DNA of 61,843 nucleotides, counting the filler. It is 6 parts of 6 records of this genome, joined end to end, with 100 filler letters (N's around TTAATTAATTAA, not from the genome) between each part and the next. Parts side by side here need not be neighbours in the genome. Positions count along the whole stretch, not along the records: positions 1 to 24,898 come from DRR378314_1871; 5 more parts are not named here. The stretch is one strand, 5' to 3'. Below the pieces are notes generated by a model. The model was not told the origin of the DNA, ran no database searches, and saw only the letters and a program-made list of their open reading frames with translations. The position numbers were made by a program, and so were the translations under genes. Each line of letters starts with the position of its first letter. Within the stretch, counting starts at the first letter, position 1. Of this stretch, positions 1 to 61,843 are shown one piece after another.

Positions 1-37
1 TTATAGGGTTGTGCAACAGTTACCATTGTTAGGGTGC
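1..37 (-). repeat. Partial attC-like site of cassette B (R'' box GCACCCTAAC overlapping the stop codon), truncated by the contig start
   Basis: The minus strand reads CAC GCA CCC TAA C-aatggtaactg. GCACCCTAAC (37-28) is the exact reverse complement of GTTAGGGTGC, which opens the same cassette at 1188-1179. Confidence 0.7.
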
Positions 38-1168
38 GTGTTTTCCGTCTTTCGTTCCTTTCGATGAAACATTTACACCTTTGAATAAATTTATAAGCTT
101 ATCGTTAAACTTCAGAGTTTTTAATGATTCTTCTTCTGAGACAGAATTCTTTTTGTAATAATCTGCAATAATTATCCATGCAAAACTTTGTGCCTCTATT
201 GTTTCTTGTCTTTGCATATGAAAAGATAACTCTCCAAAACTATGAGCTGAGTTATTTCTTAATTGAAATAAGTCGTAGTAATAATCTAAATATGATTGGC
301 CTGTCAGCCTAAACTCGTCATCGGGATTTATTAAAATATTCTTCGACCACCTTTCCTTAATTCTACTAAGTTTTGCTTCCGTATCTCTTTTTCCCGGTTT
401 ACCTAATATTGCTTCTACACTTCTCGTGGCTTGAACAATTGCAGCTTCCATTTTTGGAAGAAGATTTATTTTTTCCCATATCTCGGGCTCATGGTCTCTA
501 TGTTTCCTTAAATGTTCAGGTGTCAAAGCACATATTTGACAAAATTCATGATTCTGTTTAGCAGCGATAATGTTTTGACATGCAATAAAAAATTTGTCAT
601 CCCTGTTTAAAATATCTATTAAAACAGCTAAATCATTGAATTCATTAATTCTACGCATACTTTTCCAATTCAAAGTATGATGCCTGTCTTTGAGATAGTG
701 TAAGTCGTCTATTGATTCCTTATGATTAAATCTATAAACCCAATCATATGCAAATTCATGGGAAGATTCAAGTTCACTGGACATTGTAAAAGCAATTTCA
801 AGGATGGATATGGCTGTTTTCCATAATTCATTTTCTTTAACCGCTGTATTTACTTCTACAACAAGAATAGAGTTCTCGTCAGTTTCATATGTCCAACAAT
901 AGAATTTCTCATGACCAATTGTAAAGAATTCAAAAAAGTCTCCTTTTGAAAGAATAAAATCATTACTAATACCTATTCCTTCAATTAGCGCATGTTTTAA
1001 AACCTTATTTGGCGCATCTACAGGATTTTCTTTATAATAATCGATTTTTGCTTGGTGCTGTTCTTCTAGTAATTTTTGAAGCAAAGACATACTTTTTTCT
1101 TTATCACCCTTGATATATTCTTCGGTGAAAAGTTTGATTTTATCTTCTTCTATACTAGGTTTCTTCAT
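29..1168 (-). CDS. Cassette-encoded hypothetical protein with a C-terminal HEPN-like RxxxxH motif (possible RNase/defence protein)
   Basis: 379-aa ORF, very AT-rich. It starts 10 nt after a GTT core site and ends inside the R'' box. Motif LFQLRNNSAHS lies near the C-terminus in a helical-looking region. Confidence 0.65.
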   Translation of the reverse strand: MKKPSIEEDKIKLFTEEYIKGDKEKSMSLLQKLLEEQHQAKIDYYKENPVDAPNKVLKHALIEGIGISNDFILSKGDFFEFFTIGHEKFYCWTYETDENSILVVEVNTAVKENELWKTAISILEIAFTMSSELESSHEFAYDWVYRFNHKESIDDLHYLKDRHHTLNWKSMRRINEFNDLAVLIDILNRDDKFFIACQNIIAAKQNHEFCQICALTPEHLRKHRDHEPEIWEKINLLPKMEAAIVQATRSVEAILGKPGKRDTEAKLSRIKERWSKNILINPDDEFRLTGQSYLDYYYDLFQLRNNSAHSFGELSFHMQRQETIEAQSFAWIIIADYYKKNSVSEEESLKTLKFNDKLINLFKGVNVSSKGTKDGKHAP

Positions 1169-1178
1169 TTTGTTATAT

Positions 1179-1320
1179 GCACCCTAACGTCTGGGGTGTA
1201 TGTTTTGTTGCGTATGGCGGTCAATCGTTTTTCTCGATTGAGAGTAGCCATGGAAGCAACAAAAAAATTAAAAAGCACTCATTGCCTAAGCAATGAAATA
1301 TACGCCCTGTTGAGGGCTGT
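1179..1320 (-). repeat. attC-like recombination site of cassette A
   Basis: Minus strand: acagccctcAAC-agggcgtatatttcattgc ... gcaacaaaacatacaccccagac-GTTagggtgc. Arms 1194-1211 and 1290-1307 pair, and all four mismatches are G.T wobbles on the + (bottom) strand. The spacer next to the AAC/GTT cores is asymmetric. Confidence 0.8.
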
Positions 1321-1364
1321 AACCTCCCGTACTGCGAGTATTATTAATCTTAAATTATAAACCT

Positions 1365-1517
1365 ATGAATAGAATTAAGCTTATAATAAAAAACATACGA
1401 TATCTATGCACTAAAGACTTATCTATGTTAGAATTAAAAAATCAAAAAGTTCCATTAAATTTTAATGGCGAAAGATTAATTGGTATCCTCAGAAGCAAAT
1501 CTAGCGACAACCCTTAA
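1365..1517 (+). CDS. Possible 50-aa small basic protein, convergent with the 75-aa ORF
   Basis: Hand translation gives MNRIKLIIKNIRYLCTKDLSMLELKNQKVPLNFNGERLIGILRSKSSDNP*. A-rich leader (taaattataaacct-ATG) of Bacteroidota type. Below the ORF-track size cutoff. Confidence 0.3.
   Translation: MNRIKLIIKNIRYLCTKDLSMLELKNQKVPLNFNGERLIGILRSKSSDNP
1452..1468 (-). terminator. Weak hairpin plus U-tract after the 75-aa ORF
   Basis: ccattaa/ttaatgg stem, followed on the minus strand by aactttttgattttt. Confidence 0.35.
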
Positions 1518-1703
1518 TAATTCTTCATCCTTAACTTTATTTGCTATGTACAAAATTTCGGCTTCCTTTTCAGGGTCTGATTTTGATATTTCTGCAATAA
1601 TTGCGTGCAACATTCCTTTTATCGCACATTGCGTTTCTATCAATTCAGATAACATATCTGGTAGATTCGTATTGGTAGACTTAAAAATTTCATTTATATC
1701 CAT
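1476..1703 (-). CDS. Small acidic helical hypothetical protein (cassette A)
   Basis: 75-aa ORF with AT-rich leader (ttttataact-ATG), in the same orientation as cassette B. Confidence 0.6.
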   Translation of the reverse strand: MDINEIFKSTNTNLPDMLSELIETQCAIKGMLHAIIAEISKSDPEKEAEILYIANKVKDEELLRVVARFASEDTN

Positions 1704-1721
1704 AGTTATAAAATATTTAGT

Positions 1722-1902
1722 CCTGCTCGTATTTCAGAGCAGGCAAGTGCTTTTTAATTTTAATACACCCCAGACGTTGAGTGCAATTAGATTTAAGGGG
1801 AGAACGGAGGTACGTAGTTCTTTAAATCGTATCCGAAACCATGGCTTGTCGAGACGTCGCAGCGAATTGAGACAAGCCATGGCTGAGGTTATTGCGCTCA
1901 AC
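1722..1902. other. Highly structured non-coding region including an inverted copy of the cassette circle junction
   Basis: Stems: cctgctc/gagcagg (1722-1743); gttgagtgcaat/attgcgctcaac (1776-1787/1891-1902); gatttaa..agaac/gttct..ttaaatc (1790-1828); ccatggcttgtc/gacaagccatgg (1839-1882). 1746-1761 and 1763-1778 are perfect reverse complements of 1264-1279 and 1186-1201. Confidence 0.85.
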
Positions 1903-1925
1903 ACATATATATGTGTAATTAAAGG
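1894..1925 (-). promoter_or_regulatory. Putative attI-like site
   Basis: GTTGAGC core about 150 nt upstream of the divergent integrase, with no attC hairpin arm on the integrase side. It abuts the perfect palindrome ACACATATATATGTGT (1901-1916). Confidence 0.55.
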
Positions 1926-2010
1926 GTAAGATATAAAAATAACCCAATATCTCCTTAACTCCTATACATAAATAGATATGATAAAATTTAAGAGTAGGTA
2001 TTTTATATAT

Positions 2011-2046
2011 CATTTTGTATCTTACAGTATATTGTTATACAAAATG
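2011..2046. promoter_or_regulatory. Inverted repeat immediately upstream of the integrase start (operator or translational hairpin)
   Basis: cattttgtat (2011-2020) / atacaaaatg (2037-2046), perfect 10 bp. Confidence 0.4.
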
Positions 2047-2050
2047 AGGA

Positions 2051-3118
2051 ATGGATTTTTCACAATATACCTTTAAGCCTACCGAGCATCGTAACAAAAA
2101 TGTAATATTGGTGCATTTTCCTTATGATCCCCATTTGGTCCAGCAATTTCGGGAACGTTTTACATCAGCAAAATGGAGTAAAACAAATAAAGCCTGGTAT
2201 TTGCCAGATATACCTGCTGTAAGAACGGCCTTAAAAATAGAGCAGCGACCTTTTATTGCAAAACAACTGACCAAAATTGCACCGGTTAACCAAGCGGCCC
2301 TAATACAGTATTATGATCAACTTAGGTTAAAAGCGCTTAGCCAGAACACCATTCGCATTTATGTAGCAGAATTTGTACACCTACTGCAACTGATTAAAAA
2401 TTATCCCGTAGAAGAGCTTACACCAAAAAGATTAAAGGATTATTTCCTCTATTGTGTGTACCAAGAAGAAATGGGCGAACGTAAAATGAACGGTAAGATA
2501 AACGCTATCAAATTTTATTTTGAAAAAGTACTACATAGGCCACAGCTTTTTTTTGATATTCCAAGGCCTAAAAAACCGGTGACCTTACCTAAAATGCTGG
2601 CCAAGAATGAAGTTGTGAGGTTATTTAAACAGCTTGATAATTTAAAACATCGTATAGCCTTGGAACTTTGTTATGGTCTGGGCCTTAGGGTTTCCGAAGT
2701 CGTAGCTGTCAAAATTAGAGACATTGATAGCGCAAGAATGGTAGTGCATATACATGGGGCAAAAGGTAAGAAAGATAGAATAGTGCCGCTTCCCGTAACC
2801 TTATTGCCAAAACTTAGGGAGTATTACAAGCAATATAGCCCCAAGGAATATTTGCTAGAAGGGAGATATGGGGGGCAATATTCTAAAGGCAGCGTACAGA
2901 AAGTGTTTAAAGTGGCCATGAAAAAAGCAGGTATCAAAAAAAATATCGGGGTACACGGCCTTCGGCACAGTTACGCAACCCATCTCTTGGAATCCGGTAC
3001 CGATATGCGTTTTATCCAAGAACTTTTAGGGCATAGCTCCATTAAGACGACCCAGGTGTACACTAAAGTAACACCGCGTAGTCTTAGAAATATCGAGAGT
3101 CCGTTAGATTCGTTGTAA
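2051..3118 (+). CDS. Tyrosine recombinase, integron-integrase-like
   Basis: Catalytic motifs YGLGLRVSE, KGKKDR, HGLRHSYATHLLE and LLGHSSIKTTQVY. C-terminal SPLD tail as in IntI. SAM-like core-binding region (LSQNTIRIY). Confidence 0.92.
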   Translation: MDFSQYTFKPTEHRNKNVILVHFPYDPHLVQQFRERFTSAKWSKTNKAWYLPDIPAVRTALKIEQRPFIAKQLTKIAPVNQAALIQYYDQLRLKALSQNTIRIYVAEFVHLLQLIKNYPVEELTPKRLKDYFLYCVYQEEMGERKMNGKINAIKFYFEKVLHRPQLFFDIPRPKKPVTLPKMLAKNEVVRLFKQLDNLKHRIALELCYGLGLRVSEVVAVKIRDIDSARMVVHIHGAKGKKDRIVPLPVTLLPKLREYYKQYSPKEYLLEGRYGGQYSKGSVQKVFKVAMKKAGIKKNIGVHGLRHSYATHLLESGTDMRFIQELLGHSSIKTTQVYTKVTPRSLRNIESPLDSL

Positions 3119-3166
3119 AAATAGGACCAAACCACAATGTTCTTAATTTGGTAAGGTCCAACGCTT

Positions 3167-4015
3167 TTATTTTCTATAGGTCCAGGCCACAAATCTACTC
3201 TTCTTACTGCCCTGTTCCATTTCAATGACCTTGACTTCTGCTGGATCGGTTCTATTTATGGCCCTTTTTATATTTTTTAAGTTTTCTTTTTGGGAGACCA
3301 GAGAGCTAAACCAATGTACCTGATCTTTGAATAGCACACTCTCCCCGGCCATCTTTTTTATAAAGGCTTCCTCACCGCCCTTGTACCACAATTCGTTGGC
3401 CAGGCCTCCAAAATTTAAGCGTTCCCCACCCTCTAATTGTAGGTTGCGTACCTTTCGCTGGTTTTGTTTTTCGGCATCCGTCCGGTTTTTGAAAAATGGG
3501 GGATTGCAGACTACAACGTCAAAATTATCACCAGGCTGAATAATGTGTTCCAGAATACTGCTCTTGAACCTTTGCCGTCTTAGCGCTATCTTTTGTAATA
3601 CCTTGTTGCTGTCAATAATTTCCTGTGCGTTTTTTAAGGCATCCAGATCTACCTCACTGGCGGTACATTGCCAATTAAAGTGGCATGTAGCCAAAATGGG
3701 ATAAATAAGGTTGGCCCCGGTGCCTATGTCCAACAAGCTAAGATTGGTTTTTGGAATCAGTTCCGCCACATGCAAGAGGTAATCCAAACGACCGGGAATA
3801 GGAGGGCAGAGGTTATGCTCTGGAATATCCCAATGGTCAAGGCCATAGTGGGCCTTTAATAAGGCCCTGTTCAATGCCTTTACCGCTTGTTTGTCCCCAA
3901 AGGTTATGGTTTGGTTTCCATATTCGTTCACAAAGACAAATTCCTTCAAATCGGGGGAGTGCTGCACTAGGAAATCAAAATCGTAATTTTTGGCAAAGGG
4001 ATTTTCTGGGTGCAC
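3167..4015 (-). CDS. rlmF: 23S rRNA m6A1618 methyltransferase
   Basis: Motifs HPENPF, LCPPIPGRLDY, LDIGTGANLIYP, CNPPFF, GGEEAF, EMEQG..SRFVAW. Likely GTG start at 4015. Confidence 0.93.
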   Translation of the reverse strand: MHPENPFAKNYDFDFLVQHSPDLKEFVFVNEYGNQTITFGDKQAVKALNRALLKAHYGLDHWDIPEHNLCPPIPGRLDYLLHVAELIPKTNLSLLDIGTGANLIYPILATCHFNWQCTASEVDLDALKNAQEIIDSNKVLQKIALRRQRFKSSILEHIIQPGDNFDVVVCNPPFFKNRTDAEKQNQRKVRNLQLEGGERLNFGGLANELWYKGGEEAFIKKMAGESVLFKDQVHWFSSLVSQKENLKNIKRAINRTDPAEVKVIEMEQGSKKSRFVAWTYRK

Positions 4016-4244
4016 GGCTATGGTGTTTATAAAAGGCAAAGTTAGCAAATGCTAATCTAAATCGACTTTTCTTCCGAGTAGTCTTTTGTTATGAAAGAAC
4101 AAAAGGAAAAGGTCCAAATATAATAATGGTGCTACACTATGTGGTGCCCCTAAAATATAGGCCCCTTAAGATTCAACTACTGAAAATTATTTGGTAAATT
4201 TAAGAATGGAGCAGTTATTTTAATTTCATCTTAAAAGCACACTA

Positions 4245-4625
4245 ATGGAATTTACCTTAAAGACAACTTTTAATGCCACGGCAAAACAAATTTACAAGAC
4301 TTGGCTCAGCACACAGGGCCATACCAAAATGACCGGAGGTGAGGCCTTTGTGTCAGACAGGGTAGGTGATCCATTTACCGCTTGGGACGGATATATTAAA
4401 GGCGAGAATAAAATTTTGGAACCCTACCATAAGATTGTGCAATCCTGGAGAACTGATAATTTTAAGGATAGGGAGGAAGACTCGCAAATAGAGCTTATAC
4501 TTTCAGAAACAGATGGGATAACCGAATTGACCTTAATCCATACCAATGTTCCAGAAGATGGTGAACATTATATTAAAGGTTGGCAGGAACATTATTTTGA
4601 ACCCATGAAGTCGTATTTTGAATAG
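4245..4625 (+). CDS. SRPBCC/AHSA1-like domain protein
   Basis: Motifs AWDGYIKG, KIVQSWRT, TELTLIHTNVP, GWQEHYF. Confidence 0.85.
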   Translation: MEFTLKTTFNATAKQIYKTWLSTQGHTKMTGGEAFVSDRVGDPFTAWDGYIKGENKILEPYHKIVQSWRTDNFKDREEDSQIELILSETDGITELTLIHTNVPEDGEHYIKGWQEHYFEPMKSYFE

Positions 4626-4672
4626 TGAAAAAGGTTGCGTGTAGGTAAATCCACTGGTTGTATTAAGTCTGC

Positions 4673-5548
4673 TCAGTTATAGCTCCTTTTAAACTCTTTG
4701 GGGTTCATATGGGTCATTTTTTTAAATACCTTGGAGAAGTGGGCATAATCTTCATAGCCCAAAATTTCGGAAATTTCGGACAGGGAATTATTGGAGTGAA
4801 CCATGAGTCTTTTGGCTTCCAGCATAATACGTTCCATAATAAGTTGGGTGGTGGTCTTGTTCAAAGTGGTTCTTAAAATTCTATTTAAGTGCTTGCTGCT
4901 AATATGTAAGGCATCTGCGTAATATTTGGCCGATTTTTGAGATCTATAATGTTTATCTATCAACTGTTCCAAGGCTCTTAGGGTACTAAAATACCGTAGG
5001 GAGATTACTTCTTTCTTTTGGCCCTGTGCCATATAATGTCTGGACAGATCAATATAGACTGAACTTAGTAGGTTGGCCAATTTTTGTTTTTTAAACGGAA
5101 GCTTGGAATAGTATTCCTTATTTATTTCCACAAATTTAGATTCCATAAGCTGTATTTTGTCCAACGCTATGTTTACCAAGGGCGGGTTTTTAAAGGAATA
5201 GTAAAAAGGAAATTGCTCTAACTTGTTATTGGTAAAATGAAATTCAAAGAACTCCTGGGTATGAAAAAAGATATAGCCTTGTGGACTGCTGTTGAATTGC
5301 CAAAAATGGGTTTGGCCGGGTCTGAGAAAAAATATGCAACCTGCTTGCACAGTGTAGGTTTCAAAATCAATTTCATGTAGGCCCGATCCCTGGGTAAATA
5401 GTACACAAAGGAAAAAGTTATGCTTATGGGGTTTGTGAAAATATTCCCTGTTCTTTTTTAAGTGGTGCTCCAAATTATTGCTATAAAAGTCCTCCAATTG
5501 GGCTTGGTGCTCAAATTGTTCTATGCCGAGAATTGGAATTGTTTTCAT
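4673..5548 (-). CDS. AraC-family transcriptional regulator
   Basis: N-terminal cupin (PHKHNF, HEIDF, PGQTH) and C-terminal double HTH (YADALHIS, LGYEDYAHFSKVFKK). Start chosen at MKTIP. Confidence 0.9.
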   Translation of the reverse strand: MKTIPILGIEQFEHQAQLEDFYSNNLEHHLKKNREYFHKPHKHNFFLCVLFTQGSGLHEIDFETYTVQAGCIFFLRPGQTHFWQFNSSPQGYIFFHTQEFFEFHFTNNKLEQFPFYYSFKNPPLVNIALDKIQLMESKFVEINKEYYSKLPFKKQKLANLLSSVYIDLSRHYMAQGQKKEVISLRYFSTLRALEQLIDKHYRSQKSAKYYADALHISSKHLNRILRTTLNKTTTQLIMERIMLEAKRLMVHSNNSLSEISEILGYEDYAHFSKVFKKMTHMNPKEFKRSYN

Positions 5549-5653
5549 ACTAAAGGCCTTAATGTCTGAAAAGTACAAAAAATGGGGATAATGGGATAAT
5601 ATAATCCAAAACTATTGGGACTAACTTTGTCCTCATAATTTTAGTACAAAATA

Positions 5654-6001
5654 ATGATTTTAAGTATAATCAGGGGGAAATGTCCCCAGTGTAATAAAGG
5701 GGATATATTTAGCTCTAAGGGTAGTTCAATACTTTTTAGAATGCCTGAAATGGGTAAAAGGTGCAAAAATTGTAATTATAAGTTTGAAGTGGAACCCGGT
5801 TTTTTCTTTGGGGCCATGTTTGTTAGTTATGCCTTGGCCTGTGCCGAAATGATCGCCTGTTTTGTGCTTACCTGGGCCATTCTTAAAATCCCGATTGCTT
5901 ATATATTTTTATGTGTGGTAAGCATGGCCCTGCTTAGTAGTGCCTTCAATTTTAGGTTATCCAGGACAATTTGGATGTACTTGTTTTACAAAAAACGCTG
6001 A
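5654..6001 (+). CDS. DUF983-like zinc-ribbon membrane protein
   Basis: CPQC...CKNC, EPGFFFGAMFVSY, two TM helices, SRTIW. Divergent from the AraC gene. Confidence 0.8.
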   Translation: MILSIIRGKCPQCNKGDIFSSKGSSILFRMPEMGKRCKNCNYKFEVEPGFFFGAMFVSYALACAEMIACFVLTWAILKIPIAYIFLCVVSMALLSSAFNFRLSRTIWMYLFYKKR

Positions 6002-6118
6002 CTTATTTTTTAGTTTCAATGGTCACCGATCAATTCTCATAAAATATCCCAATTTGGATTTCCTTAAAAGAACTCGACTATTCGGGGGATATTGAACGAG
6101 ACAATGGTACTAAGTCAT

Positions 6119-6152
6119 GGGGTACCTAACTATGCACCAAGTTTGGTACCCC
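6119..6152. terminator. Hairpin between convergent genes
   Basis: ggggtacctaact / agtttggtacccc. Confidence 0.5.
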
Positions 6153-6172
6153 TTGTATCAATTTTGAAGTGC

Positions 6173-7576
6173 TTATTCCTCCCAAGTATCTGTTCTAAAC
6201 GAAGAGGCCGGAAGTCCATCGGTATTGAATAGGCTGCCCTCCTCACAATTCTTAAAGGCATATCTAACGGCCACAGGATTTAATACCCCTTCTGCCCACA
6301 CGCTTAGGGTCCTGTCCCCGTTTATTTTTGCTTCTGCAGGATGAAAAACTTTATCCGCCCCGGCCACTTCAAAGCCCGATAATGGCCGTCCATAACTGGA
6401 GAGTCCGTTCTCATTATACTCAAAGGACAATTTTACCTTGCCATCCTTTATCTCATCTATTGCTTTGTACACCGGACCGCTATACGCAATACCCTCCATG
6501 CCGTAATCTTTGGCAAGTGCCCAAAGGGCCAATCTATCTCCCACCAGTTTCTTCTCCCTGGGATGGATAAAATCGCAGTCGCCAATGTCCATTGTTACTG
6601 CCATTCCCGTATTTTCAACCGTTTTCATAGTGTGCAATTGCGCTTCCCTAACATAGCCTGCATTACCGCCGTCATAGCCATATGGTGCAATTTGAACAAA
6701 GTAAAAGGGAAACTTGCCCTGTTGCCACTTTTCCCTCCAGGTATTGATCATGGTGGGGAACAGCTGGGCGTATTCCTTGGCCTGGTTCCTGTTCGATTCC
6801 CCTTGGTACCAAATAGCTCCCTTAATGTTGTACCCTATTAAGGGGTTGATCATGGCATTGTACAATAGGGTAGGGGTACGTTGTGGTGCTCCCTCAGGAA
6901 GCTTTTTGGGCAACTCTATGGTATTGAATTCGGAAAGCGTCTCCTTATCCATCCAGGTCTCCACATTGGATCCGCCCCAGGAGGTATGGATCAAACCGAT
7001 GGGAACATTTAAAAGGCTATTCAACTTTTTTCCAAAAAAGTAAGCGGTGGCACTAAAGTCCCTTACGGTAGCCGGACCGGCCTCGGACCATTGCCCTTCC
7101 ACATTTTCCAATGGCTCCAAACTGGTAGCTCTTTTTACGGTAAACAGGCGTATCTGACTGTTCCTGGAATTTAAAATGGCTTCAGCACTGCCATTTATGG
7201 GTTGGTTGTTAAATCCTTTTACAGGCATTTCCATATTGGATTGCCCGGAACACAACCAAACCTCCCCGATCATAACATTTTTCAGGGTACGCGCATTGCT
7301 CCCCTTTATGTTCAGGGTATAGGGTCCGCCATAGGATGGGGTTTGGATCTTCAGTTTCCATTGTCCGTTGGCATTGGCAGTTGCGGTGGATTCTTTTCCC
7401 CAACTTCCTATTACTTTAATTTTAGCGTTCGGTTTATCGGTTCCCCAAATGGAGACATCGCTATTTTGTTGTAAGACCATATGGTCCCCAAAAAAGGCAG
7501 GTAATTCAATTTGAGCTAAGGAGACTGTGGCAGTGCTCAATAGCAATGCCAATAGTAAGGTTTTCAATAAATTCAT
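6173..7576 (-). CDS. Sialate O-acetylesterase (SASA/SGNH) family, secreted
   Basis: Signal peptide; motifs GEVWLCSGQSNM, WGGS, IWYQGESN, D..IHP. Confidence 0.92.
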   Translation of the reverse strand: MNLLKTLLLALLLSTATVSLAQIELPAFFGDHMVLQQNSDVSIWGTDKPNAKIKVIGSWGKESTATANANGQWKLKIQTPSYGGPYTLNIKGSNARTLKNVMIGEVWLCSGQSNMEMPVKGFNNQPINGSAEAILNSRNSQIRLFTVKRATSLEPLENVEGQWSEAGPATVRDFSATAYFFGKKLNSLLNVPIGLIHTSWGGSNVETWMDKETLSEFNTIELPKKLPEGAPQRTPTLLYNAMINPLIGYNIKGAIWYQGESNRNQAKEYAQLFPTMINTWREKWQQGKFPFYFVQIAPYGYDGGNAGYVREAQLHTMKTVENTGMAVTMDIGDCDFIHPREKKLVGDRLALWALAKDYGMEGIAYSGPVYKAIDEIKDGKVKLSFEYNENGLSSYGRPLSGFEVAGADKVFHPAEAKINGDRTLSVWAEGVLNPVAVRYAFKNCEEGSLFNTDGLPASSFRTDTWEE

Positions 7577-7788
7577 AGTTGTTATAAATATGGTAATAGG
7601 CTGTTATTAAAATGTTCCTCAAAAGGGTACCCTGGAATTTTCCTTAATGAGAAAGCACTCCGATAAATGTAGCAAATTTTTAGGTTTTCAAGTAAGTTCT
7701 AAGTTATATCAACGCTGCCCAGTGTTAGGAGTAGAAGTCCAATTATAATTCAATTGATTTTTTTTATTTCCAAGTCTCAGGGCTATGG

Positions 7789-8307
7789 CTAATCCAAAGC
7801 AATTTTATCGATCAACAATATAAAGTTTTCGGTTCTTTTGTTCCCGATCAGGAAAACAATTTCCTCAATGCTATTTTTTGAAAAATTGGGCATGTCCAAT
7901 TTCCTGCCCCGAAAAGAAGGATACATATCTTTGAGTGAAATTTTGATTTCTTCCCACTCCCCTGAAGTTGGGAAAGTAACGATATAGGAATAATAATTGC
8001 TGGAATCGTCCTTTACCCTAAACTGATAATTTTTGCCGTCGCCTTTGAGTTTAATGGTTATGTTACTGTCTTCGGTTACCTGTAGCTTTTCAAACCGGTA
8101 ACGCACGGAAGAGAATCCACCATTGTTTTCCAAAGAAATCTCCCCCTTAAATAGTCCATGTCCATTAGGGCTCAAGGTGAAGCTCCCTACCGACAAGCCT
8201 CCCATGACCCCATCATTCACAATTCTCCATTCCTTGATGTTGGAATCTTTATTGAAATCGAAAATTATTTTTGAGGTCATAAGCGTCATAAAAACTAAAG
8301 TGGCCAA
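7789..8307 (-). CDS. CIA30 family protein
   Basis: WRIVNDGVMGGLS, LENNGGFSSVR, KGDGKNY. Confidence 0.9.
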   Translation of the reverse strand: MATLVFMTLMTSKIIFDFNKDSNIKEWRIVNDGVMGGLSVGSFTLSPNGHGLFKGEISLENNGGFSSVRYRFEKLQVTEDSNITIKLKGDGKNYQFRVKDDSSNYYSYIVTFPTSGEWEEIKISLKDMYPSFRGRKLDMPNFSKNSIEEIVFLIGNKRTENFILLIDKIALD

Positions 8308-8415
8308 AAGATACTTTATAATTCACCTTTAGGGTAATTTACGACAACTTAGGCTAAGGACCATATTTAGTTAGGGGATATGGTTGGCACAAGTCAAAAA
8401 TTAGACTTTACATTT

Positions 8416-9372
8416 TTAGTAAATGGACCGCTCCACCTTGTTTTTTATGGGGGGTATGGTCTGCAAGTATTCAAATATGGCCCCGGCTTCGGCATCGGTA
8501 AGTTGAGGATAGGGAAGCATGGGGTAGGTCAAGGCCTTTGCACCCTTTTTCTGCCCATACTTCAGTGCATTGACAAAATCTTCCTTGGTCCAATTCCCAA
8601 TTCCGGTTTCCTTGTCCGGTGTAAGGTTCGATGTCAGCATTACCCGTCCCTGCAAATCCAAGGGTTTATTTCCCCCTGCAAAGTAGCCTTCACTTAATTC
8701 CGGATTTAAAAAATCGTTGGTTTTAAAGTCGGCCGAGTGACAGGAGAAACAATCCAGGTTATGTGCCAGATATTTGCCCAATTCCACAGTGTCGTCCTCA
8801 TTAGGTAAGGGAATTGCCTCAGTGGGCATAGGTAAGGGTTTAAAAGCAACCCTACAAAGGATTTTGGTCAACAAAGAAGGTTTTGGTGGAACATCCGGAG
8901 TGGGATCCGCTTTCACCATAGGGTGGTCCGACCTTAAAAACGCAATAATGGCATTAATATCTTCATCCGCCATATGTGGCAATTTGGCCATATAGGGCGG
9001 ACTGTATTGACCGTCCCTTTTTATGCCCGTTCTAAGGAGGTATACCAGTTCCCCATCCGTCCAGTCCCCAATGCCATAGGTCTTGTCCTGGGTGATGTTC
9101 TGGGAATAGATTTCTCCAAATTCCGGTGGGGCATCCATCATTTTTTGACCCGTAAGTTTATTGGTTTGATGGTTCAAATGGCAGCTGGCACATAACATAA
9201 CGGCCAATTTTTCGCCCCTGGCCAAAGCTTCGGGACTACTATTTACCTTGAAATCAATTTTTTCCACATCATAGGAAGGAATATCGTTGGCACTGATAAA
9301 GATTACAACAATTCCAATCAATAATACAATCAATCCTATGCTAACTCCTAGTATTTTTAATCCTTTTTTCAT
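8416..9372 (-). CDS. Diheme cytochrome c family protein
   Basis: Two CxxCH motifs (CASCH, CFSCH), repeated N[IL]TxDxxxGIGxWT, N-terminal membrane anchor. Confidence 0.9.
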   Translation of the reverse strand: MKKGLKILGVSIGLIVLLIGIVVIFISANDIPSYDVEKIDFKVNSSPEALARGEKLAVMLCASCHLNHQTNKLTGQKMMDAPPEFGEIYSQNITQDKTYGIGDWTDGELVYLLRTGIKRDGQYSPPYMAKLPHMADEDINAIIAFLRSDHPMVKADPTPDVPPKPSLLTKILCRVAFKPLPMPTEAIPLPNEDDTVELGKYLAHNLDCFSCHSADFKTNDFLNPELSEGYFAGGNKPLDLQGRVMLTSNLTPDKETGIGNWTKEDFVNALKYGQKKGAKALTYPMLPYPQLTDAEAGAIFEYLQTIPPIKNKVERSIY

Positions 9373-9810
9373 CTAAACAATTTTTAATTTAACAAAAGGG
9401 TATTTAAAATAGAGGGGGAAATTTTATAGTTTCAATAAGTTGTTTTCAGTATTAATAGCACAAAAGACAACAGCTATATGCTATAATAAAAACATAGGGT
9501 TAGCTACTCAGGTAACGGTTGCACAATGTTTCCGAAGTCTAATTAAGTGAAAGATTTTGGTCATGGGTCGGTTTTTGGCTATAATATTAAATAGCTGTTG
9601 GTTTCAAAAAAATATCCTAGCTGGGGTACTCCTAAAATAGTAATTTTTTTGCATAGATTGATATAGTCTTGATTACAATCTTCTTTAAATCAGTTAGATG
9701 TTGATGAAAGGTGCCTTATGGGTCAATGTTTACCTTTTGTAGGAACATTCACCATTCGAATATTGCTTGAACAAAAATTTCTCAAGGAAATAGATTACAC
9801 TTTGGGCCAA

Positions 9811-11688
9811 TTAGTCATTCTTGTCCTTTTCCACCTTTACGCTAAAACTTGGCGCCTTATAATCCTTGGGCAAATAATTAGCCGGTGTAGTAGTCATATT
9901 TCCATCCCTGGCAGCCCTATAATGTGGCGATAGGATTTCAATGCCCCTTTCATTAAATACGTCTTGTATATTTTGATGCAAATTGGAATAGATCAATGCC
10001 TGTTTACTGGCATTTTTTGTATGTGCGTTTATTTGGTAGGCAACATAGAAATCTTCCAAGCTGGTCTGTAGTACAAAGGGAGCAGGATCCTTTAAAAGTA
10101 GATCTGTCCTTAATGCGGCATCGATCAGGGCCTTATGTACATCTATCCAAGGAACATCATAGCCAATGGTCACGGTGGTATGTATAATAAGCCCCCTTTC
10201 CAAAGTTTCGCTGGTAAAATTGGTAGTGTTGCCGGAGAGCACCGAAGAATTTGGGATGGTGATTACTTCATTTTTTGTGGTTTTCACCCTGGTTACCAAC
10301 AAGGTTTTTTCTACCACATCGCCGGTGACTTCACCAATTTTTATACGATCCCCAATTTTGAAGGGCCGCATATAGGTAATGACCAATCCGGCCACCATAT
10401 TGGCAATGGCCGTTGAGGATCCCAAAGAAAACAGTACCCCTATAAATACGGAAACTCCTTTAAATATATCTGAGTCCGAACCTGGTAAATAGGGGAAAAT
10501 CAATATGAACATAAAGGCATAAAGCAAAAACTTCACTATGCTGAAAGTAGGCATGGCCCAGTCCGAATGAAAACCGGATAATTTTAGTTTTTCCGCTTCA
10601 ATTTCTGAAAATATGTACCGTACGAAACGGATACAGTATTTCATTACAAAATAGATGACCAAGATGCTGATCAGGTTGGGTATATAGTGCCATACAGCGA
10701 TGGCGCCACCTTTAAATGGGGACCATATTAATTGGAAAAGCGTATCTGCCCAAGTGCGGGAGAAAGGAAAAATACTAAAAATGATCGGTAGGGAGATGTA
10801 CAGCAAAAGCGCGTACACCAACCAACGAAAAATATTGAACAAAAACAGCACCACTTGCAATTCCTGATCGGCAGTCAGAAAGGTATAATCCTTGTAAGAT
10901 AGGTTTTTGAGCCACTTGTCCTTTGATCTATGAATGTAGGCGAGTGCCCTGGTATAACCTTTCCCTATGAGGATAAATATTAGCCAGGCAAGGCCAATGA
11001 CGAGGATGACCAAGCCTATGCGCATAAATATTTTTAATATGCCACTCTCTTTCTTTACTTCAATGATGGAGGTCTTGATCTTAAGCATAAATTCATCTGC
11101 CAGGGCGCGCATACTTTTGTCGTACCAAATGGCATCGGATTCGGAAATACTCATAATGATGGTTTCTCCATAAACAATATCAAATGTGTTTTCAGATTTT
11201 ACAACGACAATGGAATCGATCTTTAGAAAATCATCATCATCCAATTTTTTGATTTTTTTTGATATGCTAAGTGCCCTCTCTTGGGGAGTGGAAGCTCCAA
11301 TCTTGGAATAGATATGGAATAGGGTATCGCCAAGGGAAGTGATTACCGGAAATCCGGAGGCAGTATTCCGCAATGAATCTATACGCGCTATTTTGTTGGC
11401 TATGCGCGACTTATTATTGTCTTCAATTGTTTTAAGCTGAAGAAGAAGTTCTTCTTTTTGTATGTTATCCGTTGTTTTTAAAGAATTGAGCTGATTCTCC
11501 AAATCCGCTTTCTTTATGGAATCTTCAACACGTTGCTGTTCAATTTCCACTATACGCTTGTTATAATTTTTTAAGATTTCCGTATTGACCGAATCTTTGT
11601 TTACCGTAATGGTATCGGTCTGACTTTTTACATTATAACTGCAAAGAAGGAGTAGGGTAAAAAATAATACTCGTGCGTAGGGTCTCAT
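9811..11688 (-). CDS. Large MscS-family mechanosensitive channel
   Basis: RPFKIGDRIKIG, ITIPNS, TIGYDVPW, GIEILSPHY; periplasmic coiled N-terminus. Confidence 0.9.
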   Translation of the reverse strand: MRPYARVLFFTLLLLCSYNVKSQTDTITVNKDSVNTEILKNYNKRIVEIEQQRVEDSIKKADLENQLNSLKTTDNIQKEELLLQLKTIEDNNKSRIANKIARIDSLRNTASGFPVITSLGDTLFHIYSKIGASTPQERALSISKKIKKLDDDDFLKIDSIVVVKSENTFDIVYGETIIMSISESDAIWYDKSMRALADEFMLKIKTSIIEVKKESGILKIFMRIGLVILVIGLAWLIFILIGKGYTRALAYIHRSKDKWLKNLSYKDYTFLTADQELQVVLFLFNIFRWLVYALLLYISLPIIFSIFPFSRTWADTLFQLIWSPFKGGAIAVWHYIPNLISILVIYFVMKYCIRFVRYIFSEIEAEKLKLSGFHSDWAMPTFSIVKFLLYAFMFILIFPYLPGSDSDIFKGVSVFIGVLFSLGSSTAIANMVAGLVITYMRPFKIGDRIKIGEVTGDVVEKTLLVTRVKTTKNEVITIPNSSVLSGNTTNFTSETLERGLIIHTTVTIGYDVPWIDVHKALIDAALRTDLLLKDPAPFVLQTSLEDFYVAYQINAHTKNASKQALIYSNLHQNIQDVFNERGIEILSPHYRAARDGNMTTTPANYLPKDYKAPSFSVKVEKDKND

Positions 11689-11861
11689 ATCATGGTCCGT
11701 TTAAAGGTTGGTATGCGCATTGGCATCAAGGCCATTGGCGTGGTTATTCAAAAGTATGATTTAAATAAACACAAAATTCTTGGATTCTGATCGACTATTA
11801 AAATTTAAATAGCCTTCGCTAAGTCATAAGATGGCTATTATAACACACTTGGTCGTTATCC

Positions 11862-13511
11862 TTAAATATTGGATTTTGCCTTTTCCAAAGCCTCATTGAT
11901 ATTCTTGAAGATATACTCTTCGTTCAATACGGAGAACATTTCGTTCTTCTCAAAATCCTTTTTGGTCTCTTCGTTGATCCCGGATAGAATTACTTTTATA
12001 CCCTTGGCCCTGTACGTTTTTATAATCTCCTTTAAGCTCTGATATCCGGTGGCATCGATCAACGGAACATACCGCATTCTTATAATAATGACCTTGGGTT
12101 GTAAATGGGTATTGGATATGGTTTCCTGAAATTGTCTTGCGGCACCAAAAAACAAGGGGCCATTAATTTCATATAGCAGCACATTTTTAGGGAGCTCCAG
12201 TAGTTCATCGTCAAACAAATGTTCGCCGTTAATATTATCAGATGTAATTTTTTCAACCAGTACCGCCTCGCTCATTCTTTTCATAAACATAAAACTGGAG
12301 AGTACAATCCCAATTTCAATGGCTATAACAAGATCAAAAATAACCGTTAGGAAGAAGGTGCTAAGTAGGATGATGATATCCATTCTATTGCCCTTTAAAA
12401 TCGATCTAAATTGTCGCCATTCGCTCATATGATAGGCCACGACCATTAAAATTCCCGCCAAACAGGAAAGGGGTATCAACTTGGCATAAGGAGCAAATAA
12501 AAGCATTATGGACAAGAGAACCAATGCGTGTACTATACCCGCAATTGGGGTTCTACCGCCATTCTTTACATTGGTGGCAGTTCTTGCTATGGCCCCTGTG
12601 GCGGGGATTCCCCCAAAGATGGCCGAGAATATATTGGCACCGCCCTGAGCTATCAATTCCATATTGGAACGATGTTTTCCGCCTATCATGGAGTCCGAAA
12701 CCACAGCGGACAGCAGGGATTCTATACCACCTAATAGGGCAATGGCAAAAGCAGGCTGTATAAGGGACTTTACAGTGGCATAATCTACGTTGGGAAGGCT
12801 GGGCATGCTCAAATGATTCGGGATTTCCCCAAAATTGCTTTCAATAGTATCCACCGGTATCCCAAAAACCTGTACCACAATTGTGGACAGTAGGATGGCA
12901 ACTATAGAACCCGGTATTTTCTTTATCAGTTTTTGAAAATATAGGGTTATGATGACCGTTCCGCCAGCGATTGCAATGGCATACCTATTGATCTTGTCCA
13001 AATTTTCAAAATATACCGCCCATTTATCCATAAAGTCGGCCGGTACCTTCGCTATCTGAAGTCCAAAAAAATCATTGATCTGGGAAGAAAAGATAATCAG
13101 GGCGATACCACTGGTAAAGCCTACTATAAGTGAATAGGGAATAAATTTTAATAGGTTCCCCAATCGGGCAAGTCCCAGGCCTATTATGATAAATCCGGCC
13201 ATAAAGGTGGCTATGGTAAGGCCATTTATTCCATGCTCTTCAACAATACCGTATACGATTACGATAAAGGCTCCAGTTGGCCCCCCAATTTGGACCCGAC
13301 TACCGCCGAAGGCCGAAATTATTATTCCGGCAATAATGGCCGTAATTATTCCCTTTTCCGGCGATACTCCGGAGGCTATTGCAAAAGCGATCGCCAAGGG
13401 AAGGGCAACGATGCCCACGATCAATCCAGAAAGTATGTCTTTTGTAATGGTTTCCTTGGAAATTCCCTCCTTTAAAAGTGAGAACAACTTAGGAATAAAT
13501 TCTTTGTTCAT
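11862..13511 (-). CDS. SulP/SLC26 anion transporter with STAS domain
   Basis: VALPLAIAFAIASG, IGGPTGAF, TGAIARTATN, GPLFFGAA, IDATG. Confidence 0.93.
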   Translation of the reverse strand: MNKEFIPKLFSLLKEGISKETITKDILSGLIVGIVALPLAIAFAIASGVSPEKGIITAIIAGIIISAFGGSRVQIGGPTGAFIVIVYGIVEEHGINGLTIATFMAGFIIIGLGLARLGNLLKFIPYSLIVGFTSGIALIIFSSQINDFFGLQIAKVPADFMDKWAVYFENLDKINRYAIAIAGGTVIITLYFQKLIKKIPGSIVAILLSTIVVQVFGIPVDTIESNFGEIPNHLSMPSLPNVDYATVKSLIQPAFAIALLGGIESLLSAVVSDSMIGGKHRSNMELIAQGGANIFSAIFGGIPATGAIARTATNVKNGGRTPIAGIVHALVLLSIMLLFAPYAKLIPLSCLAGILMVVAYHMSEWRQFRSILKGNRMDIIILLSTFFLTVIFDLVIAIEIGIVLSSFMFMKRMSEAVLVEKITSDNINGEHLFDDELLELPKNVLLYEINGPLFFGAARQFQETISNTHLQPKVIIIRMRYVPLIDATGYQSLKEIIKTYRAKGIKVILSGINEETKKDFEKNEMFSVLNEEYIFKNINEALEKAKSNI

Positions 13512-13686
13512 ATAGGAATCAAATGGTAGTCAAAGGTATTCAGTGAGGTACTCAAAGTATATTACATTTTATAATAGTAATAAGAGAGGATAAACCTAGG
13601 GTGATTTTTTCTTTTGAAATATGATAATGGTCATTTTATATCCTTGTAACATCATATTATTAATATTGGGCAGTCCTATTTTTTAT

Positions 13687-15201
13687 TTAGGATTGAGGAG
13701 TTGTGGATACGGTGGCCGTGTCATTTTTTTCTAGGTCTATGGTTATGTAGGAATAGGGCAGCACGCCATTGGCTACTTGGGTACTGGCTGTTTTTTCTCC
13801 ATTTACAAAGAGAAATTCATGGGTACCAGGTATTTTAGCGGTCCATTTTATGGTTTCCCCATTTATATTATGGGCTATGGTTTTGGTCTTTCCAAAATGT
13901 TTTACACCAATTTTATTGGATAATAAGGGAACGTTGGCCATTTCGGCCCATTCCAAATCTTTTTCCAACCTGGAAAAGCTTACAAACCCATTGTTAGCTG
14001 CATCTGCCTCTATGCCCATCAACCCTCGGGTTAAATGCTCTATTACCGTATAGGAATTCTCGGGATAGGCCCTTCGGGGGTTTTGAACGCTGCACAAATT
14101 TATGATCATCCTGTTGGCCAGTTCCGATTTGCCATTTTCATAAAACATAATAGGCAAATAAGATTTTAGCTCCACAATTAATTTGTTGAAGTTAGCCTCG
14201 TATTTCCCTACCAAATTCAAAATTTTGGAATTGTCCTTAATGGTATCAAAATAGAATAGGTAATGCAGAAAAGCCTGATCTTTCCCTACCATAAAATAAT
14301 CGAAGCTTCCATCGTCATAAAGAATGGAACGATATTCCTGTTTTTCGTTATCGTACCAAAATTGATCTAGGAATTCCTGTTCCTGATTGGCCTTCTCCAA
14401 GTATTCGGAAGATAGGGACAGGTCGCCCCTGAGCTTTAGCATCTCTGCGTAGGCCTTGTAAGCGGCTATTATGGAAGCGGTCATATCTATTCCCAGCATA
14501 GTTTCCCCTCTGCCACCTTCATTATAGGAAGGGATTCCCCTCTTATTTCCAAACCTACTATTTTCCGGATTGTCGGGCGTATGCAGGGATCGGTTTCTTT
14601 CCAGGGTTTCGCGGTAACCTAAATCCCAGTGATCCAAATATTCGTTGAGACTTAATTCATAAAAATTTATCAGATCTGGGTTCTCCAGGTATTCTTTGTT
14701 TCCGGTCCATTTATAAAGTCGATTGGCAGTATAGGTAATATCAAAGTTTGCCGGCAGGTTATACCAAAAATCTTGATCATTTTCGTAGTCTACCGGGGCA
14801 GGTTTGTTATACCTGTTAATTTCCCAATAGCTACAGTAATCTTTTTCCTTGCTAATGTTTTGGGCAAACTTTAGAAACATATTAAAATTGTGTTTCCCCA
14901 ACCCTAAAATTTCCGCACCAATTGCCTGGTGGGAAACATCCCGCATGCAGAACGCTTCCCGATCGGGTAGGGCAGCCTCATACCAATACCCAACTGGGTC
15001 ATTATTGTCATGGGCGTAGGACAAGGCCTTGTTTTTGGCCCAGTTGAAAGCTTTGTTCAATTCTTTATCGGACGAAACGAATATTAGTTCCCTGGTAGGT
15101 TTTTCGGGCGATTTTTGGGATGTGCCATTGCAACTCCCCAATATAGCGCACAATAAAAGTATTGGAAAGTTTTTTAAGGTGGTGGTTGGACTTGTTTGCA
15201 T
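13687..15201 (-). CDS. Hypothetical lipoprotein, possibly a six-hairpin glycosidase-like enzyme
   Basis: Lipobox LGSC; WYEAALP.R.AFCMRDVSHQ motif; aromatic- and acid-rich. Confidence 0.6.
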   Translation of the reverse strand: MQTSPTTTLKNFPILLLCAILGSCNGTSQKSPEKPTRELIFVSSDKELNKAFNWAKNKALSYAHDNNDPVGYWYEAALPDREAFCMRDVSHQAIGAEILGLGKHNFNMFLKFAQNISKEKDYCSYWEINRYNKPAPVDYENDQDFWYNLPANFDITYTANRLYKWTGNKEYLENPDLINFYELSLNEYLDHWDLGYRETLERNRSLHTPDNPENSRFGNKRGIPSYNEGGRGETMLGIDMTASIIAAYKAYAEMLKLRGDLSLSSEYLEKANQEQEFLDQFWYDNEKQEYRSILYDDGSFDYFMVGKDQAFLHYLFYFDTIKDNSKILNLVGKYEANFNKLIVELKSYLPIMFYENGKSELANRMIINLCSVQNPRRAYPENSYTVIEHLTRGLMGIEADAANNGFVSFSRLEKDLEWAEMANVPLLSNKIGVKHFGKTKTIAHNINGETIKWTAKIPGTHEFLFVNGEKTASTQVANGVLPYSYITIDLEKNDTATVSTTPQS

Positions 15202-15263
15202 TTTTTTAATTTAATTTCTGGTCTAGAGTTTGGTTCAGGGATTGGCCTAACCAATTTTTAAGT

Positions 15264-15734
15264 TTATCTATTCCTTTTTTTGTTCAATTCCGCCCTTCTC
15301 ATCGGCATGGAGTCTATGGTTCCAAAAAGTTCTTCAGCGGAAAGCAATCCGTTTTTTTCAAGTTTATTGCCGCCATCCAGTCCAATCAATACTACTTTGA
15401 AATCCACATTTTTTCTAGCAAATCTATCGAATAGGGCAGAGGAGGAAACCCATTCATTTTGTTCAGGATCAACAGCATCTTTGATTAGGGTATAACGCTG
15501 AGGCAAAACATGATAGATCAGCATTTTTCTTTCCTTAAGTTCGCTTGGAAATTTATAAAATTCGGCAATTTGATCCTGATATTCCTTGGAATTCTCATTT
15601 TGGGACATGATTAGTACGACCCTATTTTTCCATAGGTGTTTATTTAGATCTTGTCCATGGGCATAGCTTATCATCAGAATTCCTAATAAAATAAAGCCGC
15701 TTCGTATTATATTATTTTGTGTTTCTACAACCAT
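15264..15734 (-). CDS. DUF4174-like protein
   Basis: WKNRVVL, FKVVLIGLDGGNK, IDSMPMRRAE. Confidence 0.85.
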   Translation of the reverse strand: MVVETQNNIIRSGFILLGILMISYAHGQDLNKHLWKNRVVLIMSQNENSKEYQDQIAEFYKFPSELKERKMLIYHVLPQRYTLIKDAVDPEQNEWVSSSALFDRFARKNVDFKVVLIGLDGGNKLEKNGLLSAEELFGTIDSMPMRRAELNKKRNR

Positions 15735-16789
15735 TTCTTCTTTCTAAAATAGATCAACATTCCAATGGCAATGACTATAATTACGCCCCACATAATAAAA
15801 TAACTGTATTTATAATGAAGTTCCGGCACAACATCAAAGTTGGTCCCATAAATACCGGCAATAAAGGTCAGCGGAATAAAAATCACGGAAAATACAGTCA
15901 GAAATTTCATGATGTCGTTCAGCTTGCTACTAATGGTGGTATGATAGATGTTCAATTGGTCGGACAGTATTTCCCTATAGCTATCCGAAGAGTCGCTGGC
16001 GTGATTTATGTTGTCCTGTAGCTCCTTAAAATGCATTTCCGTACTTTCCGTAATATAATCCGATTCCATTTTTGCAAGGTTCAATATCAATTCCTTGGCT
16101 GGTTTAATATTCTTTCTCAAAAAATTCAATTCCCGTTTGTAGGAGTTGATTTCCCCAATAATCTCCTGCCTTGGTTCCAAGAGTAGACTTTCTTCCAGCA
16201 TTTCAATTTTTTCTCCCAATACGCCAATAATATAGATGTAGTTATCAATTACAATATCCAACAGGGCAAATAAGAGGTAATCCGTACCGCCGTTCCTAAT
16301 TCTTCTTTTCTGTTTTCGGATCCGTTCCCTAACTGGTTCAAAGACGTCCCCTTTGGTTTCCTGAAAGGAAATCAAAATCGATTCGGTCAATATCAAACTC
16401 AGGTTTTCAACATTTATGGTATCGGAATTGGGGGCTTGTTGCAACATTTTTATGGAGATATAAATGCAGTTGTCGTATTCCTTGATCGTTGGTCTTGCCT
16501 GGGTGTTCATTACATCTGCCAAGACCATACGGTCAAAATTGAATTCATTCGCAATGCCTTCAATAATTTCGGTATTGTGGAGTCCGTCTATATTAAACCA
16601 GGTAACCGTGTCCTTTTCCTGATATTTTAATACCTCCTTTACCGTCTTTATGGTTTCTTCGGCCAGGCTATTGGCATCAAAATCTATTATTCTAAGCAGT
16701 ACTTCATTAATTTTTTTATCACCACGGAAGATAAGTTGATCAGGTGAAGTCCCTATTTCCTCCTTTGATTTTTTTAAGAATCTTGCCAT
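15725..16789 (-). CDS. corA: Magnesium/cobalt transporter CorA family
   Basis: TWFNIDGLH, FIPLTFIAGIYGTNF (GMN-variant), PEL, two C-terminal TMs. Confidence 0.9.
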   Translation of the reverse strand: MARFLKKSKEEIGTSPDQLIFRGDKKINEVLLRIIDFDANSLAEETIKTVKEVLKYQEKDTVTWFNIDGLHNTEIIEGIANEFNFDRMVLADVMNTQARPTIKEYDNCIYISIKMLQQAPNSDTINVENLSLILTESILISFQETKGDVFEPVRERIRKQKRRIRNGGTDYLLFALLDIVIDNYIYIIGVLGEKIEMLEESLLLEPRQEIIGEINSYKRELNFLRKNIKPAKELILNLAKMESDYITESTEMHFKELQDNINHASDSSDSYREILSDQLNIYHTTISSKLNDIMKFLTVFSVIFIPLTFIAGIYGTNFDVVPELHYKYSYFIMWGVIIVIAIGMLIYFRKKKWL

Positions 16790-16831
16790 TTTTATTTTTT
16801 TATTGATCACATCGTTCTATGTTGATTGGGT

Positions 16832-17707
16832 TCATTTTTTAGAACCTGGCTGTTCATTTTTAGGGATTATTTCTGTATGGCCCGACTTAAAGTGAAGGTC
16901 CATTTGGGGAAAGGGTATTACAATCTTGTTTTCACTGAATTTCCGGTTGATGATCTTTCGGATATCACTTTTTACCTTCTCGATTCTAAATACGTTTTCG
17001 CTAAAAAACAGCACCTCAAAATCCAAGGAGGAATTGCCGAAATTTACAAAGCGTCCCTCTATCATTTTGCTATCATCAAAATCAGGATGTTCCAAAACAC
17101 TTTCCTCCAGTATTCTGACAACAAGATCAACATCACTACCATAGGCCACTCCAACACCTATTTTGAAACGGGTTTTTTTCTTCTGGTGGCTCCAGTTGAT
17201 GACCTTATTGGTAGTTATCAATGAATTTGGTATAATTATGGAAATATCGTTTCTGTTAAGTCCCCGCGAAGTTCTCAATCCAATTTCCTGTATTTCCACT
17301 ATATCGCCATCTATTTCCAGGACGTCGTTGATTTTGATCGATTTCTCAGAAAGTAATATTATGCCAGAGATTACATCGTTGAAGGTTTGTTGCAGGCCCA
17401 ATCCCACACCCACCAATAGGGCAGCGGAGCCGGCAATTAAAATGGTGACCTTGATGCCCACGGATTCCAATATAAACCCAAAGGCAATTACCCATATAAC
17501 ATATTTAATGATTTGATATAGGGCATAAGTGTTTCCCTTATCCAGGTGCAACCCCTTATAGCGCCGAAATAGGGCGGATTTTATGAGCTTCAATATTACC
17601 CTGGTAATTAGAATTATTAATAGAATTATAACCAGGGTGTATACTTTTATTTTATAATCCCCAATACTGATCAGATTAAAGTCCAATAACTTACTTAGCG
17701 TATCCAT
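16832..17707 (-). CDS. MscS-family small mechanosensitive channel
   Basis: GVGLGLQQTF, IIPNS..NWS, VGVAYGSD, IPFPQ. Confidence 0.92.
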   Translation of the reverse strand: MDTLSKLLDFNLISIGDYKIKVYTLVIILLIILITRVILKLIKSALFRRYKGLHLDKGNTYALYQIIKYVIWVIAFGFILESVGIKVTILIAGSAALLVGVGLGLQQTFNDVISGIILLSEKSIKINDVLEIDGDIVEIQEIGLRTSRGLNRNDISIIIPNSLITTNKVINWSHQKKKTRFKIGVGVAYGSDVDLVVRILEESVLEHPDFDDSKMIEGRFVNFGNSSLDFEVLFFSENVFRIEKVKSDIRKIINRKFSENKIVIPFPQMDLHFKSGHTEIIPKNEQPGSKK

Positions 17708-17961
17708 TTCATTTTTTTAGGGCCACCGGATGCCTTGCCAAGAAGTTCAGCTTGTGCAGGGGGAGGGTAGGAGCGTTGGTTTTATTATACTGAAATATAG
17801 TGAAATCCCTTGAACTATCCTCAGGAAAATGAGCATTAGAGCGGAAAATGAACATCGCTTCCTTAGGTGGGTTTAGGACCAATTAAAAAGCGGCAATGTT
17901 CTTATTATCCTTATTTTTTTTGGAAGCATTTAGGTTTTAGAAAAGTACTTATACCAATTCT

Positions 17962-18750
17962 TTAGTTCTTAAGTGGCATGGTCAAATTAGGGACAATGGT
18001 TTTCATGGCCTCCTCTGTGTCAATATAGGCCAGTAAATCCCTAAGGGAAACCACCTTAAAATTGTGATCTGACAGATACTGTAGATATTCCTTGAATAAG
18101 TTTGGCGGGGTATTTACCCATGGATGTTCCACATCCGGTACGCCGTGCAGGGTAAGCACTGTGATCTTGCCGTTTTTGGCTTCGCCCATAGCGGCTTTAA
18201 TTTCACTTTTATTACCCGCATTGGTCGCCCAACTAGGGATTAAAAATGGATGGTCTGTTAAAGGGTCGTATGCCCTGCTGCCCCCGGCCCTGGCAAAACG
18301 GTAACTTTTTTCTTCCAAAAACTTAAGTACATCGGCATTTAGTCCGTAACCGGGATAGGCAAAGTTTTGTGGCGGGGTTATCCCCAGGGAATCACATTTA
18401 TTTTCTATATATTCCAACTCTGCATTAAATTGTGATTGGGAGAGCTTGCTAACATTGGCATGGGTATGGGTGTGATTGGCCACTTCAAAACCCATTTTGT
18501 CCAATGCTTTTATCTGTCTCCAATTCATATACAGGGTACTGTCCTTATAATTTGGAGGAAATTCGCATACAAAGAAGGTAGCCCCAAAACCGTACTCCTT
18601 CAAAAGAGGGGCCACCACCGCATACTGACTCGCCGGGGCATCATCAAAAGTGAGCACCAGCAATTTATCGGGTATTCCCTTTTTCAATATTTGTGCATGG
18701 CCAAATAAAAAAAGATTAAGGGCCAATAGGACAAGGATGTTTTTTATCAT
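17962..18750 (-). CDS. Polysaccharide deacetylase (NodB/CE4)
   Basis: LTFDD, NHTHTH, FAYPG, LHG; signal peptide. Confidence 0.88.
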   Translation of the reverse strand: MIKNILVLLALNLFLFGHAQILKKGIPDKLLVLTFDDAPASQYAVVAPLLKEYGFGATFFVCEFPPNYKDSTLYMNWRQIKALDKMGFEVANHTHTHANVSKLSQSQFNAELEYIENKCDSLGITPPQNFAYPGYGLNADVLKFLEEKSYRFARAGGSRAYDPLTDHPFLIPSWATNAGNKSEIKAAMGEAKNGKITVLTLHGVPDVEHPWVNTPPNLFKEYLQYLSDHNFKVVSLRDLLAYIDTEEAMKTIVPNLTMPLKN

Positions 18751-18804
18751 GAAAAATTAGGTCTTGGTTAAATTTAGGAAATTTTGTTCAGTAACTATAC
18801 CTAC

Positions 18805-19155
18805 TCAATTATACCAGACAGCATAGCGCTCCCTCCTTAATTCCAAGGCCAAGCCTTCCTCTATTTCCAAAGCTTCCGCTCTGGTCAGAACGGGATCTAT
18901 ATGATTGTATAGGCTAGGCCTTAGATAAAGCCCGTATTTCTCCACAATGTTGGACGACAATTTATGTCCCTTCTTGTTCCTATAACCGGTCTTATGCTGT
19001 TCAAATCGTTCCTTGGGGGTTTTGGAGGTCATACCCACATAAAGGCATTCCAATACTCCGTTAAATTGGGGATTGGCAGCCCTAAACTTCGCATTCTCTG
19101 TAAATACACGTTTGGATAATTCCACAACATAGACTCGGTAAAGGGTTTTGGACAT
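18805..19155 (-). CDS. Stand-alone GIY-YIG-like nuclease
   Basis: VYVVEL ... LYVGMT ... ERFEQH ... ALEIE. Confidence 0.75.
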   Translation of the reverse strand: MSKTLYRVYVVELSKRVFTENAKFRAANPQFNGVLECLYVGMTSKTPKERFEQHKTGYRNKKGHKLSSNIVEKYGLYLRPSLYNHIDPVLTRAEALEIEEGLALELRRERYAVWYN

Positions 19156-19313
19156 GGTAGAATATTGATATTTTGACGTAAACTAAGTAAAATTCAAATT
19201 AATTTAAAGGCAAATTTTCCATATTGCCCTCTAATTACCAATTTTTTTACGAATTTTAGGGAGTATAAAGTGCAAATCAAATCTATTGCAAATCCAAAAA
19301 AACAATCTTAATA

Positions 19314-20828
19314 ATGAAAAAAGAACCAAACAAACCCTTACCAATTACGCGAAGATCTTTTATTAGTAAAACAGGCGTTGCCGCTGCCGGAATTACCATT
19401 CTACCGAGTAATGTTATTTCGGGATTAGGGCATAAAGCGCCCAGTGATAAACTGAATATAGTTGGGGTAGGAGTAGGAAGCATGGGGTTTGGCAACCTTA
19501 GAAATTTACAGACCGAAAATATTGTTGGATTGTGTGATGTGGATTGGAAATATGCAAAGAATTGTTTTGATCACTTTCCCAAAGCGAAGAAATACAAGGA
19601 TTTTAGAGTGATGTATGATGAGATGGGCAACGACTTTGATGCTGTTCTGGTAGCTACGGCCGATCATACCCATGCTATTGTGGCTGCCGATGCCATGGTC
19701 CGTGGAAAACACGTTTATGTGCAAAAACCGCTTACCCATTCCGTTTATGAATCCAGATTACTGACCAAATTGGCCAAGAAGCATAATGTGGCCACCCAGA
19801 TGGGGAATCAAGGGGCATCCGGAGAGGGAGTGGCCAAAACCTGCGAATTAATTTGGAGTGGTGCCATAGGGGATATCACCAAAGTAGAATCCTTTACGGA
19901 TAGGCCCATTTGGCCACAGGGAGTGAATCCTCCTGCCCAAGGACAATGGGTCCCCGATACTTTGGATTGGGACCTGTTTACAGGCCCTGCAGAGTTGATA
20001 CCCTACAATCAAGTGTACCACCCATGGAACTGGCGAGGATGGTGGAATTACGGTACGGGGGCATTGGGGGATATGGCCTGCCATATTCTACATCCCGTAT
20101 TTGAGGCCCTAAAATTGGGCTATCCAACCAAAGTTCAGGGAAGTTCCTCCCTACTCTTGAAGGACAGTGCCCCAACGGCACAGTCCGTACAAATGATCTT
20201 CCCTGAACGCGGAAGAAAAGGCAAGATAAAATTGCCGGAAGTAGAGGTGAACTGGTATGACGGGGGTATTAAACCAGATCTACCTGCCAATTGGCCTAGT
20301 GGCAAAAATCCTAATAAGTCTGGAGGTGGTACATTCTTTTATGGTACCAAAGGTATTATACATGCTGGATGTTATGGGCTGGATCCGGAAATATTGGGTA
20401 GGGACATGCCCAAAGTTGCTGAGACCGAGCGCCGTGTAGAAAAGGAGATGGGACTCGACTGGGGCAAAGGGGCACATGAAATGGATTGGGTAAGGGCCTG
20501 TAAGGAAAATCCGGAGAATCGCAAACCCTGTACCTCCGATTTTTCAGAAGCCGGTCCCTTTAACGAAATGGTCGTTATGGGAGTACTAGCGGTAAGGTTG
20601 CAATCCTTGAATAAAATTTTGAACTGGGATGGGGAGAATATGAGATTTACCAATATAGGGCAGGATGAGACTATAAAGACTGTAATCCGTGACAATTTTG
20701 TAATGAAGGACGGACGTCCAAAATTTGAAAAGGAATGGACAGAACCATATTCTGCAAGCGAGTTTGCTGCCGAATTGATAAAACATACCTATAGGGATGC
20801 TTGGAAGTTACCGGATATGCCAGCATAA
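19314..20828 (+). CDS. Gfo/Idh/MocA oxidoreductase with Tat signal
   Basis: TRRSFI, GVGSMG, ATADHTH, VQKPLT, GDMACH. Confidence 0.92.
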   Translation: MKKEPNKPLPITRRSFISKTGVAAAGITILPSNVISGLGHKAPSDKLNIVGVGVGSMGFGNLRNLQTENIVGLCDVDWKYAKNCFDHFPKAKKYKDFRVMYDEMGNDFDAVLVATADHTHAIVAADAMVRGKHVYVQKPLTHSVYESRLLTKLAKKHNVATQMGNQGASGEGVAKTCELIWSGAIGDITKVESFTDRPIWPQGVNPPAQGQWVPDTLDWDLFTGPAELIPYNQVYHPWNWRGWWNYGTGALGDMACHILHPVFEALKLGYPTKVQGSSSLLLKDSAPTAQSVQMIFPERGRKGKIKLPEVEVNWYDGGIKPDLPANWPSGKNPNKSGGGTFFYGTKGIIHAGCYGLDPEILGRDMPKVAETERRVEKEMGLDWGKGAHEMDWVRACKENPENRKPCTSDFSEAGPFNEMVVMGVLAVRLQSLNKILNWDGENMRFTNIGQDETIKTVIRDNFVMKDGRPKFEKEWTEPYSASEFAAELIKHTYRDAWKLPDMPA

Positions 20829-20849
20829 AAAATAAATTTTATCATATAC

Positions 20850-20881
20850 AAAAGGGGAGGGGCAGTGGCTTCTTCCCTTTT
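20850..20881 (+). terminator. Intrinsic terminator, probably bidirectional
   Basis: aaaaggggaggggc-agtg-gcttcttccctttt between convergent genes. Confidence 0.6.
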
Positions 20882-20968
20882 CTACGTATTGGTATTATCC
20901 GGATTGCAGTTGGTCAAGGTAGCAGTGTACTTCTGGAAAGCATTGCACTTACCACTTTGCCGAAAGTC

Positions 20969-21361
20969 CTACTTCATGGAATGTATGCCGATCGTATTGC
21001 CTTCGGTATCGCAAGCCAGAACCATAGCCCCATAATCGCCCAGGGAAACTTTGGACTTAACTACTTTTCCGCCTGCAGCTTTAACCCTCGATTCTTCCAC
21101 ACTACAATCCTCGCTCATGAAATAGACAATTGTACTGTTGTTGCCAGCTTTAAATCCATCCATTTTGACCAAGGCTCCGGAGGCACTGTTCTTGGATTCC
21201 ATATTGGCCGGAAAAAATAGCATTTTCATACTGTCATCGGCAGAAGCTGGCATGGGCATTTCATTAAGTTCAAGTTGAAATACGGTTTCGTAAAATTTTT
21301 TGGCCCGATCTAAGTCATCGACATAAATTTCGAACCAAACCACTGGGTTTACATTTTTCAT
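20969..21361 (-). CDS. VOC/glyoxalase family protein
   Basis: VWFEIYVDDLDRAKKFY, AAGGKV, DTEGNTIGIHS. Confidence 0.9.
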   Translation of the reverse strand: MKNVNPVVWFEIYVDDLDRAKKFYETVFQLELNEMPMPASADDSMKMLFFPANMESKNSASGALVKMDGFKAGNNSTIVYFMSEDCSVEESRVKAAGGKVVKSKVSLGDYGAMVLACDTEGNTIGIHSMK

Positions 21362-21529
21362 AGTTTTATAATTTATTGTTTGATAAGACTTCCGGGCTTA
21401 ATAAGGGTGTTCAAAATGAATGGGTCAAGGTTCATAGATCTTGGTTTAACTAATATATCAAAAAATCCCCAAACTTTGGATATAGAGCTATTAGCACTGC
21501 AAAAAGTTGGTTTGGGTTTGAAGTCTTAT

Positions 21530-21660
21530 AGTTAGTAAGCAGTAAACAGTAAACAGTAAGCAGTTTTAAGTAGTCAGATGACAGTAATCAGTGTTCAGAG
21601 CTATGAGCCTAGACAAAAAAGAGTCCAGTTTCTAGGCTCTATTAGCAAGGGTTCTATATC
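21530..21660. repeat. Heptamer-period intergenic repeat (CAGTAAR) with an AGAGCTA/AGACAAA module
   Basis: agtaagcagtaaacagtaaacagtaagcag...gagcctagacaaaaaa, shared with 22720-23415. Confidence 0.7.
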
Positions 21661-21893
21661 CAATACATTTATATCGCACTATCCCCTTGCTCTTAAATCT
21701 TTACAAGGATGACCTCAACCGACATTTTGTAAGGCCATTGTGGATGATTTGCTCCTTTTTCAAATTTTATAACCAATAATTTGGTATCTTTAGGAGGCTG
21801 GTTGTCATATAAATATGACCTATGATGAGTCACTATACGTGTACTTTTGCCCAGCGTTGACCAATTTCCCCCCCGACCTAAAACTGAGAAATT

Positions 21894-22706
21894 ATGCCAC
21901 TATTCATGGATCGACATTATATTGAAGGAGCCACTCCTGAAGAGGTGGCCAAAGCTCATCATGAAGACATGAAAATTCAATCAAGGCACCATTGCAAGGC
22001 ACTGACCTATTGGCATGATGAGGAAAAGGGCGTGGCTTTTTGTCTTATTGAAGCCCCATCGGCTGCTGCCGTACGAGGGATGCATAAAGAAGCTCACGGT
22101 CTTATTCCCAACCAGATAATTGAAGTTGACGGTTCGGCCGTAGCCCAATTTCTTGGCAGGGTAATCGACCCAGAAAAAGAGGACGGTAAACCCATGACCG
22201 AGAGTCCATTTAGGGCAATTATGTTTATTGACATGGTGAGTTCCACAGATATTACCAAAGCCTTGGGCGATGCCAAGGCCCTGGACTTGGTACATAGATA
22301 TCGGGATGTAGTCCGTAAGGCACTTGTAGATCACGGAGGACGCGAAGTGGATAGGGCGGGAGATGGATTCCTGACAAGTTTTAGATCGGCCTATACCGCT
22401 TCAGTCTGTGCTGTGGAAATCCAGCGCCAATTATCCAAATACAATGAATCCCGAGAGGATGGCATTTTGCTCCAGGCAAGGATCGGGATTGGTGCTGGAG
22501 AACCGGTACAGGATGGTGATGCGCTATTTGGCTCAACAGTGAATCTAGTAGCCCGTATCTGCAGTTATGGCGATTCGGGTCAAATTATAACAGCCAAGGT
22601 GGTCAAGGATCTTTGCATTGGTAAGGGTGTCTCCTTTACCTCTCTGGGTCCTAAAATGCTAAAGGGCTTCGATGAACCAGTAGATTTGGAACTTATAGAA
22701 TGGTGA
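21894..22706 (+). CDS. DUF4242 (SCO4226-like metal-binding) domain fused to a class III nucleotide cyclase domain
   Basis: MPLFMDRH..AHHEDM..YW..FCLIEAP..HKEAHG, then IMFIDMVSST, GDGF, RIGIGAG, FGSTVNLVARI, LKGF. Confidence 0.85.
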   Translation: MPLFMDRHYIEGATPEEVAKAHHEDMKIQSRHHCKALTYWHDEEKGVAFCLIEAPSAAAVRGMHKEAHGLIPNQIIEVDGSAVAQFLGRVIDPEKEDGKPMTESPFRAIMFIDMVSSTDITKALGDAKALDLVHRYRDVVRKALVDHGGREVDRAGDGFLTSFRSAYTASVCAVEIQRQLSKYNESREDGILLQARIGIGAGEPVQDGDALFGSTVNLVARICSYGDSGQIITAKVVKDLCIGKGVSFTSLGPKMLKGFDEPVDLELIEW

Positions 22707-22719
22707 GATGTTTTTAAAC

Positions 22720-23415
22720 AGTGTAGAGTAGTCAGTAGTCAGTATTCAGTATTCAGTATTCAGTAAGCAGTATTCAGTATTCAGTTGGCAGTAGCTCTAA
22801 CAATGAACAATTATCAATAAGCAATGCATATGTTCAATGTTAAAAAGTTTAAAGTCCCTTCGGAGATTGAGCCTGCCTGACGGCAAGGCAGGCCTGCCCG
22901 GCCAAAAGGTGGGCGGAGCCGAAATCGAAGTAGACGGCAGGCAATTTACAGTAAACAGTATTCATAGTCTGTAGTCAGAATTGAGTAGTGAGTATTGAGA
23001 ATCTAGAACCAAGAGCTAAGAGTCTAGAAGCTAGGGCCTAAACAAAAAAAGTCCAATATCTTGCTTCCAATAGCGTAGCGGTCAAGTTCTTGATCCGTCT
23101 ATCTCTCTTGGAGTCAGCTAACAATTTAGTGTTCAGTTAGCAGTAGCTCTAACAATTAACAATTATCAATAAGCAATACTTAAGTTCAATGACTGAAAGT
23201 TGAAATTCGTCACTTCGAGTCTAGCAGTCGGTAGACAGGCCGGCCTACCGGCAGGTAGGTGATCAGATGAAGTTGAGCATAATTGTATCGAGAAGAGTTT
23301 TCAGTAAACAGTTTTCTGTGGACACTTGTCAGTAACGAGCTAAGAGTCTAGAAGCTAGTCCTAGACAAAAAAGTCTAAAATCCTGTTTCTAGTAGCGAAG
23401 CGGTCCAGTTTCTGT
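22720..23415. repeat. Mosaic tandem repeat: two related units about 340 nt apart with heptamer arrays and REP-like palindromes
   Basis: 22780-22857 resembles 23132-23211; 23013-23090 resembles 23337-23413; (CAGTATT)n; CCTGCC..GGCAGG hairpins. Confidence 0.85.
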
Positions 23416-23517
23416 TCATTAAAACTGTACTATGGATGTTGCCAAAAGAAGTTACATACCCTCCACTGGTCTCGGTATTTATTTGTACTTTTTCCCTGCT
23501 AAAACAACACCCTTAAG

Positions 23518-24504
23518 TTGAACCTAGTTTTTAAACCACATATAATGTGGCCTAATTATTCCAAAGGCTTATCTAACTACCTCTCATTGTTGATATGTTT
23601 TGTTGGTGGGACTTTCATTTCCTTGGCACAGCAAGAGATGAATACTGCTGATAGGAGTACTCTTCGCAACCAGATTGGATTACGGCACGACAATGATTTT
23701 ATATTGCTGACTGATCGGTATTATACGGCTGGGCTATTTTTAACGTACAGACACCGACTTGAAAAGGGCATTTTTAATTCCCAGAGCGAACAGCTTAGCT
23801 TTTCCATAGGTCAGGAAATTATAACGCCCTCATATCTTATGACAGATGACGTTCAACTACTGGACCGTGCCTATGTTGGATTTTCGGCGCTTAGGTCTGG
23901 ATGGTCCTATGTGGGGAGCAACCATATGATAGAGGCAAAATTACTTCTTGGAATAGCAGGCAAGGCCTCTGGAGCAGGTAGAGTACAAAGGTGGTACCAC
24001 CATTATGTCATAAAAACCGAAACTCCGACCTGGGTAGGAGAAATGGAGAATAGTGTTCATTACAACCTGTACACCAAATATCTGTATGAATGGCAGTTGG
24101 CGCCAAACCCGTTTAGTATTCATATTGCGGCACAGTCCCAATTTGCATTTGGCACCAGGGATATCTACGTTCACCCGGAGTTTGTGGCTTATTTTGGAAA
24201 TAGAAACCCTTTATCCTCCAGTATAGCCCACAATCAAATTGGATCTACGGATAGTGAAGTTTTTTTTGCCCTTCGAGCTGGATATAGGGTGGTGGGACAC
24301 AATGGCTTATTGGAAGGCAATGCCCTGGGCGATGATTCCGTTTTGTTGATCGACTCCAAGAATACCGTAGTATACGCTGGTTTCGATTTTCAATTCCGTT
24401 ACGGGCGAAACGAATATTGGGTAGGGGTACGCCATAATTCGCCAGAATTCGAGCACGCCAGACCCCATCAGTATGTTATACTTTCCTATACAAGGGGGTT
24501 CTAG
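23518..24504 (+). CDS. Lipid A deacylase LpxR/DUF2219-like outer-membrane protein
   Basis: HDND....DRYYTAG, GQEIITP, DRAYVG, VQRWYH, C-terminal F. Start uncertain (about 23545). Confidence 0.78.
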   Translation: MNLVFKPHIMWPNYSKGLSNYLSLLICFVGGTFISLAQQEMNTADRSTLRNQIGLRHDNDFILLTDRYYTAGLFLTYRHRLEKGIFNSQSEQLSFSIGQEIITPSYLMTDDVQLLDRAYVGFSALRSGWSYVGSNHMIEAKLLLGIAGKASGAGRVQRWYHHYVIKTETPTWVGEMENSVHYNLYTKYLYEWQLAPNPFSIHIAAQSQFAFGTRDIYVHPEFVAYFGNRNPLSSSIAHNQIGSTDSEVFFALRAGYRVVGHNGLLEGNALGDDSVLLIDSKNTVVYAGFDFQFRYGRNEYWVGVRHNSPEFEHARPHQYVILSYTRGF

Positions 24505-24519
24505 GGCCTAGGGGCAGTT

Positions 24520-24898
24520 TTTAGTAATGAGTATTCAGCGGTCAGCAGCTGAAACAATGTACAGTGAACAATTTACAATTTACAATTTACAATTAGCAAT
24601 GAACAATGCTTCAATGTTTAAAAGTTGAAAGTCGTCACTTTGAGTCTAGCTGTCGTTAGACAGGCCTGCCTACCGGTAGGTAGGTGATTCTGCATAACGA
24701 ACTGGAGCAAAATTGTATCTAGAAGGGTTTTCAGTGAATAGTATCAGAAATAATTAGTCAGTGTTCAGAGCCAAAAGGCAAGAGGCAAGTGTCAGTGGAC
24801 AGTATTAAGTAATCGGTAGGCAGTGGCTGAATCTATTTAAAGTTCAAAGTTTAATGTTCTAGGCCTTTACGGAGATTGAGCGGAGTCGAAATCGAAGT
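24520..24898. repeat. Third copy of the mosaic repeat
   Basis: (ACAATTT)n, cgtcactttgag...aattgtatctagaag, cggagattgagcggagtcgaaatcgaagt. Confidence 0.85.
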
Positions 24899-24998
24899 NN
24901 NNNNNNNNNNNNNNNNNNNNNNNNNNNNNNNNNNNNNNNNNNTTAATTAATTAANNNNNNNNNNNNNNNNNNNNNNNNNNNNNNNNNNNNNNNNNNNN
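24899..24998. other. Artificial contig linker (others at 30416-30515, 37814-37913, 44801-44900, 51103-51202)
   Basis: 100-nt N-run with central TTAATTAATTAA (stops in all six frames). Genes are cut off or composition changes at these points. Confidence 0.99.
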
Positions 24999-25196
24999 TA
25001 GAAACTGACCTACGGATGCTCCTGAAGCGTAAACGACACGTTCTCCATCTGGGTGAACCAAAAGCGACGGGGAAAGGCTTCCATTGAAAGCGATGACATG
25101 CTCAAGCTCCAGGGAAGTGGACGATGCACCACGTCCATCATGACCGTTGCCGCCCTCGTACTCATGTGCACCGATATCCTCTGTCGCACTCATCAC
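24999..25196 (-). CDS. First exon of a eukaryotic WD40-repeat protein (CFAP52/WDR90-like)
   Basis: LELEHVIAFNG...LLVHPDGERVVYASG resembles the CFAP52-type N-terminus; GT donor follows. Confidence 0.55.
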
Positions 25197-25852
25197 TCGA
25201 CTCGTGCTCTCTTATGTCGCTATGAGAAAATTTCGATAACGAAAGGGAGACTTGACGACGACTCACGTGCAGTCAATTGCACAATGGTGTGTGAAAGGGG
25301 ACAGCTTCTGCGCGTTTCCAGGAGGAATACCTCGTCCAAGCCAGGATGGGAGCGCCTCGTCGTAGCGCTGCACTTCAGGGTACAGAGTTGATGCGGGCGA
25401 TTCGCGCTACGCTCCAAGGCGGCGCAGGAAACGCCTGTGCGCAGAGCGATCATGGTGTCTCGCCCCTTGCGCGCACCCTCGCAGCCGGGCCATCCGTCCC
25501 TCCCCTTACTCCTTGCACCAGGCGCGAACGCAGCCCGGCGATGCACCAGCCATTGTTTCCTTTCTCAACGCAAATGCTTCCGTGCATGGATAGTTTGATC
25601 GGAAGAAACGTCATAACAGAATGCGAAAGAAAATATACTTGTCTTCGCCCACAATCAAAGCAACATGCAAGAGAAACAACGGTGAAGAGTGCTGTCGAGT
25701 TCATCCTGCGATTGGCGTTGCCCTGGGCACAGGTCGCGACCGACGATGCTGCTGCGGGCCAAACCTGCGACGCAGACAGCAGGCCGCTCGCACGTAGCAT
25801 GGCGCCTTCTCCTGTAGGTGCCCACACTTTTGACCAGAGATGACGCAACATT

Positions 25853-27907
25853 TTATTTGCAATTCAACATGTACATTCGTCTCACGTACAACCGCACAAA
25901 TGTATCGTGCGCAAGAAGATCAAAGGTCTTGATAACTTGGTACTTCGCACCCACCCTCTGATTGCGCAGGGCGGAAACTAGCGGCGCGACGCGCGTGTTC
26001 GAAGGCGACGAGAACTTGTCGACGCTCTCGAGGACCTGCAGCAATCAGAACAATTCCATCACAGAGCAGTCAAAAAAATATCGTATAGCAAACTTCGCCG
26101 CACACGGGATTTGCACTCGCTCAACATGCTCAAAAGGTCATCGTTTTTGCCTGCGACCGACCGTTTGGGCAAAGGCGTACGAGGATTCTCAGCACGAACA
26201 GAGATGCAGAGGTATGGGATAGGGAGCTGGAAAGTACGGTTCGCTGTAGTGTACCTATGCAACGAAAGCCCTACGTTGAAGATGAATTGGCGCGCGACAC
26301 GCACAGTCCTTCAAACGGCATCCACCGTGCAGGATAAGCGAAGCGATACGACGCAGAAAAGTCGTGCTTCGCTGGTAACACATACGTAGTAGTGCGCGAC
26401 GTTGTGCTCAGGGTACTGCGATCCTCGATAGCCGGAATATCGCCAATGACCGCCTCTGGCGCGACTTCGATGACTTTGCGGAGCCCGCCGCTCAGCAAGT
26501 ACACATTGTCGAATCCCTTGAGAAAGAACTCTTCCGCAGCAGCTTTTGCGACTTTTTCGTTCCAATCGTACATTACGATGATCTTGTTCGCGCTATTCCG
26601 GAATCTGCGGGGCAGAGCAATCATTCGTATAAATTTTAGCGAGCAGGCATGATGCAATAAAACGAGTAGGCTGATTATGGGAGGTTACAGTTTGCCAAGC
26701 GGTGCAAGCTGACGCGCAGTGTATTGCACTTGGAGTCAGTGCGGAGAACGTTCCTCCTCCAGTCGTTTCACTTCGCGGCTTGCCTATCACGCGCCACAGC
26801 AAGCGCCACAAGCGGGCGATATGCACAGCCTATCGCATGCACAGTGTGCTATTCACCGGATCCTATTTCACATGATTCGTAGAGGCTGGCGATTCAACAT
26901 GCAAGAGCAGGGTAACCATCGCTTTTGTCCAAACGAGGTACCTGCAGCTCCTTCCGTAACAAGCTACTGTCTGCGTGCTTCTCATCATTTGGGGCAATCC
27001 ACTTCCATTCCGACATGCAAAACGAGGCTTCCGCCACTGAGAAAAAGGAGTCTACCACCAAGTCTGCGCATATATTTTCCTATGTCTTTTCATACAATCG
27101 TATTGGTGAGGAGCGATACTCGATTTGAAAGAGCTTCGGGGGTACATCAGTTGCTTGTTGCATAGTCGCGGGAAGCAGAGAACGGCGAGAAGCGCTTTCG
27201 CTAGGGGAGCACGAGGTGAGCTGATGCGCGGCAGCATTCCGCGCAGCCCTCGCGAAACGTGCGACCTGGAGTGCGGTGCAGTCTCGTTGCGGGGTTTTTC
27301 CTATTTCGCCAGAGCGTAGAAATGGATGTGCTGTGTGATTTTCCAATAGAAATCCCCTTGCGTACCGAAACAGCTCGGGTGTGAGCTCGTGGAGCGCGCG
27401 GGAAAGCACTGGAGGAGGATAGTTGACTGCCTCGACGATATGGCAGCGGTCGAACTCTGCATCGTCTCGGAGGTCGATGAGAAGGAACTCGTGCTCTCCC
27501 GCGCGGGTAGAAGAGTTGGCGAAAGCTGCTTCACTGCTAGATCCCTCAGTAGATTCGTCTGTTATCGCGCGTTCTTGTGTATCACTACCTTGCATCGCGC
27601 TCTGTGCGAGTAGCTTTGCAAGGGACTTGACTTTGATACGCTTAAAGTTTTCGTTTCGCGCGCGAAGGTGCAGTCCCTGCTCCACCACGCGCGCCAGGTA
27701 CGACGAAAGGGATGCGCCAGTGTCGACGCGCTTCTCTACATAATCGTACTGGCCCGAACTCTTGACACGTTTTTGTGTCACATCGTCAATCGACGGTTTA
27801 TGTGTCACCACAAAGGTATCCGGCTTCTTCGGGGTTCGCTTCTGCGGCGAAATGCCCTGTGCACCAAAGGATCCACGCACAATGTATCCCGACCCAGACA
27901 TGCTCAC
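25853..27907 (-). CDS. CEP41: Centrosomal protein CEP41-like (rhodanese domain), spliced
   Basis: YDYVEKRVDTGAS, ENFKRIKV, FLLIDLRD..EFDRCHI. GT-AG intron 27365-26605 joins in frame to RNSANKIIVMYD...GFDNVYLLSGGL. 3' exon(s) uncertain. Confidence 0.85.
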
Positions 27908-28486
27908 TCAGTGCAGCAGAAAGCGCGCGCCTGCTCGGCGTTCCGCAGCTTTTTCCCGCTTCTCGCAATCCTGTGTTCCCATTGTGCGCGTTTGGCTCTG
28001 ACTAGGGTAATAGCGGGGGAGAGTGCCTCGCTTTGCCCGCCCGCCCCTACACGTAGGAGTGGAGCACTCACACGCTTACACGTGCTGCACGTGTGAGCTT
28101 TGGAGTACCCGCCACGCGCTTCCACGCCCACGCCCTCGTTCAGTATCGACGTCTACACGCAATTTTATTCCTTGCATGGGAAATCCTCACGATCTTCTGT
28201 ATTACATATGTTTCATACGGTTCGGATACAGCTGCGGATGAGATGACCGAGGGGCGAAAGTCCGCAGCGGCGATCGTGAACATGTATACTTGTTATACCC
28301 GATCTTGTGAAATTACATATTATGGGTAGTATGTGAGCAGAATGGAGGGCGCATGCGCGCTCTGCGAATCGCAGCTGCTGCTTCGACGTAGCGCACGCCT
28401 CACGTTCTGTCTCCACGACAGCGCTCTCCGCGTTTTCGTACAGTGCTCTTCGTCCAGGATAAAAACATAGATACAGGTCTGCAAAG

Positions 28487-29919
28487 ATGGCCGGTCGTCA
28501 AGGTACGCCTAAAACAGGAAAATGGTATCTTCATGGCTTTATTTGCACAGGGTTCGGCGTCCTGTATGCTCTTGCTTGCCAACTCTGTGTGCGCGCGCTG
28601 CACCGGTGCGTGTTGGGGGGTGCTGCGACGTTGCTGGCGCGGCCAACCGGCAACCAGAAAGAGCATGCCCGGCGCTGCCGTGCAGCAGCCGCAGAGACTG
28701 GAAGCGATTTCGGAAAGGTGGTTACATCTACAGTATCATACTGCGTAATCACTCCTGTTTGTCCCCGTGCTATGTCTTCTTCTTTTTTTCGCGCGGCTCG
28801 CTCATTGGCTTTTGGTGCGGAGCTATGGAACAAGTGCGCCGGCCCGGTGTCGCACCTCGCCAAGGAGGATGTGGCGCGTACAGCTCAGCTGCGCTGCCGC
28901 TCGCATGTATCCTATGTTATATGCCTTGGACATAAGACATTTCGTCTGATACACTTCTATTACCATAATTTTATGCATTCGTAGTGTGCTGAGCGATTTT
29001 TGGATCCTGCTGGTGGCGCAGCGGGCTGTGGCTCTTGCACTCTGTAGGTGGCTTGCCTGTGTGCTCCACGCGGTTTCGCTCGTTCCGCTCGGCTTGACAG
29101 TGGGACGCGCAAGACCCATGCTGCGCTGAGTTGGGCTGCGCCATGCGTCTGGTAGTTACCTCCAAATCTAGTCGATTGTATATTTTTGGTGAGCCGAGCG
29201 CGCTTTTTACGGACAAAAGTGCCGGTGCATGGTCCCCTGATGTGCACGCGAGTGTTGCGCTTGCGGCCGCCCTGAACTATGCGGCTCCTCTCCAGGTGGC
29301 AAGCTCAAGCCTATGAAGCAAGCAAAGAAGAAGGATAAGGAGATGTTGGACGTATGTTGGCTAAGCTTTTGCGCGCTTTTTCCCTTGGGAGCGAATTACA
29401 AGTGGCAAAGGGTGTTTCTGATGCGAAAGATTGGGCTACAACTGTAGCTACTGGTCGTTTCCGCGACGGCGGACGGGAATTGAGCTGCACTATGAGTTGT
29501 GCGCTCGCGTTCGTTCACTCTTCGCGGCTTTCCTAGCGACACGCTTCCGCGCCGCCGTCCTCGATAGCGCCAAACCTTGTGCGCGTACTCCTCACGCTCC
29601 CAAACTTGATATGTGCTCATCCTATACAGGAGGACATCGAATTCAAGAAGAAACAGGTACGTCGCATGTGGTTTTACAAAGGTGATAAGAGATGCGCAGA
29701 GGCTCACTCTCGTCGCGCGTTGTCAAAGCCAGGTCTCCAGCCGCTACTTGTCCCTGACTATAGAGTTGGCCGTGCTTGACGGTTCTCTGCGCTGCAGCGC
29801 ATACCGGTACATTGATTTCCCCTCCTATTTGTTTGTCTTTTCCTCCCTCTTTCGCTCTCCAGCAAGCGGAGAAGGCCGCCATGAAGAAGGCTGCTGCGGA
29901 TATGAAGGCGAAGAAAAAG
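28487..29919 (+). CDS. TMA7: Translation machinery-associated protein 7, at least four small exons
   Basis: Exons 28487-28502, 29296-29351, 29630-29656 and 29863-29919 with GT-AG borders give MAGRQGGKLKPMKQAKKKDKEMLDEDIEFKKKQQAEKAAMKKAAADMKAKKK. Last exon not located. Confidence 0.88.
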
Positions 29920-30515
29920 GTTTGTTCGTGTTCCTGCGCGTGTTGCTGTCGAGCTCGTGGAATTTGTTTGTGCACTCCGTGCGTTTTCGGCCATGCGTTG
30001 GCTCTGCTGCGCCTCGTTTTGACTCACATTGCAGGAGCTCACTGGGTATCATTTTCACAAACTTCGTGCGTGTACTTTTTGGCGTTTTGTCGTGCAGTAA
30101 GTGGCCGGCACAGTGGGGAAGCTAGGCGTCATGGTTCACGCTACGGGGCAACTTACCGCGCCTGATCACTTTTGTGAATCATCGCGTGGCGATCTAGGGC
30201 GTTGCTCCCTAGACGTTTCCTTATGTAGAGGTGAAATACAGAGGCTGCTTTTAATTTCTTGCGTACGCATGTGGCGTAATTGTGTGCCGTGCGTACCAAA
30301 GTCGCGACCCCTTGTGCCACAGCCGCCGTGGATCGTGCAACCGGGAAAGCCCACGGTGTCCCGTATGCAACTGTCCCGTTGTCCACGTTGCCTCTTCTTC
30401 CATCGGCGTTGCTCCNNNNNNNNNNNNNNNNNNNNNNNNNNNNNNNNNNNNNNNNNNNNTTAATTAATTAANNNNNNNNNNNNNNNNNNNNNNNNNNNNN
30501 NNNNNNNNNNNNNNN

Positions 30516-32592
30516 GCACCAGATCAACCTGGAGAAGATGTCGCCGGTGGTGCAGGTACGCGAAGGCGTGGCCTACCCGGACACCTGCGTGGGCACCGAC
30601 AGCCACACGCCGATGGTGGACGCGCTGGGCGTGATCTCCGTGGGCGTGGGCGGCCTGGAAGCGGAAAACGTGATGCTGGGCAACCCGTCCATGATGCGCC
30701 TGCCCGACATCGTCGGCGTGGAGCTCACCGGCAAGCTCAAGCCCGGTATCACCGGCACCGACCTGGTGCTGGCGATCACCGAGTTCCTGCGTAAGGAGCG
30801 GGTGGTCGGTGCCTATCTGGAGTTCTTCGGCGAAGGGGCGGACAGCCTGTCCGTGGGCGACCGCGCCACCATCGCCAACATGACCCCGGAATACGGCGCC
30901 ACCGCCGGCATGTTCTTTATCGACGACAACACCCTGGATTACCTGAGACTGACCGGTCGCGAAGACGAGCAGGTGGCCCTGGTGGAGAAGTACGCCAAGG
31001 AGACCGGGCTGTGGGCGGACGCCCTCAAGGGCGCGGACTACGAGCGCGTGCTCCGGTTTGACCTGTCCTCGGTGGGCCGTAACCTGGCCGGCCCGTCCAA
31101 CCCGCACGCGCTGCTGCCGGCGTCGGACCTGGCGGCGCGCGGCGTGGCCGGTGCCTGGGAAGAGAAAGAGGGCGAAATGCCCGACGGCGCGGTGATCATC
31201 GCCGCCATCACCTCCTGCACCAACACCAGCAACCCGCGCAACATGATCGCCGCCGGTCTGATCGCCCGTAACGCCAACCGGCTGGGCCTGATCCGCAAGC
31301 CGTGGGTGAAGTCGTCCCTGGCGCCGGGTTCCAAGACCGTGAAGATGTACCTGGAGGAAGCGGAACTGCTGCCGGAGCTGCAGCAGCTCGGCTTCGATGT
31401 GGTGGCGTTCGCCTGCACCACCTGCAACGGCATGAGCGGCGCCCTGGACCCGGAAATCCAGAAAGAAGTGATCGACCGGGATCTGTACGCCACCGCGGTG
31501 CTGTCCGGCAACCGTAACTTCGACGGCCGTATCCACCCCTACGCCAAGCAGGCGTTCCTGGCCTCGCCGCCGCTGGTGGTGGCCTACGCCATCGCCGGCA
31601 CCATCCGTTTCGATATCGAGAAGGACGTGCTCGGCCATGACGCGGACGGCAAGCCGATCATGCTCAAGGACATCTGGCCGGACGACAGCGAGATCGACGC
31701 CATCGTTAAATCCAGCGTCAAGCCGGAGCAGTTCCGCCGCACCTACATTCCCATGTTCGAGAAGAAAGAGGGCGGCGCGAAGGCGGTGAGCCCGCTGTAC
31801 GACTGGCGCCCGCAGTCCACCTACATCCGCCGTCCGCCGTACTGGGAAGGCACCATGGCGGAGGCCCGCGCGCTCAAGAACATGCGGCCGCTGGCGGTGT
31901 TGCCGGACAACATCACCACCGACCATCTGTCGCCGTCCAACGCCATCCTGCTGGACAGCGCCGCCGGCGCCTACCTGCACAAGATGGGCCTGCCGGAGGA
32001 GGACTTTAACTCCTACGCCACCCATCGCGGTGACCACCTCACCGCCCAACGGGCCACGCTCGCCAACCCGAAACTGTTCAATGAAATGGTGCGCGACGAA
32101 GACGGCAATGTGATCCAGGGCTCGCTGGCCCGGGTGGAGCCGGAAGGCGAAGTGATGCGCATGTGGGAAGCGATCGAAACCTACATGGAACGCAAGCAGC
32201 CGCTGATCATCATCGCCGGCGCCGACTACGGCCAGGGTTCGTCCCGCGACTGGGCCGCCAAGGGCGTGGCGCTGGCCGGCGTGGAAGCGATCGTGGCGGA
32301 AGGCTTCGAGCGCATTCACCGCACCAACCTGATCGGCATGGGCGTGATGCCGCTGCAGTTCCAGGAGGGCACCACTCGCCACACCCTGGGCATCGACGGT
32401 ACCGAGGTGTTCGACGTGGAAGGCGAGGCGTCGCCGCGCGCCGAGCTGACCCTGGTGATGCACCGGGCCAACGGCGACGTGGAGCGCATTCCGGTGATCT
32501 GCCGTCTGGACACCGCCGAGGAAGTCTCCGTGTATTCCGCCGGCGGCATCCTGCAGCGCTTCGCCAAGGACTTCATGCAGGCCGCCAGCTAA
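30516..32592 (+). CDS. acnD: Fe/S-dependent 2-methylisocitrate dehydratase (5' truncated)
   Basis: Aconitase motifs GTDSHT, AAITSCTNTSNP, FACTTCNGMSG, ITTDHLSP, YGQGSSRDWAAKG; directly upstream of prpF. Confidence 0.93.
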
Positions 32593-32614
32593 CGCAATCG
32601 CGAGGATCCGTACC

Positions 32615-33793
32615 ATGGCTCACGCAGCCCAGATCAAAATCCCCGCCACCTACATGCGTGGCGGCACCAGCAAGGGCGTGTTCTTCAGCCTTAACGATCT
32701 GCCGGAAGCGGCACGCGTCCCCGGGCCCGCCCGGGACGCGCTGCTGCTGCGGGTGATCGGCAGCCCCGACCCCTACGGCAAGCACACCGACGGCATGGGC
32801 GGCGCCACGTCCAGCACCAGCAAGACGGTGATCCTGTCGAAAAGCGACAGCCCGGACCACGACGTGGACTACCTGTTCGGCCAGGTCTCCATCGACAAGC
32901 CGTTCATCGACTGGAGCGGTAACTGCGGCAACCTGACCGCGGCGGTGGGCGCCTTCGCCATCAGCAACGGCCTGGTGGCCGCCGACCGCATCCCCGATAA
33001 CGGCGTGGCGGTGGTGCGTATCTGGCAGGCCAATATCGAAAAGACCATCGTCGCCCATGTGCCGATCACCGACGGCCGGGTTCAGGAAACCGGCGACTTC
33101 GAGCTGGACGGGGTGACCTTCCCGGCGGCGGAAGTGGTGATCGATTTCATGGACCCGGCGGACGGCGACGGCGCCATGTTCCCCACCGGCAACCCGGTGG
33201 ACGACCTGGACGTGCCCGGTATCGGCACCATCAAGGCGACCATGATCAACGCCGGTATCCCCACCGTGTTCGTCAACGCCGAGGACGTGGGCTACACCGG
33301 CGCCGAGCTGCAGGGCGACATCAACGAGGACGCCCGCGCCCTGGCCATGTTCGAAACCCTGCGCGCCCACGGCGCCCTGCGCATGGGCCTGATCCAGTCC
33401 CTGGAAGAGGCGGAGCAGCGGCAACACACGCCCAAGGTGGCGTTCGTGGCCGGCCCGCGCGACTATGTGGCGTCCAGCGGTAAAAAAGTGGCCGCCGGCG
33501 ACGTGGACCTGCTGGTGCGGGCGCTGTCCATGGGCAAGCTGCACCATGCCATGATGGGCACGGCGGCGGTGGCCATCGGCACCGCCGCGGCGATTCCCGG
33601 CACCCTGGTGAACCTGGCCGCCGGCGGCGGCGAACGGGACGCGGTGCGTTTCGGGCACCCGTCCGGCACCCTGCGGGTGGGCGGCGAAGCCCACCAGCAG
33701 GACGGCGAATGGGTGGTTACCAAGGCCAGCATGAGCCGCAGCGCCCGCGTCTTGATGGAAGGCTGGGTGCGCGTACCCGGAGACGCATTCTAG
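32615..33793 (+). CDS. prpF: 2-methylaconitate cis-trans isomerase
   Basis: [41 protein letters not shown]. Confidence 0.95.
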
Positions 33794-33809
33794 ACAGAAA
33801 GGAGGCCCC

Positions 33810-35294
33810 ATGAGCAGCAACGTCGACCAGAACCTGCGCCCGGATTACGATCCGGAAATCCAGGCCATCGTGGACTATGTCCTCGACTATCGGATCGACT
33901 CCGAGGAGGCCTGGGACACCGCCCGCAACTGCCTGATCGACACCCTGGGCTGCGGTTTGCTGGCACTGCGTTTCCCGGAGTGCAGCAAACATCTGGGGCC
34001 GCTGGTGGAGGGCACTCAGGTGCCCCACGGCGCCCGGGTGCCGGGGACGCCGCACCGGCTCGACCCGGTGAAGGCGGCCTGGGACATCGGCTGCATCGTG
34101 CGCTGGCTGGATTACAACGACACCTGGCTGGCGGCGGAGTGGGGCCACCCCTCGGATAATCTCGGCGGCATCCTGGCGGTGGCCGACTACCTGTCACAGA
34201 AAAACCTCGCCAACGGCAAAGCGCCGCTGACCATCAAGGACGTGCTCGAGGCCATGATCATGGCCCACGAGATCCAGGGCGTGCTGGCGCTGGAAAACTC
34301 CTTTAACCGGGTGGGCCTGGACCATGTACTGCTGGTCAAGGTGGCCTCCACCGCGGTGGTGGCGCGGATGATGGGGGCCAACCGGGAGCAGCTGCTGTCG
34401 GCGGTCTCCCACGCCTGGGTGGACGGCCAGGCGCTGCGTACCTACCGGCACGCTCCCAACGCCGGCTCGCGTAAATCCTGGGCCGCCGGCGACGCCACCA
34501 GCCGGGCGGTGCGCCTGGCGGACATCGCCCTGCGCGGCGAGATGGGCATTCCCGGGGCGCTGTCCGCGCCCCAGTGGGGCTTCTACGACGTCCTGTTTTC
34601 CAAGACCAACAAGGACCAGAAGCTCAAGCCCGAGGAAGACCGCAAGTTCAAATTCCAGCGTGACTACGGCAGTTACGTGATGGAGAACATCCTCTTCAAG
34701 ATCAGCTTCCCGGCGGAGTTCCACAGCCAGACCGCCTGCGAAGCGGCGGTCACCCTGCACCCGCAGGTGAAGGACCGCCTCGATGAGATCGACCGCATCG
34801 TGATCACCACCCACGACTCGGCGATCCGCATCATTTCCAAGCAGGGGCCGCTCGCCAACCCGGCGGACCGGGACCACTGCATCCAGTACATGACGGCGGT
34901 GCCGCTGATTTTCGGCAACCTGGTGGCGGAGCACTACGAGGACGAGTTCCACGAGGCGCACCCGCGGATCGACGAGCTGCGCGACAAGATGGAGATCGTC
35001 GAGGACGAGCGCTATTCCAAGGACTATCACGACCCGGAAAAGCGCTCCATCGCCAACGCCATCCAGGTGTTCTTCAAGGACGGCTCAAGCACCGACCAGG
35101 TCGCGGTGGAGTACCCCATCGGCCACCGCCGGCGCCGGGAAGAGGGCATTCCGGTGCTGGAGCAGAAGTTCAAACGCAACCTGGCCACCCGTTTCCCGGC
35201 CGCCCGAGTGGCGGAGATCATGGACCTGTGTCTGGACCCGGCGCGGCTCAACGACACGCCGGTCAACGAGTTCATGGACCGGTTCGTGATCTGA
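33810..35294 (+). CDS. prpD: 2-methylcitrate dehydratase
   Basis: [51 protein letters not shown] ggagg. Confidence 0.95.
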
Positions 35295-35318
35295 ACCGGC
35301 CGCCGGCGGCGCCGGTTA
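35295..35318. terminator. GC hairpin between convergent prpD and ppsR
   Basis: accggc..gccggt inverted repeat. Confidence 0.45.
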
Positions 35319-36134
35319 TTGCAGCCGGCGCTGCAGGCCGGTGGTGGCGAGGATGCGGGTGCTGATTTCCTCGATGGACAGCTCGGTAGCGTCCAGGTGG
35401 GGAATATTGAACTTGTTGTAGAGCGCCTGCAGGGCGCGCACTTCCATATCGCACTGGCGCGGTGACGCGTAGCGGCTGCCCGCCTTGCGTTCGCTGCGAA
35501 TGGCGCTGAGCCGGTCGGCGTTGATGGTCAGGCCGAACAGCTTGTGTTTGTGCGGGGCCAGCGCATCGGGCAAGCGCAGATCGTCGAAATCGTCCTCGGT
35601 GAGCGGGTAGTTGGCCGCGAACAGGCCGAACTGCAGCGCCAGATAGAGGCAGGTCGGCGTCTTGCCGGAGCGTGACACCCCCACCAGAATCAGATCCGCC
35701 TGGTCGTAATAGCGGGTGCGCGCGCCGTCGTCGTTGTCCAGGGCGAAGTGCACCGCGTTGATGCGGATGCGGTACGCCTGCTGATCGCGGATCGCGTGGC
35801 TCTGCCCGACCTTGTGGTTGGCGGTGACGCCGAGCTCGTCTTCCAGCGGCTTCTGGAAGGCGGTGAACAGATCCAGCACCTTGCCCTTGCAGGTGTGCAG
35901 GATGGCGCGGTGGTCGTCGTTGACCAGGGTGGAAAAGACGATGGGTTTGGCGCCGTCGGTCTGCGCCGTCCGGTCAATTCGGGCCACCGCTTCCCGGGTC
36001 AGGTCATCCGAGGCCACATAGGGGATCGTCACCTGGTCGAATTTGATGCCGCCGAACTGGCTCAGCAGACTGTGACCGAGGGTCTCGGCGGTGATGCCGG
36101 TGCCGTCGGAGATAAAAAAGGCGGTTCTGGCCAT
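35316..36134 (-). CDS. ppsR: PEP synthase regulatory kinase/phosphotransferase (DUF299)
   Basis: ISDGTGITAE, NDDG, GVSRSGKTPT, SIEEI; divergent from ppsA. Confidence 0.95.
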   Translation of the reverse strand: MARTAFFISDGTGITAETLGHSLLSQFGGIKFDQVTIPYVASDDLTREAVARIDRTAQTDGAKPIVFSTLVNDDHRAILHTCKGKVLDLFTAFQKPLEDELGVTANHKVGQSHAIRDQQAYRIRINAVHFALDNDDGARTRYYDQADLILVGVSRSGKTPTCLYLALQFGLFAANYPLTEDDFDDLRLPDALAPHKHKLFGLTINADRLSAIRSERKAGSRYASPRQCDMEVRALQALYNKFNIPHLDATELSIEEISTRILATTGLQRRLQ

Positions 36135-36343
36135 GGGCTCGATGCTCCTTCCACAAAAGTCGTAACAGATTGCCCAATCCGGGCGGGCAAAGCGCTGATG
36201 TTTTGGGTAGAATGGCGCCTCCATTCATTCCGGTAAAGTTAAGAGAGCCTCGAAACACCCCCCGGCGACCTGAAGCGTAAAGCCAGAGCGCGCCAAGAGT
36301 GGGTCGGAGGCTCCCCAGGCCAGCAATACTTAAGGAGACGACC

Positions 36344-37813
36344 TTGGCGGAATACGTAGTCTGGTTTCAGGATCTGGGCAAGGGCGATGTCGAGCGCGTC
36401 GGTGGCAAGAACGCCTCCCTTGGCGAGATGATCAGCAACCTGGCGGCGGCCGGCGTGTCCGTCCCGGGCGGTTTTGCGACCACCGCGGAAGCCTTCCGCG
36501 ACTTCCTCGAGCACAACGATCTGACCACCAAGATCAACGAGGCGCTCGGGGCGCTGGACGTGGAAGACGTGGTGGCTCTGGCGGAAACCGGTGAGAAGAT
36601 CCGTAAATGGGTGGTGGACGCCCCCTTCCAGCCGGAGCTGGAAGCGGCGATCCGCGACGCCTATGAGAAGATGGGCGGCGGCGACGGCGAACTGCCGGTG
36701 GCGGTGCGCTCTTCCGCCACCGCCGAAGACCTGCCGGACGCCTCCTTCGCCGGTCAGCAGGAAACCTTCCTCAACATTCGCGGCCTCGACCATGTGATGG
36801 TGGCGGTGAAGGAAGTGTTCGCCTCCCTGTTCAACGACCGCGCCATCAGCTACCGGGTGCACCAGGGCTTCGACCACAAACTGGTGGCCCTGTCCGCCGG
36901 CGTGCAGCAGATGGTGCGCTCCGAGACCGGCGCCGCCGGGGTCATGTTCACCCTGGACACCGAATCCGGCTTCCGCGACGTGGTGTTCATCACCGCCTCC
37001 TACGGCCTGGGCGAAATGGTGGTGCAGGGCGCCGTGAACCCGGATGAGTTTTATGTCCATAAAAAGACGCTGCTGAACAAGCGCCCCTGCATTCTGCGCC
37101 GCAACCTGGGCAGCAAAATGCAGAAAATGGTCTACGGCAGCGAAGCCAGCGCCGGCAAATCGGTGCAGACCGTGGACGTGGACAGCGCCGACCGGCTGCG
37201 TTTCTGCCTCACCGATGCCCAGGTGGAAGACCTTTCCCGCCAGGCCATCGAGATCGAAAAGCACTACGGCATGCCCATGGACATCGAATGGGCGCTGGAC
37301 GGCGACGACGGCAAGCTCTACATCGTCCAGGCCCGTCCGGAGACCGTGAAGAGCCGTTCCGACGCCTCCGTGATGGAGCGCTACCTGCTCAAGCAGACCG
37401 GCAAGGTGCTGGTGGAAGGCCGCGCCATCGGTCAGCGCATCGGCGCCGGCCCGGTGCGCATCGTCTCCAACATCAAGGAAATGGACCGCGTGCAGCCCGG
37501 CGACGTGCTGGTCACCGACATGACCGACCCGGACTGGGAACCGGTGATGAAGCGCGCCTCCGCCATCGTCACCAACCGCGGCGGGCGCACCTGCCACGCG
37601 GCGATCATCGCCCGTGAACTGGGCGTGCCGGCCATCGTCGGCTGCGGCGACGCCACCGACCTGCTCAAGGACGGCCAGGAAGTCACCGTCTCCTGCGCCG
37701 AGGGCGACACCGGCAACATCTACGAAGGCAAGCTGGACTTCGACATCCAGCGCAACTCCATCGAGTCCATGCCCAAGCTGCCGTTCAAGATCATGATGAA
37801 CGTGGGCAACCCG
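36344..37813 (+). CDS. ppsA: Phosphoenolpyruvate synthase (3' truncated)
   Basis: [45 protein letters not shown] start with aaggag RBS. Confidence 0.96.
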
Positions 37814-37914
37814 NNNNNNNNNNNNNNNNNNNNNNNNNNNNNNNNNNNNNNNNNNNNTTAATTAATTAANNNNNNNNNNNNNNNNNNNNNNNNNNNNNNN
37901 NNNNNNNNNNNNNG

Positions 37915-38766
<852 letters not shown>

Positions 38767-38829
38767 CGCCAGCATGGCCGGCCGTAGCGTTCCGTTCCCC
38801 GGCCGTGGTCAGGCGCCGTGGGGCGCGCG

Positions 38830-39141
38830 ATGAAAGTGTCGCCCGCCCGCCAGGTGGTGCTGGCCGTACTGGCGCTGGTGCTGCTGGTGTTGCAGGCGCG
38901 GCTGTGGTTTGGCGAGGGCAGCCTGCGCCACGTGGCCAGCCTGGAGCGGCAGGTGGAAGTGCTGAATGCCAAGAACGCCGAACTGGCCGAGCGCAACCGC
39001 CTGCTGGCCGCCGACGTGCGTGACCTGAAAGAAGGCACCGAAGCGGTGGAGGAGATCGCCCGCAAGGATCTCGGCATGATCCGTGACGGCGAAAGCTTTT
39101 TCCTGATCGTGGAACCCCAACAGGACCCGGACCGTGACTGA
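38830..39141 (+). CDS. ftsB: Cell division protein FtsB
   Basis: TM + LWFGEGS + coiled coil + EEIARKDLGMI; between eno and ispD. Confidence 0.92.
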   Translation: MKVSPARQVVLAVLALVLLVLQARLWFGEGSLRHVASLERQVEVLNAKNAELAERNRLLAADVRDLKEGTEAVEEIARKDLGMIRDGESFFLIVEPQQDPDRD

Positions 39142-39877
39142 GCGCCGCTCTCTATCCTTGCCGCCTCCCTTGTTCGCCGTGGTGCCCGCCGCCGGTGTCG
39201 GCGCGCGCATGGGCGCCGGGCTGCCCAAGCAGTACCTGACCCTGCAGGGCCGCACCCTGGCCGAGCATACCCTGGGCCGGCTGCTGGCCTTCGCGCCGTT
39301 GCAGGCGGTGGTGGTGGCGGTGGCCGACGGCGACCCCTGGTGGCCGGAACTGGCGGTGGCCGGCCATCCCCGCGTCACCAGCGTCACCGGCGGCGACAGC
39401 CGCGCCCGGTCGGTGCTGGCCGGAGTGGCGGCGGTGCTGGAGCGGGCGCCGGACGCCCGCGTACTGGTGCATGACATGGCGCGGCCGCTGGTGCGGCTGT
39501 CCGATATCCAGGCGCTGCTCGACCATGACGACCGGGGCGACGGCGCGATCCTGGCGCGGCCGGTCACCGACACCATCAAGCAGGCGGACGCCGACACCCG
39601 CATCCGCGCCACCCTGGACCGGTCGCTGATCTGGCGGGCGCTCACCCCTCAGCTGTTCGACGCCCGCCGTCTGCACGACGCCCTGCTCAGCGCCCTGCGC
39701 GACGATCCCGAGGCGATCACCGACGAGGCCTCGGCGCTGGAAGCGGCCGGCGCCCGGCCGGCGCTGGTGGCCGGCCACGCCGACAACATCAAAATCACCG
39801 TTCCGGAAGATCTGGCGCTGGCGCGCTTTTATCTCCGGGCCCAGGAAGAGGAAGGGCTGGCATGGCAATTCGTATAG
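39134..39877 (+). CDS. ispD: MEP cytidylyltransferase
   Basis: [36 protein letters not shown]. Confidence 0.95.
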
Positions 39878-40347
39878 GCCAGGGGTTCGACGTGCACGCC
39901 TTCTGCGAGGGCGACCATGTGATGCTGGGCGGTGTGCGCATTCCCCACGAGCGCGGCCTGAAAGCCCACTCCGACGGCGACGTGGCGCTGCACGCCCTGG
40001 CCGACGCGCTGCTCGGCGCCCTGGCGCTGGGCGACATCGGCCACTACTTTCCGGATCACGATGAGCGCTGGCGCGGCGCCGACTCCGGCGGCCTGCTGCG
40101 GGCGGTGATGGACGGCGTCAGCACCGCCGGCTGGCGCATCGGCAACCTGGACCTGACGGTGATCTGCCAGGCGCCCAAGCTGGCCGACCATATCGCCCCG
40201 ATGCGGCGCCGCATCGCCGGCCTGCTGGACTGCGGCATGGATCAGGTGTCGGTGAAGGCCACCACCACCGAGCGGCTCGGGTTCACCGGCCGGGGCGAGG
40301 GCATCGCCGTGCAGGCGGTGGTGCTGCTCACCCACGAGGACCAATGA
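39862..40347 (+). CDS. ispF: MECDP synthase
   Basis: [35 protein letters not shown]. Confidence 0.96.
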
Positions 40348-41399
40348 GCCGCGACGCCGACCTGCCGGCGCCGCTGCCGGCCACGCCCGCCGCCCACGGC
40401 GGCCCCTTCGGTAAAGCGCTGCTGCGCGCCGGCTTCGAGGATTTCCGCGTCACCGAGATCATGAACGTGGTCCCGGAAGGCGAGGGCGAGCACCTCTGGC
40501 TGGAGATCGAAAAAACCGACTGGAACACCGAGGACGTGGCCCTGTGGCTGGCCAAACAGGCCGGCATCCACCGTCTTGCCGTAGGCTACAGCGGCCTCAA
40601 GGACCGCCGTGCCGTGACCCGCCAGTGGTTCAGCCTGCATCTGCCCGGCAAAGCGGACCCGGACTTCTCCTGGCCGGCGGGCCTGGTCGCTCTGCAGGCG
40701 CGCCGTCACCGGCGCAAGCTCAACCGGGGCACGCACCGCGGCAACCGCTTCGAGATCGTGCTGCGTGAACTGGACGCTGACCGCGACGCCCTGGAGCGTA
40801 CCTTGCATACCCTTTCCGAGCGCGGCGTGCCCAATTACTTCGGTGAACAGCGCTTCGGCCGGAGCGGCGGCAACTGGCAACGCGGCCAGCAATGGCTGTT
40901 GGGCGGCGAGGCCCCCCGTAAACGGGCGCTGCGCGGTATCTGGTTGTCGGCGGTGCGCAGCGGCCTGTTTAATCGGGTTCTGGCCGAGCGGGTGCGCGAG
41001 GGCGTCTGGGACCGGCCGCTGGAGGGCGATATCCTCCAGCCCCGTGACAGCCGCGGGTTGTTCGAAGCCGACCAGGACGCCAGCGCCGGCGCCCGCGTGG
41101 CCGCCGGCGAGGTGCACCCCACCGCCCCTTTGCCGGGGAAGGCGGGCATGGCATCATCGGCGGCTTGTCGGCACCTGGAAGCGCGCGCTCTGAGCGGCTG
41201 TGACGCCCTGATCGAGGCGCTCGCCGGGGAAGGGGTGGACGCCGCGCGCCGGGCCACGCGCTTGCCGGTGAATGGCTTACAATGGGCCTGGAGCGAGGGC
41301 GACGTGCTGACGCTGGGGTTTGATCTGCCCACCGGCGCGTTCGCCACCACGGTGCTCGCCGAGTTGGTGGAAACACATACGCCGGTCAACGATAACTAA
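40344..41399 (+). CDS. truD: tRNA pseudouridine(13) synthase
   Basis: [42 protein letters not shown]. Confidence 0.95.
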
Positions 41400-41439
41400 A
41401 CATCCGGCGCGTCATTGGATTGGGGATGCATTAACACAC

Positions 41440-42096
41440 ATGAACACAGAGCTGCGCGGTATTGGCATGACGTCGGCACGGACCCGGGAAAGGCTGATCA
41501 GCCGCCTGCGGGAAGCGGGCATCGAGGACGAGCGCGTTCTCGAAGTGATCCGCAACACCCCCCGTCACCTGTTTATCGACGAGGCCCTGGCTCACCAGGC
41601 CTATGACGATACCGCCTTGCCCATCGGTTACGGCCAGACCATCTCCCAGCCCTGGGTGGTGGCGCGCATGACCGAGCTGCTGATCGCCGACCGGGTGCCG
41701 CCCAAGGTGCTGGAGATCGGCACCGGCTGCGGCTACCAGACCGCCGTGCTGGCCGCGCTCTGCGAGCAGGTGCATTCGGTGGAACGGATCCGCCCGCTGC
41801 AGGACCAGGCGCGCCGCCGGCTGATCAGCCTGGGCATGGCGCGGGTGCAGCTCAAGCACGCCGACGGCGGTTTCGGCTGGAAAGCCGCCGCCCCCTTCGA
41901 CGGCATTCTGGTGGCCTGCGCGCGCCCGGATATTCCCGATGAATTGCTCGGCCAGCTGGCCGACGGCGGCCGCCTGGTGATGCCGGTGGGCGACCGGGTT
42001 CAGAAGCTCACGGTGGTGGAGCGTCACGGCGACGACATCACCACCCGGGCCCTGGACACGGTGCGCTTCGTGCCGTTTCAACGGGGCGTGCAATGA
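41440..42096 (+). CDS. pcm: Protein-L-isoaspartate O-methyltransferase
   Basis: [32 protein letters not shown]. Confidence 0.95.
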
Positions 42097-43016
42097 GCGG
42101 GCCCTGGCGTCCCGGCCTGTTCCTGCGGGGCATGGCCATGGGCGCCGCGGATGTGGTGCCCGGCGTGTCCGGCGGCACCCTGGCGCTGATCACCGGCATC
42201 TATCAGGAACTGATCGATACCCTGGGCGGCATCGGTCCGCGACTGCTGGGCGTGTGGCGGCGCGAGGGTTTCGTAGCGTTCTGGCGCGCCGGCAATTTTA
42301 CCTTCCTTTGCACGCTTTTGGCGGGAATCCTCACTAGCATTGCGCTACTGGCCCGGATGATCGGCTGGCTGCTGGAGAACCATCCGGTGCCGGTGTGGGC
42401 GTTCTTTTGCGGTCTGATCCTGGCCAGCATCGTGATGGTGCTCAAGCCGCTGCAACAGCGCGGGGTGACGCAGGGCGTGGCCTTCGTGATCGGCACCACG
42501 CTGGCGGCGCTGATCGCCCTGGCCCCCGGGCTGGGCGCCTACCCGGTGTCGCCGCTGATCTTTTTCCTCGGCGGGGCGCTGGCGATCTGCGCGATGATCC
42601 TGCCGGGCATTTCCGGCAGCTTTATTCTGTTGCTGCTGGGGTTGTATCCCTCGGTGCTGGCCGCGGTGGAGCAGGGCGACTGGCCCCTGTTGCTGGCGTT
42701 CATGGCCGGCTGCGCCTGCGGCTTGCTGGCGTTCGTGCGGCTGTTGAAATGGCTGCTGGCGCGCCACCACGACACCGTGATGGCGCTGCTCGGCGGTTTC
42801 ATGGCCGGCTCCCTGGTGAAGCTGTGGCCCTGGCGGCTGAGCGTGGAGGGCGGTGTCGGCGACCGTTGGCTGTGGCCGGCGGAGTACGCCCGCGCGGTGC
42901 AGGGCTCCAGTGAGCTGCCCGCGGCCCTGGTGATGACCGCGGTGGGTCTGGTGTTGGTGTGGTTACTTTCTTTCGCCGCGCCCGGGCATAATGAGGTCAC
43001 TGAAACGGACGAGTAA
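42093..43016 (+). CDS. DUF368 membrane protein (undecaprenyl-phosphate translocase family)
   Basis: [17 protein letters not shown] and [10 protein letters not shown] repeats. Confidence 0.92.
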
Positions 43017-43800
43017 CCTTTTGCGTGTTTTGCTCTCCACATTGTTGTCGCTGTGTCTGTGCGGCTGCGCGGTAGGGAATCCGCCGCCGGTGGTGGACAT
43101 CTATCAGCGCGACAGCAAGGCCACCAAAGTGACGTCGGGCAGCCACCGGGTAGCGCGTGGCGAAACCCTGTATTCCATTGCCTGGCGTTACGGCTGGGAT
43201 TACCGGGCGCTGGCCGAGGCCAACGACATCGACGCGCCGTACACCATCTATCCCGGCCAGACCCTCTCTTTCGCCGGCGGCCCCAAGCAGGCCACCCGGC
43301 CGTCCCGCCCGCCCGCCTCGTCGAGCAGTGCCCCGGCCAAGCCGTCGTCCTCGTCGTCCGGCGCCGCCAAGGCGGAACCGGCCCCGCCGCCCGCACCCAA
43401 ACCCAAGCCGAGCACCGACACCGGCCCGGTGAACTGGCAGTGGCCGGCCTCCGGTGAGGTGCTGGAACGTTTCTCCAAGGCCTCCGGCGGGCGCCGCGGC
43501 ATCACCATCGGCGACCGCGAGGGCAGCCCGGTGCGCGCCGCCGCCGACGGCCGCGTGGTCTACCGGGGCAGCGGCCTCACCGGCTACGGCAACCTGCTGA
43601 TCGTCAAACACAACGACCGCTGGCTGAGCGCCTACGCGCACAACAGCAGCCTGCTGGTGAAAGAGGGCGACCGGGTCAGCGCCGGCGACAAGATCGCCAC
43701 CATGGGCGCCAGCGGCACCTTCCGCACCCAGCTTCACTTCGAGATCCGCAAGGACGGCCAGCCGGTGGACCCGCTCACCGTGCTGCCGAACCGGTCCTGA
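42991..43800 (+). CDS. nlpD: LysM-M23 lipoprotein NlpD
   Basis: Lipobox, GETLYSIAW LysM, P/S linker, WQWPA, YGNLLIVKH, SAYAHN, LHFEIR. Confidence 0.9.
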   Translation: MRSLKRTSNLLRVLLSTLLSLCLCGCAVGNPPPVVDIYQRDSKATKVTSGSHRVARGETLYSIAWRYGWDYRALAEANDIDAPYTIYPGQTLSFAGGPKQATRPSRPPASSSSAPAKPSSSSSGAAKAEPAPPPAPKPKPSTDTGPVNWQWPASGEVLERFSKASGGRRGITIGDREGSPVRAAADGRVVYRGSGLTGYGNLLIVKHNDRWLSAYAHNSSLLVKEGDRVSAGDKIATMGASGTFRTQLHFEIRKDGQPVDPLTVLPNRS

Positions 43801-43801
43801 T

Positions 43802-44713
43802 ATGAACGCCGACAGCGAACGTCAGCAACGCCGCCTTCTGACCCTGGCCGCCAGCGCCTCGGTGGCCACCGCGCTGGTATTGATCGCGGTGAAAACCGTG
43901 GCCTGGATGATGACCGGCTCGGTGAGTCTGCTGGCGTCCCTGGTGGACTCGGTGATGGACTCCCTGGCGTCGCTGATGAACTTCGCCGCGATCCACTATT
44001 CGCTGGTCCCCGCCGACGACGAGCACCGCTTCGGCCACGGCAAAGCGGAAGCGCTCGCCGGCCTCGGCCAAGCCGTGCTGATCGGCGGCTCGGCGCTGTT
44101 TCTGCTCAAGGAAGCGGTGCTCAAACTGATCGAACCGGCGCCGCTGGAGGCCACCGCCCTGGGCGTCGGGGTGATGGTGTTCTCGATCCTGCTCACCGCG
44201 CTGCTACTGCTGCTGCAGCGCTATGTGGTGCGCCGCACCGGCTCCACCGCCATCGACGCGGACGCGCTCCATTATCTGTCCGACCTGGCGGTGAACCTGG
44301 GCATCATTTTCACACTGATCGTGGCCGGCTACGGCTTCGAGGAGGTCGACGGCATCGTCGGCCTGGCGATCGCGCTCTATATTCTGCGCTCCGCCTGGAA
44401 AATCGGTTGGGACTCCACCCAGCTGCTGCTCGATCATGAGCTGCCCGGCGAGGTGCGCGACGTGATCAGCGCGGTGGTCGCCGAACAGGAAGACGCGCTC
44501 GGTTTCCACGACCTGCGCACGCGCCAATCCGGGCGCACCCAGTTCATCCAGCTGCACGTGGACATGAACGAGACCTTGTCGCTGCGCGACGCCCACGACC
44601 TCGGCGAGCGCATCCGCGCCGGCATCGTCGAGCACTACCCGGCGGCGGAAGTGATCATCCACCACGACCCCGTCGCCGAGCGCCCCCACGTGCCCATCGA
44701 CGACCACCACTAG
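43802..44713 (+). CDS. fieF: Cation diffusion facilitator FieF/YiiP
   Basis: SLVDSVMD, PADDEHRFGHGKAE, ADALHY, HDLRTRQSG, IHHDP. Confidence 0.9.
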   Translation: MNADSERQQRRLLTLAASASVATALVLIAVKTVAWMMTGSVSLLASLVDSVMDSLASLMNFAAIHYSLVPADDEHRFGHGKAEALAGLGQAVLIGGSALFLLKEAVLKLIEPAPLEATALGVGVMVFSILLTALLLLLQRYVVRRTGSTAIDADALHYLSDLAVNLGIIFTLIVAGYGFEEVDGIVGLAIALYILRSAWKIGWDSTQLLLDHELPGEVRDVISAVVAEQEDALGFHDLRTRQSGRTQFIQLHVDMNETLSLRDAHDLGERIRAGIVEHYPAAEVIIHHDPVAERPHVPIDDHH

Positions 44714-44766
44714 CGGCCCCTTTGGGGTGGGGCCCTCCAACTGGGCCGCGGGTCATAGCACGGATT

Positions 44767-44791
44767 GTGCGAGCGGGCCTTGCCCGCGAAA
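44767..44791. repeat. REP-like palindrome
   Basis: gtgcgagcgggccttgcccgcgaa (gcggg/cccgc stem) resembles gammaproteobacterial REPs; at the contig end. Confidence 0.45.
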
Positions 44792-44900
44792 GGGAGCGCA
44801 NNNNNNNNNNNNNNNNNNNNNNNNNNNNNNNNNNNNNNNNNNNNTTAATTAATTAANNNNNNNNNNNNNNNNNNNNNNNNNNNNNNNNNNNNNNNNNNNN

Positions 44901-47900
44901 ACAAATCGCCAACCCTGCACTCACCTGGTAGAGAAGAAACCGTATATACTCCTGCATCATCGTGCGCTCTTTCTTCGCAAACGCTGGGCGGTCGGGAGGG
45001 TCGCAAATAAGGATCGCGCCTTCAAGAAGGACATTCACACGCGGGTCCAGGCGCTTCGCGGCGCGCATGCGCTGCACGGCCTCGAGCGCCTTGCGCATCC
45101 GGAACGCCATTTGCGGGTGAACAAAGAGGAACCGCCCGCAATTTTCGAGCAACAGCGACAGAAGCTGCATGTGTACATCCCACAGAGCACGCCCGATCCC
45201 CACAGATACCGCACGCAACACCGGAATCAGTACGCGGACAATACAGCGCATTCCGACCAAGCGCGACAATGCCGCGAGGTCCACAATTGCACACTGAGAG
45301 ACTCGCTGGAAACCGCACGCTGCGATGCCTTGTGCAGACGCAGAATCTCGACATCGACACGCTCGGAATATGCGAGCGAACAGCAAAGTTCTCCAAAAAT
45401 GCGCAGCAGCTTTACTGCAACTCAGGGTACAGAAGTGGAACATCGTGTGCGGCAAAGGCACTACGTCGTTCGGTCGAACGAGATTCGCACCTCGGCGTTC
45501 TGCGACGAAAACTCGTCGCGCAGGAACCGGATGCACCGGAACGCCATCTCGCCGTTCTCGGCGACGCCAAACTTTGTCAATTCGCCGACGAGACGGATAT
45601 TCTTCCGCTGCGACTCAAAGCGCAGTTGCGCTTTTCGTCTCCACAGCCCGAAAAACTGTCTCCACACGCCGCGGACAACGATTTCACCTTTGAAAGCAAT
45701 AGCACAGCATCGTTTACACGCAGACAAAGCCAATCGATCGAACCAATAATGTCACATCAACCTCAGCCTACGAAAGCTGCGCGTGAGACACATGCGTTCG
45801 GCGCGCAGTTGATCTCTTTCGCAGAGGATCCCAAACCAGATGGTACGAGCTGAAAGCCACAAACTGTCAGAGGAGAAGCATCGCGCTCGCAGCAGATTCT
45901 CGCTCTTGGGCCGCGATGCCAGCAAACGGCGATACGAAACAGACGCAAACTGGCCTTTAGAGATGGGGGAAATTGCATCGTGGATCAGCATGGGGGAGTA
46001 GCAAAATCATGTTTTGCGGTACAGCGGAGCAGTGCGCGACGACAGAGCACCACAGTTGCCCCTTGCGGCGCCCACAATCAGCCAACGGGCCCACACAACC
46101 GCCACAAAGCAAGCGCGCGCGCAACGAAGGCCACCGTTCTTTCGCGACGGGCACGACAGTGTGCTTCTCGTGAAGAAGACGCATTTCCCGCAAGAGAGAG
46201 CAGAAATCGATCTTGCAGCCGTATATGAGAGAAAACGAGGTAGAGGAAGAGAGAGCGGAACCTCGCCCGCTGCCCGATCGCCGATTCCTCAAGGATATGC
46301 TACGCAAATCATGTGCTCTCGAGCACTGGGAGCACAAGCGCAACATCGATCGCCTTCCCTATGGCCCGTTGATGTACTACGCGAGTGAATATATCTTTAC
46401 AGTGCGGCACTTTTCTGGTCGCCAGCGAGGTGTACAGGCAAACGCACCGATTTCAGGGTGCGGCCGTGACACAATGGCAACGAATCGCGCGAAGAACGGA
46501 AGTGTTTCGTGGCGGCGCCTCGCCGGATTGCAGAGAAGCGACGCAAACGCTTCGCGCGATTTCCGATTCTCGCGCATGGTGAGGTACTGGAGCGCAAGTT
46601 CGTCGACTTCAACACGCGTTTGGCATTCCATGATGCGGAGAAAGAGGACTTCTTGTGGCGTCAGCGCGGGAGGAGCGTTGTCCTCCTCCTCGTCATTCCA
46701 ATCGTCAATTTCCTCCAGCCACGGTTTTCTGCGCTCGTTGGCTTTCCCTGCGCCGCCTTTTGCGCTGTTCGAGCTCGATGCGCCCGGAGCGGGCGCCGTT
46801 GCAGGCGCAAACCGCAGCACATCCGGTAGTTCAAGGTAAAACTTTTTCGTTTCTTCGTCATCAAAGAGCGGACTAGGTTCGCCATTGGCATCAAACGTGG
46901 CGATCACGACACCGTCACTGCCGTCATTTTGCGTCCCGTCGTCGGTGAGCGGGTGCAATTCGGGAACTGGAACCTGCAGTGATTCGCCCAGCTGAGTGGC
47001 GACGCGGAGAAGCGATTCGTACACTTGCAGCATGTCCTCATACGCCTTGCTCACGTCTTCGGGAACGCGGCCTTTCGTCTCCTCGAGTCGAGCCATTCCT
47101 GTTACAACGGCGACGACGGAACGATACCGAAGAGCAGCACAACGAGACCGTAGAGCGTGTTGGCGTCCAGTGGATACCAGAAAGACGAACGAGACCCATC
47201 GCGTGGCGACAAAACAAACGATGAAGCCCATTCGCCTGTGGCGCGAAATGCTACTCCACAACTGCCGAATCTGCCGCCGTATTCATACCCCACGCGGCCG
47301 CTGTCGCCGCATTGCACCACGTGCGCGCGGCCGTTGCAAAGAAAGAAACACTCCCCCCCCATGCGCACTGTGGGCGCACCCATTTGCGCCAGCAAGGGAC
47401 CTCATGCGAGCGCTGCAACGCCAGAGGGCTACTACGCGGTCTTCAGACGCGCTCGCGTGACGTTTGGCCCGTCGAGCGCCTTGATAGTGCCTTTTTTTCT
47501 CGTGCCGCATACATACTGGCCATACTCGCGTGCAGCAGAAGCGAAAGCAGCCCCCTTTAGCCTCCGCGCGCCACGTGACCCGGTTTGAGGAGCTGCCTCG
47601 CGTGGTCATGCGCTCCACTCGCGGAACTGGATGGCGCCGGCGTGGCCGTGTGCCTCACCTTTTTTGCGCCGGATTAGAGCTTCGTTCGCCTGCTTCAGCA
47701 GCGCCATGATCTCTTTCGTCGCCTCGACCATGGTAGTGGAGAGCGCCGTCCGCGAGGCAGCGGGCAGGAACTGCCACGGCTCCGGCTCGCTCGTCTCGCA
47801 GGCCGCAGAGGCCGCCGCGCTCGCGAGCTCGCGTGCGCGCTCGGCCACAGCGCTGCTGGGCTCGCGGGAACTGTCTACAGTCTCTGACGACGCGCTAGAA

Positions 47901-49509
47901 GCCGTATGTGCGGTTTCGATGGGGCCGCCAGTAGGGTTCTGGGCCAGATGCGCGTCTAAAGCGCGCTTGGCCTTCTCCAGCCACACGGGCGCGTCGCGAT
48001 CGGTGTCGCTCTCCGAGGATTCGGCAATCGCCTTGGCGGCAGCAACGACGTCAACAGGTTCAAGCACCGTCGCCAATCCGTGCTGTAGCAACTTGCAAAG
48101 TAGCTGGACATTCTCAAAATCATGACTCTTGCGGATAGGTGCAGTGTCGGAAAGGCGCGTGACAGCACGTTCAAGCGCCGAAGTATCCGATATCCCGAGC
48201 ACGGCAAGCTCGTAGAGCACCGTGGCGGCGCCGCCGCGGCGCTGTCCATCGTCAAACGCAGCCTCAAACGCAGCAACGGCCTCGTCCACAAACTCGGGGA
48301 ATCGGCGCGCGAGGGACAAAATTAGTCGAGACACAGCAACTGCGTCTTGCGTCGATAGCTTCGCCTCGGCGAGCGCTGTGGCGATCTCATTGATGTACTT
48401 GCTCAGCGAGAGCGATTCGATATCGCGCTGCAGACTGGCCAGCGAAGCAGCGGTGAACGCGCGACACTTTTTTACAAAGCCCATATTGCGCTTCAGCGTC
48501 GAATCCAATTTCTTTCCACTCACATCGACGGCATCTGCGTGAGCCTTTGTACGTTCAATCCGCAGCTCAAGTGCGCGCGCAAGCACTCGCAGTTGCTCTT
48601 CGCGTGCCTGGGAAGAGGAACCAATGAAAGAAACAGCGCACAGGTGCGCAAAGACCACGACACCATTCGCACCAGAGGAGAGCACGCAGATGCAGCACGA
48701 GCTGGTCAGCACATCATACAACGCTTGTCCTAACAGGCTGCGATGCACACATTGCACATTACGAGGTACTAAAACGAGTGTACTGGTCTACAAGGGACGC
48801 CAGAGCTGGAAAAGGGTGAGAAAAGCGCGCGTGTGCTTGCCTCTTCTCTCGCGGACGGACAACGCATGTGTCACCGGCAAAGTGGGCAAAGTTTCCTTCC
48901 TTAGCCGCACGATGGCGCACGTGAGCCTAAGATACGCGGAAACGCTCAGAAACACCAGTATATAAACCCATACGACAATTTTCCGCGTTGAAATCAGTGT
49001 AAAAAAGTACAATATACCACTGCAGAATCCACTAGGCCGTATTCTGTTTCGAGAATTTACGTGGAGATAGCTGCGCACGCGCAACAGCTACGGCGTACCT
49101 TTTCGCGCGCTTCGAACGCATCCACCAGGGACTGGGAGTCAGCAACGGTTTTCCGCAGTGCATCTTCTCGCTTTTTGTGTTCTTGTTCGATTCGTTCACG
49201 TTCTTTGCGCTCTTGTTCCAGTCGCTCTTTGGCCTTGCGCTCCCGCTCCAGCCGTTGCTGCTCCGCACGTTCCCGCTCCTCGCGCTCCCGCTCCTTCCGC
49301 TCACGCTCCGCCCGTTCCCGCTCCTTCCGCTCACGTTCCGCCCGTTCTCTCGCTTTCCGCTCCTGCTCTTTCCTAAGTTTCTTCTGATGTTCGCTCTCTC
49401 TTTGTTGTGGTTCACTTCGATGCTTTGCAGCGTCGTGGGGAGTCTGCTGTCGCTGGCCGGCGCCCGGCGGCTGCTTTGCCTTTCCGTGCGGCGCCGCTGC
49501 GGGCGACAA
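44901..49509 (-). CDS. UPF2: Nonsense-mediated decay factor UPF2 (MIF4G domains), multi-exon, 3' truncated
   Basis: KKLDSTLKRNMGFVKK, LSLSKYINE, LFDDEETKKFYLELPD, LPFFARFVA, KNIRLVGELTKF, LLENCGRFL...ICDPP; K/E/R-rich N-terminal exon. Confidence 0.88.
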
Positions 49510-51073
49510 GCACGCGCAGTCGTACCACCATAGTCAGCACAGCAGTGCTCATGACCGTGTACCGGCATACAGAAGCACATATGATTGCTACAACGATATA
49601 CGAGACACTACTTTGTTTCTACACGTGCTAGGGAAAAGGAAACGAGCGCACCGGTCTTTTCTCTTGTACCACAGCAACTCTGTAGTAAGGCAGCACCTTC
49701 GCGAAAAAAAAAAAAAGCCTCGCCAATTAAGCGCCACGTGATTCAGCCTCGCCAAATACCTACGCGCCCATCAACGCCAAGCATGCTCTTCACACGCCGC
49801 TAGTGGTGGCTGGTACATTATTTGTGCGTCCAAAGTGTATCCGCTCACACGTTCAGCAAACATATTGAAGCTCGGGCTCGGCGCGCTCGCTACTCCGCGT
49901 CGGTTCCGCCGCCCGTACCTGCCCTGTGGCCACTCGCTCCGCCTTGCGCGGGACGAGCCCCGTCACTCTTCTGCGCATCGACAAAGGCACAGCCCGACAA
50001 CAACAGATGGCAGTAAGCTCCATGTCAGAAAGATGTAAAGAATACACAATGATATCAGCAAGCAGAATACGACACTGGCGCGAGAGAGGGCGAAGAGAGC
50101 GCGCTCCGAAGGAAAGGGAAAACAAGAAATGCTGATGCGCTCCGCGCGACGTACCGCGCCTGCTTTGGTGCCACCGGAGGGATCTTCCGTGTCTTGCTTG
50201 CGATTTTTCCTCCTCTCCTGCCGCACACGAGAGAGGAACATGCGCGACAAAATTACAAGGGTGAGTAAATCTATAAATATTCGAGCTCAATACCACAACG
50301 ATGACAGACGTTCAGGACCTGCCGAGCGGTAGTAGCACAACGCGGCGCGAGCGCGGTCGGAGAAAGCGCGCGACACACGCAGCGCTGCACGATAGGGCGC
50401 GTGTCAGCGCGGCGTGCCGCGGGAAACTAACAAGAGCCCCGTCCCCTGTGCAGCTATGACCAACAACAAGGATATGCGAAATCATCAATATATATATCAC
50501 TCGAACACGGAGTATCACGTGCCGAAAGCGCGTAAGGAAAGGGCGACGCGGGGAGAAGCTTAGAGCAGAGCACACAAGCGTCCGCGCACGGTCAGGGACA
50601 CGCAGCGAGCAAGGTGCCTGATGACCTCACGATGCAGAGCAGCTCCTCGCGCCGCTGGAGGACTCCCAAGCACCCACGCGCTTTACGATCAGCTTTCTGC
50701 AGCAGCATCAATACTTACCCTTACAACGTAGACGCCCTGCGGGCGGCCGCGGTGCCCGCCACGGCCCGCTCCGCCGCGTGACGCTCCTTCTACCATCTCG
50801 AAGACACCGCCCGTAACGGGCGCGCTCGCGAGCCTGCGGCACCGCAAGGGAAGTGAGCGAAGACCCTTTGTCGAGACCTATTTCGCGGACCGTGATAGAA
50901 CAGCGCCACAGCGCCGCCTCTACCACCCCGTCTTCACCAGCAGCAGGTAGCATAGCACGTGCGGGATAGAGCGGCACAGGATTCACAGAGCGAAGCCTAC
51001 TTTGCTGTGCATTCGCAAAAAGGGTACATGTATTGGATTCGACGAGTAGCCGAAGCGTGCTAAGTACTGCTGC

Positions 51074-51102
51074 TCTCCTCCTCCTCCTCCTCCTCCTCCT
51101 CC
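51074..51102. repeat. (CTC)n microsatellite at the contig end
   Basis: About 9 tandem CTC units. Confidence 0.9.
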
Positions 51103-51301
51103 NNNNNNNNNNNNNNNNNNNNNNNNNNNNNNNNNNNNNNNNNNNNTTAATTAATTAANNNNNNNNNNNNNNNNNNNNNNNNNNNNNNNNNNNNNNNNNN
51201 NNGTTCTACGTTTGGTGGAGGGCGAGCCATGATAACTTTCTTTCATTCGTCGTATCCTCTGCGGATTTTGTTACTTCGCCTGCTGCTGTTTATTTTCCAA
51301 G

Positions 51302-54300
51302 GTAATCAAGCGCGCGTCGTACGATGACAAGGCGGATATATGGTCGCTTGGAATTACTGCGATCGAAATGGCGATGGGCAAGGTGCGCATTGCGACCCAC
51401 TTGGCGCGAAGCTCGGTTGTGAACCACATTGATGTTACAACGTCATGTACTTGCTTGCGCTTAGATGCGCCATTTGATTAGATACGAGAAAACACGCTTT
51501 TTGTACATCGTAGCTATGCGAAGGAATCGGCACCGTTCTTTCCTCCTATCGCCGGTGTTCTGGTACCGATGTGCCTTTCCGAGTTTTTTTTTCCTGTGGC
51601 ATTCCAGCACGCTTTCACGTTCCTAAGCCTGTTCATTTGCCTGCGATGTCGCCGAAATCACTTCGTTTTTTAGCCGCCATATCATGATGTGCACGAGTTT
51701 CGCGTGCTATTTCTGATTCCCAAGAATCCGCCGCCTCGTCTTGACGATCGGTTCTCCAAGGTGCGTTTCCTCTGGGAGTCCCAACGAGTACGAGCGAGTC
51801 TCTACAACCGCGCCAGCTATCTCGACCCACGCGTGTTGTGGGCGATCCTTTGATCGTATTACATAGTCCGTAGCGTATTGCTTGGATGGTTTGAGTGGTC
51901 ATATACTTGTCATGTAGACGCGCGCCAGTAGGTGTCGCTGTGCTGCGTCCACAGGAGACCAGGGCACTTTCGAGTTGGCACCGGCCGTCTCCCTTTCTTC
52001 TGCGTCCGCTCGCTCAGCGTCTCTCACTTTTTCTCTCGGGCACGCGCACAGGAAAGGACACTTGCACACTCACGTGCAATTTCATGTCTCTTGCTTTCGA
52101 TGCCTATCTGGTCCTTGGAAATGCAGCCCTTCCGCGATTTTGCTGCACAGTGTCTCCAGAAGGAGCCCGAAGCGCGTCCAAGTGCAAAGGTATGAGCGGC
52201 GCGGGAGAACGCGCACAGTGTCTCTCGACGCGCGCGGTGCCTGTGCTACGAAGCGATGCGTTCCATCAAGCGCTTATCGAAACCACTGCCGTCGGAATCG
52301 TACTGCGACTGCGTTGCTGTATGCTTATTATGCAGGACCTATTGCGACACAAGTTTATTCGCGGAGCAAAGAAAACCTCGGTCCTCCGCGACCTCTTGGT
52401 CAAGCACCAGAAGTACATGAGCGCGCTGCGCGAGAACGGCGAAGCCGAGTCGGATACCTTTGAAGAGGAAGGGAACACAGACTCATCGCGCCGGTGCGTC
52501 ACTTACGTTTCCAAATCCGCTGCCACGACGTGCACTTTTCGCTCTTTTTCGTGCGTTGGTGCACTTTTGTGAATGAGGGAGCTGGAGTGGGACGGTTCGC
52601 GGCACCGTTTGCTGTATTCGAGTTTGCGCGCCGTCTGTGTCTGCAGTTGAAACAGTGGCCTGACGCGCAGTGGCGCAATCGACTGCTATGATTACTGAAC
52701 AACAGAGGTGGCGGTGCTGACTCGTGGGACTTTGGAAACATCGAACCGAGCGAAGGGCGCACGCGCGAGCCAGAGCCGGCAGTAGGGTACGATGCGCACA
52801 GCGCTCGCGTTGCCCATGAGCGCCGGCCGCCGCGGAGCGCGGAGCGTGCGCTGCCGCGTGCTCTCGCTCTCGCCACAGGGCACGGTCGCCTGTAGCACCA
52901 CGAGGGAACGAAGGCCGACTGTATGCCACCTCGCAGCGAGGCGTTCATATACCTTTGCTCTCCACGCCTATGCATTTGGTTGATGGGCTTTCAATGCTGC
53001 ACACACCGGGCTGGTTTCCATTCCCTTTCGAATCAAACATGCGCGCGGCGGCGTGAGCTCTGTGGGTGCCCTTCGCAGCGCGCACGTTTGCTGCATGTGC
53101 TGCTCGCCGCCGATCGAAAGGAAAAAGAACACTGTTTCGTTGCCACCCGGGACGAAGGAAGCGTACAGGGACGCGGGGGCGGGTCTCTAATGCGTTTCGT
53201 GTGTTTGCTGTGGCCCTTGACGCGCTTGCGTGCTCGTACACGGCAGGGACGCGTCGGACACGGTGCCGGAGGGAGCAGGCTCGTCGACTACCGAGGTGAG
53301 AGGCGCCGTAGCGTGCGCAAGATGCGGCGCCGTGCGCTTCCCGCACGAAGTACTCACCGGCACACGGCAGCGTTTCCTCGTGAGTGGCGTACCCTATTCG
53401 CACGAATGCACGTGGGAGTTGTATATGACTAGAAAATCGTGGTATCTCTGTCGCGCTATGCGCACGGCATTATGGGAAGGAGGGCAGCGCGCAGCGTGCG
53501 ATTTCGTTGGGTTTCGTACTCTCGGCGCGCTTCTGGTGTTTGTGTGCTGTTGCGCCTATGCGTGCGCATGGAAGCGCCAGAGACCTGTCACATACTTACC
53601 CGCCACAGGCTCGCGGTGACGGAAGACCGTGCTTGTGCGAAATTTTGTAGCATCGTCATGTCTGTTGGTGTTCGATGACAGTGACGTATGTGCTGTGCTA
53701 CCGCAGCGCAGCGATGTGAGGTGCCGTCTACGAGGCAGCGCAAGAGAATTCCCGGTTGGTCGCCGTTGCGTTGTGCTTGGACCCTTCACTCTTCGATGGG
53801 CTCATTGTGCTCGGTGCGCTTCCACGCACTCGCGACTGAATTGTCCAGACGAATGCAGGTGGAAATGGTGAGGATACATCAAGTCGTCGCGTATCTACGT
53901 CGTACTATTTCGCCCCGGTGCCCCTTCTGCAGACTGTTGTCCAGCCCGTTGTCACTCGGCTCACCGAGGAGGAGGACGATGAGGAGATTCGGTATGCCTC
54001 CCACGCACGCGCGTATGCCGGGTGTGGCGGATTGCACGCGAGTCGATTCTTCGCAAGCAGCAACGCAGAATGCGCCGTAATGACGCGCTTGCTGTAAGCG
54101 AGAGTCAGTGTGCTTTTTTAGCCGCTCTGCGTTTTCGCTGGATAGTGCGCATTCTCTGGCGTTGACGAGCACAATGGAACGTACAAGGCAGTCAGCGCGC
54201 TCCAAAGGGTCCCTTGTCTTCGTATTCCATTGTTAGGTCGGTTTTTCTTAAATAGAAACACTCGTGCGTGTATCCCGGTGCATCTGTACATCCTCTGCTC

Positions 54301-54979
54301 TTCAGCGAAGCCATACAATCTTTACAGCAAGCGTGGATGAACGTCGAATCTATGAAGATCGGCTTTACGCAACAGCTTGTGCGCGAAGTTGTTCAGTCGA
54401 TCGCGAGGTGCGGCCGGTGATGCGCTGGCGTTGATCGAAGGAAGCCCGTAGGGACGGCCTGCCCTGCGCGAGCGACATCGCTCTGTGCGAATGCTTGGTT
54501 AGCGTATTGTTCACATGCTTTTGTGACGATATTGCAGCGTATGTGGTACCTTGGCGAGCTGGATATGCCCTGCCTGTGTTGGCGCGTTCTCAGAAGTGCG
54601 TGCCCCCAAGGGGGCGGGAGGCAGCATGCTCTTTTTTTTTTTTCTACGGGTGAGCGCCGCATTGTCGTCTCCCCTTTTTGCGAGAAACTGCAATGGGCCT
54701 TCCTTTGCTTTCCGTGTCATCTCTTATGTGTGAGTTTTATTTGTATGGAATGTTGCGCTCCGCAGGAGCCGCAACCCGATTGTCCGGTCCGTGCTCCCGC
54801 CCATGATGATGGATGACACTGTGGGCTCCGAGGGCTCGCCTTGGGCGCGATCGCCCGCGCTCGACAGCCTGTCGCTAGACGACTCTCCTCCTGGGCAAGA
54901 GTTTGACGAAGCGGGCAACGACAAGGCTGCCATGACAGGCTTTCTGATGCGGCGCTGGAAGAACAAGCGAAAGGCGTGA
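51302..54979 (+). CDS. STE20-family (MST3/STK24-like) Ser/Thr kinase, 3' exons
   Basis: Exons [27 protein letters not shown] (51302-51382), [35 protein letters not shown]. Putative last exon ends [12 protein letters not shown]. Confidence 0.8.
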
Positions 54980-55453
54980 ATTCTTCCGCGTTTTTTTTCT
55001 CTGACTCTGAGGCTGCGGAGACGCCCCGTGGTGCGCACCCGACAAAGGCTGCGTTTGCCCGAATGGACTTTCGCTGTTGCCCACACTTGCTCTTATAGGC
55101 GCGCTTTGTTTCCTTTAGATACAATACGACATGTGCTTCTATGTTTTGGCTGGGAATGGCGAGATGGGGGACTGGAATCCCGCATCTATACCCACGGCAA
55201 TGCCATGTCGCGCTGTTTATTGGTGGCATGTCCAAGTAGCATTGCCGGAACCGACCCAAACGCGCACGCGCACATACATACGGCGGCTGGCGAGGCGCGA
55301 GATGCCTCACTTGTGCAAATACAGCCACAGACCGCCACTCATATCACCAGATCTGTTTTCTGGATTCTACAACATTGTGTACATTGACACAAAGAGCGAA
55401 GGACAAGGACGCCCTGCTGGTAGCACATGACAGCACGGTGCGGAGCTGCTGGC

Positions 55454-56107
55454 CTAGGGAAACATGCTCTTTTGGTGGTTGTACAGTTGGCTCAGGGTGG
55501 CTTGCCGCTGCACAATGCCGACGCTCTTCTTTCCCTGGGCAATATGAAAAACCAGTAAAAACAGAATGCAGTTGTGAGAAGCACAATGGCATAGGCAGAG
55601 GAAATTGAGGAAACGCGTTCGGAGCTGAAGAATGCAGCAGTCCGACGAAGGCGCACTGGAACTCGCGTCGCGCTTACCTCTTCGAGTAGCGCCCGCTGCT
55701 TGTCCGGGTCGGTCTCGCCAATACTCTTGCGGAATTCCTCTCGCACACGTCGCAGAATGTAGTTCTGGGATACATACAAAACGTATTGGAAAGGAATGAT
55801 ACAATAACGAACATAAGGCACATAGACGCACATGCAGGGCCCGTTGAAGTGGTACGAGATCGAGGACAGCACGGTCCAGCGCAAGCGCGGCAGAAACGCA
55901 GCGCAGCATACTCGCGAGCCACGGAGAGGCGCAGCGATAACGAGCTCGCGGGCGCGCCGGCACATCAGGGGCTCTCCGGGCCACGGGCACAGCCGCGATC
56001 TCGCTCGGCAGGACGCCCGAAACAAAAAATAATAACCACAATACCGCGCAGCGATACCGCATAAGCGCCACGCGAAAGATGCTTCGGCCATCGAAGCGCG
56101 TTCGCAT
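55454..56107 (-). CDS. LYR-motif protein, LYRM4/ISD11-like, spliced
   Basis: Exon fragments IFRVALMR, NYILRRVREEFRKSIGETDP, GKKSVGIVQRQATLSQLY. Confidence 0.75.
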   Translation of the reverse strand: MRTRFDGRSIFRVALMRYRCAVLWLLFFVSGVLPSEIAAVPVARRAPDVPARPRARYRCASPWLASMLRCVSAALALDRAVLDLVPLQRALHVRLCALCSLLYHSFPIRFVCIPELHSATCARGIPQEYWRDRPGQAAGATRRGKRDASSSAPSSDCCILQLRTRFLNFLCLCHCASHNCILFLLVFHIAQGKKSVGIVQRQATLSQLYNHQKSMFP

Positions 56108-57737
56108 GGCAATCGTGCGCGATAGGCGCCGAGTCACAAGTGCACTTCGGCTCCCCGTATGGGAAGTCTTCGCAGTTTACGGCGAGCGCACAACCTTGCC
56201 TTGGTGCGGCACTGTTAGCGATTGCAGCATTTCGTTCACGTGCGCGCCGTACAAAATTATCGATACACAAATGTGCTATTCACATATGTTCGGATCGCAA
56301 ATTGGCAAAAACACGCTGCAGACTAATGCGGCGGCATTGGACGCTGCCCGAGCACCGCAAGGCACTGCCAGGTGAAACGCGCACTGCAACGCGAACACTT
56401 CAGTGTCGACAGTGTTCGCAGCGACAAGGGCGACGGGGCGAGTTTGCCGCGCAGAGAAGAAAATTGCAAGGCAGAATTGTCAGCTATACGCATAACGCAC
56501 CCGAAAGTTGTAGTCGTTGAAAGACTTCCCCGCTCGGAGGAGCTGGCGATACAGAACACGTCCCTCAGACATGGCGACGCAAGCTTCACGCCCGTCGTAC
56601 GTTTTCGGACGCGGCGTCAGGCAAGGGAGTCAACCGCGCGCGCTGCTGGTTTCACTGGAGACAGTCAAAGCCCTATCTACCCAACCGATTCGACCCGAGT
56701 TGGCGCACGGCTGGCCTCTGGATTTGCGGGAGAGTACAAACAACAACAACAACATGCGTTAGCGTGACACAACGATTTTCTTCTGCAAGATGCTGCATAG
56801 GAGCGAATCTCGGCTGCGGAGTCGCGCAACTGAGGAGATAGCGGGAGAGTGCGTAGGTAGTACTGCGGCGATCTCGCCCAGGGGCGCGGTGCTCCGCACT
56901 CGCAAGTGCGTATTTTCCGATCCACCCTCTTTGGAGCCCGCTGTGTGTGCGGGAAGACGCGCGTCGCCATAGGCAAGCTGCGCCAGTGCCGGCCAGGTGT
57001 GGGAACTTCGCTTCGCTCGACTTCGTATGCTGGCGCGAGGTGCAGTCTTTTGACGGATCGCACGATTCCTCTGGACAACGCACGCTGATAACACTGCATA
57101 TTATGGGGCTCAAGCGGAAGCGCAGTGGTACGCTGTCGTTGCTCTGCTTTCCGGGGACGCGGCACTCACTCGCGTGCTCGTGCGCGCTGCAGCTCGTCGC
57201 GCCAAGGCTCGCAAGCACAACTGGGGTGCCGTGGGCTTGCCAGCCTATGGCACATACCCGTAACGTCATACGCTGACATTTCCAAATAACGCTGTACGTT
57301 TGCAGATGAAAGCGATCTGGCGAACTTGTCAGCGTTCGCTTTGCAAAAGCTTCGCGCGCCGTCCAGTGCAGCACAAGGTTCGTGCGCAACAGTTTTTCCG
57401 ATTCTGTGTATACCACGCACAGGCGAGCACTTTGGCCTGCGAATCAGTGCGCACTGCGCGCTTTGGCTGTGTCCTCTTCGTCTGCTTCCTCTTTTTTGCT
57501 TATTGGACCAAAACTCGCCCATCCTCGAATCATTCGTTGTGATCGCATTCTCCAGACGAGGCGTCGGCCATCGGGCAAAGCGGTGCAGCGAGCTCCGATC
57601 GCGAGTCGCCAGCGTCGAAGCGCAAGGCAAAGAAGAGGAAGCCAAAGGTGCGCCGTTATTCGTGCATCGATCAGATTGTGCGAAGGGGCGGTGCGGATTC
57701 GGCACGGGTGCGTGTATTATTGCACGTAGCTGCAAGT

Positions 57738-60700
57738 ATGCTGAAAAGAATATGCACTTCGTTTCCGCTGCGTCGGCGCCGTGTGGACCTTGTACAGGTT
57801 GCCAGGGCGAAACCCGCGGAGAACGCTGAAAGCGAGCTCGCGACGCCGCGCAAGGAAAGCAGCGCCGTGTCCGACGCGAGTGACAAACCACTACCCACTT
57901 CTCTTCCTGGCTCCCCCTGCACGTCGGGGTCAACTTCACCGCATTCAGGACAGCACGATGCATCTACAGATGAGCAGGTGCACTCATGTGTCGTTCCCAT
58001 CATAGGAAAGAACGCAATGTACATCCCCGAGGCGGACGCGCGTCGCATAGGTGGGTTGCTGGCTTCGCCTGCGACGTTGAAGGAGAACCGGATGCAGCCC
58101 GCCAAAGCTGACAAGACGGCGCCTCTTGAATGTCTGCAATATTTTCCAAATATTTTCCGATGCACTACGTATTGTGTACATACCTGTTATGTGCGACGAC
58201 ATGACGTGTGTTCAATACTAAAGCGAATGATCCATCGGATATTTTTTCCCTTTGTTGCTGACTGTTTCGTACCTTGGTTCTGGTAGGGATGCCAGCCCCC
58301 CCGCCCGCATTCTATCGCCACGCGGAGCGCTTCGTCTCTTGCGAGCCTCACCCTGTGCTTTTTTTGCGGACTTCCCATGTTTTGTTCCATAGGTTGTTCA
58401 AGTGCAGTGGCGTTTCTCGTTCCCGTTGGCGAGAATCTGCACGTCCTCGGCGCGGCGCGCGTAGCTGTGGCGCATGGTGCGGCGCAAGTGTTGGGAGCGT
58501 CCATCGCTCCGCACGACGGCTTCGTCAATGCTTGTGGGTACGGCGGTCCAGGACCTATTCTTTACTGCGACTCTCGCGGTTGGTGCAGAGATGTGCATCA
58601 TGCATGTTTCATTGAAACAAGTGGCGTTAGTAATCGTGATAGCTCTCCTACATGCGGTGTGTGAATGCCGACTATGGTACTGCGCGCGACTGCCGTTCCC
58701 GAGGCTGCTGTAGTAGGTGGCGCGCCCGTGTGCTCACATCCCTTTTATGCGGTGCTCTGGCAACAGTGCACAGTGTTTCCTCGCGAGTCACCATCCAATG
58801 GAATCGTTCTATACTATTTCCATAATATTGCAATCCATGCGAGGGTGCACGTGTTTACGATGTTTTTTTTCCTGCATCGGGTTTTCTTATCTGTATGAGC
58901 ATCTCGGGACTGCGGCGGTGCCAGACCGAATTCTAATTTGTTCTTGCGCACGTGGTTCCCCTTCCGTTTTTAATTGCATCTTACCTTGGTACTCTTCCTG
59001 ATTATTTCGATGCGGGTGTCTAAATGTATACTGGGAGTAGGCCGGAAATTCCACGGCAGGGAGGATTTACTGTATCTGCTTCGCGAGTGGGAGCGCTGTC
59101 CAAGCCTTTGTCGCCGCGCCCTGGCGACGCCGGCGTCCTTCAGGCGGCAGCAGCGGCATGGGCAGCGGAGAGGCTGGCGGAGTTCGATGAGCACTGTGCC
59201 ATAATTATTGTTGGTGACTCTATGGAGGAACGGGCTGCTCGTGTGCGCGTAGTTTCCTCGCGGTACTGTAAAACGACTGAACAAGTCTCCGCACATCTTG
59301 AGCAAGGTACGCGCGCACTTGCACTGTTCGTATTATTTCGAGCAGCGCAGCGCTACTCTGGTGACTCGTGGAAGACCTCGCACTGAATCTCGTAGTCTTG
59401 CCTGCGCTGAGCATTCTGCTCGAAAGCTTTCTGTGACGTATTGAGTTCACTCTGCTGGCTTTTCTTATATTTCCACTGTCATATTCTTACGTGCACACGT
59501 TTCAGCCTGCGAGGAAAAGGCGGTAGTCCGGATCGGGCGCCGCGTGTTCGTCGGCCGCTTCCCCACGGGAATCTTTGTCGTGCATCCTCCACACGACTGG
59601 TACCGTGCCGTGTCGCGCGCCACTCGCTACCAGAAATCGCACTTTCCTGCATCTTGTCGAGCAATTTTGTGTGCTGGGAAACGCAATGTGGGCAAATCAA
59701 CTCTTGCGAAGTTTGCTGTCAACCGGCTCCAAGGCGAGTATGGTCGTGTGGTCTACGTCGACACGGATTGCGGCCAGCCGGAGCTGCATTTCCCTGGACT
59801 GGTATGTTGTCGCTTCGTCTTTGCCCATTTTGCTGCACGACAATGAATATGTAGAGGCCATGTTTGCATCGATGCCTATGCAGCGGTAGGAGTAGTTACT
59901 TTCGTAGAAGTGGTTCTGCGGAGTGCATGCGTGGGATCGGCAGATATCACAGGCCGGTAAGGTGACGTAGTGGGCTGTCGGCCCTCCTGCGAGTCTGCGC
60001 TGGTTACGCTGCACTCTTGCGCGTCCGCCCTAGGCTTCTCGACCTCGAAGCGACGGGCGAGGTCATAGAGAGTCCGTATTCCGATACAGGTGGTACGACT
60101 TTGTGCAAATGGTTTTCCATGAGAATGAATATTGTCGGGTTTCGTACATTAATGCGCCTGCATGGAACGGGACACTTGCCTTTGTCTCGCTATGCAGGTT
60201 GGAGCGCACGTCGTGCATGGCGCCCTCCTCGCGCCTGCAGTGTCGCACTCCGCGGAGCTGCCAACAGCGCCCCTGTGTGTCGCAGTTTTCGGCCACACGT
60301 CGCCAGAAAGCGATCTTGAGAGATACCTCGCGCTCTGTTCGGGCATTATCTCGACAGCGGTGGAGTATGCCACGCAAAACGTACGTGATAGCCCTGTATT
60401 TCTCTTTTGTGTGATTATTTGTGCGATTTTGTCGAGTGCGGATGTCGCCGTCGTGGCTCGGAACTGTTCTACAATTCTGATTATGAAGTTGCCATTCGCG
60501 CGAACTGTCCAGTGCTTTTGCGTTCGTGGCTTCTAATCTGTAACCTGGCGTCCAACCTTTTTGTAATTTCATATTCATGTTTTTTTTTCTGCCTAAAGCA
60601 CGTCCATGTATAGCTGCCATCGGTTGCTCGACTTGCTTGCTTTGCTGTGAGACGCTGCGCGGAATTCTACGGGTGGTGCGGCACTGGTCGTCGCTGCAGC

Positions 60701-61843
60701 CCATGTCCGATTTCGAGCCTCTCTACCGCAGCGTCACGCGCTGAACGTATGACATCTGTTGCATCTATGTAATGCTCTGTAATCTTGTAGAATCTTCCCA
60801 TTGTGGTGAATACGTGTGGATGGGTAACTGGCGCTGGATTCGGCATGCTTAAAGCTCTCGTCCGGACTGTGGCCGAGCTGACACCTACCAGTTTGGTAGC
60901 AATCGAGACTGATGCTCCCACTACCGGCGACGATTGTGATCTCACGGGAACCACTGACGGACGCGGCGCCTCTTTAGGATCTCGCGTGTTGCATGCATTG
61001 TCAAGACTGGGTAATATACCGACAGGGCTTGTAGCGACGCGCGTGCGTGCTGGAACCGACCTGCCGTCGCTGGGGCACGCATCATCCGCGGCGCGCCTAC
61101 AGCGCGCTGCTGCTTTCCATGCGGGCTTGGTTGGAGGCAACGGTCTCATGGGATGTGCGTGCGCCAGGACAGATAGCGTGCTGCTTTGTTCCGGCTCAGC
61201 AGCTGTACCAAGCGTCTCTAGTGCGGCGCGCATATTCAACGGGGCGCTTGTTTATGCTGGAAGATCAGCGATGGCGCAAAGGTGCGGCGGCGGCTGGCAA
61301 GTTTCCAGTGTCTATAGGCGAACATGGTAGAAGAGTGGGCTAGCAAGTGCGAATTTACACCAGAGAATCCTGCCTCCATGATAATGACTGTGATTAATGG
61401 GCACTTGTATTCTTGTTCATCCTACTGGCCAAACCTCTCGCGTTGTACTGTACCGCTTCTTGTGCTCACGGCTGCGGTCTTGCAGAGATGGGTGCAGTTT
61501 CGCCGGCCCTGCGTGCTGGGTGTTGTGGAGAAATCCAACAGTATTTCCGCCTCCACGTCGCGGGAACGCCTTTTCCTGCATTTACTGTTTTTATGCTACT
61601 CGTGTAGATTATAACTCTGCGACTTGCATGTTTCCCTTTGCGCGGCCGGTTTTGTAGGGCATTGCAAGGCGCAGGTGGGATGCGATACTGCCAAGGAATT
61701 CCTCCCGATTTTCAGCCACAGGGTGTGGCTTTGGTACATTCAATCGACACCTCATCGTCCTGTATCACCTTGCGCACGGGTAACTCAGATACAGAACTGA
61801 GTGAGGTATGCTCGATGATCAGTTCATGAGTAGCAGCTCTTGC
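57738..61843 (+). CDS. NOL9: Polynucleotide 5'-kinase NOL9/Grc3 (Clp1 family), multi-exon; boundaries approximate
   Basis: P-loop GKRNVGKST, DTDCGQPE, FGHTSPESD, VVNTCGWVTGAG, GVALVHSID between about 59660 and 61790. Confidence 0.78.

Follow-up and report, generated by a model that had tools for sequence, protein, structure and literature searches.

In sedentary chromosomal integrons, such as that of Vibrio with its integrase VchIntIA (2a3v), a tyrosine recombinase lies divergent from co-oriented, low-GC cassettes, mostly with one ORF each, and entry is fixed at a GTT triplet. An imperfect palindrome (R''-L''...L'-R'), in which AAC and GTT are conserved, closes each cassette; the distal portion of R' is contributed by the following cassette, folding is more stable for the bottom strand, stop codons fall within R'' and start codons lie near the core. 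The attC core consensus is RYYYAAC for R'' and GTTRRRY for R'. As the term is used by IntegronFinder, an integron comprises IntI, attI and attC, and the integrase carries an IntI-specific additional domain (the I2 helix region), which we take to lie within residues 203-245 of VchIntIA. Xer recombinases (archaeal XerA, 4a8e and 5hxy; XerC/D at dif) provide a further comparison. The nearest published system that we found is rAID-1, a recombinase-associated acquired interbacterial defence system of gut Bacteroidales (Ross et al., 10.1101/471110). Its criteria, in the text of that report, include a recombinase at least 44% identical to B. fragilis BF9343_RS08045, at least two co-directional genes downstream and an array-gene GC content of 41% or less.

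We analysed a window (the whole stretch of DNA, 61,843 nt) whose first 4 kb, with a probability of roughly 85%, represent the integrase-proximal part of a sedentary gene-cassette platform that resembles an integron, carried by the marine flavobacterium Arenibacter. The following features were assigned.

1..1188, minus strand: cassette 2, truncated at the window start; starts with GTTAGGGTGC (1188-1179), R'' box at 37-28, first 27-30 nt of its site at 1-30
29..1168, minus strand: ORF A, conserved 379-aa protein, payload of cassette 2
1177..1321, plus strand (the bottom strand, which folds better): attC-like hairpin site of cassette 1; R' junction AAC/G (the slash marking the junction) at 1186-1189, L' from 1196, L'' to 1305, R'' at 1309-1317
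1189..1902, minus strand: cassette 1, 714 nt; first bases GTTGAGCGC (1902-1894), own hairpin site at its end, box match 8/9
1476..1703, minus strand: ORF B, payload of cassette 1, 75 aa
1776..1902, no strand assigned: E element, a hairpin of 127 nt whose terminal stem has 12 bp, located at the 5' end of cassette 1
1900..2050, no strand assigned: attI-like region, a conserved spacer from the cassette junction to the recombinase start; AAC at 1900-1902 and a 16-nt perfect palindrome, ACACATATATATGTGT, at 1901-1916
2051..3118, plus strand: complete tyrosine recombinase of 355 aa; Xer/IntI-like core at residues 86-355, family-specific N-terminal domain at 1-85
3167..4048, minus strand: rlmF, 23S rRNA m6A1618 methyltransferase (NF008725, 359.7 bits vs a cut-off of 302); chromosomal flank, outside the element

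The traits of sedentary integrons listed above are shared by this locus and its relatives, as is a group II intron in opposite orientation, found inside a sister array. The divergent arrangement on which the original prediction rested is present, with the recombinase (2051-3118) on the plus strand and two co-oriented ORFs (29-1168 and 1476-1703) on the minus strand. Both ORFs are low in GC (0.318 for ORF A and 0.325 for ORF B, vs 0.393 for the recombinase and 0.434 for rlmF).

Each unit was said to open with a GTT core and to close with its own complementary AAC box, and this was found in both cassettes. GTTAGGGTGC occurs at 28-37 and its complement GCACCCTAAC at 1179-1188 (10/10); on the minus strand, GTTGAGCGC at 1902-1894 corresponds to GCCCTCAAC at 1317-1309 (8/9). 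The claim of a start codon 10 nt from the core box and a stop codon inside R'' is true for the 379-aa ORF, with its ATG at 1168 and its stop codon at 31-29, within the box at 28-37. That the array continues past position 1 was also supported, as positions 1-30 are the conserved site end common to other cassettes: two metagenome contigs are common in window 1-30/32 and split directly 3' of the GTT at 28-30, and the sister genome G001 has a 91% copy of window 1-32 after a different ORF. The limits of cassette 1 (1186 and 1902) coincide exactly with the ends of an 801-nt metagenome unitig. In addition, a natural 55-nt metagenome unitig fuses 1874-1899 to 1186-1214, joining cassette 1 head to tail; instead of a circle, this junction could reflect a copy in tandem or a different array context, and the contigs do not discriminate between these.

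A model of the hairpin site, R1, was built from 15 sites and run with a cut of E <= 0.001 on 13 sources totalling 242 kb. In the 61.8-kb window, which includes one complete site, its only match was 1177-1321 (83.4 bits, E 5e-15). The 147-nt stretch at this site has a fold z of -6.4 vs shuffles, and the bottom strand folds at -32.7 vs -30.3 kcal/mol for the top strand. The L stem has three non-Watson-Crick positions, all of them G·T on the plus (bottom) strand, as had been noted from the sequence. In total, R1 detected 52 sites in 13 arrays of Arenibacter, G033, Maribacter, Zobellia, Tenacibaculum and a Paludibacteraceae MAG, a count that overstates independent support because related sites are kin. 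The expectation of further AAC...GTT hairpins beside neighbouring genes was thus borne out: all 52 sites are upstream of the recombinase and on one strand only within each locus. The consensus consists of an R stem and an L stem, with AAC and GTT conserved in 49-51 of 52 sites, and the three G·T pairs in 49, 43 and 49. Consensus pairing holds in 95.5% of cells, vs 72.1% when shuffled and 28-53% with partners slid. Compensatory changes occur in 14 of 18 pairs of the 52-site alignment, which is fitted to the model, and in 11 of 18 pairs in an independent RNAalifold analysis of 15 sites. Folding favours the bottom strand in 43 of 52 sites (mean advantage 2.0 kcal/mol).

The sites also obey a pairing constraint between cassette ends. 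Among 39 adjacent site pairs, the hexamer at the cassette start is repeated 6/6 in the cassette's own end box in 25, vs 12 of 2353 pairs across different arrays and 2 of 51 own-site comparisons. The other 14 pairs lack a 6/6 match; since most of them are far apart, missed sites or IS insertions are suggested. These observations bear on the possibility that REP/BIME-like intergenic repeats or terminators of an ordinary kind account for the hairpins, with boxes matching by chance. The sites do follow stop codons and fold stably, as such repeats would, but the hexamer rule and the compensatory changes in the stems contradict this explanation. Moreover, R1 found zero sites in 53.6 kb of control flanks and in the other ~60 kb of the window, and sites occur on a single side of the recombinase; the probability of this explanation is practically negligible.

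Comparison of orthologous loci revealed a fixed junction. The sequence of G001 is 98% identical to the window rightwards from 1899 and unlike it leftwards. The junction and palindrome are common to nine Arenibacter loci, and the DNA left of the junction differs in all nine, in agreement with the predicted variable content left of the recombinase; the nine first cassettes are all different and start with GTT in eight of the loci. The same junction and palindrome are present in Zobellia, and the entry point is 150 nt from the recombinase start codon in every array compared. Contigs from four metagenome runs match the window down to 1898-1900 and then show seven different continuations, with single runs carrying two or more junction variants. 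In G008, rlmF is present, the recombinase is absent and zero sites were found. rlmF had been proposed as a chromosomal anchor; it adjoins the recombinase in 8 of 8 checkable orthologous Arenibacter loci, and the proposal fails in other genera.

An inverted partial copy of the site of cassette 1 is located at 1746-1784, beside the E element, and ORF B is flanked by I4 and I5, inverted repeats that each match 16/16 (1186-1201/1264-1279 vs 1746-1778). Such a configuration could represent a DNA-inversion switch, in which the recombinase flips the ORF B segment between these repeats. Consistent with this, the E element and inverted half-site recur in the first cassette of G018, whose ORFs lie on the opposite strand. 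A switch, however, leaves unexplained the differing content at one junction in nine genomes and four metagenomes, the hexamer rule and the strict co-orientation of 52 sites. No inverted-segment contig was present among the metagenome matches, the X3 variant has both shoulders in the same orientation with the middle part replaced, and inverted half-sites are limited to 3 of 13 arrays. We therefore regard inversion as very unlikely and retain the cassette platform as the preferred reading. The E element, which is also found in G018 and Zobellia, has no R1 match and no Rfam match; the hairpin at 1776-1902 was considered as a second site of the attC-like family and rejected, as R1 gives nothing there. 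The E element and the inverted half-site of cassette 1 are left unexplained by the cassette model.

The recombinase matches the Pfam families Phage_integrase and Phage_int_SAM_4. Its top NCBIfam match is recomb_XerA_Arch (202 bits, cut-off 220), and XerA is its best sequence match among solved structures (E 8e-40). The palindrome in the entry site is a duplex feature also found in dif sites. Unlike Xer proteins, the recombinase falls below every Xer cut-off (other equivalog models gave 178 vs 335 and 175 vs 330), is sporadic, has an added N-terminal domain and is linked to cassette arrays. Its catalytic set is complete, with R213, K238, H302, R305, H328 and Y337 invariant across 27 sequences. 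The structure model (pLDDT 84) has VchIntIA, the integron integrase, as its best PDB match (2a3v, E 8.8e-17). The 85-aa N-terminal domain has no clear fold relative (best Z 4.6).

These data also address whether the locus is a canonical integron (IntI, attI, attC) that diverges in sequence only. Its geometry fits, as the recombinase diverges from co-oriented cassettes that have an entry site and AAC...GTT hairpins; the structural match to VchIntIA and the rank of TIGR02249 as second-best NCBIfam match fit as well. Against it, residues 203-245 of VchIntIA are unmatched in the alignment, with 2 residues in their place, and an inserted helix at 263-278 was not found in the predicted structure. 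As predicted, standard IntI models miss the integrase: TIGR02249 scores 193 bits vs a cut-off of 265, in two stretches, and PRK15417 scores 120 vs 435. Other differences from sedentary integrons are the extra N-terminal domain, R'' boxes conforming to RYYYAAC in only 4 of 51 sites, R' boxes conforming to GTTRRRY in only 4 of 51, and strand marks that consist of G·T wobbles and an 8-vs-2-nt loop, with no extrahelical bases seen in the site consensus. Site lengths here fall into classes of about 52-61, 122-131 and 146-193 nt. The host phylum, too, is one in which IntegronFinder finds almost no integrons; the text of the IntegronFinder 2.0 report gives a single complete integron for Bacteroidetes, that of Salinibacter (PMC9024848). 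A canonical integron is thus scarcely probable. The sedentary, non-canonical cassette platform of the original prediction stands; because the IntI-specific insert is absent, the platform is outside the accepted integron definition.

It is also conceivable that real cassettes are moved by something else and that the recombinase is a bystander, either an Xer-type resolvase or an IS91 partner. Its catalysis here is predicted, and the array of G001 contains IS91-type pairs with their own tyrosine recombinase, as well as the group II intron; the earlier statement that no transposase occurs is correct for the window, where no IS or transposase was seen, and does not extend to the sister array. However, every one of the 52 sites, in 13 arrays of several genera, lies upstream of a family recombinase and shares its orientation, and the entry point is at a constant distance from its start codon. 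An orthologue is present in only 9 of 25 genomes of the genus, and the recombinase in 10 of 401 genomes of the phylum (E <= 1e-90), which argues that it is not a housekeeping resolvase. The IS91-linked recombinases are about 42% identical to that of the window and lack the N-terminal domain. A bystander role is therefore highly improbable, and the neighbouring recombinase would be the likely catalyst of cassette movement.

We propose the following mechanism for the cassette platform. An array of promoter-poor, low-GC cassettes, divergent from the Xer/IntI-like recombinase, would receive new cassettes at a fixed duplex site, the GTT/AAC at 1900-1902 that abuts the palindrome. Each cassette end is laid out as R'' (variable hexamer and AAC), a short spacer, L'', a variable middle, L', a longer spacer and C/GTT, the slash marking the junction. 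If the strands are exchanged within the GTT triplet, the hexamer 3' of GTT would travel with the next cassette, and after excision the R'' box of a cassette would pair with its own first bases. The site is probably used as a folded single strand, with preference for the bottom strand, which would be marked by the three conserved G·T wobbles and the 8-vs-2-nt spacer loop; such a reading would fix the orientation of inserted cassettes. A single-stranded substrate is less certain here, since the insert used by integron integrases on folded sites is missing. Resolution of the recombination would presumably require replication, and cassettes may be expressed from the attI side. The host uses a promoter type other than sigma-70; an exact TAnnTTTG motif was absent from both strands of 1703-2050, and no cassette-facing promoter was found there.

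ORF B has no Pfam, NCBIfam or PADLOC family and no relative in the other arrays compared. ORF A has 49 relatives spread across several phyla, every one named hypothetical, and Pfam and PADLOC searches gave no match. H207, C210, C213 and H223 and an R304-x4-H309 motif are invariant in 21 sequences, and an atlas lead pointed to 'Apea-like HEPN' (0.95); ORF A is possibly a HEPN-type nuclease.

With rAID-1, the locus shares a Bacteroidota host, an XerD-like tyrosine recombinase beside co-oriented short genes, and an array GC content within the 41% limit (10.1101/471110). In contrast, the rAID-1 array is 3' of and co-directional with its recombinase in the text of that report, whereas here the array is upstream and divergent and rlmF lies downstream. 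Recognisable immunity genes were not found among the payloads by PADLOC and Pfam searches. B. fragilis proteins were absent among the best 120 relatives of the Bacteroidales member of the recombinase family. The main text of the two rAID papers (10.1101/471110, 10.1101/2025.05.03.651265) has no hairpin sites, box rules or entry junction, and the words 'hairpin', 'cassette' and 'integron' do not occur in the main text of the latter; the motifs in the rAID Fig. S4 may overlap the hairpin sites described here.

In this locus, a recombinase without the segment thought to define integron integrases is accompanied by integron-like cassettes with hairpin sites. There is about an even chance that the family represents a second, widespread integron class of Bacteroidota, in which an Xer-grade recombinase lacking I2 would recombine folded single-stranded sites with a duplex attI, G·T wobbles and the asymmetric spacer loop would govern strand choice instead of extrahelical bases, and the new N-terminal domain would replace I2. 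If true, either the integron principle would have arisen independently in this class or the class would be a living representative of a pre-I2 stage, and this would bear on the 'chicken-egg paradox' of I2/attC co-evolution posed in the text of PMC4792948.

The locus at the start of the window is most probably a real and probably active cassette platform of an integron-like kind (probability about 0.85), as judged from comparisons of the sequence with related genomes and metagenomes. A tyrosine recombinase gene lies divergent from two ORFs, each of which is the payload of a cassette bounded by boxes complementary to each other.

Features of the locus (positions along the whole stretch, strand, description)
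2051-3118, + strand: tyrosine recombinase ORF, divergent from ORF A and ORF B
1476-1703, − strand: ORF B, 75 aa, payload of cassette 1
29-1168, − strand: ORF A, 379 aa, payload of cassette 2
1902-1894, − strand: opening box of cassette 1, GTTGAGCGC, 8/9 complement of GCCCTCAAC
1317-1309, − strand: closing box of cassette 1, GCCCTCAAC, carried by cassette 1
1188-1179, − strand: opening box of cassette 2, GTTAGGGTGC, 10/10 complement of GCACCCTAAC
37-28, − strand: closing box of cassette 2, GCACCCTAAC, carried by cassette 2

The original prediction had described a recombinase divergent from two co-oriented, low-GC ORFs, each unit ending in its own complementary box, and this layout was confirmed by the ORF coordinates, by the 10/10 and 8/9 complementarity of the boxes, and by GC contents of 0.318 (ORF A) and 0.325 (ORF B), lower than those of the recombinase (0.393) and of the flanking chromosomal gene rlmF (0.434). 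The tight packing attributed to the second cassette was also found: the start codon of ORF A lies 10 nt past the opening box, and the closing box (R'') contains its stop codon. The interval 1176-1322 (+ strand) was more stable than shuffled sequences (z = -6.4).

Gene content to the left of the recombinase had been expected to differ among related genomes. With G001, the nearest genome, and its relatives as reference, we observed in G001 98% identity from position 1899 rightwards and unrelated DNA to the left. In nine Arenibacter loci whose recombinases are orthologous (89-98% identity), conservation extended from the start codon as far as the palindrome ACACATATATATGTGT and everything beyond the adjoining AAC differed, so that the expectation held in full: nine different first cassettes were present in nine loci, eight of them beginning with GTT. 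At the ninth locus (L038, genome G006), the palindrome adjoins a sequence resembling an intron flank, and ATC takes the place of AAC at the junction. Palindrome and junction are identical in Zobellia. In addition, recombinase-bearing contigs from four metagenome runs matched down to 1898-1900 and then split into seven different continuations, including two within run X5 and two or three within run X7. One Arenibacter genome, G008, has rlmF, no recombinase and zero sites of the hairpin family described below (model R1) in 13 kb, which indicates that only some strains carry the element.

In chains of exact box complements, the distance between a closing box and the start of the next cassette was repeatedly 125-134 nt. 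Fifteen such sites could be aligned, with invariant AAC, TA.A, C..TA..C and CGTT, and RNAalifold analysis of their bottom strand (the + strand of the window site) showed pairing of the R boxes and an L stem of 13 pairs, with compensatory changes in 11 of 18 pairs. These sites were used to build a covariance model, R1, which identified 52 sites in 13 sources at E <= 0.001, with arrays hosted by Arenibacter, another genus of the family (G033), Maribacter, Zobellia, Tenacibaculum and a Paludibacteraceae MAG, and no match in 53.6 kb of control flanks. Within each locus, all sites were on the recombinase coding strand and upstream of the recombinase, the downstream search covering a 10-kb flank in four loci. 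The 61.8-kb window contained a single match, at 1177-1321 (83.4 bits). In the 52-site alignment, which was fitted to R1 and thus favors pairing, 95.5% of paired cells were complementary, compared with 72.1% after shuffling and 28-53% with slid partners, and compensatory changes, favored in the same way, occurred in 14 of 18 pairs. G·T was present at three pairs in 49, 43 and 49 of the 52 sites, corresponding to C·A mismatches on the opposite strand, and the bottom strand folded more stably in 43 of 52. The window site agrees with the earlier observation that hairpin mismatches are G·T on the bottom strand, as this was the case for all three mismatched L-stem positions of 1177-1321 (+ strand).

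A strict search for RYYYAAC...GTTRRRY pairs detected none in window 1-3200 and five in 20 kb of G001. A 9-mer box search that tolerated one mismatch gave too much noise, and the analysis relied on exact matches and on sites defined by the model instead; the canonical box search gave way to a hexamer rule. If strand exchange occurs inside the GTT triplet, and if R' and R'' pair once a cassette is excised, then the hexamer that starts a cassette should be repeated in its own closing box. We compared the hexamer after GTT of the proximal site with the closing-box hexamer of the next distal site for array neighbors, and the two were identical (6/6) in 25 of 39 pairs; the corresponding numbers were 2 of 51 within the same site and 12 of 2353 for pairs across different arrays. 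Such a relationship would not be expected of a plain repeat or a terminator. The other 14 pairs failed the rule, and the wide separation of most of them suggests missed sites or insertions. When first cassettes were compared with the attI-like junction at six comparable loci, identity was 6/6 in three and 5/6 in three, the window being one of the latter.

Additional evidence for mobility came from metagenomes. An 801-nt unitig from run X3 spans 1186 to 1902 with a different 413-nt middle, and another unitig, 55 nt long, connects 1874-1899 with 1186-1214. In the latter, cassette 1 is joined head to tail, as would be seen in a circle, in a tandem copy or in a different array context, three possibilities that contigs cannot distinguish. 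Among the public runs listed as containing the locus, none was an RNA run. Two X5 contigs shared window positions 1-30 or 1-32 and diverged as soon as GTT (28-30) was passed. Window positions 1-30 are therefore the conserved end of a further site type, and the array extends past position 1, in agreement with the predicted continuation beyond the contig end. A 91% copy of window 1-32 is also present in G001 (G001:C1:1194803-1197834, around 1500-1535 of this fetched locus), after a different, 205-aa ORF and among co-oriented ORFs. R1 gave no match at this copy. A second cluster of cassettes, lacking a recombinase, may be located here.

The recombinase contains Phage_integrase and Phage_int_SAM_4 domains (Pfam). 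All curated equivalog models scored below their cut-offs, including XerA_Arch (202 versus 220) and, far below, XerC and XerD. Divergence from standard IntI models, as had been proposed, was evident in the integron integrase profile TIGR02249, which scored 193 versus a cut-off of 265 and matched in two stretches. R213, K238, H302, R305, H328 and Y337 were invariant in 27 relatives. The AlphaFold model (pLDDT 84) had VchIntIA as its nearest fold (E 8.8e-17), followed by XerA. Residues 203-245 of VchIntIA, which we take to be the stretch with the I2 helix that reads extrahelical bases, have no counterpart in the recombinase. Residues 1-85 (window 2051-2305) form a conserved beta-beta-alpha-beta-beta domain with an invariant W42; it had no Pfam family, and its best scores against solved structures (Z 4.6, for CASTOR2 and the T4 UvsW N-terminal domain) were within the noise of the method. 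Among the matches listed, full-length relatives with at least 59% identity were numerous in marine Flavobacteriaceae, Weeksellaceae, Chitinophagaceae and Bacteroidales MAGs (lineages assigned by source names). An even sample of the phylum contained a match at E <= 1e-90 in 10 of 401 genomes and 10 of 180 genera, and an orthologue was found in 9 of 25 Arenibacter genomes. Recombinase genes of this family often lie 150-2300 nt from a contig end (G003, G019, G025, G177, G306, G321 and G424), which suggests that the arrays break short-read assemblies and are hence under-represented in draft genomes.

Neither ORF A nor ORF B belonged to a family in Pfam, NCBIfam or PADLOC, or had a relative in any array fetched. 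ORF A had 49 relatives, all named hypothetical and spread across several phyla, with invariant H207, C210, C213 and H223 and an R304-x4-H309 motif. An atlas search pointed, as a lead, to an Apea-like HEPN (0.95), and from the invariant residues and the motif ORF A may be a zinc-binding HEPN-type nuclease. Most cassettes of the G001 array (L004) were of unknown function (e.g., DUF6155 and UPF0158). This array also contained insertions of three kinds (8217-11489, 13273-15020 and 16501-18248): a group II intron RT/maturase encoded antisense to the cassettes, an element of the IS3 type, and a pair of Phage_integrase and IS91 (Y2_Tnp) genes that occurs twice.

Between the attI-like junction and ORF B is a 127-nt hairpin (1776-1902), here called the E element. 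It was ruled out as a member of the R1 family, as R1 with filters off found no site at 1746-1902, and an Rfam search of window 1-2100 gave just two chance-level matches. Beside it, at 1746-1784, two 16-nt pieces of the site of cassette 1 itself recur as an exact inverted copy. The E element and the inverted copy also open the first cassettes of G018 (L035) and Zobellia (L052), and metagenome contigs had the E element arrangement with other payloads. It may act as a leader module, offer the L'-R' half of the site an alternative partner for pairing, or be a scar left by an inverted event.

The GC profile of the window changes from 0.33-0.47 over the first 26 kb to 0.53-0.70 between 26 kb and 60 kb, where the profile ends, and likeness to G001 stops near 24.9 kb (searched part, 6001-26000). 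DNA from more than one source may be joined in the window, e.g., through MAG contigs or mis-binning.

The platform shares with integrons an entry site, cassette sites that form hairpins, the swapping of boxes and a strand bias. Integrons are defined through an integrase whose insert is held necessary for folded attC, whereas the platform described here lacks it. Thus, of the sedentary integron originally proposed, the cassette platform with a fixed entry and hairpin sites stood, but with VchIntIA 203-245 unmatched the platform is outside the integron family as currently defined. In the relevant passages of previous studies, the insertion was called 'essential for integron function' by Smyshlyaev et al. 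(PMC8138268), a chicken-egg paradox was posed for I2 and attC (PMC4792948), and one complete integron was reported in Bacteroidetes, in Salinibacter, by IntegronFinder 2.0 (PMC9024848). Ross et al. described rAID-1, recombinase-linked gene arrays of gut Bacteroidales (10.1101/471110), and motifs in their Fig. S4 may be related to the sites; the words integron, hairpin and cassette are all absent from a 2025 rAID preprint (10.1101/2025.05.03.651265). A full-text literature search, with supplements and most subscription journals outside its scope, yielded no description of the flavobacterial system.

Integron logic without the insert, in a phylum scored almost integron-free by standard tools, challenges the definition of integrons and implies that the mobile cassettes of marine and other Bacteroidota form a whole reservoir missed by integron surveys. 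With the covariance model and the hexamer rule, cassettes can be delimited and their payloads mined; most payloads have unknown functions, and those described here include a possible HEPN-type nuclease. In addition, the origin of single-strand recombination from Xer-type enzymes can now be tested in a natural system.

Follow-up and report, generated by a model that had tools for sequence, protein, structure and literature searches.

An Integron-Like Platform in Arenibacter

An integron-like platform of a marine Arenibacter occupies the left end of the window (the whole stretch of DNA analyzed, 61,843 nt in six joined parts). Its recombinase shares 97% identity with the one in Arenibacter sp. 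F20364 (L001), and the array begins with the following elements:

2051–3118, + strand: Xer-like tyrosine recombinase, 355 aa, with a Phage_integrase domain
1902–2050, no strand assigned: attI-like region, conserved as far as the crossover
1188–1901, - strand: cassette A, 714 nt, a two-arm "chassis" cassette with G|TT ends
29–1187, - strand: cassette B, the next cassette, with a 379-aa ORF belonging to no Pfam/NCBIfam family

The recombinase carries an extra N-terminal part of about 85 aa and lacks the insert specific to integron integrases. It scores below the cutoff of both the integron integrase model TIGR02249 (193 bits in two stretches, cutoff 265) and the XerA model (202 bits, cutoff 220). 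When aligned to IntI4 (2a3v), residues 95–278 correspond to 17–202 and residues 281–354 to 246–319, the alignment continuing on both sides of the integron-specific insert and leaving about 43 IntI4 residues without a counterpart; the closest solved structure is the XerC-like 4a8e. That the extra N-terminal part might read the leader motifs of the cassettes (see below) is a speculation.

On the - strand, the attI-like boundary reads ...ACATATATATGT followed by G(1902)|TT. Starting at the recombinase start codon, ten loci have sequence in common as far as ...AAC|ACATATATATGTG, past which they show no relationship; on the attI side, the contigs of three metagenomes part ways at 1899–1902. Because conservation across the ten loci ends there, we placed the attI-like crossover at 1901/1902. 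The array cassettes extend leftward from this point on the - strand, upstream of the + strand recombinase gene (divergent layout). In four other genomes (G007, G116, G120, and G207), the array lies downstream of, and is co-directional with, a recombinase of 35–44% identity. Two-arm cassettes of one family are found both beside window-type recombinases, in the divergent layout, and downstream of these recombinases of only 35–44% identity, in the co-directional layout.

Using nhmmer models built from a few half-sites and run over related arrays (E≤10), we identified, for one attC family, 41 5′ half-sites and 37 3′ half-sites, many of which pair as expected. The sites of this family bear RYYYAAC and GTTRRRY boxes, and their R″ complements the first bases of their own cassette, as does R″ of cassette B (29–38) with the first bases of that cassette (1179–1188). 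These boxes and the R″ rule argue that the window system works like an integron, although its recombinase falls short of the integron integrase cutoff.

Anatomy of Cassette A

Three observations support the ends of cassette A, at 1188 and 1901/1902: in 10 loci, the conserved sequence upstream of the recombinase gene runs precisely as far as the cassette end, identical cassettes found at several array positions terminate precisely at G|TT, and metagenome contigs diverge at 1185/1186 and 1899–1902. An earlier note on this DNA had described the region as a cassette bounded at G|TT points, which these data bear out. A misassembly of the cassette interior was rejected, one contig of metagenome run X1 spanning 900–1903 without difference. 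From cassette start to cassette end, the features are:

1891–1902, - strand: R′ box and extension at the cassette start (GTTGAGCGCAAT), pairing with 1776–1787 in a 12-bp stem
1788–1890, - strand: leader loop with two stem-loops (1790–1828 and 1839–1882)
1884–1893, - strand: family-invariant leader motif AATAACCTCA
1828–1838, - strand: family-invariant leader motif TTTCGGATACG
1784–1790, - strand: family-invariant leader motif CTAATTG
1776–1787, - strand: arm #1, R″ part (ATTGCACTCAAC)
1763–1775, - strand: arm #1, L″ part together with the spacer, perfectly complementary to 1189–1201
1746–1761, - strand: arm #1, B part, perfect complement of 1264–1279
1722–1743, no strand assigned: hairpin 1, between arm #1 and the cargo (-6.9 kcal/mol, z -5.2)
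1476–1703, - strand: cargo, a 75-aa acidic helical protein belonging to no Pfam/NCBIfam family
1300–1326, - strand: arm #2, the ordinary attC 5′ half (R″ and extension at 1309–1326, 1-nt spacer, L″ at 1300–1307)
1281–1294, no strand assigned: hairpin 2, small, preceding B′
1264–1279, - strand: B′, a T-rich 16-mer that stays single-stranded in the ordinary attC fold and pairs with the B part of arm #1
1203–1264, no strand assigned: large internal attC hairpin, skipped by arm #1, with TTTGTTGC...GCAACAAA conserved
1182–1201, - strand: L′ with a 5-nt spacer (1189–1201) and R′ box GTTAGGG (1188–1182)

The 3′ crossover of cassette A is G1188|TT, positions 1182–1187 belonging to the next cassette, and contigs show loose ends at 1185/1186. 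Arm #2 and L′-R′ (1182–1326) form a normal attC of the family type, R″(RYYYAAC)-L″...L′-R′(GTTRRRY), the 5′ half of which (1300–1326) the earlier note had overlooked. R″ of arm #2 is complementary to the cassette start at 16/19 positions (1308–1326 vs 1885–1903, 84%); the arm matches the nhmmer model of the family 5′ half-site and is kept in all six homologous cassettes. Because this ordinary 5′ half is also present, the mirror constitutes a second, alternative partner for the attC 3′ half. Arm #1 is antisense to R′ and five further bases of the cassette start, to the spacer, to L′, and to B′, and the only portion of the 3′ half that it does not copy is the self-folding hairpin. In the arm #2 fold the spacer is asymmetric (1–4 nt vs 5 nt), whereas the arm #1 fold has no spacer. 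We looked past the ends of arm #1 for a wider, decayed inverted duplication and found no similarity there (z -1.2 to 0.6).

The cargo protein has five homologues (63–84% identity). Hairpin 1 is followed on the + strand by a T-run and is terminator-like; it is conserved with compensatory changes, five of its seven pairs having both sides changed, and is broken in L002. Across the family, the invariant leader motifs are AATAACCTCA, TTCGGATACG, and CTAATTG.

The Inverted Copy and Its Predicted Folds

The earlier note proposed that the cassette holds an inverted copy of its own excision junction. The joined ends (1891–1901 plus 1188–1201) indeed match the reverse complement of 1763–1787 at 24 of 25 positions, and 1746–1761 is the exact reverse complement of 1264–1279 (16/16), omitting the hairpin 1203–1264. 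The sole mismatch of the 25-mer, at 1782, is a G.T on the + strand; it is private to the window because five contigs, from three metagenome runs, read C at this position, which makes their 25-mer perfect. The two perfect 16-nt inverted repeats that we found (1186–1201/1763–1778 and 1264–1279/1746–1761) have no equivalent in 300 mononucleotide shuffles of positions 1–2100, none of which contained a perfect inverted repeat of 16 nt (longest 14).

The local stems put forward in the note are likewise present when the DNA is folded with DNA parameters: the hairpin 1203–1264 (-16.2 kcal/mol, z -6.5), the stem 1790–1828 (-5.6 kcal/mol, z -3.0), and the perfect 12-bp stem 1839–1850/1871–1882 (-13.8 kcal/mol, z -4.4); an outer stem at 1776–1901 encloses both leader stems (-26.3 kcal/mol, z -5.3). 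With the same parameters, the helices of arm #1 belong to the minimum free energy (MFE) structure of 6/6 cassettes, on both strands and in linear as well as circular form. In these folds, as anticipated, the joined ends and 1264–1279 are both paired to the internal copy around the folded hairpin, and the helices bury R′. The idea of a circle-specific switch did not hold, linear and circular MFEs differing by 0.3–0.6 kcal/mol in 6/6 cassettes on both strands. The helices need no joined ends, since the first 12 bases of the cassette are taken up by the R helix and its last bases by the L and B helices.

When arm #1 is barred from pairing on the bottom strand, the energy penalty is 21.9–44.8 kcal/mol in the circle and 20.0–31.6 kcal/mol in the array context, and in most such folds L′ then turns to arm #2. 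In 6/6 cassettes, the MFE of the bottom strand lies below that of the top strand. Within the array, arm #1 is predicted to clamp both cassette ends, that is, R′ of the upstream boundary (here attI) and the cassette's own L′ and B′, which would bring the two crossover points to adjacent positions on one continuous complementary strand.

A Family of Two-Arm Cassettes with Selected Pairing

The design, for which the earlier note knew of no described example, is not unique to one cassette. We found it in 12 independent cassettes, nine with homologous modules (window, L014, L002, L051, L052, L055, L092, L087, and L089, representing at least six genera plus metagenome contigs) and three of unrelated sequence (L009, L006, and L074). 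The latter combine the two-helix design with the absence of any ORF (258 nt in L009/L011, 315 nt in L006, and 265 nt in L074). All 12 members have a junction-spanning paired block of 23–27 nt and a second paired block of 10–17 nt, and 452 of the 466 aligned arm positions are Watson–Crick pairs. In six homologous cassettes, at least two Watson–Crick pair types occur at 8/12 positions of the R stem and 9/10 positions of the L helix; pairs were counted anchored at the crossover (the whole-cassette alignment misplaced B′ in 2/6 rows and had inconsistent gaps in the L arm). RNAalifold independently recovered the R stem and hairpin 1 with compensatory changes. Homologous cassettes thus keep the inverted copy while changing both of its sides, a pattern which indicates that the pairing of arm #1 is under selection; the compensatory changes in 12 members led us to reject a fossil fold-back duplication, the neutral alternative of the earlier note.

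The mismatches are informative as well: ten appear as A.C when read on the top strand and hence as G.T when read on the bottom strand, the reverse case does not occur, and four are of other types. Because all ten transition mismatches are G.T on the bottom strand, the form that matters is probably the bottom-strand fold. Integrons recombine the folded bottom strand of attC, and the mismatch pattern suggests that the structure favors this same strand.

Arm #1 belongs to the end modules of the cassette and not to the gene, since two homologues of the cargo (L016 and L018) lie in ordinary cassettes without arm #1. In the metagenome contigs L014 and L015, a 63%-identical cargo ORF is found within the same architecture, and the three helices differ in sequence and still pair; in L002, the first cassette of a second Arenibacter, homologous modules surround unrelated, reverse-oriented ORFs. 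More generally, members carry their cargo either on the top strand (ORFs of 75, 93, 129, and 163 aa) or on the bottom strand (a 151-aa ORF or three small ORFs). The modules themselves have a single orientation in 12/12 members, with a leader motif directly after R′ and the large hairpin on the 3′ side.

Members were collected in several ways. L051, L052, and L055/L056 came from a motif search whose hits were put through an arm test. A covariance model of the 5′ module gave matches in 5 of 151 Flavobacteriaceae genomes, of which G007, G017, and G120 were new. The pattern GTTN{6,7}AATAACCTCA gave mostly noise in 401 genomes, control counts being close to real counts. None of 30 automatically fetched loci passed the arm test; among 20 hand-picked regions, the picking of which favored G/C-rich R boxes, five passed and 15 failed. 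BLAST did not find cassette A in any of three genomes of the same genus.

Copies, Positions, and Changed Surroundings

One 884–886-nt cassette is present in eight copies in genome G120, with different neighbors on both sides in all eight; seven of the eight copies differ by at most two positions. Three other loci or genomes (G116, L006, and L009) hold two copies each. A two-arm cassette adjoins attI in 6 of the 21 arrays with a readable first cassette (window, L002, L006, L009, L011, and L074), a count that includes related genomes and in which the six cases are not all independent, because L009 and L011 share one cassette.

The surroundings also vary among metagenomes. In run X1, 97% of the query words are present without difference, and the contigs break at 1898–1903. 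There, different sequence follows cassette A, and the cassette known from L001 comes before attI, which means that the array is ordered differently in this run. Contigs of X3/X4 join 1192–1334 or 1186–1349 to 1716–1803 or 1681–1902 across 316 or 413 unrelated bases, and so hold the same end modules with another cargo; overall, cassette A modules occur with other flanks and other cargo in contigs of runs X2–X4. The assembled contigs, which by their nature could not reveal one, contained no circle junction. Multiple copies and changed contexts are traits of an active, proliferating element. Arm #1 is not required for mobility, since most cassettes of these same arrays do not have it.

Comparison with Known Systems

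Like integron cassettes with their attC sites, cassette A lies in an array next to a tyrosine recombinase and has an attI-like boundary, RYYYAAC and GTTRRRY boxes, and cassette ends at G|TT. The R″ that complements the first bases of its own cassette, so that a site is complete only across the circle junction, and the signature of bottom-strand folding are also common to both. Differences lie in the recombinase, which is devoid of the IntI-specific insert, and in the second 5′ half, which is perfectly paired with no unpaired spacer or bulges, covers the first 12 bases of the cassette, contributes a third helix of 16 nt, and sits upstream of the cargo behind a conserved leader. Two further systems in which single-stranded DNA is folded for recombination deserve mention. 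The attP(+) site of CTX-phi consists of two inverted recombinase sites about 90–100 nt apart, which fold into a forked single-stranded hairpin that is a XerCD substrate. Cassette A would resemble it in that a Xer-type enzyme acts on inverted sites folded in single-stranded DNA. In attP(+), however, the central region is left unpaired by design, and the element is the genome of a filamentous phage, whereas the pairing of cassette A is perfect and the element is an array cassette. In the IS200/IS605 family, internal guides base-pair with the element ends in single-stranded DNA and unite the cleavage points before circle excision. Pairing of an internal sequence with the element ends is common to both systems, but IS200/IS605 elements rely on a HUH transposase and short guides of 3–4 nt. 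We found no HUH (Y1) transposase: the sole recombinase of the window is of the Phage_integrase family, and the cassettes contain no transposase-like ORF.

Closer in phylogeny are the rAID-1 elements of gut Bacteroidales, described as a XerD-like recombinase with gene arrays whose repetitive intergenic sequences are "reminiscent of integrons" (10.1101/471110). They were defined by a XerD-like recombinase at least 44% identical to a B. fragilis reference and by co-directional downstream genes of low GC (10.1101/471110). By this description, rAID-1 and the present arrays belong to the same phylum and share a Xer-like recombinase with arrays of small, low-GC genes parted by repeats; the downstream, co-directional arrangement is also that of G007, G116, G120, and G207. 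The array of the window differs from the published description in lying upstream of, and divergent from, the recombinase gene, and the relevant passages of that report give no site anatomy, crossover point, or two-arm cassette.

Alternative folds of attC are known to change recombination frequency, as stated in the relevant passages of a study of such sites (PMC6393395). There, as proposed here, competing single-strand conformations decide whether both recombinase boxes are presented; in the sites treated in those passages the competition takes place inside a hairpin of about 60 nt, whereas in cassette A it opposes two 5′ halves hundreds of bases apart. In Bacteroidetes, the IntegronFinder 2.0 article, in the part concerned, mentions only In0 elements from earlier work, plus one complete integron in Salinibacter (PMC9024848), and the unusual cassettes with attI fragments presented in a 2026 paper appear, from the portion available, to be of a different design (PMC12901181). 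Our literature search, which was not exhaustive, turned up neither a cassette described as having a second antisense arm nor any account of integrons in Arenibacter, Zobellia, Maribacter, or Tenacibaculum.

A Proposed Single-Strand Clamp and Its Alternatives

The explanation that we prefer, and to which we give about an even chance, is that a fold of the single-stranded bottom strand clamps both cassette ends and modulates, probably promotes, recombination. Cassette A belongs to a mobile family of integron-type cassettes with a composite recombination site, made of an ordinary attC (5′ half at 1300–1326, 3′ half B′-hairpin-L′-R′ at 1182–1279) and of arm #1 (1746–1787) as a second 5′ half, placed upstream of the cargo behind a conserved leader of about 100 nt. 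On the single-stranded bottom (+) strand, arm #1 is predicted to prevail over arm #2 by 20–45 kcal/mol, and an interrupted duplex of about 41 bp would keep the two cassette ends, and with them the two crossover points, next to each other. This clamped fold would form in the array and in the excised circle alike, and the choice between folds may set how the Xer-like recombinase sees the site. Its net effect would be to promote excision and re-insertion through a stable, prealigned, and fully paired R/L site, and not to lock the cassette.

The direction of this effect is where the data pull in two ways. Classical attC sites need an unpaired spacer and bulges, and the perfect arm #1 duplex, which has neither, could equally be inhibitory. 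The earlier note had placed first the idea of an anti-attC lock, in which arm #1 sequesters the cassette's own L′-R′ and the upstream R′, so that the recombinogenic hairpin is prevented and the cassette is stabilized or gated. The 20–45 kcal/mol by which arm #1 outcompetes arm #2, the paired form with no unpaired spacer or bulges, and the lower recombination caused by alternative folds in class 1 sites, as given in the passages cited above (PMC6393395), are all in line with such a lock. It is nonetheless hard to reconcile with cassettes that have multiplied (eight copies in one genome and two in each of three others), that often occupy the attI-proximal slot (6/21), and that occur in several metagenome contexts. 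We consider the lock unlikely and rank promotion or prealignment above it because these are the traits of an active, proliferating element, keeping in mind that the multi-copy state could have other causes. Of the overall interpretation of the earlier note, the cassette, the pairing, and the selected structure stand, circle specificity does not, and the lock becomes the less likely direction.

The bias toward one strand is also compatible with a bottom-strand RNA, or with uneven mutation of whichever strand is more frequently single-stranded. An RNA-level element, in which pairing within a transcript (a bottom-strand RNA or a 5′–3′ clamp of the mRNA) controls the stability, termination, or translation of the cargo, would account for the one-strand G.T bias expected of an RNA stem and for the terminator-like look of hairpin 1 with its T-run (+ strand) and of hairpin 2 with the T-rich B′ (- strand). 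We nevertheless judge it improbable, since the favored strand is antisense to the cargo in seven of the nine homologous-module cassettes (window, L014, L052, L055, and L092 from ORF listings; L087 and L089 from reading the sequence only) and sense in two (L002 and L051), all ten A.C mismatches fall on the top-strand, or mRNA, fold, and the paired segments are precisely the recombination boxes and end at the crossover. Moreover, three members have no cargo ORF at all, and a search of positions 1–2100 against Rfam 15 returned only two matches at chance level (20.4 and 15.3 bits, against gathering thresholds of 80 and 57.6). Slightly less probable still would be a single-strand origin, priming, or packaging signal that raises the copy number or persistence of an excised single-stranded circle. 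The multi-copy state of the cassettes and the invariant motifs of the structured leader loop (about 100 nt) agree with this idea, but we found neither a replication protein nor a known origin motif, the helices are not peculiar to the circle, and the paired parts fall on the R and L boxes and not on the leader.

Much the same small weight goes to the absence of any function, the inverted copy being kept perfect by templated repair or copying in the folded hairpin and hitch-hiking with successful cassettes. The 97% pairing observed despite the high divergence of the members exceeds what is typical of purifying selection on stems, and templated correction could produce it; it would not readily explain why the same design recurs in at least four sequence-unrelated subtypes, with sharp ends at functional boxes, a skipped hairpin, and a mismatch strand bias of 10 to 0. 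The least credible alternative regards the repeats as double-stranded, inverted core sites at which the recombinase inverts the leader or the cargo. Identical 25-bp inverted sites do adjoin a tyrosine recombinase and cargo ORFs are found on either strand in different members, but 12/12 members show one module orientation, the omission of the hairpin suggests a folded single strand, and a strand-changing joint is absent from the contigs, although this last is weak evidence.

A different view of the same modules, which we think doubtful, derives from the empty forms of 258–315 nt seen in L009, L006, and L074. The end modules would together be one autonomous, ORF-less mobile element with a split site and an internal gene slot, which would take genes into the slot in either orientation and splint its own ends for excision. 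Such an element, if it exists, would be a natural cassette-building vector and would offer a handle on the unsolved origin of integron-type cassettes.

Significance for Integron-Type Systems

Integron-type systems move genes by means of folded single-stranded sites, and how the activity of individual cassettes is controlled is only partly understood. The two-arm cassette is a new structural variant of integron-type cassettes, and it represents a natural, conserved design in which one half-site has two alternative partners, in cassettes that have multiplied: arm #2, ordinary and weak, and arm #1, perfect and spanning the excision junction. It thereby provides a clean and mutable system for studying how the folding of a site controls recombination by a Xer-like enzyme devoid of the integron-specific domain. 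Site anatomy is now documented for the poorly described integron-like arrays of Flavobacteriaceae, and the occurrence of common end modules around varied cargo may bear on the way cassettes acquire their genes.

Array order and repeats

Two features of the window array and its platform are considered here together with cassette A, the two-arm cassette at the attI-like boundary:

29-1187, cassette B, next in the array and adjoining cassette A, with a 379-aa ORF
2051-3118, platform recombinase, Xer-like, without the integron-specific insert

The R'' box of cassette B (29-38) overlaps the stop codon of its ORF and complements the cassette's own first bases (1179-1188) at 10 of 10 positions. The start of the window falls inside the attC of this cassette. 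Its 379-aa ORF had no match in Pfam or NCBIfam.

In the contigs of run X1, in which 97% of the query words occur without difference, cassette A is not joined to attI: a break lies at window 1898-1903, other sequence continues from cassette A, and it is the first cassette of Arenibacter sp. F20364 (L001) that precedes attI. Comparison of this run with the window suggests that array order differs between strains or within the population.

The array of L009, which includes an ORF-less two-arm cassette, holds at least five copies of a repeat of about 190-210 nt that are 86-91% alike (953-6463, counted on the reverse-complemented upstream region). These are homogeneous long attC-type sites, and they resemble the repeats, specific to each species, that large chromosomal integrons carry. 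Genome G120 carries eight copies (L088, L091-L097) of a single 884-886-nt cassette. Contig 14 holds six of them in a stretch of 27 kb, and the remaining two face opposite ways on contig 9. The encoded 129-aa protein combines a hydrophobic segment with a tail that resembles a coiled coil.

Cargo genes

Homologs of the 75-aa protein of cassette A are encoded in ordinary cassettes of two genes (L016, 1350-1984, and L018), where they take second place behind a gene for a small predicted membrane protein, which hints at a conserved gene pair. The two-arm cassette of a second Arenibacter (L002) may have a nested or rearranged cargo, because that cargo contains additional attC-like half-sites and three small reverse-oriented ORFs (array coordinates ~590-800).

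Base composition of the window

GC content is 0.37-0.44 over 1-24 kb and climbs to 0.53 near 26 kb. It reaches 0.60-0.70 between 30 and 44 kb and remains at 0.52-0.60 as far as the window end (61843). ORFs in the GC-richer part (26000-61843) match PrpF, PrpD, TruD and a VCA0040-like family. Two explanations apply to this part: it is a large island of foreign origin, or the assembly is chimeric.

Platform recombinases and layouts

Orthologs of the platform recombinase, whose ~85 extra N-terminal residues had no family match, were found in 11 of the 151 sampled Flavobacteriaceae genomes (E-value at or below 1e-80). Arrays with two-arm cassettes also lie downstream of, and co-directional with, recombinases that share only 35-44% identity with that of the window (G007:C1, G116:C1, G120:C14 and G207:C8), at distances of 1.4 to ~55 kb. 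The presence of two-arm cassettes downstream of such recombinases as well as beside that of the window indicates that one cassette family is common to two platform layouts.
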